Source: Lingula anatina
Taxonomy: Eukaryota > Animalia > Brachiopoda
Direction: 5' to 3'
Length of the DNA: 64,000 bases
NCBI GenBank assembly: GCA_051362555.1
Contig: CM120644.1
Location: 16,452,534-16,516,533 of the forward strand
Both the position numbers and the translations under genes were made by a program. This document shows positions 1 to 64,000 of this stretch, one piece after another (position 1 is the first letter of the stretch; every line of letters begins with the position of its first letter). The notes beneath the pieces were generated by a model. It saw only the letters and a list, made by a program, of their open reading frames with translations, had not been told where the DNA came from and did no database searches.

Positions 1-3000
1 ATCTCAGCCGCCGCCTTGGACGCCGAGTACGGGTTGGTCGGGGTAAGGGTGGCGGTCTCCTTGCGTGGAATTCCGTCTTTCACTTCGCCATACACCTGTG
101 AGAGGTCATTTTATTATGTATGACACCGATGATGTGACAAAAATTCAATGTTCTCTGACTACGTATGTTCAACGTTAAAACTGCATTACATGTCAAATTT
201 TGACTTGTCAACATCTTGACCAAAACTTTAACTAAGACGTTTAAGCAACCTTTTTTAGATTGAGATATAGTTCCAAATAAAACAACGGAGAGAAATGCCA
301 AAGGCCATCGTTTCATATTACCCGAAAATGATATTTGAACGGATTTTTCTACTTGCTTTCTGTGCTGACTAACGACCAAATATTTGAAGAAAGGGGCAGA
401 TTAAAGCTCTCTTTAGCTGATCGATTTTTGCATAATAAAAAAAGGGGCCATTTTAAATTTGAGTCTTTTACATCTGGACCAAATGTTTAACCAAATGCAA
501 TTTTTTACCAACTTGGATTTAAATCATAAAAGTTTTTTTAATATACTGGACGATTAAAAGAGTAAAAATTAAAAGACAAATTTAGGGTTTCCTGTTCGGA
601 AGTTTCGCTCAATAACATTTTTTGCATAAATTATAGGGCCTCGTGACTTTGGGGCATTGCCTTAAATTGATTAGTTCAAAATACCATTTCATTATAACAG
701 CATGTCTGTTAAGATTCAAAACCTTATTAAACCTGACGTCACATACCTCATCCGTGCTGACGTGAAGGAAGAGCTCCACGCCAAAATGTCTGGCGCAGTG
801 GAGCAACGTGTGAGTTCCAATGACGTTAGAATTGGTAAAGGCGTTGGAATTATTGAACGAGTTGTCAACCAGGGTCTCCGCTGCAAAATGCATCACTGTG
901 TCGATCTGGTAGGTCTCGAAAATCTCTTTCATCTTCTCGGCATCGGAGATATCGGCTGAAAAAAAAATACATTTATGGATGCGTGTGTAGATGGATTGAA
1001 GATGACGTCATAAGCAGCGACTTTCATAATGATCCTCACTTAAAAAATCTCTAAATAGCTACTTACGTCAAACACTTCTTAAAGAAACGTCAATATTTAT
1101 TTGTTGTTTTTTAAACGCATGTCATCTTTTATTTTGCCATCTTATTTAACACAAATATATACATAAAAATGATATCAAATGAGATAAAATTCCATACCTT
1201 TGATGAAAACAAAATTGGGTTTGTTCGCAGAGGGATCAAGGTTCTTCTCATTGGAGCAATACGTGATCTTATCCACAACAACCACGTGGTAAAAGCTGTA
1301 CCGCTCCACAAGGAAGTTAGCCACGTGCGACCCAATGAAGCCAGCGCCGCCTGTCAGCAGTATGTTTTTCCGGACGTTCTTCTTCATTCTGGTGAAGACG
1401 TCTTGGATGGAAACGCTAATGTGCGGGATTTGGCACTCGGGCAGGGCCGACTCCAGTTTGGTTGTATCAAGGCAGTTGTCTGACCGACCGGCCTTTATCA
1501 GGGTCTTGAGGACTTCCTTATTGACGAGCTGGTAGGTATGGTTAGGGTCAATGAGGCTTTTGTACAGCGCCAGGATTTCTGAGTGACTGATGACACCAGG
1601 GTTGACAAAGTTGTAGACACCTAAAATGATTTCGCAATTGCAAAACTGATGACACCCGGGCTGACAAAGTTGTAGATACTTAAATGGTTGCAAAATTGTT
1701 GGAATAAAGAACTTTCGTCTGTACGATTTGGATCTTATGAACTTATTATATGACACATGGAGCCTCCACCCACCCCCCCTCGCGTGATTTCGCCACTGCA
1801 ATCAAATAAGTTTCTCAAAAAATGTGAAGATCTAACGCGGCCATGATTACCAAGGATAACTTTAAGCTTATCTGTCCGTTTGGCCGATTCGAACATAAGT
1901 GACGTAAGCGCAAACAAACTATGAATCCCCAGTACTGAAATTAACATTAAAGGGATAATAACTGTTACTTTTCGTACGAGATCCGTATTTCACAATAAAT
2001 ACAACTCACAGAAATATTGTAAATTCTTTTTTACCACCAAAACAGCGGTTCTCACAATATTTGTGGAATCTGTGCTTGCCATCGGACCACGTGGCCTCCA
2101 TAGATGGCTACACTCTGTAATTATCTCTTAAGAAGACTATTACAAATAACCAAACCTTTTTAAAAAAACAAAACAGGAACTAACTTTTAATCACGGAACG
2201 GATTCATTTACAATTGGTTAATATGGGGAAATTGTCGTTTACCCCTGAAATATCCTTTATTATTATTTTTTTTTTTTTTTTGGCAAAATGAACAGTTTTT
2301 ATCTAGATGCTTTCTCTTTATAAAATACATAATATTATACGAAAGTGATGGAACCCTTTAGTTCACTGTATTCAGGATGGTTTTTACAAAAAAAAAAAAG
2401 TTTGAGTTTTGAAGCTGTACAACAGTATCTGTATATCAGAATAATTTTAAAGGACAAAGTTACCGTAGCTAGGTTCTAAATGATTTATTGCTGAATATAC
2501 AGATTCTAAACCTGAAGGAGACTATAGAATACCAGCATGTGTTTTACGGTAAGAAATGTATAAGAACAGACAAGACCATATAATGTGTGTAAAATGATAT
2601 TTCGTGCTGGAAGGTTTTATCTAGACAAGGTAGTCTTGGTAATCTGATTGCATTCAGCGAGAGTCCCTGTGGACGATGTGCGCATAAGCTAAGTCGACAG
2701 AATCGATTGTGAACGGACCCTTAGACCTTTTTACCTGTCAGTCCTTTCTCCATCATCACGAAAGTGAGCGGAAGTAGATCGTGAAGTACGCTCACTGCAT
2801 TCGGAACGTCGCAGATCTTCGGGTAATTGGTTATTTTCGTGATGAAGTTCCTCGGGTGGAGATCGTCGGAAATGGGCATGCGCACACGAAGGGTAAGGAC
2901 ATTGGAGTAAGAGTGTAGCAAACTGAAAAAAAAATTAAATTAAATTAATTAAGAATAATATAACAATGAGAATAATTACTATAATTATAATTATAATAAA

Positions 3001-4238
3001 CAAAATAAAGAACGGATGACCATTTCATTTCATCGCTGGGCTTCAGAAGATATAGGCCTACTCTAGTTACACCAAATTCTATTTCAGATAAGGAAACTTG
3101 TTGCCTTTAAAATTAACTAGAATAGAATTATTATCTTTATTAAAATGTTTTGTATGCCTGATGGCGTACTCGAAATTAGGTGGTCTTATATTAAAACAAT
3201 GGTGTCGCAAGGCGTTCTTTACGAAAGTAACGTCTCGTGATCAAACCGCCGTACACTAATCTGACTAATCTCTAATTTCTATGGAAAGAAATGCTTTGAG
3301 AGAAATCTCCATAAATAAATTTGTAGCTACATTTGCATAAATGAAACCGTTAAAAGAACGTTTTTGCGAAAGAAAAAAAAACAAAAAACAAACGATGTCT
3401 ACCTCTCTACCATTCCCTTTGTCTTTGAGTAAAACGACCCGGTAAAATTGGGAGCGTCTTCTTCAGTGAACCCCCTTCCACCGATGGGGTGGTTCTCATC
3501 GTATTCGTAAATGCACCCGGTGCCGAAGTAAGTCACGTGGATCCCCCTGGTGGCGCAAAGGTCAACTACCGTTAACAGACCGATGACGTTTGCTCGGATA
3601 GTCTCCTGCTGATTACTGTCGCACCAGTCAACGTTGGGGCGCCCGGTCAAGCCTGCATAAATGTTGAATGGTACACAAAGAGCGCGTTATATATTAATAC
3701 AGACTTCTGTGTAGCATTGTGTTAACTTCCATCGAAAATTTAATACTTTTCCTTTAATCATACAATATCCAAAGTTGCTATAATAATTACGATTTGAATG
3801 AGTGAATGTTATAGTCGTCTACTACAATGCAATCGATCGGCTAGTCACTTTATTACACGTTAACAGAGTACCTTGGCAAGAATTTTGAAATCTAGGATTA
3901 AAAAAAAGTTATTGTGTATTTTTACAAAATAAATCCCATTTCACAGTTCATCGAGCTACATGTACATATACCTTTCAGACAAAACTTCGTGTCAGTACCC
4001 CTACAAAAATATCCTACATAGGGTGTCTTTTAGGACTGCATGGGAATATTTTAGAATCCTACAGTACACTAAGGGGTTTTGGGGCAATTTCCTTTGGGAC
4101 GCATCATAGGACCCTATGGTTCATTTTCGTAAGGGAACCATTAGAAGGGAGGCTTCCTTATCATAGATCTTAAAGAATATATCCGATCTTGTGACACTTT
4201 TACTGTTTGACGTTTAGTAGAAATGTGATGAGGCACAA

Positions 4239-4289
<51 letters not shown>

Positions 4290-4474
4290 GGACCTGCTGC
4301 TATGATGACGTATTTGGGTTGAACGGCATCCAGTTCTCGTTCTACTTGTTCTCGCTCTTCCATCCGGGAGTCTGAACACGTGACCTCATAGGGCTTTTCC
4401 ACCATCAGTCTCAGCAACTGGCTGCCAATCCATCCAGTTTTTCCAAACAGGTGCACTTTCACCGTGGCCGGCAT
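1..4474 (-). CDS. Fused NDP-4-keto-6-deoxyglucose 3,5-epimerase/4-reductase (N-terminal) + NDP-glucose 4,6-dehydratase (C-terminal); predicted trifunctional UDP/dTDP-L-rhamnose synthase, 3' end outside window
   Basis: Phase-consistent GT-AG exons: 4474-4294, 3652-3403, 2922-2735, 1620-1198, 955-747, 95-<1. The N-half has GKTGWIG, AAGLTGRPNVDWC, TGCIYEY, FYSKTK (YxxxK), LRVRMPIS, RNFITKI, GVYNFVNPG and RSDNCLDTTKL, all NRS/ER/UER1 signatures. The C-half has NILLTGGAGFIGS, DKITYCSN, HFAAETLVDNSF, HVSTDEVYG and PTNPYSASKAAAE, the RmlB/TGDS/RHM dehydratase signatures. Confidence 0.93.
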
Positions 4475-4789
4475 ATCTAGCTTATTTTTCCAAGTGGTGG
4501 TTTTGCTTACTTATTACTCAATATTTTAGAAATGTCGACGAGACTGAAAATTGAGTAGAACAAGCGTCATTACTTAAAACACAACAAAACAAAATGCGCT
4601 TGGACCTAGGAAATCGTCCGCTGTTTGTGGTTGTGGTTTATAAGAGTTTGCAACATAAAGCTGGTACTAACTTCTTAGATATACCGCGGGTATAATCTAG
4701 ACGCTAGGGGCTCTAATCCACCGCTGGGAGATTCTAGGTACTATACTCGATTCCCGACTTTGGTTATGCCCGGAGAGAAGAGAAATGCT

Positions 4790-5378
4790 AGGCTGACACT
4801 TGCACGACTTTTGGCCCCGATATTGTCGTGGCAAGTCGTGCCATTTTGGGGCACGAAGTGGGAGGCTCCCGCACTGTTCCCTACTAGTTTACGCATAGTT
4901 CACGACGAGCTAACGAGTAGTTTACGAATGCGTGTCCACATTGACACGAACTGGCACGACAAGTTCCCGCATAGTTTGTGCATAGTTTACGCACTTCCCG
5001 CATTAGCACGACGAGTTTGCGCAATTTGGACGATGTCGTGCGGACTGGGGCACGCAATATACGTGAGCTGCTCGTGAACTATTCGTGGCATGTCGTAACA
5101 GTCGAGGCATGGCGCGCACTGCCACGCACTGGCACGCATCCTCTCGCATCGTCCCGACAAGTACACGACGAGTTCACTAACAGTTTGCGCATACGTCACG
5201 ACCCGGTCGCGAAATTTTGTCGTGACCAAAATTTTGAACATTTCAAAATTCTCGTCCCGACATGACACGCAGACACGACGGGTTTACGCACACTTCACGC
5301 CAGTTTACGACTAGTTTGCGCACTGGCACGACTCGAGTAGTGCCAATGCGTGCCACAGAATCGTGCAAGTGTCAGCCT
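4790..5378. mobile_element. Non-autonomous DNA transposon (MITE), ~590 bp
   Basis: 18-bp terminal inverted repeat AGGCTGACACTTGCACGA (4790) / TCGTGCAAGTGTCAGCCT (5361-5378). TGCT flanks both sides. The GC-richer interior is full of CACGA/TCGTG motifs and has no credible ORF. Confidence 0.75.
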
Positions 5379-5671
5379 TGCTTAACGCAACACCTCTGTT
5401 TAGTTACCAAAATCAAAAAGTCCCCTATTGTCAGGTCGTAGCCTGGTTTTATACCTAACTTGGCGTGACAGACTTATATCTTTATTGTTACTTCACTATA
5501 ATTAAAGCAGATAAGATAAGAGCAAGATTAACGTTAGATAAAAGATATAAACTTCTATTGAAACTTATTACGAGTCGCGCGCCCGAGCCCGCGACTCTGA
5601 TCGAATAAATTTTCATTTTTATTAATGTTAAATTTTACTGGTCTGAACATGCCTTCATTTTTCACAAAAAA

Positions 5672-5703
<32 letters not shown>

Positions 5704-8166
5704 AAAAATTATGAAATACAATTTTTTCGTTAATACATTGCTTAAAACACTCGTTAATACATTGCTTATACATAGTTAAGATAAAGTCCTTTAATGCTTT
5801 TGTTTTATTCTTGATGAAAATGTTAAAGCTTGGTTAAATTTGATTAGAATATTATCATGTACCTTGTATTATAGTAAACACTCTATCAATTACAGTGTAT
5901 AAATATGAGTCGGTGAAATAGGTTAAAATTCGGTAAAAAAGGGAGATCTGTGTAGTGAATCGTTAATTAGTACTGATAGTCTTCTAAAATTCCACACATG
6001 AAATATGCATATTTGTTTAAGTTTTAATTATTCAAATGTATATAGCCATGACATGTTGCATGGCAGTTTAAGATTTAACTTTAATGTATCTACAATTAAG
6101 TTAATGTATATAGGCATGGCATGTTGCATGCCAATTATGGCAGTTCATTTGAAATGTAAATTATGATAGAGTATTAAAGAAGCGACAGAGCCATGGGGAG
6201 GGGGCATAACCGGAGAGAGATATAGACTGAGAGAGTAAGAGACATAGTTATAGATACCACAGAGCTAGAGATCATGTAGCAGAAAACTATACCTGCCTGT
6301 CTCAGTTGTCTTACTGGTGAAAAAGAAATCAAAGAACGTGAATAAGCACAGACTGGCTGCTGGTTTCCTTGATGAAGGTCAAAAATAAAGTGAAAGGAAG
6401 CCCTGTCACTCACAGGCACATGTACAGAAGCGTTCTGATTCACAGAAATCTCAGAAAATGAATAAAGAAAACCAAGAACCTTCAATAGTTTTACTTAGAT
6501 AAATACTGATCAAAGGCACTGAGGTCAAACAAGTAAAAGAAAATCAATATTGAAAGTCAACTCTGCAGGAAAAGAAATACTGACAACCCATATATCTAAG
6601 ATGCTGACGGCATGGAACATATTCAGTAATGAATAAATTATAACCTAGTGTAAAGGCATGGTCTCTGTTACATATTCAGATATATACTCAAAAGCTTCAA
6701 GCTGGTGGAATATATTGACGTCTATGATCTGCACCTGTATATACAATTTTGAAAGTAGTGATAGTGTCTTGCAAAAAAGATGAAGACATGCAACCACCCG
6801 TATCATTCTTTCGCAGTTTCATCGCATGCTCAATACTAACTAGAGCCAATTAGACAATGAAGCCATTTTTGCTCATCGTTAACTCATATATGTTTTCTAC
6901 AACGTGTGTGTAGAATCCCAAAAAGCACCAGGATTTTTTACGAGTGCAAATTTTCTCATTGCCGTTTTATTTTTCAACTGTTTGAGTTTGAAATCTGAAA
7001 TTGGATAAACTTCATCGGTGGACACAGTAGACGTGCTTAAAAGGACAACAACTGTTCATTTTGGCCAAAGAAATTAATTTTCCTGGAGTAAACGACGATT
7101 TTCTCATACTTACCAATGTTTAATGAATCCATTTCAACATTGAAAGTTAGTCCATGTTCTTTTTTTCTAAAATTTTTGTAATTTTGTCTTTTTTCGCCTT
7201 AATTTTTGTGTCATTTTTCCAAGGTGGTTAGATATGGTGATTGGTCTTTTTATGCTAGTGGGGAGAGACAAGTCCAAATTCATCTACTAGCAGCCAAAGC
7301 ACGTGCTTAAGACACCGCGGCTAAGTGGACAACAAACTGTCAAGGGTTAATATATTTATAAAAGGGAAATTTCAGATGGAAATTGAGAACAAGATAGAAA
7401 AGTAGAATAGTTTATGAAAAGTTCATAGCAATTTTTTATGTTTAAGGGGATCAGTATATTCTCGAAGAGACCAATAGCCATCCCGACCCAGGGGAGAAGT
7501 CATAATTAGGTTAGACACAATTCACTCGCTCCCAAGAAATATTGGCCAAACGTTAATCGGAGTTGGTCTTTATCTTTATTTTATATGCCTGAATGGAAAA
7601 TACTTCGATATGAATCCAGATGTGTATCAATTATGCAGCACTTGCATCTACCACGATGTCATCTTTGCCCTTGGAATTTTTATCAGCCGAGAAATACTGA
7701 AATCGTAACATTTCACTGATATGGGTTTACCGAAAACAAGAAACTAAAAGGTGGAAATTTGTGCTAGCACTGGGCATTTTGACAGACTGTTACGAAAGTA
7801 TTCTTAATATTATTAGTATGGTTATCATTTTACATAGCATACTAGCTTCCTTCTCTACTGAATACGACGATAAGGCAAAAGAAAGAGGAAGCACACCACA
7901 GCTGTCATTCTCCTTCATCCTTAAAAACGGGGTTTAGATTTAAATCGTGTACACATTTAGGCGTTTTTTCATAATATTTACAATTCATAGTAAAAAATGG
8001 AATAGTTTAAATAACACTGGTAGCACATCGTCATTATCACTATGGACAAAAAAATTCACTTTATTCCCTTCAAGTCTTAACCTGGACCGTTCACGTTATT
8101 TTCAGCCTTGAAGTGAACACATTTTACTCAACCATGCTACTCTATATACTGGATCTGACATTCTTA

Positions 8167-8381
8167 GACCCCATTCCCATAGATTTTACATCGATCTATC
8201 CCTGTGGGGATGTGGGGAGTCTCACTAGATTACTGTCAGCTTGGCTGGCTTAAGCGTCTGTCCCGCCTACTAAAAGCTGTAAGGGGGTAATTAACTATGG
8301 TGCGCGCTCGGCTGACTGCAATTTAGCGTGAACCCCCAGGGAGTTAGGTCGATCTAAATCTAAATCTCTGGGAATGCACCC
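8167..8381. mobile_element. PIF/Harbinger (Tourist)-like MITE; inverted copy at ~40657-40870
   Basis: TTA on both flanks and imperfect TIR CATTCCCATAGATTT / AAATCTCTGGGAATG. The internal sequence (GTCCCGCCTACTA...GGGGGTAATTAACT...GGGAGTTAGGTCGATCTAAA) recurs reverse-complemented at ~40657-40870. Confidence 0.7.
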
Positions 8382-8490
8382 TTAGGTGTGCAGATACAGG
8401 GTTTGCGGTCAACAGTTTCAAAGGGTGGGTCATTTTATCTGGACATGTATCTTATTACCACGAAACCTACGTGTGCTTCAGCGATGGCAT

Positions 8491-8740
8491 CCCCTGCGAA
8501 AATTAGTCTCATTTAACGTTCACTTACGGTTCTCAAACTATTCTAAAACATTTGGTGTTTTTTAACAGTTCTGATGTTGATCTGTAATGAATGTAACAGC
8601 TCGAGAATTTTTTTTGGGGAGTCCTTCAGAATGTCCTAGAACAGATTAAGAACATTTTTCATTAAAAGAGAAAAACAGTTTGTTCTAGGACAGATTGAGA
8701 ACCGTAAATGAGCGTTAAATGAGACAAAATTTTGCAGGGG
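8491..8740. mobile_element. Palindromic MITE with CCC...GGG termini
   Basis: Long imperfect TIR CCCCTGCGAAAATTAGTCTCATTTAACGTTCACTTACGGTTCTCAA / TTGAGAACCGTAAATGAGCGTTAAATGAGACAAAATTTTGCAGGGG, flanked by AT on both sides. Confidence 0.75.
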
Positions 8741-9217
8741 ATAGGAACTACATGTAGATCAAATTATGTTTCAGAGTTGATCATTTTCCATCCGCCCCTT
8801 CCATTATCTTTCCCGCCACCGGTCTGGTAATTATGATTGCAAAGTACAAGAAAGCCAAATTAACTATTGTATGCTGTCATTTATTGGTTTTAAGTTGTCA
8901 TTTGTTCCTGCATCTGCACAAGCTATGAAACTGATGAAATTATAAATGGATTATTACGCACCCGTTTAACTTTTTCAAGAAATCGCCGTTAAATACTGTT
9001 ACTAATATAACGTACACTTCTTACACTGCCTTAGCCGTCATGTGTTATCACAATTTACGAGGAACAAAATAAAAAAAGAATCTCTTTGTAAAACTTGTAA
9101 AAATTGACTTGAGCTTAATTCAGCTTATAAATGCAGGAATATTTACTTTCTTCCAGCGGTCATGGCGTCAGTTATGTTCAAACATTCTCCCCCAGTACTG
9201 AAAGTTGCATAGAATAA

Positions 9218-9458
9218 AGCCTAGATTACATTTAGACACGGGCGCCGTGCGACGAAATTGTCCGTGCGATTTTTTTTTTAATCTTAAGGAGCTACGGGCT
9301 ACGCCGAGTATGTCTACATTACATGGCTTTAAATCGGTACTATTCCGTGCGCTTTCGCACGGCCACCGTCTACCTCCGCTCAGACGCCGTACGAAAAGGG
9401 TATGACGGGCAGTATACGTGCACCGTCCGGGCATCGCATTTCAAATGTAATGTAGGCT
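9218..9458. mobile_element. PIF/Harbinger-like MITE
   Basis: TIR AGCCTAGATTACATTT / AAATGTAATGTAGGCT with TAA target-site duplication (9215-9217, 9459-9461). Confidence 0.75.
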
Positions 9459-9836
9459 TAAGCCATAGAGACAACTGTCAATATCTCATGAAAAAACATT
9501 CTGTGACACATTCTGTAGCAGAGGGTAAGGAAAACTCAAAAGAAACAAACTGTCAAAAATGCCATAAAGTCTCAGGCTCTTTCTATAACCACGTCCATCC
9601 ATCATACAAATGTCCGTTTTAAAAACGGGTGGTTGAATACACAGCCACTTTATCTGAAAATCAGCGCATCCAGAATTTTACCACGGCAAAATATAAAACA
9701 ACCGACAAAGAACACAAAATTGGAGAAACTGTTTCTGTTGCCTCTTTTCTCTCTTTGTTTTTTTTTTTTTTTTAAGAGAAAAAGGGGGGAAGTGGATACC
9801 TCTAAAGCGAAGAAGGAAAAGGTACCTGTCAGCTTT

Positions 9837-9872
<36 letters not shown>

Positions 9873-10329
9873 ACTTACCTTTCGATGAGTTTGCTGAAAA
9901 TGACTCTTCACTACTGCGAAAGAATGGCATGGATTTATTAGTCGTCAGATGCGGGCGCCTATGAATAATTTATCTATGTTCCATATGCCAACCCCTTTGC
10001 CTTTTATGAAAACCAACATAGCATAGCATGGCTTTTTTTAATTAATTTAGTATATCTGCACGGCCAAGATACATTGGAATGTGCAACATGGCGCCGATCT
10101 ATTGAGCACGCTTTCTGCATAGAATAAGCATCGTATTTTGCTTAATATATATATATGTCACAGTCCCAATCCTAATCTTACCCACTTCCTATGTGGCCCA
10201 CACCACATCCCGATTAGGGCCTGATCCAGACCACATCTTAATTGTGTCTTTGCATTGTTAACAACATAATGGGCAAGTCAATTGGACAAGCTGCCAGGTT
10301 TTTTTTTGTATGGCATGTGTAACTACAAA

Positions 10330-10510
10330 GGGGATGTCTTAATTCAAAGCACATATTATGATACTTGTATGGCTAATGAGACACAGTTGTATTTCATTAC
10401 CTGTGATTTGTAATATACATCTGAGGATGATACTTTTAAAGATGTTTAATGTTTAAAGAAAAGGCGTGTAGATTGATTTAGTAACATTTACTAAATAAAT
10501 GTTAAATTAA
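10330..10510 (+). repeat. Dispersed ~185-bp repeat, second copy at ~47430-47615
   Basis: Shared blocks such as TTGTATTTCATTACCTGTGATTTGTAA and GAGGATGATACTTTTAAAGATGTTTAATGTTTAAAGAAAA at both sites, same orientation. Confidence 0.8.
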
Positions 10511-12652
10511 ATGCGAGCTGTCATTTGTTAGTGTGTTATTTTATTTATCTAGGTATTGTACAGATTCTAGGAAAAAGTCTGCATATTAATATTTTGTTGA
10601 GTTTTTTTTTTTTTTTTTTTTTTTTTTGAAAATATCTGCAGTGTGAATTACTAAACAGATGTGCCTGCAAATATAACAAAGTTTTGCTATTAATTCACAC
10701 TTCTTTGTAATTTATCCTTAAGAAAATGCAGATATTTAAAAAAACTCAACAAAGTATTTATGGGCAGACTTTTTCCTATAATCTGTACAAAACCTAGATA
10801 ATTAAAATTCTCTTCTGTGCACGCTCTCCGTTTATAATACACATCGTATTTTGTTTCATACTCATCAAGTTTGGAAAGTGTAACATTAAACACTTATAAA
10901 AATTATAAGGGAAGAGTACAATTAACTTCACAGAGTTGGGAAAGCTCGCTGCGATCCTGAATCGGCGGTTAAACAGCGATGACATGAAGTCGTTTTTCGT
11001 GACTTACACGCCCAAAATTGGGGACCGGGTATAGCTAATTTAATTAGTCTCATCATTTAGTGTTCATGTGACCAGGTCATTATGTCATCATTGGAAATCT
11101 CCACTCATTACACTAAGTCCCTGGACCAAATCTGAACGGGGAAACGAAACAACACGCTAGCTGTGGTTTCGTTGTCGTGCGAGGCTGGAGGAAACGAAAC
11201 AGGATTGGGTCATAGCATCTGTGATTACGCGCTGAGATGACAGGATTTTTTATACATTCTTGTTTTATAAAAAGCAGACTGTATTACAGATACTTAAACC
11301 CCGAAATTGAAGGATTTGCATTGTTCACGTGTATGGGAGATACATGTAATACAAATTGTGCTGAAGTTGAACACGGATACAACAATTTTTACCAATGAAT
11401 ATTTGCGACGAAGAGCAATTTTTTTGTTTTTCTCTAGTGTGTGTGCCGTAAATGATCCCCAATATGACGAAAAATAAATTAAAAAATAAAAAATAAACAT
11501 GACAATACTTTTCTGAGAGCTTTCTTTTCCATGATGAACAGCTGCAAAACAGACTGGCATGTCTGTGTCCCAGATTTAAGCGCTGTTTAAGTTTCATTTT
11601 TGGCTAAGAATTAAAAAGTTAACATAAACAGCAATGTTTGGAAACACAAAAGTGTTTGTTATCATAAGACAAATCCACCCCCTTTACACAATAGCACAAC
11701 CACCGTAACCCAATACATAGGAATGTTTTGAAAAACTTTCAAAGATGATAACCCATTGTTGTTACCCAGTATCGTGGACGTGCAGATATAAACAGATGGA
11801 GCTGGGGGCGTAACTCCCTAACTTACAGAAAATACATTCTCCCCCTTCCTTTTTTTTTTTTTTTTTGCATGGTCTAACTGCAATATACTAGCATCTTTTA
11901 GTACAAGTACGCTAGTACCAGTAATAGTCACACTTCGAATTGTACAACTTTTCTCAACTACCACAATTTCTCAGTGCAACACAGAGAAAGACTATGCTGC
12001 AATCTTGGTTGACAAATTTTGTGAATGTTATTGAAGGGTTGTAATATGTCTCTAGTAGCAATAGTACTAATTACTGTCTTTTACTCTCTGACCACAGGGG
12101 TCGCATCAGTGTCTCTTACAAAGTTAATGAACCGACACCTTGTGGGAACTGAGATGTCCAAATGTGTGATTTCACCGAACCCCACTGTTGTATCCCCCCT
12201 CGTACTTACTTATAACCTTCTGCTGGGAAACAGGACCGAGACACGGCTATCCCCCTCATACCACTGTTTAAAAGGCGGGTGGGTGGGTGGGTGGGGGGTA
12301 GGGGGGCAGTTACATAAGTGTAGACAACGTGACAATTACGATTTCTCACATGGGTCTGTCTGTTCTTTTTGTTATCGGCTGTCTGACCTTCAAAACCAAT
12401 CTTTGTTAATATTTAACTATGTACATACAAATATCGGTGACGTGTAACAATAAGTTATCAATCTATTTGGGATAAAGCCAAGCAATACTTTGTTCCACGA
12501 ATATCACTTTGGGAAAATTACACGACTCAGTGCACCTAAATATAAGCCGTGACTTATTTATTTAGAAATTTACGTAGCGTTCCAAAGCCAAAAAGCTGAC
12601 TCCAGCAAACATGAGCCATTGATGGGTTTAATATAGAGTAAGTATGGCTTTT

Positions 12653-12654
<2 letters not shown>

Positions 12655-12736
<82 letters not shown>
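12655..12736. repeat. (TA)n microsatellite
   Basis: Uninterrupted TA run. Other microsatellites: (CA)n(GA)n ~4239-4286, (GT)n(GA)n ~13243-13299, (ATT)n ~26047-26096, (ATA)n ~36061-36103, (AAAT)n ~40321-40364, and (TG)n in each TLR intron. Confidence 0.95.
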
Positions 12737-12742
<6 letters not shown>

Positions 12743-13248
12743 CAGATAGGGAGGCATTTAATCGCCTGAGAACATGTTACTGTACAGTGTATCTACCAAA
12801 CCCGAATATGGCGCCTTTTAAGCACTTACTAGTGCAAGTTACTTGTAGAACAATTACAGATGAAACGTTTTTGAAATGAAACTTTTCTGGGCAACAGCAA
12901 TTTGTTGAAAGTTTTGTCCTTAGATCGAAGTTCACTTCGAACCATCAGACATGATGGGTTCAAAGTTTACTTGTTAGTACGCCAATACAGGGGTTGCGCA
13001 TGCGTTATTTTTGTTCAAATTTGCGGAACTCGGTATCAGATGATCAGATGCGTAATGCACAGCAGTAACGTCTCAACGGTATTTTATTCAACATTTTCTA
13101 ACCAACTCTTCCTTGCACTTTGATTTGTTGTTTCACACCATTTCTAATTAGGTAATTTAGTTTAACATAATTGGTTAGATACAGTACTTAAAGCGCCATG
13201 TCTTCCTGTTCATTTCAACATTAGGTACGTGGTATGTGATATGTGTGA

Positions 13249-13300
<52 letters not shown>

Positions 13301-13438
13301 AAACAATTATAGTCTGTAGTATATGGCTTTTAAAATAGGTAAAAGGTCACCATGTATGAATCTTCATGTCACAGGTGCCTTGCAAGAGAGAAGAAACAAA
13401 AAATCCTCGACCAACACACATTCCATCGGTCTACCACC

Positions 13439-15109
13439 ATGTCAATGACTGAGAGAGATATAGCCATCAACCTCATCTCGGCTGTTGAAGCCAATCGGGT
13501 CAGAAAGGTCGAGCAAATCTTGAGAAAAGGACCAAAGCGGTTGTGGTCGGCTTTGATTAGCAATTACAAGCCACACGCCATTGGGTCAGCAACTGTCCTT
13601 CACGTCGCCGCCCTTCAAGGGAACGTACGCATCGTTGAATTACTGCTGGAGGCAGGTGCCGACCCAAACGTACCAACACTTGAGGTGTTCCAAATCACAT
13701 CTCCAAGCCCCAAGTTCTGGTCCACCAAATCCACGCCGCTTCACCTGGCCGCCTCCGTCGGCCAGCATGAGACGGCGCGAGTACTCCTCAAGTTTCGGGC
13801 GAAAGTGGATACACAGGACAAGAACGGCAGAACCCCACTTCATCTGACATACATGAGCAAGGAGTCTGCTTGTGTGGCAGACGTCCTGTTGGAAAACCGC
13901 GCATGCGTGAACTCCATGGATGTCGACGGGAGAACCCCGCTCCATTATGCAGCCATGCACGTTGAGATCGAGACGGTGAAGCGTCTTCTCTCCGCTGGCG
14001 CCGACATTGATCTTCAGGATCACGACGGGTTGTCGCCCCTTCTCTGGGCCATTAAATACAGCGCGACGAGGGTTGCAACATATCTCTGTGCGTGTGAAGC
14101 AAACCTCCAACTTCAAGATGCCAAGGGCATGGCGCCACTGCACTGGGCAGCTCAGATAGGGCTACCAGAGTTGATCCATCTCTTTGTCGGCGTGTTCCGC
14201 GTGAACGTAGATCGGCAGGACGCTCTTGAACGCACGCCCTTGCACGTGGCGTGCCTCTATGGGGAGAGTGGAAGCGCCACGGCTCTCCTTGAATATGGCG
14301 CAGACGTCAACGCTTTGGCTCAGAACGGATATTCACCGCTGCACTACGCCGCTAAGAGTGGTGACTTAGAATCCTGCTCTCTGCTTCTCAAAATGGGTGC
14401 AAACGCGACGCAAAAGGACCGTTGGGAAAGGACGGCAGCAGATCTCGCAAGAACATCCGAGTTGCAAGATTTGCTTCAAACTGGAGAGGCAATGTCCCTG
14501 TTAGACAGGCAGGCTTTCCCCGCCAATGATTCCGACGGAGAATCCCTCATAGCTACTGGTCCTTGTGACAGCCGCCCGGGATCTAGCAAGAAATTGAGTT
14601 TAGCATCTACACGTCAGGAAAACCTTACTGACGACCAGAATCATGTTTCAGGCACAGACAGACCCAGCCATCGTCTGAGGTCCCACACCATAGAGCTACT
14701 AGAAAACATCACCGACGAGATGAAGGAAATTAAAGAGGCAGTCTCAGACATAAGGAGCTCCTCCAAGATTCCCCAAGTCTTCCACGAGAAACCATCGGAC
14801 TCATTGGAGGCTAAACTTTTTCTTCTTGTGTCGAAAAGGATCAATTGTGACTGGAAGGATTTGTTCCGATCACTCATGTCCAAATTCCATCAGTCGATGA
14901 TTGTTGAGTCGAAAATCGAAGAAATCGTGTACGCGAACGAGAAGGATCTCTCGGAACAGTGTTATATATCTCTCGTCAGATGGCGACAGAGTCGCGGGCT
15001 GCGCCTGCGCGTTGACGAGCTTATCGATGCGCTCAATGAGATCTTTAGACGGGATATAGCTGAGGAAGTGGAAAACTTTATTTCGGAGAGAGATATTTGC
15101 CAAACATGA
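13439..15109 (+). CDS. Ankyrin-repeat protein with C-terminal death domain (single coding exon)
   Basis: Repeated TPLH/SPLH/APLH ankyrin motifs (roughly 9-10 repeats), a Ser-rich linker, a short heptad segment, then a DD-like tail (FLLVSKRINCDWKDLFRSL...EQCYISLVRWRQ...LIDALNEIFRRDIAEEV). The CCACCATG at 13439 follows a likely splice acceptor at ~13374, so it is preferred over the ORF-track start at 13352. Confidence 0.88.
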   Translation: MSMTERDIAINLISAVEANRVRKVEQILRKGPKRLWSALISNYKPHAIGSATVLHVAALQGNVRIVELLLEAGADPNVPTLEVFQITSPSPKFWSTKSTPLHLAASVGQHETARVLLKFRAKVDTQDKNGRTPLHLTYMSKESACVADVLLENRACVNSMDVDGRTPLHYAAMHVEIETVKRLLSAGADIDLQDHDGLSPLLWAIKYSATRVATYLCACEANLQLQDAKGMAPLHWAAQIGLPELIHLFVGVFRVNVDRQDALERTPLHVACLYGESGSATALLEYGADVNALAQNGYSPLHYAAKSGDLESCSLLLKMGANATQKDRWERTAADLARTSELQDLLQTGEAMSLLDRQAFPANDSDGESLIATGPCDSRPGSSKKLSLASTRQENLTDDQNHVSGTDRPSHRLRSHTIELLENITDEMKEIKEAVSDIRSSSKIPQVFHEKPSDSLEAKLFLLVSKRINCDWKDLFRSLMSKFHQSMIVESKIEEIVYANEKDLSEQCYISLVRWRQSRGLRLRVDELIDALNEIFRRDIAEEVENFISERDICQT

Positions 15110-15129
15110 AGCTTTTAAGAATACATGCT

Positions 15130-16070
15130 AATGTTGAATTTTGAGTGGCTCTCAGCAAGTCAACCGTTGTTTCCAGTCCCATCCTGGATACCAGACCGCC
15201 TGTGATTTTTTCCCGTTGTCTTCCGCGGCTTCTTTTCCCATTGATTTTGGCTGTAGTGGTCAGATGCTCAAGACCCCCATTCATCATAATGTGGTCGAAA
15301 AAATTCGCTTGTCGTTTTCGAATTTTGTAAAAAAAAAAAAAAAAAAGCGATCTTTGAGCGTCTACATCTTTCAACACATTTGTATTTGTTTTTCTATATG
15401 CATCATTCGTCTGTAAAACGACATATCAGTTGCTTTGATGTTCTTCTTCGTTTGCTTACTTAGGGCCCAAGCTTTGCATCCATACATAAGAATAGGTTCA
15501 ATGTAACATTGTAAAACTTTCTTTCTTGTGATAATTGATAGATGCTTGTTCATTAAAACTGATTTCATTTTTTTGAAAAGCTGCCTTTGCTTGAGCAGTC
15601 CTTAATTTTATTTCCGTGTCGCTGCGCTCACCGGCTGCAATGCGAGTTCCTAGGTATTTAAAAAGAGGGCTTTGCTTTAGCTCCGTTCCGTTTGTGTAAA
15701 TTTTACAGTTAGCTATTTCTTTCTTTCGGCTTACTACCACTACTTCCGTCTTCTTGTTGTTCAACTCCAGTCCTTTTCACCACTTTATGTTTCCACAATG
15801 TTTAGAAGTTCTTGTACCCTAAGTCTGCCTCGTTTTCGGCAATCAGAACGGCGTCATCCGCGTATCGCAGGTTGTTAAAGATGTGACCACCAATATTGAT
15901 TCCCAGTTTCCCATCTAACTCTCATTATTTCTTCACTGTTGAGAGAGAACTGATCAGGAGATAGTACACATCCTTGCTGACGCCCCTTTTAATTTTTTTA
16001 AATGAGCTTAAGTCGTTATCGACCCGCATAGCAGCTTTCTGTTCCCAGTATACGTTTTTGACAATTCTAA
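15130..16070 (-). mobile_element. Degenerate 3' fragment of an RTE-clade LINE (reverse transcriptase pseudogene)
   Basis: Minus-strand frameshifted pieces NNLRYADDAVLI (~15845-15876), FKYLG, CYIEPILMYGCKAW and KINGKRSRGRQR, the typical RTE/BovB ORF2 C-terminus. Confidence 0.88.
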
Positions 16071-18219
16071 TATAAATATGCATACAATAATTTAAATGCA
16101 AATCACTGCAAATGTGTTTTCCTATTTGATCACAAATGATTATGACATAAAATATGTTATTGCATCAGATATAAACTTGTTTTTATGTAGATGACAAGAA
16201 TCGTTCTGTAATATTCTTGAAACAGTCAAAAGGGAATAAATATATCACACTGTACCGGTGAAAAATGTTTTGAGGTTAATGGGCGACTTCCTTTTTTCAT
16301 TGGGAATTTGTTTTTGGAGGGAGAGAGAGAGAGAGAGTGAGAGGGTGAAATGGTTTGATCTTACACTGCATTCATACCGCGTTCATACTGCAATTTTGTG
16401 TTGAGCACTGTCCTTGTTTGCTATCGCTCAATATATAGGCCTACCACGTGAATCATTTTTACAATCTCTGCGTGGGTCCAACATACCTTATCAGAGCCCC
16501 TTTAAACGTAAACTGGGTGCACTGATAAATTGATAAGTTAGAAACACGTTTCGCAATAAAACGTCACTGTCGTTGTTTAGACAGTTCTATGTCACACAAG
16601 TAGGCTAACTCATGCGCCTTACATCACTCCCTTATATTCCTCCCCAATTTCAGATAGTTATTTAGTAAAAGACAAAAATATGTCAAGGTATTCTGTTACA
16701 GACAAAACTATGCTAAATACATGCCTAGATGGGGTTTCTATATTAAACTGAAGAATCTGACCGTGATCAAGTGTCGTAATTAAGGCCGACATTGCGTTGT
16801 TATTTGATGACTTTTTAAAATTTTTGTATTGAATCATAATCTATTAATATCAAATTCAAATAGATCTGTCCACGTATTTATCTTTGAAAATTATTTTTAT
16901 TTTATTTTATTTTTTTTTTTTGGAAGGGGGCCGGAGGGGGGGGGGGGGAAATCCTGGATCCGCCCCTGCAGGTTTAAGAAAAGCGTAAGACGGGAATTAC
17001 CTGTGCAGAGCACAATACCACCCTGTTGTACGTGTAATTTTTTCACGTACACGTAGGCCTATATGTGCCAACACGCAATGTACGTGCATAGGCATGGCTA
17101 TGTAGAGAAATCGAATAACAATACCAATTTTGACTTACGGGATTACGGAATACGTGCAAGCACGAGTATAGGCTCTACTGGTACATTACAGGGCACAATT
17201 TACAAAAATACATTATAGATGGCAGCACACATCCCGCAATGCCTGCAATGCCTTGTATTGGTACAAAAGCTATTTAAAGCACCTTTTTTTAGGTCACGCT
17301 CCTGTAGGTCGCCGCCATATCGGTGTTATGCTTTGAATATCATACAGGTACATTGTACGTTGGTGGAATGTTGGTTTACACTGATGCAAAGGCTCTTTCA
17401 CACCTAGCGTAAAGAGGTACGTATGAGTTTCGTATGTGACATCCACTATATAAACAGCTTTTCAAGCGTATGAAATCACCAGGGCAGGCTACCCTGTTTA
17501 CAGCATACCCCTGTATATATAAGAATAAAAATAAAAGCAGCGTATGGGATTGTTTTGGAACATGCTCAAAACATTTAATCTCCCTCCGGGTATTCGAACG
17601 TTCACCGACGTTTGCCTGTGCACTCAAGACGTATAGGCCTACGACGTAAGGACTGCGAATGGGCACTTTGTCTCAAAGGAGAGCACACAGCACAGGTATA
17701 AAACATCTGCGCATGCGTGCAAAATTGACAGAGCCTGCCAGTGTTTACAGTCTAGTTCATTTGGTTTAATTTGCTTTCTTGTGTCGTTTGAAAAATTAAT
17801 GGTGAATTCTTTGTTGATTATACGTATTAAAAGCTAAATCCAACAGGCTTTGCTAAATTGACGCCTGCTTTGTATATAGGCCTATTTTATGTAAACTGAG
17901 CATAAATACAAATGTTGCCTTTCTGCGTCCCAAATGTGCCTACAGTATGAACAGGCACTGAGCTTATTATTTTTTTTAAATTTATGCCCTGGTTAGTGAG
18001 CATCGGGGAGGGGGGTCACTGGGCTAAATTTGGCACGTATAAGGTTGTTGCTTGGTAATATGTTAGGCCTGCCACCGTAGGATTTTAAAGCTTAATTGCC
18101 TCCCAGATTTTAAGTAGGCCTACGACGGGAAACTCAAGATTTTTACTTAGTTAAAATGGTTAAATTACAAAGAGGACTATTTTTTCAAATTTCAGCAAAC
18201 GTCAAACAGATAGGTGACA

Positions 18220-19662
18220 ATGGCGGCACAGACATCCCTTTCACTTTCTGACAAGGGCACGCTTCGCCCGCTTGGGCAGTTTGAGAACGCGTTCGCAACA
18301 ATGCATGGATGTAAGAACACAACAATAGCCTTCACCTCGTGGATGAACTCGAAAAATTTCCTCTCAGACGATGTTTGGAAAACTTCACTTCACCTGCTCC
18401 AGAAAAACATCCCACACCTTCGTATAAACATAGAATGGAAAGACGGCAAGAGGTACTTCAAGTACATAGACGATCCCCATGTGGATTTTGAGATCTTGGA
18501 TGTGACGTCAGACGATAACTGGAAGACTGTGCACGAGGATATGATGAGCGTGAGGTTTGATAAAGAGAATGCACCTCTTTGGAAGATAAAGATTTTGCGT
18601 ATGCCTAAGGTATGTGATGTCAACCACAAAGTGGAATCTACTCCAGATGCCTCGGGTGGTTTTGAAACAGTAGTAGTGTTTGGCATTGATCATGCTGTAT
18701 TCGATGGAATGTCAGATATACTGATGTTGAAGAAACTGCTTCAAATCCTTAACGCGGTCACAAAGAAAGAATCAATCGAAGATGACGAAGTCGTCACATT
18801 TCATCGGAACTTGGAGGCGTTGTTGCCCCAAGACAAGCTGGAATTCAAGTGGAGAGACTATTTCCAAGTAATAAAAGAACACATACACAGTTTATTTCCT
18901 TACCACAGTCAGTACTTGACGTGTTTTCCACCACCACCAAAATCAGACGAGGGACACACAAAAACGATTGCTTTCCATTTCACGATTTTAGAAACGGAAA
19001 GAATCATAGCAAAATGCAAGGAATGCGAGACAACTGTTCATGGCCTTTTGGTGGCTGCTGCATCCACGGCTCTAGCAAATGCCATAAACGAAGGAAAAGC
19101 GCCACGTAGAATAGATGTTCCGTCATCCCATATGGTTAATATGCGACGTTTCATGCCACCTGAGCTTCAAAATGCGTTCGGTCTTCTCATTGCTTCGGTT
19201 CACCTCACAGTGAGTGTTCCTGCTGCTGTCACCTATCGATCATTTTGGGAACTAGCCAAGAGTTCAAAACGGACACTTCACAATAGTTTGAATAACGGAG
19301 ATGCAATAGAAGGTTGTAAAATGTTCAACTACTTTGTCCCTGACGATAACAGCGTGAAACGATTGATGGCATCTGATATATGCAAATATGAATTTGGCAC
19401 TTCAAATATGGGGGACTGTGACAAGTTGTGTCCTCCTGAAAAAGCAGACGATAATGTTCATGCCGCGAGAATAGTTTCCTCCTCCGCGATGCAGAATTTG
19501 TCCAAACCGTTTTATCACTACCTGCGTAAATTCCGCGGTCGCTTCTGTTACAATCTTGACTACGGGACCAACAGGGTGTGCGAAGTGAACGCCATCAGAT
19601 ATGCCGAGATGACAGTGAAGCTGATGAAGATGGCGGCTGGCGACGAGAAAATGTGGACATAA
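18220..19662 (+). CDS. CoA-dependent acyltransferase of condensation-domain / alcohol O-acetyltransferase (AATase, PapA5-like) fold
   Basis: 480-aa ORF with N-terminal RPLGQFE, LLQKNIPHLR, APLWKIKIL, catalytic IDHAVFDGMS (HxxxDG), CKECETTVHGLLVAAAS, VNMRRF, FWELAK and TSNMG. A splice acceptor TTTCAG ends at 18195, just before the ATG at 18220. Confidence 0.85.
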   Translation: MAAQTSLSLSDKGTLRPLGQFENAFATMHGCKNTTIAFTSWMNSKNFLSDDVWKTSLHLLQKNIPHLRINIEWKDGKRYFKYIDDPHVDFEILDVTSDDNWKTVHEDMMSVRFDKENAPLWKIKILRMPKVCDVNHKVESTPDASGGFETVVVFGIDHAVFDGMSDILMLKKLLQILNAVTKKESIEDDEVVTFHRNLEALLPQDKLEFKWRDYFQVIKEHIHSLFPYHSQYLTCFPPPPKSDEGHTKTIAFHFTILETERIIAKCKECETTVHGLLVAAASTALANAINEGKAPRRIDVPSSHMVNMRRFMPPELQNAFGLLIASVHLTVSVPAAVTYRSFWELAKSSKRTLHNSLNNGDAIEGCKMFNYFVPDDNSVKRLMASDICKYEFGTSNMGDCDKLCPPEKADDNVHAARIVSSSAMQNLSKPFYHYLRKFRGRFCYNLDYGTNRVCEVNAIRYAEMTVKLMKMAAGDEKMWT

Positions 19663-21025
19663 TTCGTAGGCGTACTTGTAAATTATTCTTTCCTTTGCAC
19701 AGTGGTTTTTAAAGACTGGAATGGTGGAGGGGAAGATGCTGGACAAAAAGAAAAAGATTACAGTCAAATTGGACTGTATGGTATCTTATATTAGAGCCCA
19801 TCATCATTTGAGAAAAGGAGGCCAGGGGATTTCTTTTCTTTTTTTTTCTCTTTTTTTTTTTGAACCCTGGTGTTGCGTGTTGCAGACACGAGGCTTACAA
19901 CATATAATTTTATAGTATAGTTTTAAAAGATGATAAATTTGAGGCATAACTTAGGCTGGGAATAGAAGCCTAGATGCCAACATATCCCCGAAAAAATATC
20001 CTTTTTGATGGTTACTCTTTAAGAAACGGGTCCCCCATGTCATTTATAGCACTATTTACAGTGGTGTTGCAATACTAATGTCACCCCATGTAGTTTAAGT
20101 CTAGTTTAAACCTATGGTACATGTATTCATACAGCAATCAAAGAAAAAGTTCATAATATGTAAATGGTGTTAAAACTTGTGAAAATATTTTCCTTCTTTC
20201 ACGAAGCAAGAAAGTTAAAACTCATTCGATGAGGTGAGGCAACATTCGGATGCTTGACTAAAAAGGGAACCTTTCATTGTTTGCAAGGAGACTACTACTG
20301 CCAATCGTGTAACGCCAAAATTGAAAATGTCATCCTTTGTTATATGGTACAAGGTACCACTAGTTTCCCGATCGTTTTGACGACAATTTAATACGGTGAT
20401 TAATATAAGGATAACTATTACTCGTGGCAGAATTTTTAATGAGCCCGCAACACGCATAATCTGCAACAAGAAAATGTTGTTGAAATGTGGAATCTTTGTA
20501 AAAAAAAAAACGGAAAAATACTGTTGGTTATATATTATCAGAAAATTACCGGCAACATGCATAAATAGTTGCAACAATTCTGAGGAAAAAATTCATGTCT
20601 CCATGGACAAGTTGCAGCAAATAGGAGTGGTGTGCCAATATTATAAACGGTTTATACGTTCTTTTTTATTTTATTTTATTTTATTTTATTTTATTTATTT
20701 ATTTATTTATTTTTTTTTTTTTTTTGGGGGGGGGGTTAAATCGGTAGAAACACTCTGTGTAAAGCCAAGGAAATATTTAACGCTTAATCACTTCGTACCT
20801 GACAAATGTTCCGGTGAATTTGGCTGTATCACACGGCTTGCAGGCATGCGGTTGATCAGTGCGATTGTTCCTAATATAACTCCATCGTGACTAGCCGCTG
20901 AGTCACATACACGTTAGGCTCATTTCCATATTGAGCAACTTGGGCAGATCACATAACAACGCTAATTTGACTTCATATGTGACACTGTCCCGTTGCTGAA
21001 GTATTGGGAGAGTCAGCTTAATTAA

Positions 21026-21230
21026 GACCCCGTTCCCATACCTAGATCGATCTAGCAGAATCAATCCATCTCCAGGGGGTTTCTCACTAAATTGCATTCA
21101 ACTCAAGCGGCTCTGATGTCTGGCACGCGTACTGAAACTATTATAGGGGTAATTAACTACCGTTTACCTTACCTTGGAGAAACAATGTAGGTAGATCCTG
21201 CTGGATAAATCTAGGTATGGGAATTGGGTC
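21026..21230. mobile_element. Harbinger/Tourist-like MITE related to the 8167 family
   Basis: TIR GACCCCGTTCCCATACCTAGA / TCTAGGTATGGGAATTGGGTC with TAA/TTA flanks; shares the GGGGTAATTAACT core with the 8167 and 40657 copies. Confidence 0.7.
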
Positions 21231-21981
21231 TTAGACCATGAGCAAGGCCTTGTGTTATATTAAGTAAAAGCTTAAGGGTCGGTGTTTCAGATATCATGCA
21301 GTAAAAGTTCCCCCACTCGGACACTGTTGAACTTAAACAAGCAAAAGGGGTCATTACAGCTTTATAAATACAAGGCTATTAGAAAAAAAATTGATTAGTT
21401 TTCGTTGTGAAGCAAAGATTTGTTTTATCAGGGCGCAAGTAACCATGTATTGTGGGTAGCCAAACCACCAAATTTCATACTTTGCCAGAAAAAAAATAAT
21501 AATAATTATGAAATAAAATGAAATTTGAAAAAAAGGAACAATGCAGAACACGATCGCCGATTTGTTTCTCGGAAAGTCGTAACAGGCAGTAACCGATTTG
21601 TTTCTTGGAAAGAAGCAACAGACAGTAACCTCTCTTACTTTCGCCACTTTTCATATCTAATCACCCCCTTTAGCGTCGTGCTTTAATGCTCCCACAACAC
21701 ATAGCCCCAATGTCGCCTGTATAACTTGTAACTTGGGACGACAATCGTTTAGGAGAACGTGGGACAATAAACTTGAAACATTTAATGACTCACGAAAAAC
21801 CATTAAGATTCATTTGAAAGGAACGTACCCCGCAATATATGACACGCAACTTTTTACATCGAAGGTATATATAAGCACTTGTTGTCGAGTTGTCAGGTAT
21901 TCATATCCAGGACAACAACATTGTAAGCATTTGTGTTTGAAGCAAAACAGACTCCTTAGGCGCCTGCGATCGGTGTACAGC

Positions 21982-22122
21982 ATGGTTTTCCAATGGACGG
22001 TTGGATTGTTGCTTTTCCTTGTGACGTTAGGTAGGTGGCAAGGGTTATACATTAAATAATCATTGCATTTTTTAAGCATTACATGGTCCCGCTCCAAGGT
22101 TCTAATGGTTTCTTTTGTGCTC

Positions 22123-22153
<31 letters not shown>

Positions 22154-25100
22154 AATCTGTCTACATGTATATGTCTTATTTTTTGAGGGCAGAAAAATAT
22201 CACACAATATTGGAGTGTATAGGCTTTACTGTACAATGTAGAATTGAACTTTTATCCTCATAATGCCTTTTTCTTGGACATAAGGGACTGGCTGCTATGA
22301 CAACTTTTTTCGTCATTATGGTGGATAGAAGCTCTGAAACGCGATCGTTTAATGCATCGCAATTGCGTGGCCTATGTCTTTATTTAGGAATTTTGATTAT
22401 AAACTAAAGTGCGCTTGCCACGGACTCTTCCTCGATCAAAATAGTTCTTAGCCACGACAGGATTATCTTTTAACAAATGCCAAAAATGATGTTATTATGG
22501 AGCAAAAGTGGAGTTAATACGGACACTATCTGACTGCTTTTTGCAGTTTTATGTTAACGAAACCACATTTGGTCAAGTAGGCACGAAAGACAACCATGTT
22601 TCTTTTCCCCTCACAAGAAGAAAGGAAGCGTTTTCCACGCCTTATTTCATCAAAACTTTAGGTTTTGACTTTGATTTTTTTTTTTTTTTTTTTTTGATGT
22701 AACGTACCATTAATAGGCGGATTCAGGTGGCTTTACAATTTGCGCCTATGCCTATATAGTTTTGTGCAATAATGGCGTTGGAACCCCTCCCCCCCCAACC
22801 TTCCCCTTGCTATTCTTGATCCGCAAGAGTGGAATTCATTTTTAACAAGTCTGGGGAAAAAACGGAAGAGGGGAAATCTTCACAAACGGCTACTCGGCGT
22901 ATAATCATCAAAATTTAGATAAATTATTTATCCTTCTAAAACAAACCAGTTAAAGTTGTGGCAACTTGTACGGGATTTCAGAAGATTTTAAGTTTCCCAC
23001 AGATCGTCAATTTAGAATCCTGCCCGAGCTCATTAAAAACAACAGCCTCCGGCCACTGGTAATTATTTTCAGATGAAGCTGTTCATAATGAGATGCGTAA
23101 TTCCTACGCAGAATCAATTTACGACCACTGTGACAATAACGACCACTTTGTACAATTGTTTATGGTCTTTTTTGTGATTTGTTTTCAACACCCGTCACAT
23201 GATTCGCCTACCACCATTAGGGAAAGACGATTCTCACCAACACGTTTTATGTGAAACACTTACAAGAGATATTCAATTCATATAATCATCTCATTAAAAG
23301 GGACATCTTAACGATGACTGTACAGGAACTATCCATCTTGGTTAACAGAAGAATTTAACAACCTAAAAACCTAGTGATCTTTTATGCCCCTCCAAAAAAG
23401 AATATTTTATGTATATGTAGTGATAAACTGTTTATTTATTGAAACGAGAGAGTTGGACATAGTAGTGCTATTTTTGTCAAGCTCCGCGTCGGTTTTATCA
23501 CAACACGACAGGAAAAAACGAAGCAATCGCAAATAATAAGCTAGTTGAACAAGGCATGCCGTGTATACGGTTTGTACTTGGCATGTGAATGTATCATTGT
23601 GTCATCTATGTGGTAGCCTATGGAGAAAAGGGTACATATGTAGGACAAAAAGTTTATTTCAAATTAGGGTATAATATATAAAAACCATGCTATAATTATA
23701 GTTGGTGTTATACCAGTACGGTATATATACAGTATGGTGTTATTACAGTAATTGCATTTGATGATTTGTGAAGAAAGTGAGTTATCGAATAGTGCCCCCC
23801 CCCCTTTTACAGGCACGGGCCCCTGTTTCACAAAAACAAGCAAACAAATAAATAAATAAATAAATAAATAAATAAATTAGGTTCTCTGCGTAAGAACTTA
23901 ATTACCAAAGTTACATGTCCACGTGCGTAAATCTCACCCTATCAGGAACAGTGTTAAAGCACTCTCACGGAAATCCAAGTCAACTAAGCCAGGGAACTGA
24001 CTTTTTTTTTTTTTTTTTTTTTTTGTGAAACTGGGGCCAGGTCATGGAAAACCTATCATTATTAGTCTCACTCAAATTAACATGTTCGTACATATATACA
24101 CAAGGTTTAGTTAGAAGGTTATTTTATGAAAACTTGTCAATAATTCATTCAGGGAATTCTCAGTGCCATGGCATTTATCCAACTCTGTTCTGGCATATTA
24201 TACTGGAACTATTTATTTTCGCCTAGAGTTAGGTTTTTGTAAAACAAAATAATTTCCTTTTTTCGTCAGTTTACAGTTAAACCCAATCTTCAATGGTTTT
24301 TGACAGAAACGAACCAAGTTTAGTGCTTATGTACCATTTACCTTTCATTTTAGAGCATCTTAAACGTAAATGTTTTTTTTTTTTTTTCAATTTTGATAAA
24401 AAAAAGAATAGATCTATTATTGTTTATTTAAGTTTTATTCAAATCCGTTAGGAAATGTTTTCATTACGCCAGTATTATTATTCATATCTTATAGTTAAAA
24501 GTATTGTTTATTATATGATTTTAAAAGGCGAGCATATCGTGTTAGAATAGCACATTTCCACCTTTACATGTGTAAGTATGATCCTGGAATAAATACTGAT
24601 TGATTTAAAAAAGAAACTATTTCATTTGTAGGGGCAGTGAAGAGTCAACTTTCCAATGATCCGAACCCTAGCACCGCCTTTCCTGAAGCACCTGCCAGTA
24701 CTGACACTACATTACCGACAACAACACCAAACACTTATCCAAAGAAAGACGGCGACGACAAAGGTTAGTGTTTGGAACCAATGGTAGAAACATGTGACCA
24801 GATTACATAATAATAACAACAGTGTCATGAATTTCAATTCAGATAATCCAAATAAGACAATTAAGGGGTAACCAATGGCCAAAACCATTATCTGTCGCAC
24901 GGCGAAGAATAAAGTCGTTGCACTAATCTGAAGAACAAAAGCAAAGGTTGTATCACAAATAATGCCTAATACATTTAAACTTATTTGAAAAGATGTCCTA
25001 GTGTTCTTGTCAGTAGAGCTATTGTAGAGATAATATACCGGTGTTTACTGCATCTCTATTAAATACGTTTTTAGATCACACAGCGTTTGTTCTAGTTGAC

Positions 25101-26046
25101 ATTTTCGTTGCTTCTTTTCATTCCTTTTATTTACGTTTGGTTTGTTATTTCTTTATTCTGTCGCTATTGATAACTCCGAATTCTATGTTTGAAAAGCAAT
25201 TTCCCTTTAACTGTGCTCTGTCAGGCCTGTAGCCACGGGGGGTTCGGGGGGTTCAAAAGAACCCCCTTTTTACCGGTAAAAGGTCCCCTCTGGGTAAAAA
25301 TTTTATCTAGGCACATGAAGGTTTCATGGTAAAAGGTCCACTTTTTCAGAAAAAGAGCCCCCCTTTTGTTGACCATAATTTTCGAGGCCATTTGATATCA
25401 CAGTTTTATAATCTCGTAACTTCTCGTCTCATCACGCCAACATCAACCATTGAGTGACGTCACAATGGTTTCTGTTCTGTTATTTCCAGATCCCTCACAC
25501 TTGCACACAATGACCATATGTGAGGACCATCAGGAGACGTTGAGATGTCCAGAGGGGTACGTAATTATGTACTACTCTCACATTAACATCATTCATTTAC
25601 TTTTTTTTTTTCATTTCATCTACTCAGTACAATTACGCCGTGCTTACAAACAGAACGGGTAATTCATCTTTTCGTCATGAAATCTATTCATTTTTTTAAC
25701 ATCACATCATTTCATATTTTTCATATTTCGTATCTGATATATGGACTTTCGGGAATATATCATCTACAGGTAGCTTTCTCTGCTATTTTTACTTTTGAAT
25801 TAAGGTGTTCCCATATATTGTAAAATAAAGCACAGCTAAACCCATACAATTTCAAATAGTGATGCTGTCCCGCTAGGACCTCAACTCGAAGCACCGATGG
25901 CTTTTATCTCCTGTGTGATATATGTATCACTTCATACATGTTGTATTATTGTTTGATTATGTGTATCATTTGGAATTATTTTGTCTTTGGTAGATTTCAA
26001 AGCAAGTACACATGGATAGGACTATGTCCCGTCCAATGCTCAACAA

Positions 26047-26097
<51 letters not shown>

Positions 26098-29042
26098 ACA
26101 GGCATTTTGTAAAGATAGAGAAAGCGTTCTTCGGCCGGGACAATCCTGAGACCTGCGTCCCAGTTGGGACGACGCAGGACGATCTGTGTGAGGCGACAGG
26201 AGTCGAGGAGGCCCTGAATGACAAGTACTGCAATGACGGAGGTCAGGAGTGCACCATTGTAGCCCAGAGAGACCAACTCTCGGGTGACGATTTCAGTGAC
26301 CGTTGTAGACTGAGCGACACAGACACCTACTATCTCCGCGCTCACTACAGATGCAAGGGTAAGTTGCCTTTTTTATATGAGGGGATTGAGTCCAGTTTCA
26401 GTTAATTTACAAAATAAGTCTGGCTGATAAACCCCAATTAAATCACTTTCATTTTTTTTTTTTTGTTTTGTCACTCTTGCGAACTCTCTCGTGATTTCTG
26501 GAGATTTTGTTTCATTAGCATAAATTTTCACATCAATAATTTTTCACTAAGTACAACTGTCACCTTTCTAACCAATATATACCACAATAGGTGTCATGAT
26601 TCCTACTCACCCTGTTCAGTTTTACAAGAAAAAGAGATGGAGAAATCTGAAACTCACATTGGGTTACATGTGAATGCAGGGGATTGATACAATAAGATAC
26701 TAACTTACGGTACTCAAAAATTATCGTTTGTTTTGTCTTCAACTCCTCACAATAACTTAAGCCGTTTTATTAAGTTAAATTTATATTCTTCAATATTTTT
26801 TTGTATCACTTGCAAAATTATGATTATTACAATTCATTCAGTTATCCCAAAAGAACCGGAACTCCCACAATGCACCAAAGAACACGAGGGCTACATCCCT
26901 GGTGGAAAACTGCTCAGACGCAACGGATCGAAGGAGGAGTGTAAGAAACTCTGTGAGTCTCTGGCAAGCTGTGCGGCCGCCGATTATTTCACATACGACC
27001 GTTCTTGCTATATGCACTGTGCTGAGAGAGCGTGCCAACCCCTCGTCACCAAGCCTGGCAGCTTTCATTTTAAGAGACTTGCTTGCAACGGTAGGTAACG
27101 AAATACATAATAGTAACATCTAACGTCAAAAGTAATTTAAACATGTTTTAAGCATTTAGATATCCGTTTACAAGACAGTCACATAAATGGCTCCTTTGGC
27201 GTTTAGAATGCATATAATTTCACTTGGAGTTGACCTCATTGGTAACACAGTACTTTTATTTATTATTTTACGTATTATTTCAACGAAAAACCATTGACGT
27301 TTTACCGGTATAAATTATAAAAGAGGTTATAAAATTGCTGCTTTTAAACTCTTGTGCTTTATCACACTTTCATTTTCTTTTCTTAACAAAATTGTTCAGA
27401 TACAATTCCGAATTCCTTTGAGTCTGCCTCTGTCGGTTCTCGTTCGTATGGAGGTGTAAAAGTCGCCAAGACGTGCCTGGATTCTTGCCTGAGAAATTGC
27501 CACAACGTGACCGAGTGTCTGGCCGCTGGTTATGACCTTAGCACCGGGGAATGCTGGTTCTACGCGTGAGTGTGTGAAATATGTAGTGACGCGTTCCCAG
27601 CTATCGTTCTACGAAGTTCGATCCAACTCCGTGGGGGATCTCGCTATATGCAAGCAGATTAACTGAATGGCTCACCCTTCAAGCAGCTACGGAGCTGATG
27701 AAATTTTGTGTGCGCTTGGCTTCTGGAAGGTTTTTCACTTCGGTTTGAGTGTGATTAAACGCACGAGAAAGTAAATCACCCCTAGCTGCTCAAGGACACA
27801 TGTCATTCATTTAATCGGTTGCATTCATCGAGAGTCCCCGTCCCCGCAGAGTAAGATCGACCTTCGTAGATCGATAATTACATTGGGGACGCGCCCATCT
27901 ATTTGCATTTTCTCCAGATCGACTTTGCTGAAATAATACACATCTGCGTTATCAATCATATATGTGCAACAGGTGCGGAAACTCGATTGCCTTTAGAATT
28001 TGACATTGTGTTTTAGGGTCGGTAAAGACTCATGTGTCGTTTTTTTTTTTTCAGAAACAACGTCTTTCAATCTTATAAACGTAAAATGTACGAGTACTTA
28101 GAGCTTGGATGCTTAGAATTCTTCTTATAAGATTCCATTCTTTTCTCAATGTTGATTTTAAAGATAACGACGATAGAGAAAGATAGTTCTAATCAAAGGC
28201 GTCTTTGCTAAAACAAAAAACCCGATCGGAAGTTTAAAAATCTTCTTATGCAGTTTTGGTCATCTCTTTGCAGAAAACCATTCGAAGCCTGTGGCGCTAC
28301 CTATGCTTCTTCCCACTGGGCATTTTACAAAAAGAAAGACTGTCCCCGTATAACCTATCACCCATGGAGGTCCAGTCATCGGTACCCCTGGACCAAAAGG
28401 CCCTGGAAACAGGCTACAGCCACTACCCCCGTACCTACCTCTACCTATTCAAGTGCCGGGACGATTTCGGCGTCGACCACCGAATCGACAACTGAGTCGA
28501 CTACCGAGCCGACTACAACCGAGCCTAGGCCGACCTACAGCACTGATCAGCTAGGTATGGGGGGTGGTTGTATCTGAGGGTGAAATTTATTTCGCTGACT
28601 TCGGTCGGCCTTTCTAGATCCTCGACTGGTTATCGACGCAGGAATGAGAAGCGCTGTCTTTTATCTCAAAGTCTTTGGTCGTTCCAGTCGAGCATTTTTC
28701 TGGACATCAACGTACATTTAAAATTTTAAAAACTTTCTGTTGTGTTCTGGTCAAAGTAATACAGCGTATTTGGAGGGCGAGCTAAATTTAATTCTTGTGT
28801 CAGATTTTCTGTCTCTTTGCCACTCAGTTACAGGGAGTAAACGTACAACTCGACACTGGAAATTGCAGTAAACCTTATCTCTGAAGCTGAAACCCATTTC
28901 TTATTTGCTGAACAGTATTAATCAAATGACAAACGATACCTTTCCATATTGTAACATGTCTGCTAGTATTCTTAATGTGCTCTCTTCATTTTCAGAAAAA
29001 ATTGTGAAGAAAATACTGCTGAAGATTCTGTATGACTGGTAG
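21982..29042 (+). CDS. Secreted SUEL (rhamnose/galactose-binding)-type lectin domain + two PAN/apple domains + Thr-rich mucin-like region, ~415 aa
   Basis: Eight phase-consistent GT-AG exons: 21982-22030, 24632-24763, 25490-25556, 26102-26358, 26842-27090, 27400-27565, 28274-28554, 28996-29042 (1248 nt). Signal peptide MVFQWTVGLLLFLVTLGAVKS. SUEL pattern ICEDHQETLRCPEG-HFVKIEKAFFGR...C...C...DRC...YYLRAHYRC. PAN patterns CKKLCESLASCAAADY...CYM and CLRNCHNVTECLAAGY...CWF. Confidence 0.85.
23818..24038. mobile_element. MITE in lectin intron 1
   Basis: TIR GGCCCCTGTTTCACAAAA / TTTTGTGAAACTGGGGCC. Confidence 0.65.
27588..27895. mobile_element. MITE in lectin intron 6
   Basis: Imperfect inverted termini GACGCGTTCCCAG...ATCGTTCTACGAAG / CTTCGTAGATCGAT...TGGGGACGCGCC. 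Confidence 0.55.
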
Positions 29043-29711
29043 TGTTTTGAACGCCTGCAGTCCATCGCCATCAATTTGAACAATGGAGCACTACATGTCT
29101 CTCAAAGTGTTTCCCGTCATTGCATTATGACAATGGCAAGTGACACAACGAAATCGCTTTTTCATCAGGTTTTAATATTTGTTAAGTACACGTATTTTTT
29201 CGCACTAAATAAGCAAACTTCATAACTAATACCGGTACCATAATTAATGCAAATTGGTTTTGAGTATACTTTCAAGAGTGAAAAATCTCGACAGTTAAAA
29301 TATCCATGAAACCGTACTCAAATGCCCTTGTACCTAGCAGCTGTTTTTAAATGGCGCATTTAGTTTGGAAGTAGGCTACATTACAGTTAACACTTACTAA
29401 ATACTACACAATGTTGCCGCCTGTATAATGATCGGCAAATTGGGAATACAACTCCGAAAGAAAAGAAGAGCATATAGCTACACATGTATGAGTACGGCCA
29501 ACGGATGTGAATATTTTATGCGCAAAACCAGTCCCTCAATAAAACATAAGTGCAAAGTATGTCGTATACGAACGAATGCAAGGCTACCGAGCAAGTGTAT
29601 ATTTCAAGCACTCAAGCAACTTATTAGTAAGGACGCACGCTGCAGGCTACTGAAATAAAACGTTAAAATTACTCTCTTTGTTGTTTTTTATTATTTTTTA
29701 TTAATGACACC

Positions 29712-32700
29712 TAGTAGGCTTGTTAAGAGGTCAAACGCTGCATTTTATAGTACAAATGTCTAACTTGGCATAAATGTTCCTTGGGCCAAAAGAAAATTTT
29801 TTATCCAAAGAGACGCCCTCTATCGATACATTAATTAGCATAAATTATGCAAATTAGGTGCCAAAATATATAATATTTCATATTTCCATTAATTTTTGGC
29901 CTAGAAACATGTATAGATTATCAAACCTGACTAAATTAGGGACAAGGAACCCATTTTTGATCATTTGGAAGCAATTGGTGGCCATTTTGTGCCTCAAATC
30001 CAAGATGGCCGCCACCCGCCATTTTGAAAGTGGACATAATTTTGCTATTTTATGTTGAATTTTGAAGCGTTTGGTCTATATATATTTGATATAAATATCG
30101 ATTCCTACTATTTTGGGGCTGAAAAAGTCATTTTTGATATTGTTTTGGTGATAGTAGGTGATTTGAATGGACAAAGAGGGTGTTTTAAGTGCCTACCACA
30201 TATGTGTGAATGCTGCAAAACCATGGATATTGATAACCCGTATTCAAATATATCTCAATGCAATTTTTTGTTATATATACCATTGCTATTGGACTATATT
30301 ATGAGCAAAAAAAACCCACATTTTTACCATTATGGAGGCCATTGGTGGCCGTTTTATCCCTCAAATCCAAGATGGCCGCCAAAACCATTTTGAACATGAG
30401 CATAATTCGCTATTTTGAAACTACATGTACTACATCTTTGTAAATGAGTAATACGTCGTTTTATATTATTTTCTGGTGCAGAATACATTATTTGTTTCTT
30501 AAAATGTGTGCCTCAAATCCAAGATGGCCCTAATACGCCATTTTCAATTTAAACATTATTCACCATTTTGAAACTATTACACCTTCTTAAGCGTGCCATA
30601 CGTCATTTTTTATTATTTCCTGGAGCAGAATGCATTTTCGGTTTCATAAAATGTAAATAGAAACTTTTATAAGCCTCCAAATAAATATAGGATTCAGTTG
30701 CTACATGGGCCTGCAGTTTATATGTACAATGAGTAATCCAATTAGTACAAAAATGCTTTTGCCGATCTATAAAACAAGTGTCAGCAAACAAAATGGCTGA
30801 ATTAAAGCAAAAGAATACATCTTTGACCGCATGAGGAAAATTTTTAGCCATTATTTTGATCAAAACCAAGTGATGGTTGCATGCCGCTATTTTAATAATT
30901 TGGTGTTATTTATAATCTTTGAACTGTGGGACCCTCATTCGCTTGTATTAGGTAAAATGGCACTATTCTTGGGGCTCAAAAGTAATTTTCCAGTGCTAAT
31001 TTGGTGACAGAAGATAATAAAAAGGTAATATAAGGTTGTAAAATAAATTCCAAGATGAGTTTCGTTGAGTCTGTTACAAAAATGTGGAACCCAAACCACA
31101 TGCTCAAATATATCATCTAGATTTATCTTAAGTGACCATCCACTAAAATATACTGAATACTCAAAGGAAAGCAATAAATATATATACATAGTGGTATTAT
31201 ATTAGTAATCTTTTACTGGTCAATGTTAACCAAAAAGCCACATGCACATTTATGTCCCAGTCACTGGGGCTTGCATTCGCATGTTAAATATAGCCCAGAA
31301 GATTTGAAGGGTGAAAAATGTGTCGTCTTATAATACTATGGAACTTGGTTAGTTGTGTTGATGCGTAAATGTCCGTGAAAGACAAGCAAATGGACTTTGC
31401 TTTGAAATAGCTCTAGATCTTGTCTGCAAAATCATCCAGCAGCACAGCAAAAAGAAACATGCATGATCAGGTCTGGTAGGCCAATAAGACAACAGCTAGT
31501 AAGAATTGAGGTTTTGTCAGTGTCCTATGAGAAACAGCCAAACAATATAATAGAATCCAGTTTCCAGAGAAACATTAATGCATGAGAACATGTCGCATCA
31601 GAGGAAAGTGGTATCTTTACACAAAAGAATGAATCTGCAAAACCAACTAGAAAGCAGCAGCTGCGCAGGAAGGTAAGAGGGATAAAGCAAAGAAGTCGAG
31701 GAATCAGCCTCTTTTCCTAGTTGACAGTGCCAGTGATCATTCCTAGCATGATTTGGCCAGACAAGTCATCTCACTACCAATAGAAATCCATAAGGCGACT
31801 ACATAGTTCTCATTGTTTCCAATGGACGAACAAGCACAAAACATCTACAGTATATGACAACTACAGGAATATTTATCTTGGAATCATCTTAAAACACCTT
31901 ATGCCTTTTTTATTATCCTCTGTCACCAGAGTAACACCAGAAATTATTATGTACTTCCAAAATAGTAATAATTGATGTATTACGATCATATGTAAGTCCA
32001 ACAGCTCAAAAAAGATAAATTATGCCATAATTTTAAAATAGAGACAGGCTCTTGGATATGAACAACAGAATAGCTAACAGTAGTCTCCATTAAGTTGAAT
32101 CCACCATGCTGGTCTCTTGCACTTAATCTGTGTCTGGCAAAACCATTTTAAAATTGTTATATAACATATTTTTGCACAAATTTGACTTCAAGACGTATAC
32201 AAGCGAAGGTGAAGACGTAAGCCTGTATTGGTGTTGGAGCCTTTTAATATTTTCTTTTTGTATTATATCTCAGAAGAGATAAGACACATGACTTCTACAA
32301 CCCAAATGATAAGAAACGATGTATAACATGCTCGTGTAAGAGCAATAGCTTCAAATTGATGAGTTATGCCTTATCCCTATTTCAAAATTGTGACTGGCGG
32401 CCATTTTGGATTTGAGGATCAAAATGGCTTCCAATTGTCTCCAAAGCACCAAGTATGTGTTCTTTACCTTTAATTAAGCCATTTTGGTCTCTTACACTTG
32501 TTTCAAGCTCTTTATGATTTTATAAAACATTTTGTACTAATTAGACTACATGGCACATGTAAGTCTATTTGACGACTTGAGCCTACATGCATATTCGTTT
32601 TGGAGAATAAAATAGTTTGTACTCACATTTTATGAAACAGATAATGTATTCTGCACCAGAAAATAATATAAAACGACGTATTACTCATTTACAAAGATGT

Positions 32701-33428
32701 AATACATGTAGTTTCAAAATAGCGAATTATGCTCAAGTTCAAAATGGTTTTTGGCGGCCATCTTGGATTTGAGGGATAAAACGGCCACCAATAGCCTCCA
32801 TAATGATAAAAATTTGTTTTTTTTTGCTCATAATATAGTCCAGTAGCGATGATATATAACAAAAAATCGCATTGAGAAATATTTGAATACGGGTTATCAA
32901 TATCCATGGTTTTGCAGCATTCACACATATGTGGTAGGCACTTAAAACACCCTCTTTGTCCATTCAAATCACCTACTATCACCAAAACAATATCAAAAAT
33001 GACTTTTTCAGCCCCAAAATAGTAGGAATCGATATTTATATCAAATATATATAGACCAAACGCTTCAAAATTCAACATAAAATAGCAAAATTATGTCCAC
33101 TTTCAAAATGGCGGGTGGCGGCCATCTTGGATTTGAGGCACAAAATGGCCACCAATTGCTTCCAAATGATCAAAAATGGGTTCCTTGTCCCTAATTTAGT
33201 CAGGTTTGATAATCTATACATGTTTCTAGGCCAAAAATTAATGGAAATATGAAATATTATATATTTTGGCACCTAATTTGCATAATTTATGCTAATTAAT
33301 GTATCGATAGAGGGCGTCTCTTTGGATAAAAAATTTTCTTTTGGCCCAAGGAACATTTATGCGAAGTTAGACATTTGTACTACAAAATGCAGCGTATGGC
33401 CATTTTTTGGTCCTTAACAAGCCTACTA
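29712..33428. mobile_element. Non-autonomous Academ-like DNA transposon with ~800-bp TIRs
   Basis: Termini TAGTAGGCTTGTTAAG / CTTAACAAGCCTACTA and ACC duplicated on both flanks (29709-29711, 33429-33431). 29712-~30500 is a near-perfect reverse complement of ~32625-33428, which explains the mirrored ORFs 29858+/33272- and 30052+/33078-. TAG termini, long TIRs and a 3-bp TSD fit Academ; no intact transposase. Confidence 0.85.
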
Positions 33429-34046
33429 ACCGGTTTGCCACAGAATTTTGTTATCTCTTAAACTTAATATGAATTCCTGGTGTATGTCGTATTTTTACGT
33501 CACTACTAAATGATGCAGTGAAAAGCCTAACACATTTTGATATAAGTTGAAGTTTTTACAAACACAATGCGACTTGCGCACCCATTCTAAAATACGCACG
33601 CAACTACGCATTTCTTACGCCGCCAGTATGCAAGCAATGTCTATTTCACCACCATTAAATTTTCAACGTGAACGATGAACACGTACGTGTGCGCCATCAC
33701 CGTATTTGTGACTTGGTAGCATCGTGTGCGCACAACGCGCATACACAGACACGCACATTTGAAAAAAAAAAAAAACTTATACACCTGCTTGTGTGTGCCT
33801 CGGGTAAAGAAACTGAGTACTCATCACAGGTATTAATTTTCCCAGTCTCGGATAAGATAACGGTTATGTATTTTGGGTGTGTAGAGCACTTATACAGTTC
33901 TATGTGAATTTCACTTGTGACGTTAACAACAGAAATTTAGTACTCATGTCCCGGTTTATGCATGCAGATAGGTTATTTTCTTAACAGTGTTGTGTAGGAT
34001 ACAGAAGTGGTCTCTAAGGGAATTTTCCAGAAAAGTTAATCTTACT

Positions 34047-34078
<32 letters not shown>

Positions 34079-34199
34079 CGCGCGTTGTTCCCCTGAGATA
34101 AAAAAACCCTTTTTTTTCTTTTTAGCATGTACACGCGTCTTTACCTAATCTTATAGGTCCACCCTTTCTTCAAACTCTGACCACAAGGTCTACTGGGTA

Positions 34200-36060
34200 T
34201 AGTCCAGTGGCTTAAGGAAAAAATCGTGACACGGAGGATAAAAGCACCAAATTTGGCATGTAGTTACCTTTTGACATTCTAAATCAAATTAGAGCCGTAG
34301 CCCTCTTAAACAATTTACCGTTTGGTCAAAAAATCCAAAATGGCCGCCAATTTATGGAATTCTTTAGAAATATGTACATACCCATGTTTATTTTTATCAA
34401 ATAAATTATTTTCTCAGAGTTTTCCACACCCTAATTACCCATTTTATTCATATATGTCAGATAGCAAACAAGTTTCCCACGACTTTTTGAAAAAATCCAA
34501 GATGGCTGTCATATGCCATAGAAACAGCTATAGGAATATAGTGCACAACTAATACCAGCTAGAAAGATAAGTTGTCCACTATTAAATTAAGTCTGTTTCT
34601 CAGATTTTTGTTACCCACATAATATGTTTGTGGTGAGTAACTACGAAGTGTTCTTGGGCATTTTGGAAAATCCAAGATGGCTGCCATGTGCCACAGGAAT
34701 TCCAGTATATGGGGGATTCAACTAATGGCAACTGGAAAGATTAATTTTCCACTATCAAATTAAGTTTGTTTCAGAGTGTTTTCCACATCCTTTCCACCCA
34801 CACAATATGTATGTGGTGAGTTACTAATATGTATTCTTGGGCATTTTTAGAAAATCCAAGATGGCCGATATATGTCATAGGAATTCTTCTAGTATTACAA
34901 AGGGTTAGAACTAATGCCAGCTAGGAAAAACATAATTCACTATCAAATTCAGTTTATTTTTTCAGTGTTTTACACATTATTATTACACTGTGATACATAT
35001 CGAGCAGGTAATAAATGTGCATATTTGATCATTTTGAGAAAATCCAAGATGGCCGTCATTGGCCATAGGAATACTACTGGAATTACAACTGCACATCCAT
35101 GGCTTTTCATCTACTACCGGGGTGAAATTGTGTTGCTTATCAAGTTTTGCCCATCCTTATATTAGTCCTATGATATATATCTGGTGGGTAAATAGTGTGC
35201 ATCCTTGGATATTCAATTGCTGCAAGTGGTTCATTATACAATTACATTACCATGGGTTTGTTTTAAAAATTATTTACGTTTTTCTTTCCATTTATTATTA
35301 CCCCTATGATGTAAACCTCGTCTGTAGTATGTGTGTATCTTTTGGTATTCTTAAAAAATTCAAGATATCTGCCTTTTGTCATTAGAATATTCTTACACAT
35401 AATCAAATGATGCCAGAGATACAATGAGTACAATTTAAATATAGTTAACTTTAGATTGCTTTTAAACATTTTCCCTTTCATATCCTATTTATCCTTATGA
35501 AAGACTCTGTGTGTGTAGAAAGTGTATGTATCCTTGAGTACTATTCGGAGAAAACCCAAGATAGCTGCCAGTTGCGATAGGAATATATAATTCAAATGCA
35601 CATAGGTGTCAATTAATAGAACAGTTCACACATTGATTCCAACATGAAATAAGGCTGTTTGATGTTCAAACACGTTGACATCCTTATTAAGCTTACTCTT
35701 TATAAATCTGGTGTGTAGCAAGTGTGCATCTTGCGTATTTGAGAAAATTTAAGATTGCTGCAATTCACAATAGGAATAGTACAGTCAACTAGTGCCAGAG
35801 AGACATTGGGTTCAATATAAAATGAATTTTGTTTCTCGGTATTTCCCACATTCTTTTTGGACTTTGAGATATCTATCGGGTGGGTAACAAGTGTGTACCC
35901 TTAGGTATTTTGAGAAAATATCATAATGACCCTGATTTGCCTTAGAAGTACCTATAAAATCCAATGCACCAGTTTTCCTATGGGGAAAAGAAGGCCATCT
36001 TGGATTTCTCCAAAATGATCAAATATGGACATTAATTACCTAACAGATATGTATCATGGG

Positions 36061-36105
<45 letters not shown>

Positions 36106-36869
36106 GAAAAACAACTGAATTTAGCTTCATTTATATGGAAGCCTATCTCTCGCAGGTATTTACTTAACCCCACCTTCTATACTAATGGCAGCCATTTTGT
36201 TTTGTTTCAAAAAGGATACACATAACATTCTCACCACATATATATTACAGTATGTGGATTAAAAAGATGTGGAAAATACTCAGAAACAAACCTAATTTAT
36301 CAATTAATATTAAATCTCCATGGCAGAAGAAGCCCTATGTGTATACTATAGTGTTCCTTTGATATGGCGCCCATCTTGGATTTTTCTCGAAATGCCTGAG
36401 AATAAAGGTTAGTTACTCACCAAAAATATATTATTTCTGTAATAAGTCACTCAGAAACAAAATTAATTAGATAGTGGGCAATGCATCTTCCTAGTTGGCA
36501 TTAGTTGAAAACCCTTGTACATGTTCTAGTATCCCTACGCCATACGGCGGCCATCTTGGATTTTCAAAAAGTCCAAGGACACTCGTTTGTTATCTGACAT
36601 ATATGCATAATATGGGTAATAAGGATGTGGAAAACATTGAGAAAATACTTTATTTGATAAAAATCAACATAGGTATGCATATATTTCTACAGAATTTCAC
36701 AAATTGGCGGCCATTTTGGATTTTTTGGCCAAATGGTAACTTTTTCCGTGGGCTACGGCTCTAATTTGATTTAGTATGTCAAAAGGTACCCACATGCAAA
36801 ATTTGGTGCTTTTATCCGCCGTGTCACGATTTGGCCATTTTTTTTTTTTTGCCTTAAGCAACCGGACTA
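34200..36869. mobile_element. Second non-autonomous Academ-like element
   Basis: Termini TAGTCCAGTGGCTTAAGG / CCTTAAGCAACCGGACTA, GTA TSD (34197-34199, 36870-36872), several hundred bp of inverted similarity and internal repeats anchored on AAATCCAAGATGGC. Confidence 0.85.
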
Positions 36870-36989
36870 GTAGCTGTTACAAAATTATTGAATTAATTAT
36901 ACTTAAATTGTGTATACTATTTACAGGCCCCTATCATCAGAGGGGACACCGTTGTAACATGTTTCCATCTTACAGTCCATGGGTAGTAC

Positions 36990-38515
36990 TTACAGCAATT
37001 GTAAATTAAGTGTGTATTTTTCCGGTGCAATCTCACGTGATTTCTCTACTTCAGTCTGCCCAGTGGTAATAGCCCAGTCTAACCTATAGATTTGCCGAAT
37101 CGGATCCATTTCTTCTTCGTGTACTTCTCCGAACATTCTCCCCGTTGTCAAGCAATTGGTGCACGTCGATCTCTCCCTGCGCGGAAAGCTGATCTTTCTG
37201 TCATCCGTCAGCAAGCGAAGAATGTTATCAGCGTCGGTGTTCAACGTGTTCATGTATGCAGTGGCGTCGTAGTCTATGTAACAAGGGTGGCACTGCCTCG
37301 AGAAAGGAATCCAATGTTTATCCATGTGGTCGGGGTGTTCCCCGACGTACCGTATGAAATCTCGAAAAGTGACATTGGATCTGTGTCCCCTTTGCCATAA
37401 GTCATTCCCTGTCGCCGTTTTCTTTTTCAAATATTTATAGAGCTCTCCGTCGTCGCCGGGAACATCGGTCGGGTAAATTGGTGGCAGGTGTTTATAGTGC
37501 TCTCTCACGTAATTTCCGACTAGTGACAGTGCCCGTGGTTTATTGGGAGACCAGTACTCAATTTTACTCCTGTACGCCGATACCAGTTGTTCCGCAGGAT
37601 GCCGAGCGACGAAGAATTTGAAATAAGTTTTCAGTCGATGGTTAATCTCCTCTTGGGAGTACGTACTCAGAAGCCGCAGATGTTTAGGAAATTCTACGCT
37701 ATGTAAGCGGATTGATGCCGATTTTGATTTGACAAGCTTCACACCAAGGGCTGCTAGAATACTCTTTTTCCAGTTTGAGCTCGCCGCTTTCGGTCTTTCG
37801 CAATAGATCATTTTCAAGTCGTCGCTAACCCAGAGGTACCGTAACTCGTCCATAGATGGCGGGTTGTCGCGTGACCTTGCCCCTTGACCATATTTCTGAC
37901 ACGCCCACTTTGATCGTTGCCTTCTGAATGCCATCTGCTTTATCCATTCATCGGCAATGGGGTTAAGACGTTTAATAAGTGACTGTAAAATAAAAGCAGC
38001 AAATGATTTTATTTTAATGGCTGTTGGAATAAATGTACTGTCTGTGCTCGGAAGAGGTCAGAACTTAAGACATAATATATTATATATTATGTATTTACAT
38101 GTCTAATTACTTTGGGACTTCCTAGGGGTAAAAATCAGATTTTATACCATATAAGAGTAAAAATTAATAATTATACAATTTAACGTAAGCCATTTTCATA
38201 AAAAGTATGCTTGGCCACTGTATCAAAATGAATTCAGTTCCCACCTTTTTGTATTTTTGCAGTGACAGCCTGTCTGTTGATGCATCTGAAAATGTTTTAA
38301 CACCGTTGAATGTGGGAAGTTATAAAAGTGGAAGGGTTAGATAAACAAGACTTGTAAAATCTTTTTTCCCCTTAAATACCCTTTAAAATTCAATACAGTG
38401 TAGTTGGTATGGTGCCTGTAACATGAAACAGAAAAATACTTAAAAAACGACTTAAGGATTTTAAGGACTCCTCTCTGTCTTTCTCTCTATTTCTCTTACA
38501 CACACACACACTCAG

Positions 38516-38557
<42 letters not shown>

Positions 38558-39142
38558 GCACACCCACACAAACACACACTATTTCATTAACATGTAGCTA
38601 TCCTACTCAACATCAAATATAATGAAACACTGAGCGAATGTCAAGATATTTTATAATATTTGTACTGATCATGCTACATTAAAAGTAAACCTTTTTAACA
38701 TTCTCATAAGCTTGCCCCAGTATAAGACGAACGTTGAAATTGGTGGCGAATAGATCAACCGCCAGACAGAAATCGATGAAGACGTGTGCTACCAGGGATT
38801 AAACAATGAAACCGTCTCTGTATAACCTTTTCAACGCTCTCGTGTGTTCAAATACTTTTGATTTTAATGTGATTATTCAGGATTTCTGATTTTTATTACT
38901 TAAAATAAATAACAACAAATACCTATACAGCGATGGCGATGTGCAAACTTGAATCTTGCGTGATTTTAAGATCGCCAAATCTTAACATGTACAGGTAGGC
39001 CTATATACAGTGCTTATAAACGCCTTAACAATAATAACTTACCGAATTTATTATAGGCCAATTTTCCCATTACCATCACTAGAAAGCCAATCGCTGCACA
39101 AAGTTGAATGAATGTCGTGTAAGATAATCGTACACCGTACAT
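36990..39142 (-). CDS. Golgi type II membrane carbohydrate sulfotransferase (Sulfotransfer_2, HNK-1ST/CHST8-14 family)
   Basis: Main exon 37982-36990 has 5'-PSB CERPKAASSNWK, 3'-PB FFVARHPAEQLVSAY, DKHWIP...CHPCYIDYD and IYRLDW. Signal-anchor exon 39142-39043 (MYGVRLSYTTFIQLCAAIGFLVMVMGKLAYNKF, GTAAGT donor). A 41-nt phase 1-to-0 bridging exon lies at 38285-38245. The 5' exon model is less certain than the catalytic exon. Confidence 0.85.
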
Positions 39143-39437
39143 GCTGTGTTTGTTGAATTAACAAAGTCCAAAAACCATCTCTGCACCATCACGTGCATTT
39201 TAGCAGTTAAATCATAGTTTCTACCCCGTACATCTTATCCTATAATCAGCCATGATTAATTACCTTTTCCCTGTACACCCTTAACCTCACCGAGCTAACC
39301 ATGAAACTGTCAACTGACATCTTTGTCAAGTGTCACGAGTCCCTTTGCCTCAAGGTTGACAGCATGGGAAGAAGATGTTCATCTCCGTTCACAATGGGGA
39401 AAGATAACTGATGTATGTTACGATCTGATTGACGTTA

Positions 39438-39631
39438 CAGGCCCGTAGCCAGCAATTTCAAAAGGGGGATTCGTTTTCGGAAAAAGTGGACCTTTTTTCC
39501 ATAAAAACATCATGTACCTAGATCCAATTTTACCCAGAGTGGACCTTTTCCCAGCAAAAGGGGCGGTTCTCTCGCCCCCCCCCCCCCCCAAGCACCCCCC
39601 CCCCCCCCCCCCCCCCCTGGATACGGGCCTG
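39438..39631. mobile_element. CAGG...CCTG MITE family; relatives at ~25222-25365 (opposite orientation), 57765-57919, and degraded at ~50630-50780 and ~60170-60320
   Basis: TIR CAGGCCCGTAGCCAG / CTGGATACGGGCCTG with CGTTA on both flanks. The core GTGGACCTTTT...CTAGAT...TTTACCCAGAG is shared across copies. Confidence 0.75.
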
Positions 39632-40317
39632 CGTTAATTTCAATTCAGTTTCTTTAAAGATTTTTGCTTCCGATATTCGTGGCCAGCTAGTTTGGGGTGA
39701 AAAGACGAAGGCTGCACATCTTGTACATAGAGTCGATTCAATGTATGCCAGTGGGTTGATATCTGAATAATTGATTGGCCGTGGATGGGTGCTGGATTCA
39801 AATGAGAGAGGGAAGGAAATGGGGTTCTTTCATTTACTACTCATTACTCACGAGTCCCTCGAAACCGAGCACATGGGGTTAATTAATTTTTTGCAATTTG
39901 TCAAAGCATCACGCTTTTGCATCTCCACGTTAAGGATTATTATAAATAGGCCTATATGTGTGTGTGTGTGTGTGTGTGTGTACATCTGGCCTAATGAGGT
40001 GCAAATGCCCCCTTACCCCCCCCTACACTGTGGGTCCTACGCTCATGCCCCCCTCCTCCCCGCCGTCTCTTACGTCATGCATTTATGCTTCACCAAAGAT
40101 TGATGTTATCAATATTACTGCACTCTGAATAACAGAATAAGTACAAAAGCAGATTATATGTCACTATGCAGCCCCAGTGACAAAATGAATGGAGAGAATG
40201 TAATGTGGATGAGTTTAAATGGAGTCAAAAGTATAGGGTCCTCCTATAAGTGAAATAGATAAATCACCAGTCAATGTAATACGAAAATTGAAATGGATTG
40301 TTTACAAATACATTGAT

Positions 40318-40362
<45 letters not shown>

Positions 40363-40656
40363 ATATATCAGTTTGATTGAATATGTTACCTTGGAGCTGC
40401 AGTTCGTCCAAACTGAAAAGGGTTTGGCATTTAATTATCATTGCGATAGAGAAGACGTCACAGCGCCCAGCACAATCGCTGATATCCTGATTGATAAATA
40501 ATTATTTTATTGCTGTCGTATCTCCAAATAGAAATCAAATGCCTTTCAGTCACTGGGGTCAACAGGATGTAAACTCAATGCAAAATTTTGAAAACGGTTT
40601 AGTCCTATTTCAATGAGGATGTTGAGTAACCTGACTTAAGCGTAAACGTCATCATT

Positions 40657-40870
40657 GACCCCATTTCCAGAGATTAGATCGATCTACTTTAGATCGACCT
40701 AACTCCCTCGGGGGTTCACGCTAGATAGCTGTCAGCCGAGCGGACACCAAAGTTAATTACCCCCTTACAGCTTGTAGTAGGCGGGACGGACATTTAAGCC
40801 GGATTATCTGACAGTAATCTAGTGAGACTCCCAGCGGGGATAGATCGATCTAAAAGCTCTGGGAATACAG
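40657..40870. mobile_element. Inverted copy of the 8167-8381 MITE
   Basis: Reverse-complement match to 8167-8381 (TTTAGATCGACCTAACTCCC...GTTAATTACCCCCTTACAGC...TAGGCGGGAC). Confidence 0.7.
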
Positions 40871-42211
40871 CCATTGTTTTCTAGACGAAACGTGTATTTC
40901 TTTACGCGATTTGTCAGACAAAAATAAAAGAAGTGATGTCCGACTTGAGCAATTTTATAAAAATATGCACAAGCTACTATTAGTCAGTTTATTTCACAAA
41001 TCGTGGTCACAATTTACAGAAAAACATGAAAATGTTGCCTTGTGTTGTAAAATGTGAACACCCCCTCTCGCCGACAAGGAAAGAATAGAATGGAGTTTAG
41101 TATCAGCTGGAAAATTTGTATTGATTAGTAATTTGAGTAAAGAGCAAACCCGGACCCTGTGCATTAAGAAAAGACTAACGAAAATCAGATTTTGCTGCTC
41201 TATTTCTCCTTCTCTTGAATCTCAAGAGGATTTATTCTGCTGAAATATCTACGGTTGACTTTTGAACTGCGTAAGTCGTTGTTCCTCGTAACCCCCCCCC
41301 CCCCCCCCCCCCCCAATACCTTCCCGCTCTCTCACCTTATTCACTTCTCATATATAGCGAGCGTAATGAAGATGACCCTATGCATGAACTTTGCTGGGCG
41401 CATCAGTGCTAGAAAAGTACCTGAAGAGAGTTTAAGTTATCTTCCCCGTCTCGTGCAGTATAAGAATGGATAAAAGAAATAAATTGATAGACACAATATA
41501 TATATACAGTATGTTGATTGATAATTTGCCGCTTTTAATCTGGGAGAATTTATCTCTGGTACCATAACCATATTCCAAACCTTCCTGATTCCCACCAGGC
41601 GTTGGACCTGCTGTCTTTTCCCTTATTCATACGAATTCTATTAAGTTTCACTTAGAACGACTTCCTGGTTCATGCATCTTTTGTTAAAGATTCTAAAAAT
41701 GAAGGTTTCGTGTACCTCGTCATATGTTTGAAAGAATCCTGCCATTCCCTTTGTGCGTCTGTTTTTTTCTCTAAATGAACAATGAAGACTTCCTGTCAAA
41801 CAATCCTGGGATAACCTGATTGGCTCATCTCCAAAGGTTTAAAACGCTCTGTGTGGTATATCAAATTCTTTCCTCAATCAACTGATACTCCCTTAAATTT
41901 AACCAGGTAGATGTGAAAATATTAACTTTGCTCCACCTGCCGATAACTAAAAGGAACCACTTAAAAGATACGGTGATGCAACAATACAGTGTAAAAACTT
42001 TAATGTTGACAACAAAAGACATGGCGCTCAGCCCTTTTCATAGCGGTTGTGTTAAAGGCAATGCCAAGGGGAAATTCTTCGCATTTTTTTTCGATTTTTT
42101 ACGTAAAAATTCAAACTGCGTATTAAGGGGATTTTGAGTAATCAGGTTAAAACAGCATCTTAAATTTGCAAACTAAAGAACTAAAATTCCTCGTTCGCTT
42201 GTTTCATAACC

Positions 42212-42372
42212 ATGGCATAAGTGGTGTGAGAGTGTGAGAGGTAAATTAACTTATGAAGAAATGCAAACAACCGTCCAGGGAAAAATCAGAATTACTACAG
42301 GTGCTGGAAAATAATGCTACTGAGGTACAAAAACGCGACGATAAAATACTTCAGCTGAAATAGATGATGATT
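42212..42372 (+). pseudogene. Truncated, stop-riddled paralog of the 56604 coiled-coil ORF
   Basis: Aligns with 56604-56753 (ATGGCA...AAGAAATGCAA...GAAAATAATGCTACTG...CGCGACG...CAGCTGAA...GATGATT) and shares upstream context (TTAAGGGGATTTT, CATCTTAA, TTCCTCGTTC). The third codon is TAA. Confidence 0.65.
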
Positions 42373-43323
42373 CTTCTTCTCCAGATATGGGCTTATTTTT
42401 GGCTTTACCGCTGAAAGTCAGATTGATTTTCCAAAAAAAAAAAACAAACAAAAAAAAAAACTCCTATTCTTAGCAAGGACCATTTACAGTAAGGGGACTC
42501 CCTTTGTATTTATAGTGTTTTTTGTAGCACCAAGGGAGTTTTCCACCCCTTCCCCAATCTTGCTAAAATATTTCTTGTACTTTGTCATAGAGAATAGCCA
42601 ATCAGGTAGCTTGTTGAACTTGAAGGGGAATACTCTTTCAGGAAGCTAAATCAAACACCGTTCAACACATATCCTCACATTAAGTTTATCATTCTTATTC
42701 AGAGTAGAAATACTAACACGTACTCAAAATTGAATTGGCCCTTTGAAACGGATGATGTTGCAGCTTTATGTTCATACTCATTATAAGGCAAGGAAAGGCA
42801 AAACCACCTGTAAAACTCGGATAGATAGGGCGTTAGAAGCACATGACAGCTAAGGGAAAGCTGGCCAGTTAACTGAGCACTAGGCCACATAAGGTTTTCT
42901 GGCATATAACACGACACTATCAACACCTCTCTGTGTGCGGTCATCACAGAGAACCATGCAGGTATTGATAGTCAGAAAGGTTTCATTTATGCTAGATCCT
43001 GAAATTTTATTTACCTGTTGACTGTTTCGTCTGTTCACTCTGACAGACTTGGTCACAACTGAATTACCTTTTCAGATCCTTAAAAGCCACAATCCCCTGA
43101 GATTCCTCAAGCAGTGTCTGTCGCTGCAGTAAAATATCTTAAATATCACCACCCCTACTTTTAACGCAAATACACCACCGAGGTCATATTCTTAATGTTG
43201 TGTAATTGAATCTTACTGGAAGGTTAAACATATTCGCCGGAACCTTTTTTAGAAATCAATCAACCGTTATACAGGTACTTTGTTATATGGAATGGCCAAG
43301 AAGGAAGTTTGCTGAACTTCAAA

Positions 43324-43333
43324 GGGAATTCCC
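43324..43333. promoter_or_regulatory. Palindromic NF-kB (kB) site GGGAATTCCC upstream of TLR-A
   Basis: Perfect palindrome AAAGGGAATTCCCTTT ~350 bp upstream of the ATG; matches GGGRNWYYCC and is retained upstream of all three TLRs. Confidence 0.6.
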
Positions 43334-43684
43334 TTTCGGGAAGATTAACCGAACACGGTAAATACCATTCAACAATAAAGCTAACACTATGTAGATCATT
43401 CTTATTTAGAATAGAAATACTAACACGCACTTAAGAATGAATTGGCCATAGGAAACGAATACTGTGGCGGCTTTATGTTCATGTTCGTTAGGCATAAAAG
43501 GTTAGGACTCACTGAAAAGAGGAATATTTAGGAAGTTAGAAAAAGTGTGCTTGCATGACAATTGAACACTGAGCCTCATAAAGCATTTTAGCATATAACA
43601 CGACACTGTCAACGTCACTCTGTGCGCAGTAGTCACGAGAGTAGTACCATACTGGTATCAACACTATAAAGCTAGATACAAATC

Positions 43685-45947
43685 ATGTATATTGCAACAG
43701 AAGCACCAGGGGGATACCTTTGCATTATATTATTTTTGTTGCTCTTTTGCAACGGTACTACGTGTAGTAGTGTTGATGGAGACAGTTTTGTAGAACAGTG
43801 TCCAAAGGAATGCCGCTGTTATAGCACGCCCCCATCCAACCACACAGTTGATTGCTCAGGGAGGTCCATCAGATCCATACCCCTGGGGATTCCACGTAAT
43901 ACAACAGTCTTAGACCTACGAAACATCGGTCTTTCTGAAATACCGCCATATACATTAAGTCATCTGGAGAATCTAAACACACTTTACCTTGGAGGAAATG
44001 ACATAACAGCGTTCAACGAGAACAGTTTTGCGGGTTTAAAGGCATTGGGATATTTGAATCTGTTTCCTATTCATCCAGGTATGAATATCGACTATAATGC
44101 CTTCCCTCCAACTTTGTTCCGTGAATTAACCTCGTTGAAAACCCTTCATATTGGTGGAATGGGTTCGGGTAAACATGTTCAACAAGATTACATAGATCGC
44201 ACAATAGCGCCATTACACAAGTTGGAGGAGTTGTTTTTATCTTATTTGCCTCATGGAAATGTATCATTTGGTCCTGGATATAGTAACCTATCGTCTCTGA
44301 AGACGCTGGTTTTCAAAATGCATTCAAGTGCTGTGACACAGTTGCAAAAAAATGCTTTCTTGTGGTTAAAAAACTGCTCAATCGAAAAACTTGCTTTTAT
44401 TGGCTATGACATTAACCGTGCAGAACCAGATATGTTATCTATTTTTCCACGTTTAAAAGAATTATATCTGGAGTGTAGTTCTTTTCTGTCGTCGCAGAAT
44501 GAAGAAGATTTTATTTGCGGCTTAGAGAACAACACATCAATTGAAACTATTCGCACAAAAAATGTTTTCCTAAGTTCTTCCTCACAATGGAGGATATCAG
44601 GGACAGCATTCAAATGCTTAGAAAATACGTCATTGAAAGCACTAGAATTGATTCACAACACCATAGAAGAATTTGACCTGTATAACTTGTATTATTTTCC
44701 GAATTTGGAGTATCTAGATCTGTCGAATAATCTTATTGTCTCTTTCCCATTAAATGGAAAGGAAATTTCTGGAAATTTCTTTGGCTATTTTATGCATTTT
44801 TCAGCACTGGTAGGGAACTTGAAGTACATGAGGATCGACAATAACTTGAGAAACAAAGATACGGCCTATAAACAATGTGACTTAACGCCTTCTTTATGGA
44901 AAGGCCACCCGTCATTCAAACTTAAAAAATACGTTCCAAGCTTGTTAAATGTAAAAGACGTGCCATCACCAATTTTTCGATTTTCTCTTCCTATTAATAT
45001 TGAATTCCTTTCGATTAGTTGGTGGCCAATTTTGGACAATAAACTTTCTGTTTCGTGCGTCTTTAAAGGGAACTTATATTTTTATCCAAATAATCTTCGC
45101 TTTTTTAGGATGGAAGGCATTGGTATCCGTTATATCCATTATGTGTTTTATGGATTGGACACTTTGGAGCATCTCGATGTTTCCCATAATATCCTCAACT
45201 GTCTTCCAAGAGATTTTTTCAATGGTCACTTTCCATCGTTGAGGTCCCTAAATCTTGGTGACAACAAACTAGGACCTTTAATAAGTGAGGGTGGGATACT
45301 TCCAGTAAAACTCCCAAGCTTAGAGTTTTTGGATTTATCACTGAATGAGATCAGGACCATCCCTAAGAACTTTTTTGAACACCTTGTCTCCCTTCAACGG
45401 CTGGTGCTGCACGGCAATTACCTGAATACGGTGTCGTTCAGTATGGTTAATTTCGTGTCTGTGGAATACATAGATCTGAGCAACAACAAACTACAGTCGT
45501 TTTCATCAGAAGAGATGGAAAATATTGAGAAACTAAATTCTAGCTTAAGTATTCATTTGAATATGACGAACAATCGTCTGGACTGCACCCTTTGCGATGG
45601 GGAGGAATTTCTTCAATGGCTTATTTTTGCAAATATGACAGTTACATTTTCCAACGACTCCGATTGCCCCATGAATGGTTCAAAAACAGGTCTGCGGAAT
45701 ACACTAAATGAACTTCGTGAGAAATGTGGTATTGGCTATCAGATAAAAAGTCCAAATCAGTGGCTGTCTCTCGGGATCTCCCTTTCTAGTATCCTTGGTG
45801 TGACATGCGGTTTAGTAGCAGCGTACATATATCGCTGGAATATCAAGTATGTGTTATATTCAGGGTTTATGTGGTTACGGATGTGATTATGACATCATAG
45901 TTGTGAATTATGTGTGTGTGTGTGTGTGTGGGTGTGTGTGTGTGTGC

Positions 45948-45997
<50 letters not shown>

Positions 45998-46696
45998 TGA
46001 GAGAAAAAGAATGAGAGAGACTGCAACATGTTAATAAAAATGTATATAAAATGCACCAAATATTATTGTACAAACTCTGTCATAAACACGTACAGGAGAA
46101 TAATCTTTAAATGTTTTTTTTTCTTCATGTGAAAAAAGCTCAGTTTAATTATCAAATGCGTCTTATATTTTAGATATCGACTATATCTACTTCGACGCCG
46201 GTTACGTAGACAAGGCTTCATTGCAACCCCGCCTGGTCACGTGTACATTTCATACGATGATGGTGATGACCAGTGGGTAGTGAATGAACTTTTACGTCAT
46301 TTAGAAGAGGAGAACGAGCTTGACGTCATTATAGATCAGAGGGATTTCATTGGTGGAGCATCTCTGGCTGAAGCTATCGTCGAAGCTGTGGATAACAGCA
46401 GGAAGACAGTTCTCGTTCTATCAGAAAACTCCGTGCTTAACTCGTGGTGTGAATTTGAGTTTGAAATGTCATTGGCTCGCGGCTACAATTCAGTGATACC
46501 AGTCATGTTTCAAACGGTTCCGTTTGATGCCATGACGAAATCACTTCGAAAATTCATCAAAGCAAGAGGCTATGTAAAATGGTCTGGCTCTCAAACTGGA
46601 CAGCGTATGTTTTGGAGACGTCTCATGGATGATATTCTTGACGTAAATAATCAACTTGTGCATGGTGGTGAAGGTGACGACACTGAAATGCTGTAA
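43685..46696 (+). CDS. Toll-like receptor A (single-cysteine-cluster/vertebrate-type architecture), ~894 aa
   Basis: Exons 43685-45846 and 46174-46696 (AA|GTATGT...TTTTAG|A restores RWNIKYRLYLLRRR). Signal peptide, LRR-NT CPKECRC, LRRs, LRR-CT (NRLDCTLCD...DCP...C), TM WLSLGISLSSILGVTCGLVAAYIY, and TIR (YISY, DQRDFIGG, SRKTVLVLS, SWCEFE, FWRRL). Confidence 0.95.
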
Positions 46697-47810
46697 AAAC
46701 CACACATTATATATGACAACTTGTATAGAAAAAATAAAAAAGAATAATTGGTATTGTCTGATATATCAAACTATGAATGATGTATTTTCGTTTTGTATCA
46801 GGTGACATCTCTATATCATTTTTTTTTTTTTTTTTTTTTTTTGCATTTGTGTTCATTTTCTAAATAGTGCACATAGTGCTTATCGCCAGCATAGTAATTG
46901 TAGTGCTTATTTCCCCGATAGTAGGAAGTCAGAATGGACCCGTGTGTTATATTTAATTTATATAATGATATTTCATTTCCCTATATCATTTATAGCCTTC
47001 TTTTATTATTTCCAACGTGAGAATCAGGCGCTTGATTTTACCCCCTTGTCATACCGGGGAGTGGAAAGTTGGGACTGTATGGACGGATGTATGTATGCAT
47101 ATGCCATATTTTTCTTTTGTACTAGCTACACTGTTATACATGTTGAATTTAAACGAACAGGATTTCTCTACATTAAGCCATTAGCTCTACAGTTTTGGAA
47201 ACAGCTAGCATTCGTTTTTCTTTATATAAAGACATGGGGAGAAAAAACACCTATAAATAACAGTTTGTTTTAAAATATATGGTAAGTGCAAGTGTATCTA
47301 ATGTGTAAAATAAAATCACTGCTTTGTATATGTATCAGAATCTGTTGCTTTACTACATTGTAACGTAGATATTGTTTAAACGGTAATATTAACGAAGGAA
47401 AGTCTCAGAATTAGTAGATGGTATGTGAAGGGGATGTCCTAGATCAAGGTACATATTATGATACTTACAGGTGTGGCATTTGAGATATACTTGTATTTCA
47501 TTACCTGTGATTTGTAAAATACATTAGAGGATGATACTTTTAAAGATGTTTAATGTTTAAAGAAAATACATGTAGACTGATTAAGTAACATTTACTAAAA
47601 TTATGTTAAATTAAAGATGGGATTCATTTGTGCCTTGATCTAAGATATCCACTGCACACGCCACACACTCGGTCAATTAATTTGGTCACTTAAATTGTCC
47701 ATTATGCTGTTAACAATGCAAAAACACCATAAGGAATGGACCCAGCCAGGGCGTAATAAACATGGGGTCTGGGCTTTTTATGCATGGGACTAGATTTGAT
47801 CCGGGTCTTT

Positions 47811-47874
<64 letters not shown>

Positions 47875-47877
<3 letters not shown>

Positions 47878-48955
47878 TGGACAAAAGAAGTGTCACCCCT
47901 ACTGAGCCAATACTATGGGGGAGATAAATGACTGTGGAATGATATGCTCCTGGTATCATTTCCTTAACATCAAATTTCACAAAAAATCACAAAATGAGAG
48001 CAAAATATACATTCTACCAAAATATGCAGTTTCAAGTCCAAAATTAGTACTTAGTGGCATAGCCACGCGACCTAATGAAAGGTGCCACTCTACGAAGCAA
48101 GGTTTCATATAATTGTCTGATGCGTTCAGGGCTTACGCTGGCCCAAGCATGAAACACTGAATATAACAGAGTTTCTCTGCTGGTTAGACGGGCATTTGTA
48201 AAAAGTTTTGACATATCATGCCACACATTTTCTTTTATGTTCGCATCCGGACTCTGGGCAGGCCACATCACCCTGCGAATGTCCTGTTGGTCAAACCAAT
48301 CATCAACTGCTCTGGGCCTGTGACAAGGAGCATTGTCATCCTGGTGAACAAATGGATAATTCCTGTCACCAAACATGTTAGTAATAGATGAGAGCAAACC
48401 TGACCCCAAAACATCAATATGTTTCTAGTGATTCATGTTTCCATTAACCACTATCAATTTGCCCAAGCCATGGATGCTGATGCAGCCCCACACCATGATG
48501 AATAAGCTGTTCCAGGTTCGAAAATTCAGTGCATGTGGTTCAAATGCTTTACCAGCAGTTTGCCAGCATAGTACCCGTATGTCATCAGAGGTCAGACCAA
48601 AGCGACACTCATCAGAAAAAAATATATAGGACCAACTGTCATGAACTGTCCAGTTCCAAATCCTGTTGACCCTAGTTTACTCGACGTTGCCTGTTTTGTA
48701 ACGATATAAGAGGTTTCAGTCTTGCTACCCTGTTGTACACTCTCTGAGCATGTAACCGACGCCTAGCAATTTTCACAGACACATTCTTATGTGTGAAATT
48801 GTTCCACTGTGTTGTCAACTGACAAGCAGTGTCGAGCTTTGACAACCTGGACATCAAAATTAGTCACATTATAAGTAGACCAGGCATTATAAGTACCCAA
48901 GATCTGCCTACTTTTATCACTCTGAGTTAGGGGGTGACACTTCTTTTGTCCAGTG
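47875..48955 (-). mobile_element. Degenerate Tc1/mariner (DD34E Tc1-like) transposon inserted at a (TA)n tract
   Basis: TIR ACTGGACAAAAGAAGTGTCACCCC / GGGGTGACACTTCTTTTGTCCAGT. Minus-strand transposase pieces ARLKPLIS, FSDECRF, HQDDNAPCH, WPAQSPDANIKENVW and RGYATKY are broken by stops and frameshifts. Confidence 0.92.
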
Positions 48956-51265
48956 TGTGTATATTGTCGATTTATATTTTGCAGTCACAAATATACCAAA
49001 TTCCTCTTAAGTCACTGCTTTATTAAAAATTCCGTTAAATGCTCAATGACCCAATTCGGATGAATTTGATACGACCTAGAACACGTCTTCCTGGTTCGTG
49101 CAAGTTTTGTTAAAGGGCCTTATAGATGTGAAAGTTATGTTAACCCCGTCATGTGTTTGGAAAATCTTGTTTTATTTACTTTTATGTGGCTGCCTATTTC
49201 CTTAGGAGTAAATGCACAATGGAGACTGCCTATCAAACAACCCCGGCTAAACCTGATTTGGTAACCTTCAACGGTGTAAAACGCTTTGGGTGCTGTGTAA
49301 ACATACTTTCCACAACCTGCCTGTGACTCATTTAAAATTAACCAGGAAGTTTTGATCATATCAACTTAGCTTCAACTGGTGGTAACTAGCAATTCACCCA
49401 TTATCTGAACCATTAATAAGATGCTGTGATGCTCCAATACAGGGGTTTTAAACATCAATACATGGATGTTATACATGAATACAGGGAAGTTATACACCAA
49501 AACAGGGATGTTATACTGGTACATCAACATCGACAACGATCGACAAAGACAACACAAATATAGTTTATATCACAACACGCACAGTCAGAGTTACTATATT
49601 TAGTGATACCACCGTGTTGATCAATCTAACTTTAAGATAGAAATTAACTGCGGAATGTTTCTATTTACCAAACAAATATATGTATAATAATAAATGTATA
49701 AACCGAAAGATTATCGGAAACATTCCAAACAATATTACACCGTATTGTAGTTCATTTTTCCATTTAAAAAGCGGAAAACTGGATGCTACAAGTATAAGGA
49801 AAATATTAAACAGTAACTTCTTTCAAAATGAACTATTTTTATTTATTACTTTACTTACTTTGAATGGAATAGTATAAATAATTATCAGATTTGATAATAA
49901 ATGCACGTATAAGGACATTATTTCAAGCCATTGTGGTAGTGACGTTCGATTCTCCATCACGCTATGTCTTATCGATAGCAATTGTGTTAAGGGTAATGTA
50001 AAGTGGAATTCCCATAAATTGTATTCGATTTTAAGAGAATGTTGTGCGTGTTTAATTGATCTGAAAAAGACACTGGACGTACGGAACTACTTCCATATCG
50101 AAGTAATTGGTAATGTGAGCTATTTACCAACTGCTAAGTACGCGGATATCATGCATTTTCAAGGTAGATTAATATTAATAATAATATAAAAAATTGAGAT
50201 TACATATAAAATCTTGTAACTTCCCTGCTGTGGTGAGAATACAACTCTCAACGTGAAGTATTTTATGGTTTGGGAAGGATAACATAACGCCAGGGAAGGA
50301 TGGCATTGCGTCACGTTCCACAGGGTTAAATTGGTGTAGTTAATAAAAGCAAGCATTTCAATTGGACAGACTTTTCATGGCATAAACGCGCCCCACTTAC
50401 AGGGTACCTGCAAGTCGTTGGTACCTGTTAATGCAACTAATATGCTTATTTATTCGTAGTATTCCTTTGCTTCGACAGTCTTGAGACAAGAAAAGTTATT
50501 TTGCTATATTTTACGTGCATAAACTGCTGTGGTATTTTTCGTTTTTGAACAGAATGATTTGATCAAATAAACAAGGGGTTAGTATAGAAAAGAACGCATT
50601 ATGTGACCTCGTTGGATGTTTGAAAGACACATAGGGGAAGAGGGGGGGTCGAATAAATCGTCCTTTTTGCCGGGAAGAGGTCATTCATGGACGAATTGGA
50701 TGCAGGTGCAGGCAGGTTTTGTGGTAAAAGTCCACTTTTTCAGCCTCTCTCCCCCGTTGAAATTGCTGGATATGGGCCTGAAAAAGCTTTTCTTTTAACA
50801 TTTGTCTCAATGTTTCTCTCTTTAGGGATAACAGATATTGGGGAATTCCCACCAAGCGGATAGGACAAGCTAACTGGCTTATTTTCAAGTGTGAGGTTCC
50901 TTTTTGGTTATATTCAAGGGTGCTTTTTTAATCCAACAAGTAGTACTTCGAGTATTTAAGTGAAGGTTGCTTATAATAAAACATTTTGACAATTGGTCTG
51001 GTGTGTGTGTGGGGGGGGGGGAGGGGGGAGATCCTTAAAAGCCATAATTAAAGCAGTGTCTGTCGCTGCAGTTAAATATCTTAAATATCATCACCCCTAC
51101 TTTTAACGCAAATACACCATCCAGGTCATATTCTTAATATTGTGCAATTGAATCTTACTGGAAGGTTGAACATATGCGCCGGAACCTTTTTTAGAAATAA
51201 ATCAACCGTTAAAAAGGTACTTTGTTATATGGAATGGCCAATAAGGAAGTTTGCTGAACTTCAAA

Positions 51266-51275
51266 GGGAATTCCC
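51266..51275. promoter_or_regulatory. kB site upstream of TLR-B (another GGGAATTCCC at 50841-50850)
   Basis: AAAGGGAATTCCCTTT ~340 bp before ATG 51615. Confidence 0.6.
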
Positions 51276-51614
51276 TTTCGGGAAGCTTAACCGAACACGG
51301 TAAATACGATTCAACAATAAATCTAACACTATGTTGATCATTCTTATTTAGAATAGTAATACTAACGCGTACTAAAGAATGAATTGGCTATATGACACGA
51401 ATGCTGTTTATGCTCGTTAGGCAAGGAAAGGTTAGGACTCATTGAAAAGAGGAATATTAAGGAAGTTAGAAAAAGTGTGCTTGCATGACAATTGAACACT
51501 GAGCCTCATAAGGCATTTTAGCATATAAGACGACACTGTCAACGTCACTCTGTGCGCAGTAGTCACGAGCGTAGTACCCTACTGGTACCAACACTATAAA
51601 GCTAGGTACAAATC

Positions 51615-53960
51615 ATGCATATTGCAACAGAAGCACCAGGGGGTTACCTTTGCATTATGTTATTTTTGTTGCTCTTTTGCAACGGTACTACGTGCAGTGG
51701 TGTTGATGGAGACAGTTTTGTGGAACAGTGTCCAAAGGAATGCCGCTGTTATAGCACGTCGCCATCCAACCACACAGTTGATTGCTCCGGAAAGTCCATC
51801 AGATCCATACCCCTTGGGATTACACGTAATAAAACCGTGTTAGACCTACGAAACATCGGTCTTTCTGAAATACCGGCAAATTCATTAAGTCATCTGGAGA
51901 ATCAAAATGTACTTTACCTGGAAGGAGATGACGTAACAGCATTCAACGAGAACAGTTTTGTCGGTTTAAAGGCATTGGGTTATTTCAATCTGTTTCCAAT
52001 TGATCCAGGTAAAAATATCGACTATAATGCCTTCCCTCCAACTTTGTTCCGTGAATTAACCTCGTTGAAATCCTTTGGTGAAATGGGTTCGGGTAAAAAT
52101 GTTCAACAAGATTACATAGATCGCACAATAGCGCTATTACACAAGTTAGAAGAGTCGTTTTGGTCTCATTTGTCTCAAGGAAATGTACTATTTGGTCCTG
52201 GATATAGTAATATATCGTCTCTGAAGAGGCTGGTTTTCAAAATGCATTCAAGTGCTGTGACACAGTTGCAAAAAGAGGCTTTCTTCTGGTTAAAAAACTG
52301 CCCAATCGAAAAACTTGCTTTTATTGGCTATGACATTAACCGTGCAGAACCAGATATGTTGTATATTTTTCCACGTTTAAAAGAATTATATCTGGAGTGC
52401 AGTTCTTTTCTGTCGTTGCAGAATGAAGGAGATTTTATTTGCGGCTTAGAGAACAACACATCAATTGAAACTATTCGCATGAAAAATGTTTTCCTACGTT
52501 CTTTCTCACAGTGGAAGATATCAGCGACAGCTCTCATATGCTTAGAAAATACAGGTACGTCGTTGAAAGCACTAGTATTGATTCACAACAACGTAGAAGA
52601 ATTTGACCTGTATTACTTGTATTATTTTCCGAATTTGGAGTATCTACATCTGTCGAATAATCTTATTGTCTTTTCCCCCATAAATGGAAAGGACGTTTCT
52701 GGCAATATCAGGGGTTCTTTTACGTATATTTTCCTACTGCTAGGGAACTTAAAGTACATGAGAATCGACAATAACTTGAGAAACAAAGATACGGGCCCTC
52801 TACAATATGCCTTAACGCATTCTTTTTGGAAAAGCCTCCCGTCATGTAAGCTTAAACAATACGTTCCCAGGTCTTTTAATGTAAAAGACATGCCATCACC
52901 AGTTTTACGATTTTCTCTTCCTATTAACATTGAATTCCTTTCGATGAGTTGGTGGTCAAATTTGGGCAGTAAACTTTCTGTTTCGTGCCCCTTTAAAGAA
53001 AGCGTATATATTTATCCAAATAAGCTACGCTTTCTTAGGATGGAAGGCGTTGGTGTATTTTATGGATTGGACAATTTGGAACATTTCAATGCTTCCCATA
53101 ATATCCTCAACTGTCTTCCAAGAGACTTTTTCAATGGTCACTTTCCATCGTTGAGGTCCCTAAATCTTGGTGACAACAAACTAGGACCTTTAATAAGTGA
53201 GGATGGGATACGTCCAGTAAAACTCCCAAGGTTAAAGTTTTTGGATTTATCACTGAATGAGATCAGGACCATCCCTGAGAACTTTTTCGACCGCCTTGTC
53301 TCTCTTCAGCGACTGGTGCTGCTCGGCAATTACCTAAATGCAGGTTCCTTTGGTATGATAAATTACATGTCCGTGGAAGATTTGAGCCACACCACGGAAT
53401 GGGCATATTCATTAGACTATTTGGAAACTAAGGGGGACCTAGATTCTAGCTTAAGTATTCATTTGAATATGACGTACAATCCTAGAGCCTGCACCTTTTA
53501 CAATGGGGAGGGATTTCATCGAAGGAGGGCCCGCAGCAGTACATTTTCTGAAGCAGATTTATCACAAGATTTGGAAACTAAAGGGAAACCATATTCTAGC
53601 TTAAGTATCCAACTGAATATGACAAACAATCCTACAGACTACAACCATTGCGATAGGGGGGAATTTCTTCAATGGCTTGTTTTTTCAAATATTACAGTAA
53701 CATTTTCTAACGACTCTGATTGCCCCATGAATGGTTCAAAAACAGGTCTGCGGTATACACTATATGAACTTTGTGAGAAATGTGATATTGGCTATCAGAT
53801 AAAAAGTCCAAATCAGTGGCTGTCTCTTGGGATCTCCCTAACTAGTATCCTTGGTGTGACCTGCGGTTTAATAACAGCTTACATATATCGCTGGAATATC
53901 AAGTATGTATTATAATCAGGGTTTACGTGGTTACGGATGTTTGTAAACGGATGGTTGTAA

Positions 53961-53998
<38 letters not shown>

Positions 53999-54672
53999 TG
54001 TGGGTGGGTGGGTGTGGTGAGAGAAATAGAATGATAGAGACTGCAATATGTTAATAAAAATGTATGTAAAATGCGTCTAATCTCATTTTACAAACTCTAT
54101 CATATACACGTTAAGGAGAATAAACTTTAAATGGCGTTTTTTATGTGAAAAAAAAGCTGAATTTCATTATAAAATGCATCTTATATTTTAGATATCGACT
54201 ATATCTACTTCGACGCCGGTTACGTAGACAAGGATTTATTGCAACCCCGCCTGGTCACGTGTACATTTCATACGATGATGGTGATGATCAGTGGGTAGTG
54301 AATGAACTTTTACGTCATTTAGAAGTGGCGAAAGAGCTTGACGTCATTATAGATCAGAGGGATTTCATTGGTGGAGCATCTCTGGCTGAAGCTATCGTCG
54401 AAGCTGTGGATAACAGCAGGAAGACAGTTCTTGTTCTATCAGAAAATTTCGTGCTAAACCCTTGGTGTGAATTTGAGTTTGAAATGTCACTGGCTCGCGG
54501 TTACAATTCGGTGATACCAGTCATGTTTCAAACGGTCCCCTTTGATGTCATGACAAAATCGCTTCGGAAATTCATAAAGGCAAGAGGTTATATAAAATGG
54601 TCCGACAGTCAAGCAGGACAGCGTTTATTTTGGAAACGTCTCATGGATGCTATTCTCGCCGTCAATAATTAA
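51615..54672 (+). CDS. Toll-like receptor B, ~922 aa, with duplicated juxtamembrane segment
   Basis: Exons 51615-53902 and 54192-54672; paralog of TLR-A with the same intron position; LRR-TM-TIR reading frame intact. Confidence 0.92.
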
Positions 54673-56460
54673 CTTGTGCATGATGGTGAAGTTGACCACA
54701 CCGATTTGCTGTAATAACCACATGTTATATTTATAATTAACAACTTGTGCAGAAAAATATCCAAATAAAAGGAAAATAACACCTTTGAGGTAGTCTGACA
54801 TATCATATTGTGAATTTTTTAATTTTTTTAAAATTGATTGATAAATTAATTAATTAATTAATTAATTAATTAATTAATTAATTAATTTATTTATTTATTT
54901 ATTTTTTTTTTTTTGCATTCTGAATTTCTGTCCATTTTGTAAATACACCGTGAATGTGTACATACAGTGCTCATCGCCAACTTAGTAATGGAGATGCTTA
55001 TTTCTCTGATAGTAGGAAGGAAGTAAGAATGGAACCGTATATGATATTAGATTTTTTTAGTGATCTTTTCAATAACATTACCAGCCTTCACTAATTTTTT
55101 TTCAAACGTGAGAATCAGACGCTTGATTATACCCTCTTGTCATCCCGGGGGTTGGAGAGTGGGGATTGTATGGACTCCTTTCATTATAGGTGTTCTGTTA
55201 TATACAGTATATTGAATTTAAATGAACAGCATTTCTCTGCATAAAGCCTTTAGCTCTACAGTTTTGGAAACGGCTAGCACGTATTTTTGGTTTATATAAA
55301 GACATAGGGAGAAGAAAAAACCCGTGAATAACACTTAATTTTAAAATACATTGTAAATACGTGTGTATGTAATGTATATAATAAAATTACTGCTTTGTAT
55401 GTGTATCTGACGAGTTAATGTAAGTTGCTCTACTACATCCTTACGTAGATATCGTGTAAACGGATTTACATTATCTGAGCGAAATCTGATTGTAATTCTG
55501 CAGTCACAAATATATCAAATTCCTGCTAAGTCACTGCTTTAATAAAGATTTCGTAAAATGCTCAATGACCCAATTTGAATGCATTTGATACGACCTAGAA
55601 CGTCTTCCTAGTTCGCGCATGTTAAGTAAACGGGCCTTATACATGTAGATGTGAAGGTTTTGTTAACCCCGTCATGTGTTTGGAAAATCTTATTTTATTT
55701 ACTTTTATGCGGCTGCATATTTCTTTAGGAGCAAATGCACAATGGAGACTGCCTATCAAACAAACCCAGCTAAATCTAATTTAGTAACCTTCAATGGTGT
55801 AAAACGCTTTGGATGCTGTGTAAACATACTTTCCCCAACCTGCCTGTGACTCATTTAAAACTAACCAGGAAGTTTTGATCATATCAACTTAGCTTCAACT
55901 GGTGGAAACTAGCAATCCACCCATTATCTGAACCACTAATAGGATACTGCGATGCTCCAATACAGGGATGTTAAACATCAACATCGACAATAAGCGACAC
56001 AGACAACACAAATATAGTTTATATCACAACACGCACACGTCAGAGTTACTACATTATGTGATACCACCGTGTTGATCAATCTTACTTTAAGATAGAAATT
56101 AACTGCGGAATGTTTCTATTGACCAACCAAATATGAAATGTATAAACCAGAAGATTATTGGAACCATTCCAAACAATATGACATCGTATAGTAGTTCATT
56201 TTTCCATTTAAAAAGCAAAAAACTCGATATATTAGGAAAATGTTATACAGTAGCTTCTTTCTAAATAAAATGTTTTTATTTATTTATTTATTTGTTTGTT
56301 TGTTTATTTATTTATTTTGAACGGAACAGTATAAATAATAATCAGATTTGATTATAAATGTACGTATAAGGACACTATTTCAAGTCATTGTGGCAGTGAC
56401 GCTCGATTCACCATCAGGCCATATCTTATCGATAGCAATTGTGTTGAGGGTAATGCAAAG

Positions 56461-56470
56461 GGGGATTCCC
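56461..56470 (+). promoter_or_regulatory. Canonical kB site GGGGATTCCC upstream of the coiled-coil ORF
   Basis: Matches the NF-kB consensus, ~135 bp before ATG 56604. Confidence 0.5.
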
Positions 56471-56603
56471 ATAACTTGTATTTGATTTCTTTTATATGAA
56501 AATTCGATCTGTGAATTAAGGGGATTTTTGTGTGATATGCTTTATGCGCCATCTTAATTTTGAGGAGTAAATCTTACTTCCTCGTTCTACTTATTACACA
56601 ATC

Positions 56604-57386
56604 ATGGCACAACTTGTGTCTGAAGTTAGTAAACTTGTCAAGAAGTGCAATCAACTGTCAAATGAAAACTTAGAGCTACGACAGGAACAGGAAAATCATG
56701 CTACTGCGATACGAGAGCGCGACGCACAAATATCAGAGCTGAACGGGATGATTCAAATTCTGCGAAGGGGGGCGGCTTCATGCTTAGATTCAGAAAGGCG
56801 GCTAGCGCTTGAAAATGCGACCCTTCTTGATTCCAATCAGAATCAAAGTCTGGAACTTAAAGAGCGGGTGAAGAAAATACATCAACTTCAGGCTGAATTA
56901 AAGAAAGCCCGTCTCGATGGTATCGAGGTAAAAGGTCAACTGACGTCACTGAGGTCTAAGGTCACCGCTGCTTATGAACGTATCCAACAGCTGGAGACTG
57001 AGAATGCTCAGTTAAAGGCTGACTTGAACGTTGCCAGACAGGAATACGAGCCCTCTGCGTTTAATTCAGAGCACCCCCCTCAGCTTGAAGAAGAAGAAGA
57101 AGAAGAGTATGATGATGATGATGATGATGAAGATGAGGAAGAAGAAGAAAACGAAGTCAATAGCCATACTGACACCACAGCTGGTGAAGTTAGGAGACAG
57201 GTGACAGGAAACGATACAGAGGCTGGGGAACGAGTGAAAAGCAACGATGTCTTGTATGTGAAAACATATGGACAGATCTTTTATACATCTTACGGTCTAG
57301 TAGTTAAAGTATCGGATATTATACGTCAGTGTGATGAACACAATAAAGAGCATTTTGGGTGGTGTCCACATGGATATCGATATTGA
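56604..57386 (+). CDS. Hypothetical intronless coiled-coil protein with Glu/Asp tract and small aromatic/Cys/His-containing C-terminal domain, 260 aa
   Basis: Long ORF in otherwise AT-rich DNA with good start context (ATCATGG). Heptad Leu periodicity over the first ~145 aa, then EEEEEEEYDDDDDDEDEEEEE and C-terminal ...RQCDEHNKEHFGWCPHGYRY. A degenerate paralog lies at 42212. Confidence 0.7.
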   Translation: MAQLVSEVSKLVKKCNQLSNENLELRQEQENHATAIRERDAQISELNGMIQILRRGAASCLDSERRLALENATLLDSNQNQSLELKERVKKIHQLQAELKKARLDGIEVKGQLTSLRSKVTAAYERIQQLETENAQLKADLNVARQEYEPSAFNSEHPPQLEEEEEEEYDDDDDDEDEEEEENEVNSHTDTTAGEVRRQVTGNDTEAGERVKSNDVLYVKTYGQIFYTSYGLVVKVSDIIRQCDEHNKEHFGWCPHGYRY

Positions 57387-58060
57387 GAACAAGTGCTTGT
57401 AAGTTGCCTTAGTTTTTTTTTTTTTTTTGACAACATCATCAACAACAACAATAATAATATCTTTTTATGAATTTGAAAGCTCTGGCATGTTTCACCGAGG
57501 CTTCAGTGATATTAAAAATGTTGAAATAAGCACAATATAATTCATTGAAAATATATTATAGTAGGCCTACAGTTTTCTAAATTACAATTTTCTAGTAGAG
57601 AAAGAGAATGATTAAATGACGAGTTTTCTCTTATGTCAGTACTTTTTAAATTGATAATATAGTTTTGAGGCGACAGTGGTGCAAAAATAATTTACAACTT
57701 TTATTTGGTTAACAAGCACTAGTTGTGTTATACGAAATGCATGTATTTCACAACTTTGCTGGTACAGGCCCGTACCTAGCAGTTGCAATATTTTCTGAAA
57801 ATGTGGACCTTTTGTCGTGAAACATTATTTTATCTAGATCAAATTTACCCAGAGGGGACCTTTTCCCAGCAAAAAGGGGGGTCTTTTCAACCCCCGAATC
57901 CCTCCTGGCTACAAGGCTGTTGTGCATACTCTATGTAGATATTATTATTTTCATTACAGTGGCCTGGTGACAACAGAACACTTGCAGAGGTCGGAATCCC
58001 ACCTAACGCAATGATCCACTGTGGTGAGTATTCGGAGTTCACATCTCTTAGTCCTCCAAC

Positions 58061-58600
58061 TCCAGGGTCCAGTTTCATCAACACTGGATAGCGCTATCCT
58101 ATGGATAGCACTATTCATTGGATAAAACTGTTATCCTCTAGACAGTTATCCTGAGAAGAGCAGCAATTTTTTATCCAAATGATAGCAATTTCAGAAACTA
58201 AAATAAGTATCTATGGCGTTTAGAAATCATCACATTACCAACAGGATAATTGACCAGAGGGTAACACTTCCTTCTAATGGAGTCGTCCAAGGTGACCGAA
58301 GTTCTCCCGAAGCTTTACGGGATTTGAAAGAGAAGGGGCTCAGAAATAATGGCAGACTTTTATGTGCAGTGCAGGAAAGAATAAAAAATTACAACATTTC
58401 TTCAAGGACTTTTCTCTAGTTGTTTGATGGAATTGGTTATTTATGTATTTCAGGTCCAACAATAGAAGCGATGATGGATGCAGCCAAACAGGCACATGAA
58501 AATCATTCTGCAAAATGAGATGTTGTGCTGCACCAATGCAGACGCACCAAACGTGAGCGCCAACAAGAATGGTCATAAAGAACACGCGTTATGTTTTCTT
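58061..58600 (+). mobile_element. Possible PIF/Harbinger remnant
   Basis: Terminus-like CAGGGTCCAGTTTCATCAA resembles the 23818 MITE end; there are GGATAG/CTATCC subterminal repeats and a weak Myb/trihelix-like peptide (LKEKG...QERIKN). Confidence 0.3.
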
Positions 58601-60408
58601 TAAATCTAATCAAAATCAACTGTGACAGCTGTGAAGTGATTTTTAAAATTGTAACTCATCTACTATTAAGTTCAACTCTTACATTTGTAACTCTTAGGTA
58701 ATTTATAAGTTGTGTATATTGTGTAAATAGAATCTACAGGTATATGTGTGTGACTTTTTAAAAAATCTAATAATTAAGAGGAAAACAAATGTTGTATGTG
58801 TTTAATTGACCCGAAAAAGACACTGGACATACGGAACTACTTCCATATCGAAGTAACTGGTAACGTGAGCTACTTGCCAACGGCTAAGTACGAGAAGAAC
58901 CGAAAACATATATGTAATACGATACGTGAATGTACAAGCTAACAATGTATAACACTGTATTGCAGTTTACTTTCTTTTCCTTTGAATAGCTTAATACATA
59001 CCACCACAAAGAACATACAGTGTAGGTATAAAGTGCGCGTCATTCATTTACCTGTACAATTTGCTGAATCTGCTCACAACCTTCATTCAGCCTTGTTCGC
59101 TTTCAGAAAGAAATGAGCACGCAGCTAGCTAGATGTCAAGCGTGTCCAAGTTAGATCAATATACCATATGTTCTACAGTAAATTCTGCATTTCCTTTACG
59201 AAAATGAAACATTTCACCTATTTTTTTCTTTATTCCAAAGACAATCAACAACATGAATGCGCCCCTTTTACAGGGTACCTGGAAGGCGGTAGTACCTGTT
59301 AATGCAAATCAATGCGCTTCGTTGAAAACCAAAGTTTTCGGAGAAGTAGGTTGCTATTTAACCAGGATCGAGTGGCAAAGGGTCACCTAGTAGAATGTAT
59401 GGAAGAAAAATACTGTTACAGCTGATGTAATGGGGACAGTGTATGGTCTACACACGCATGTATACATGTATCTGCTGAACTGGATAAAATCGATTCATAC
59501 AATGAAATTTACAAATGTTCAAGTTGATCAAGTCCTGAAACAGGCCAGGTGGTAACAGAGTAGTATCGCGGATCATATTGTAAATAGGGGACAATTTAAT
59601 CTAAGTTGTCCAGTGTCTCCAAACCAACAAAACTATATATTTGTTGAACGCTTCTCTGATATTTACTCCAACATAAAAATAGTCTTAAAAGTATCAACGC
59701 ATAAAGTACCATCCTGATAAATCCCACGTGTCACACAGGAATATTCAAGCCCTCTGTGTTTCGTGTCAAAGATGAAGATCGAGCTACTTGAACAGTTCAC
59801 ACTTTAGTGTGTTATGGAATATACTGATATCTAGCGGCACGATATTGGGCACGTACTTAGCGTATGGTCCACAGTCACAGCCAAACAGTTGCTCAAGTTC
59901 CACCCAAAACTAGCAAACTAATGCCGGCATAGTTTCGGTTTACATTTTACATAAAAGTGGGTGATTTCGGCTCTCTAAGTCAGAGTATCCCTTTGCTTCG
60001 ACAGTCTTGAGATAAAAAAGTTATTTTTCTGTATTTTAAACTGCAGTAATACAGCATTTATTTGTCGTTTGTGATCAGACTGATTTAAACGAATAAACAA
60101 ATGTATAGAAAGTAACGCATCATGTGACCTCGTCAGATGTTTGATGTTTGAAAGAGAGACACGCAGCGCTGGAGAGGGGGTGCCGAACAAACTGTCCCTT
60201 TTTTGCCGGGAAGAGGTCATGCATCCATGGACAAAATTGAATGTAGGTGCACGCAGGTTTCGTGGTAAAAAGTCCACCACTTTTCAACCCCCTCCCTTTG
60301 AAATCGCTGGCTAAGGGGCCTAAAAGAGCTTTTCTTTTAACATTTGTCTGAATGTTTCTCTTAAGTGAAGGTTGATCATCCTAAATCATTTCTTACGATT
60401 GGTCCAGT

Positions 60409-60439
<31 letters not shown>

Positions 60440-60709
60440 GGGGCTGGGGGGGGGGGTAGATCTTTTAAAGACATAAAAGACATAATCCACGTGAGATACC
60501 TCAAGCAGTGTCTGTCTCTGCAGTTAAATATCATTATCCTTGCTTTATATGCAAATACAGCATCCAGACTATATTTTTACTGCAATGTAATTGAATCTTA
60601 CTGGAAGGTTGAACAATATGCGCCGGGACCTTTTTCAGAAATCAATCAACCGTTATACTGGTACTTTGTAATGTGGAATGACCAATAAGGTAGTTTGTTG
60701 AACTTCAAG

Positions 60710-60719
60710 GGGAATTCCC
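60710..60719. promoter_or_regulatory. kB site upstream of TLR-C
   Basis: GGGGAATTCCC ~350 bp before ATG 61071. Confidence 0.6.
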
Positions 60720-61070
60720 TTTCGGGAAGCTTAACCGAACACGGTAAATACCATTCAACAGTAAAGCTAACACTATGTAGATCATTCTTATTTAGAATAG
60801 AAATACTAACACGCACTTAAGAATGAGTTGGCCATATGAAACGAATACTGTGGCGGCTTTATGTTCATGTTCGTTAGGCATAAAAGGTTAGGACTCACTG
60901 AAAAGAGGAATATTTAGGAAGTTAGAAAAAGTGTGCTTGCATGACAATTGAACACTGAGCCTCATAAAGCATTTTAGCATATAACACGACACTGTCAACG
61001 TCACTCTGTGCGCAGTAGTCACGAGAGTAGTACCCTACTGGTATCAACACTATAAAGCTAGGTACAAATC

Positions 61071-63422
61071 ATGCATATTGCAACAGAAGCACCAGGGGGT
61101 TACCTTTGCATTATATTATTTTTGTTGCTCTTTTGCAACGGTACTACGTGCAGTGGTGTTGATGGAGACAGTTTTGTGGAACAGTGTCCAAAGGAATGCC
61201 GCTGTTATAGCACGTCGCCATCCAACCACACAGTTGATTGCTCAGGGAGGTCCATCAGATCCATACCCCTGGGGATTCCACGTAATACAACCGTCTTAGA
61301 CCTACGGAACACTGGTCTTTCTGAAATACCGCCATATGCATTAAGTCATCTGGAGAATCTAAACACACTTTACCTTGGAGGAAATGACATAACAGCGTTC
61401 AACGAGAACAGTTTTGCGGGTTTAAAGGCATTGGGATATTTGAATCTGTTTCCTATTCATCCAGGTATGAATATCGACTATAATGCCTTCCCTCCAACTT
61501 TGTTCCGTGAATTAACCTCGTTGAAAACCCTTCATATTGGTGGAATGGGTTCGGGTAAACATGTTCAACAAGATTACATAGATCGCACAATAGCGCTATT
61601 ACACAAGTTAGAAGAGTCGTTTTGGTCTCATTTGTCTCAAGGAAATGTACTATTTGGTCCTGGATATAGTAATATATCGTCTCTGAAGAGGCTGGTTTTC
61701 AAAATGCATTCAAGTGCTGTGACACAGTTGCAAAAAGAGGCTTTCTTCTGGTTAAAAAACTGCCCAATCGAAAAACTTGCTTTTATTGGCTATGACATTA
61801 ACCGTGCAGAACCAGATATGTTGTATATTTTTCCACGTTTAAAAGAATTATATCTGGAGTGCAGTTCTTTTCTGTCGTTGCAGAATGAAGGAGATTTTAT
61901 TTGCGGCTTAGAGAACAACACATCAATTGAAACTATTCGCATGAAAAATGTTTTCCTACGTTCTTTCTCACAGTGGAAGATATCAGCGACAGCTCTCATA
62001 TGCTTAGAAAATACAGGTACGTCGTTGAAAGCACTAGTATTGATTCACAACAACGTAGAAGAATTTGACCTGTATTACTTGTATTATTTTCCGAATTTGG
62101 AGTATCTACATCTGTCGAATAATCTTATTGTCTTTTCCCCCATAAATGGAAAGGACGTTTCTGGCAATATCAGGGGTTCTTTTACGTATATTTTCCTACT
62201 GCTAGGGAACTTAAAGTACATGAGAATCGACAATAACTTGAGAAACAAAGATACGGGCCCTCTACAATATGCCTTAACGCATTCTTTTTGGAAAAGCCTC
62301 CCGTCATGTAAGCTTAAACAATACGTTCCCAGGTCTTTTAATGTAAAAGACATGCCATCACCAGTTTTACGATTTTCTCTTCCTATTAACATTGAATTCC
62401 TTTCGATGAGTTGGTGGTCAAATTTGGGCAGTAAACTTTCTGTTTCGTGCCCCTTTAAAGAAAGCGTATATATTTATCCAAATAAGCTACGCTTTCTTAG
62501 GATGGAAGGCGTTGGTGTATTTTATGGATTGGACAATTTGGAACATTTCAATGCTTCCCATAATATCCTCAACTGTCTTCCAAGAGACTTTTTCAATGGT
62601 CACTTTCCATCGTTGAGGTCCCTAAATCTTGGTGACAACAAACTAGGACCTTTAATAAGTGAGGATGGGATACGTCCAGTAAAACTCCCAAGGTTAAAGT
62701 TTTTGGATTTATCACTGAATGAGATCAGGACCATCCCTGAGAACTTTTTCGACCGCCTTGTCTCTCTTCAGCGACTGGTGCTGCTCGGCAATTACCTAAA
62801 TGCAGGTTCCTTTGGTATGATAAATTACATGTCCGTGGAAGATTTGAGCCACACCACGGAATGGGCATATTCATTAGACTATTTGGAAACTAAGGGGGAC
62901 CTAGATTCTAGCTTAAGTATTCATTTGAATATGACGTACAATCCTAGAGCCTGCACCTTTTACAATGGGGAGGGATTTCATCGAAGGAGGGCCCGCAGCA
63001 GTACATTTTCTGAAGCAGATTTATCACAAGATTTGGAAACTAAAGGGAAACCATATTCTAGCTTAAGTATCCAACTGAATATGACAAACAATCCTACAGA
63101 CTACAACCATTGCGATAGGGGGGAATTTCTTCAATGGCTTGTTTTTTCAAATATTACAGTAACATTTTCTAACGACTCTGATTGCCCCATGAATGGTTCA
63201 AAAACAGGTCTGCGGTATACACTATATGAACTTTGTGAGAAATGTGATATTGGCTATCAGATAAAAAGTCCAAATCAGTGGCTGTCTCTTGGGATCTCCC
63301 TAACTAGTATCCTTGGTGTGACCTGCGGTTTAATAACAGCTTACATATATCGCTGGAATATCAAGTATGTATTATAATCAGGGTTTACGTGGTTACGGAT
63401 GTTTGTAAACGGATGGTTGTAA

Positions 63423-63460
<38 letters not shown>

Positions 63461-64000
63461 TGTGGGTGGGTGGGTGTGGTGAGAGAAATAGAATGATAGA
63501 GACTGCAATATGTTAATAAAAATGTATGTAAAATGCGCCTAATCTCATTTTACAAACTCTATCATATACACGTTAAGGAGAATAAACTTTAAATGGCGTT
63601 TTTTATGTGAAAAAAAAAGCTGAATTTCATTATAAAATGCATCTTATATTTTAGATATCGACTATATCTACTTCGACGCCGGTTACGTAGACAAGGATTT
63701 ATTGCAACCCCGCCTGGTCACGTGTACATTTCATACGATGATGGTGATGATCAGTGGGTAGTGAATGAACTTTTACGTCATTTAGAAGTGGCGAAAGAGC
63801 TTGACGTCATTATAGATCAGAGGGATTTCATTGGTGGAGCATCTCTGGCTGAAGCTATCGTCGAAGCTGTGGATAACAGCAGGAAGACAGTTCTTGTTCT
63901 ATCAGAAAATTTCGTGCTAAACCCTTGGTGTGAATTTGAGTTTGAAATGTCACTGGCTCGCGGTTACAATTCGGTGATACCAGTCATGTTTCAAACGGTC
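61071..64000 (+). CDS. Toll-like receptor C (A/B chimera), 3' end outside window
   Basis: Exons 61071-63364 and 63655->64000; LRR-TM-TIR. Largely A-like up to ~61560, and from ~61596 onward essentially identical to TLR-B, including the intron. Confidence 0.92.

Follow-up and report, generated by a model that had tools for sequence, protein, structure and literature searches.

The window, a 64,000-nucleotide stretch of Lingula anatina DNA, carries at its left end an intron-containing gene for a 607-residue protein in which an NRS/ER-type epimerase-reductase (ER) domain is fused in front of an NDP-glucose 4,6-dehydratase domain. We consider it probable (about 0.65) that this is a host gene whose product makes NDP-L-rhamnose from NDP-glucose on one chain, with the last-acting domain placed first. 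One-chain synthesis is likely because no known catalytic residue has been lost, the epimerase pair Cys107 and Lys173 included. Both domains are complete, and the single-polypeptide pathway proposed in a first-pass annotation of this DNA remains likely; we infer the activity, substrate and use of the product from the sequence. A literature search turned up neither a description of this gene nor a brachiopod in which rhamnose is reported.

Splicing of six minus-strand exons (Table 1) gave 448 codons with 0 stops, the last exon being open at the window edge. All five introns have GT..AG borders, and those in the dehydratase half lie after codon 347 (phase 1) and after codon 417 (phase 0). The spliced product equals residues 1-448 of the public protein P0121 (607 aa), from which, together with P0001, residues 449-607 beyond the window, including Ser483 and Tyr497, were taken. 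The single spliced frame joining the two domains, as annotated earlier, was thus recovered, with both Rossmann GxxGxxG motifs, both YxxxK motifs and the dehydratase TDE found as described. A disabled 3' end was looked for; P0121 ends normally and the 3' end is intact. The domain junction lies within exon 4, with a linker of about 3 residues. The other public model for the locus, P0001 (426 aa), omits exons 1-3; it is probably either a mispredicted model or a minor isoform without most of the ER domain. Upstream of exon 1 the sequence suggests a non-coding exon.

Table 1. Features of the rhamnose-synthase gene (window coordinates).
Feature	Position	Strand	Content and evidence
Coding exon 1, residues 1-60	4294..4474	-	ER Rossmann motif GKTGWIG (11-17), Arg37; RNA depth ~4 per direction in X7/X8
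Coding exon 2, residues 61-143	3403..3652	-	GRPNVDW, epimerase Cys107, reductase Tyr135-Lys139; aligns to 4QQR and 7JID
Coding exon 3, residues 144-206	2735..2922	-	Epimerase Lys173, Ala186; RNA joint to exon 4
Coding exon 4, residues 207-347	1198..1620	-	ER end, linker 289-291, dehydratase Rossmann GGAGFIG (297-303), Asp323; RNA reads through
Coding exon 5, residues 348-417	747..955	-	HFAAETLVD with Leu376; catalytic Thr415-Asp416-Glu417; RNA joints on both sides
Coding exon 6, residues 418-448, continues beyond window	1..95	-	Catalytic Tyr440-Lys444
Likely 5' untranslated part of exon 1	4475..4543	-	Acceptor-like TTTTCAG ends at 4544; RNA depth 0.5-0.7 in 4510-4676 bin
Degenerate 54-bp copy (84%) of the start of exon 4, in intron 3 just upstream of the true acceptor	1645..1698	-	Sequence comparison; RNA depth zero in overlapping 1671-1837 bin
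First exon of P0001, joined directly to exon 4	7843..7918	-	Public model

Transcription was followed in four runs of poly(A) RNA (X1, X4, X7 and X8), chosen by species label. All exons were covered in two of them, X7 and X8. Introns 3, 4 and 5 were joined by 9, 6 and 5 reads in X7 and by 4, 4 and 3 reads in X8, and the fusion point was spanned by 10-12 and 4-6 reads, respectively. The RNA-seq check thus confirmed the splicing of introns 3-5, and the claim that the two domains meet inside one exon, almost without a linker, was borne out by reads crossing the junction. For introns 1 and 2, in which repeats were skipped in read mapping, no RNA joints are listed, so support for these introns comes from splice signals, the coverage of the exons and P0121. 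In X4 the exons had no coverage; those X1 reads that lie in exons agree with the paralog described below, matching the start of its exon 5 when compared by eye. Among the 40 best-supported of 159 variant rows, from reads at least 90% alike, 19 variant codons in X7/X8 were silent and 5 were replacements (19/24 silent against 23-28% expected; p ~1e-8 to 3e-7), so the coding sequence is under constraint. The RNA reads diverge from the window sequence by several percent; their source may be a different population or a sister species.

Among solved structures, the best sequence matches were Arabidopsis NRS/ER (4QQR; residues 8-284, E 1e-91), mimivirus R141 (6VLO; 290-600, E 5e-83) and mimivirus L780 (7JID; 6-286). 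A Foldseek search with an AlphaFold model (pLDDT 94.4, pTM 0.81) returned the same families, with TM scores by target of 0.91 (4QQR) and 0.93 (7JID). The model has helix 274-288 followed by strand 292-296 at the junction. A first model was poor in the dehydratase half (pLDDT 61) because the alignment there had only 2 rows. The NRS/ER catalytic set is complete (Cys107, Lys173, Tyr135 and Lys139), and Arg37, which presumably has an NADPH role, is kept as in 474 of 529 homologous ER domains. Allowing for a 3-residue tag offset, Cys107/Lys173 align with Cys108/Lys175 of L780, which are named as catalytic and mutation-tested in PMC9614988. The dehydratase half has GxxGxxG, the [ST]DE dyad and YxxxK, and scored 381.4 against TIGR01181 (cut-off 365.1); [ST]DE..YxxxK is given as the signature of dTDP/UDP-glucose 4,6-dehydratases in PMC8987622. 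A domain search found no cupin domain, and the enzyme is predicted to be cytosolic because no signal peptide was predicted in the 607 residues.

In the proposed mechanism the C-terminal domain (290-607), with tightly bound NAD+, would use Thr415/Tyr440/Lys444 and Asp416/Glu417 to form NDP-4-keto-6-deoxyglucose. The N-terminal domain (1-288) would then invert C3 and C5 by means of Cys107/Lys173 and reduce C4 with NADPH through Tyr135/Lys139. The product would feed putative rhamnosyltransferases.

The gene has a paralog, the Lingula anatina RefSeq protein P0399, which lies on separate Lingula scaffolds. It is 84% identical to P0121, nearly equally in the two halves (83.7% and 84.3%), and has all the catalytic residues. 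Neither this second copy nor the altered dehydratase pocket was part of the first-pass annotation. The rebuilt pocket, which is a new observation here, consists of Leu376, Tyr497 and Ser/Val483 and is present in both copies. Leu376 replaces the near-invariant His of the AA[QE][ST]HVD loop, which we take to be substrate-binding; this His occurs in 355 of 382 aligned dehydratase domains, and Leu in three, all from Lingula. RNA variants at this codon were silent. Position 483, Lys or Arg in 337 of the 382 domains, has lost that residue. Tyr497 occupies the position of TvUGD His214 and R141 Gln206, so that the His or Gln of UDP-preferring UGD is absent; Tyr occurs there in 14 of 382 domains. In the ER domain, Ala186 stands where 525 of 529 homologous domains carry Ser. 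These four rare substitutions are common to paralogs only 84% alike and are therefore old and kept. PMC9741107 links His or Gln at the Tyr497 position with a preference for UDP, and Tyr with dTDP enzymes; this rule is put forward there as a modelling proposal around TvUGD His214. The rebuilt pocket suggests a dTDP-leaning or relaxed nucleotide preference compared with the usual UDP. The Leu376 and position-483 changes count against the main reading, as does the omission of most of the ER domain from P0001.

An active enzyme making another nucleotide 6-deoxysugar, with the pocket and Ala186 selecting a different nucleotide or sugar or allowing a single epimerization, seems unlikely to us. The age of the four substitutions and the dTDP association of Tyr497 speak for it, and the related viral enzyme Mg535 is described as having C3 epimerase activity only (PMC9614988). 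Against this, both epimerase residues are present and the TDE dyad is of the glucose 4,6-dehydratase type. Moreover, Tyr occupies the 497 position in 11 other fetched domains, two of them in plant-order fusions, the His/Tyr rule is modelled, and R141 reportedly uses both nucleotides.

It is improbable that one half is weak or acts apart, either supplying NDP-4-keto-6-deoxyglucose for another use, as TGDS would, or serving as a scaffold like nematode RML-5. The loss of the conserved His376 and Lys483 would fit such a role, P0001 would encode a nearly dehydratase-only product, and a forced grouping of the dehydratase with animal TGDS was not rejected (p-AU 0.52). Precedents are described for both variants: human TGDS supplies NDP-4-keto-6-deoxyglucose and rescues UXS1 (PMC12488480), and RML-5 is presented as a scaffold (PMC9741107). 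Unlike RML-5, however, the Lingula protein has intact catalytic residues in both halves; in addition, the halves have diverged equally between the paralogs and RNA joins exon 3 to exon 4.

Contamination or mis-assembly, with the gene coming from a protist or fungus associated with the animal, is very improbable: the nearest named full-length relatives are chytrids (48-50%), coding GC3 is 0.65 against 0.39-0.58 in five neighbouring ORFs and blastn found no repeat common to 1-6000 and the rest of the window, but the paralog sits on separate Lingula scaffolds, both genes occur in poly(A) RNA of runs with the same species label, many reads matching the intron stretches ~2000-2130 and 2636-2674 continue into other sequence in each of the four runs, as expected of host repeats, and the window continues without N into Toll-like receptor genes. 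The neighbours are animal genes (LRR/TIR Toll-like receptors, an ankyrin-death protein and a sulfotransferase), and we agree with the earlier assignment to the host.

The ER-then-dehydratase order is not unique to Lingula, since 106 other proteins among 518 fetched have it, including chytrid fungi and giant-virus-type proteins; the earlier implication that it is peculiar to this animal does not stand. The accompanying statement that fungi and mimivirus keep the halves separate holds for the characterized ascomycete and mimivirus enzymes and fails for chytrids (Blyttiomyces and Borealophlyctis, with a partial case in Rhizophlyctis) and for many Nucleocytoviricota-type proteins.

Trees were computed with FastTree for 171 ER and 169 dehydratase domains, obtained from 529 and 382 by identity clustering, and with IQ-TREE on hand-picked subsets of 50, 30, 41 and 34 rows. 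The nearest neighbour of the Lingula protein varied from tree to tree, and no supported sister was found in the ER, dehydratase or two-domain trees. In the two-domain tree, the chytrid fusion clade (100% support) and the giant-virus clade (99%) both exclude Lingula; joint clades were not rejected (p-AU 0.27-0.37 and 0.08 and 0.14, respectively), and none of seven AU tests rejected a clade (AU p 0.08-0.58). The earlier proposal of an independent fusion, possibly after horizontal acquisition, was neither supported nor rejected by these tests. The Lingula dehydratase did not group with TGDS in free trees, the set containing two named animal TGDS. Transfer of a ready-made fused gene, with a microbial eukaryote or a giant virus as donor, is a tentative explanation at somewhat below even odds; fusion of a foreign ER with a copy of the host's TGDS is doubtful, and old opisthokont inheritance with wide loss is rather unlikely. 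Chlamydiae and Dependentiae/Babeliales have close ER genes, up to 61% among the best 78 loci of 325 matches, and bacteria may have supplied the ER alone. A bacterial ER-then-dehydratase operon as donor of the fusion was rejected: in these best 78 loci an SDR gene directly follows the ER in only 4 (26-34% identity), and a dehydratase-like gene precedes it in 14 (35-42%).

In animals, rhamnose is regarded as a non-self sugar. Both halves are well-known enzymes, the RefSeq paralog is already automatically named 'trifunctional', and the reversed order is common outside animals. A 2023 preprint (PMC10473587) states that metazoan rhamnose synthesis is described only in nematodes; given an expressed, constrained and duplicated brachiopod synthase, a single recombinant protein would suffice to test this. 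The gene also has a bearing on the role of TGDS-like dehydratases in the ancestors of animals, and may bear on rhamnose-binding lectins and the distinction of self from microbe in invertebrates. The pocket bears on nucleotide choice in these dehydratases because its Tyr/Leu combination offers a natural way to test the His214 proposal, and a compact 607-aa single-chain synthase is a possible handy route to NDP-rhamnose. The fullest reading is speculative: lingulids would make NDP-rhamnose with a one-chain synthase in ER-dehydratase order whose intron-bearing gene was acquired by horizontal transfer and duplicated, and whose pocket was re-tuned towards dTDP. If true, no animal before would have had a plant/fungal-type rhamnose pathway described, and the enzyme would be the first to be characterized from a widespread but undescribed reversed architecture. 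Together with rotifer-linked RmlC-ER-dehydratase proteins, it would imply several gains of rhamnose synthesis in animals, by different routes; that family had no member in the 1/64 of the metagenome set searched, and the Atlas gives no taxon for it.

Among known systems, plant RHM1-3/MUM4 has the same two domains on one chain, with ~50-54% identity in the best-aligned domain, the same catalytic motifs and the same overall reaction as predicted here. In plant RHM the dehydratase comes first, whereas the Lingula protein has the ER first with almost no linker, has Leu376, Ser483 and Tyr497 in place of His, Lys and His, and falls outside the plant/green-algal clade in all trees; judged by sequence, it likely works like RHM without being a member. 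Arabidopsis NRS/ER (UER1) and mimivirus L780 (UGER) align over their length with residues 1-288 and have the Cys/Lys epimerase pair and YxxxK in common with it, but stand alone and carry Ser at 186, where the Lingula ER has Ala and a C-terminal dehydratase. The chytrid fusions (Blyttiomyces helicus 'RHM1/ROL1', Borealophlyctis and Rhizophlyctis) have the same order and 48-52% identity over the whole length, with 30-36 residues between domain hits against 3 in Lingula and a His-type pocket. Giant-virus (Nucleocytoviricota) fusions match in order and size (the top Atlas clusters are 596-635 aa long and 83-100% viral, and a giant-virus MAG contig carries one fused copy, L098), but their ER identity is mostly 35-42%, and the Lingula gene has introns. 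Animal TGDS, described as a UDP-glucose 4,6-dehydratase catalyzing the same first reaction (PMC13080230, PMC12488480), is a homologous dehydratase (45-49% to eel and Styela proteins) with a single domain and no ER partner. The dTDP-rhamnose pathway of nematode RML-1 to RML-5, the one animal pathway described in the preprint PMC10473587, may have a dTDP leaning in common with the Lingula enzyme, but uses a separate bacterial-type cupin epimerase (RML-3) and reductase (RML-4), whereas the Lingula protein unites its predicted activities in one chain that has no cupin domain.

Script splicing of the six coding exons of the minus-strand gene, which runs off the left end of the window, gave 448 stop-free codons. 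All five introns (242-1114 bp) have GT..AG borders, and GC content is 49-61% in the exons versus 28-36% in the introns. The product matches residues 1-448 of P0121, the public 607-aa protein of this gene in NCBI, UniRef and EukProt, at 100%. The single frame uniting an epimerase/reductase (NRS/ER) half with a dehydratase half, proposed in the first-pass annotation, was thus recovered. Since P0121 is complete and identical over this range, the 3' part beyond the window is, judged from sequence, intact, and the disabled 3' end that the annotation had considered can be set aside at the full 607 aa. P0001, an alternative public 426-aa model without exons 1-3, is taken for a putative prediction artefact because exon 3 is spliced to exon 4 in the RNA reads. 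The scaffolds that carry P0121 and P0001 are not the same, and the two may represent haplotype copies.

Features of the window with their positions
Feature	Position	Strand	Remark
Coding exons 1-6	4474-4294, 3652-3403, 2922-2735, 1620-1198, 955-747, 95-1 (open)	-	script splicing
Decayed 54-bp duplicate of exon 4 start	1645-1698	-	directly upstream of true acceptor
P0001 first exon	7918-7843	-	public model
GC-rich low-complexity stretch	4787-5381		21-bp inverted repeat at 4787-4807 and 5361-5381
Ankyrin-repeat + death-domain ORF	13343-15106	+	single-exon
Alcohol-acetyltransferase/condensation-domain ORF	18214-19662	+	single-exon, 482 aa; PF07247, PF00668
Sulfotransfer_2 carbohydrate sulfotransferase ORF	36993-38057	-	
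Toll-like receptor tandem array	43676-46693, 51606-54669, 61062-64000	+	at least 3 near-identical genes
Tc1/mariner-like transposase fragment	48047-48424	-	amid Toll-like receptor copies; by eye
Coiled-coil ORF	56571-57383	+	amid Toll-like receptor copies

Among named relatives the closest is P0399 (XP_013421209.1), a 607-aa Lingula anatina protein with 84% identity in each half, named 'trifunctional UDP-glucose 4,6-dehydratase/...' in RefSeq; therefore a Lingula host with at least two paralogs is likely. P0296, a fragment of P0399 (99.5% identity), is on a separate scaffold. Elsewhere in the window are an ankyrin-death gene, a sulfotransferase and Toll-like receptor genes. In each arrayed receptor gene a single long exon encodes the LRRs and another exon the TIR domain. 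The alcohol-acetyltransferase/condensation-domain family is better known from fungi and bacteria. The low-complexity stretch upstream of the gene, with RNA reads from both strands, is probably a non-autonomous transposon.

Four poly(A) RNA runs (X1, X4, X7, X8) were mapped. X7 and X8 covered all six exons and crossed the fusion point without a break. Splice joints of introns 3, 4 and 5 were found in 9, 6 and 5 reads in X7 and in 4, 4 and 3 in X8, which bears out the predicted splicing there; none are listed for introns 1 and 2, where repeats were skipped in read mapping. First mates of X8 fell mostly on the plus strand, as fits minus-strand RNA. Exon cover was absent in X4 and patchy in X1, where the variant set was unlike that of X7 and X8 and a 20-letter insert corresponded, by eye, to the beginning of the paralog's exon 5. 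In the 40 of 159 variant rows used for the count, X7/X8 exon variants hit 24 codons, 19 of them silent and 5 replacement (expected silent, 23-28%). The gene is real, expressed, constrained and animal. Within positions 1-4500, reads of the studied gene came from X7 and X8 and those of the paralog from X1, and X4 had neither, a split that possibly reflects tissue- or stage-specific expression.

Residues 8-284 align with Arabidopsis NRS/ER (4QQR) and mimivirus L780 (7JID), and residues 290-600 with mimivirus R141 (6VLO) and bacterial RmlB. Allowing for a 3-residue tag offset, Cys107 and Lys173 correspond to L780 Cys108 and Lys175, which a review describes as catalytic, backed by mutagenesis (PMC9614988). 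The dehydratase half passes the TIGR01181 profile and carries TDE..YxxxK, the dehydratase signature according to PMC8987622. An AlphaFold model (58-row alignment; pLDDT 94.4, pTM 0.81) was confident along the whole chain, with a three-residue linker from the final helix of the ER to the opening strand of the dehydratase; among the structure matches listed, no solved chain spans more than half of the protein. The marker motifs flanking the junction are 41 residues apart; of 88 such distances (median 59), only one is shorter. From residues and family membership, the C-terminal half would likely convert NDP-glucose to NDP-4-keto-6-deoxyglucose, and the N-terminal half would next perform 3,5-epimerisation and NADPH reduction. 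We put the probability that the product is a one-chain NDP-rhamnose synthase at about 0.65.

The pocket is altered. Both paralogs have Leu376, where 355 of 382 aligned dehydratase domains have His and three rows, all from the Lingula host, have Leu. Position 483 is Ser or Val in the two paralogs (Lys/Arg in 337/382), and both carry Ala186 (Ser in 525 of 529 ER domains) and Tyr497 (Tyr in 14/382, His in 274, Gln in 85). These changes could mean a different product or a weak dehydratase. Tyr497 aligns with R141 Gln206, and modelling led to the proposal that His/Gln here gives UDP preference and Tyr marks dTDP enzymes (PMC9741107; 'Lingula' is absent from its text and its one text supplement). 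On this basis the enzyme is predicted to be dTDP-leaning or relaxed in nucleotide choice.

The first-pass annotation implied that the domain order was a peculiarity of the host, which is not borne out: 108 of 518 fetched proteins, a set skewed by the choice of queries, have ER before dehydratase (two Lingula and 106 others), and 164 have the plant order. The order is not rare. It occurs in the chytrids Blyttiomyces and Borealophlyctis (48-50% identity over full length), in one 'viral metagenome' protein and once on a giant-virus MAG contig (L098:2501-4318); the best three Atlas protein clusters (596-635 aa) are 83-100% viral, with Nucleocytoviricota commonest. Fusions from chytrids and giant-virus-type contigs include P0145, P0019, P0014, P0144 and P0247. 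Doubled-ER proteins (dehydratase-ER-ER, ~1000 aa) were also seen in Cymbomonas, Pyramimonas and unnamed records (P0002-P0007, P0138, P0140-P0143). No other named animal ER was among the matches listed (120, 120, 150 and 120), most of which lack a species name. The surprise is the host and the pocket rather than the domain order.

In all trees the two Lingula paralogs formed a long-stemmed pair without a supported sister. The two-domain tree placed them outside the chytrid clade (support 100) and outside an 11-row clade (support 99) that centres on the viral-metagenome record and consists mostly of unnamed proteins. In seven AU tests no alternative was rejected. For the dehydratase, p was 0.52 with animal TGDS and 0.44 with virus-type sequences; for the ER, 0.58 with RmlC-ER-dehydratase proteins, 0.37 with chytrid and 0.079 with virus-type; for both domains, 0.27 with chytrid and 0.14 with virus-type. 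The independent fusion proposed in the first-pass annotation would be one of three candidate histories: a foreign ER joined to an animal TGDS copy, transfer of a ready fusion, or old opisthokont inheritance with loss. A bacterial operon as donor of the fusion was examined in the best 78 loci of 325 matches and rejected. Eukaryote-like NRS/ER with 44-61% identity to the ER half occur in the protist-infecting Chlamydiae and Dependentiae/Babeliales (L018-L068), and in several of them a hydrophobic, signal-like stretch extends the N-terminus (P0407, P0415, P0427).

A three-domain RmlC(cupin)-ER-dehydratase family (~800 aa; unnamed metagenome/transcriptome records P0015, P0033, P0022, P0028, P0130, P0334) shares 56-59% dehydratase identity with Brachionus calyciflorus P0325 (RmlC-dehydratase), and they cluster at 99-100% support in dehydratase trees. 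P0325, from a contig of 2.6 kb, has no ER. It is possible that the family provides a second rhamnose route in animals (rotifers), also ER-first.

No literature on this gene or the reversed order was found, with subscription journals mostly outside coverage, and the cited literature has no name for the architecture. According to a preprint, nematodes are the only metazoans for which rhamnose production has been described (PMC10473587); vertebrate TGDS is treated in PMC13080230 and PMC12488480. The available part of an algal survey names RHM, NRS/ER, RmlCD and RmlC-NRS/ER, and the ER-first trifunctional form is not among these (PMC6556577). The gene product is predicted to work as plant RHM does, but it is not a member of plant RHM.
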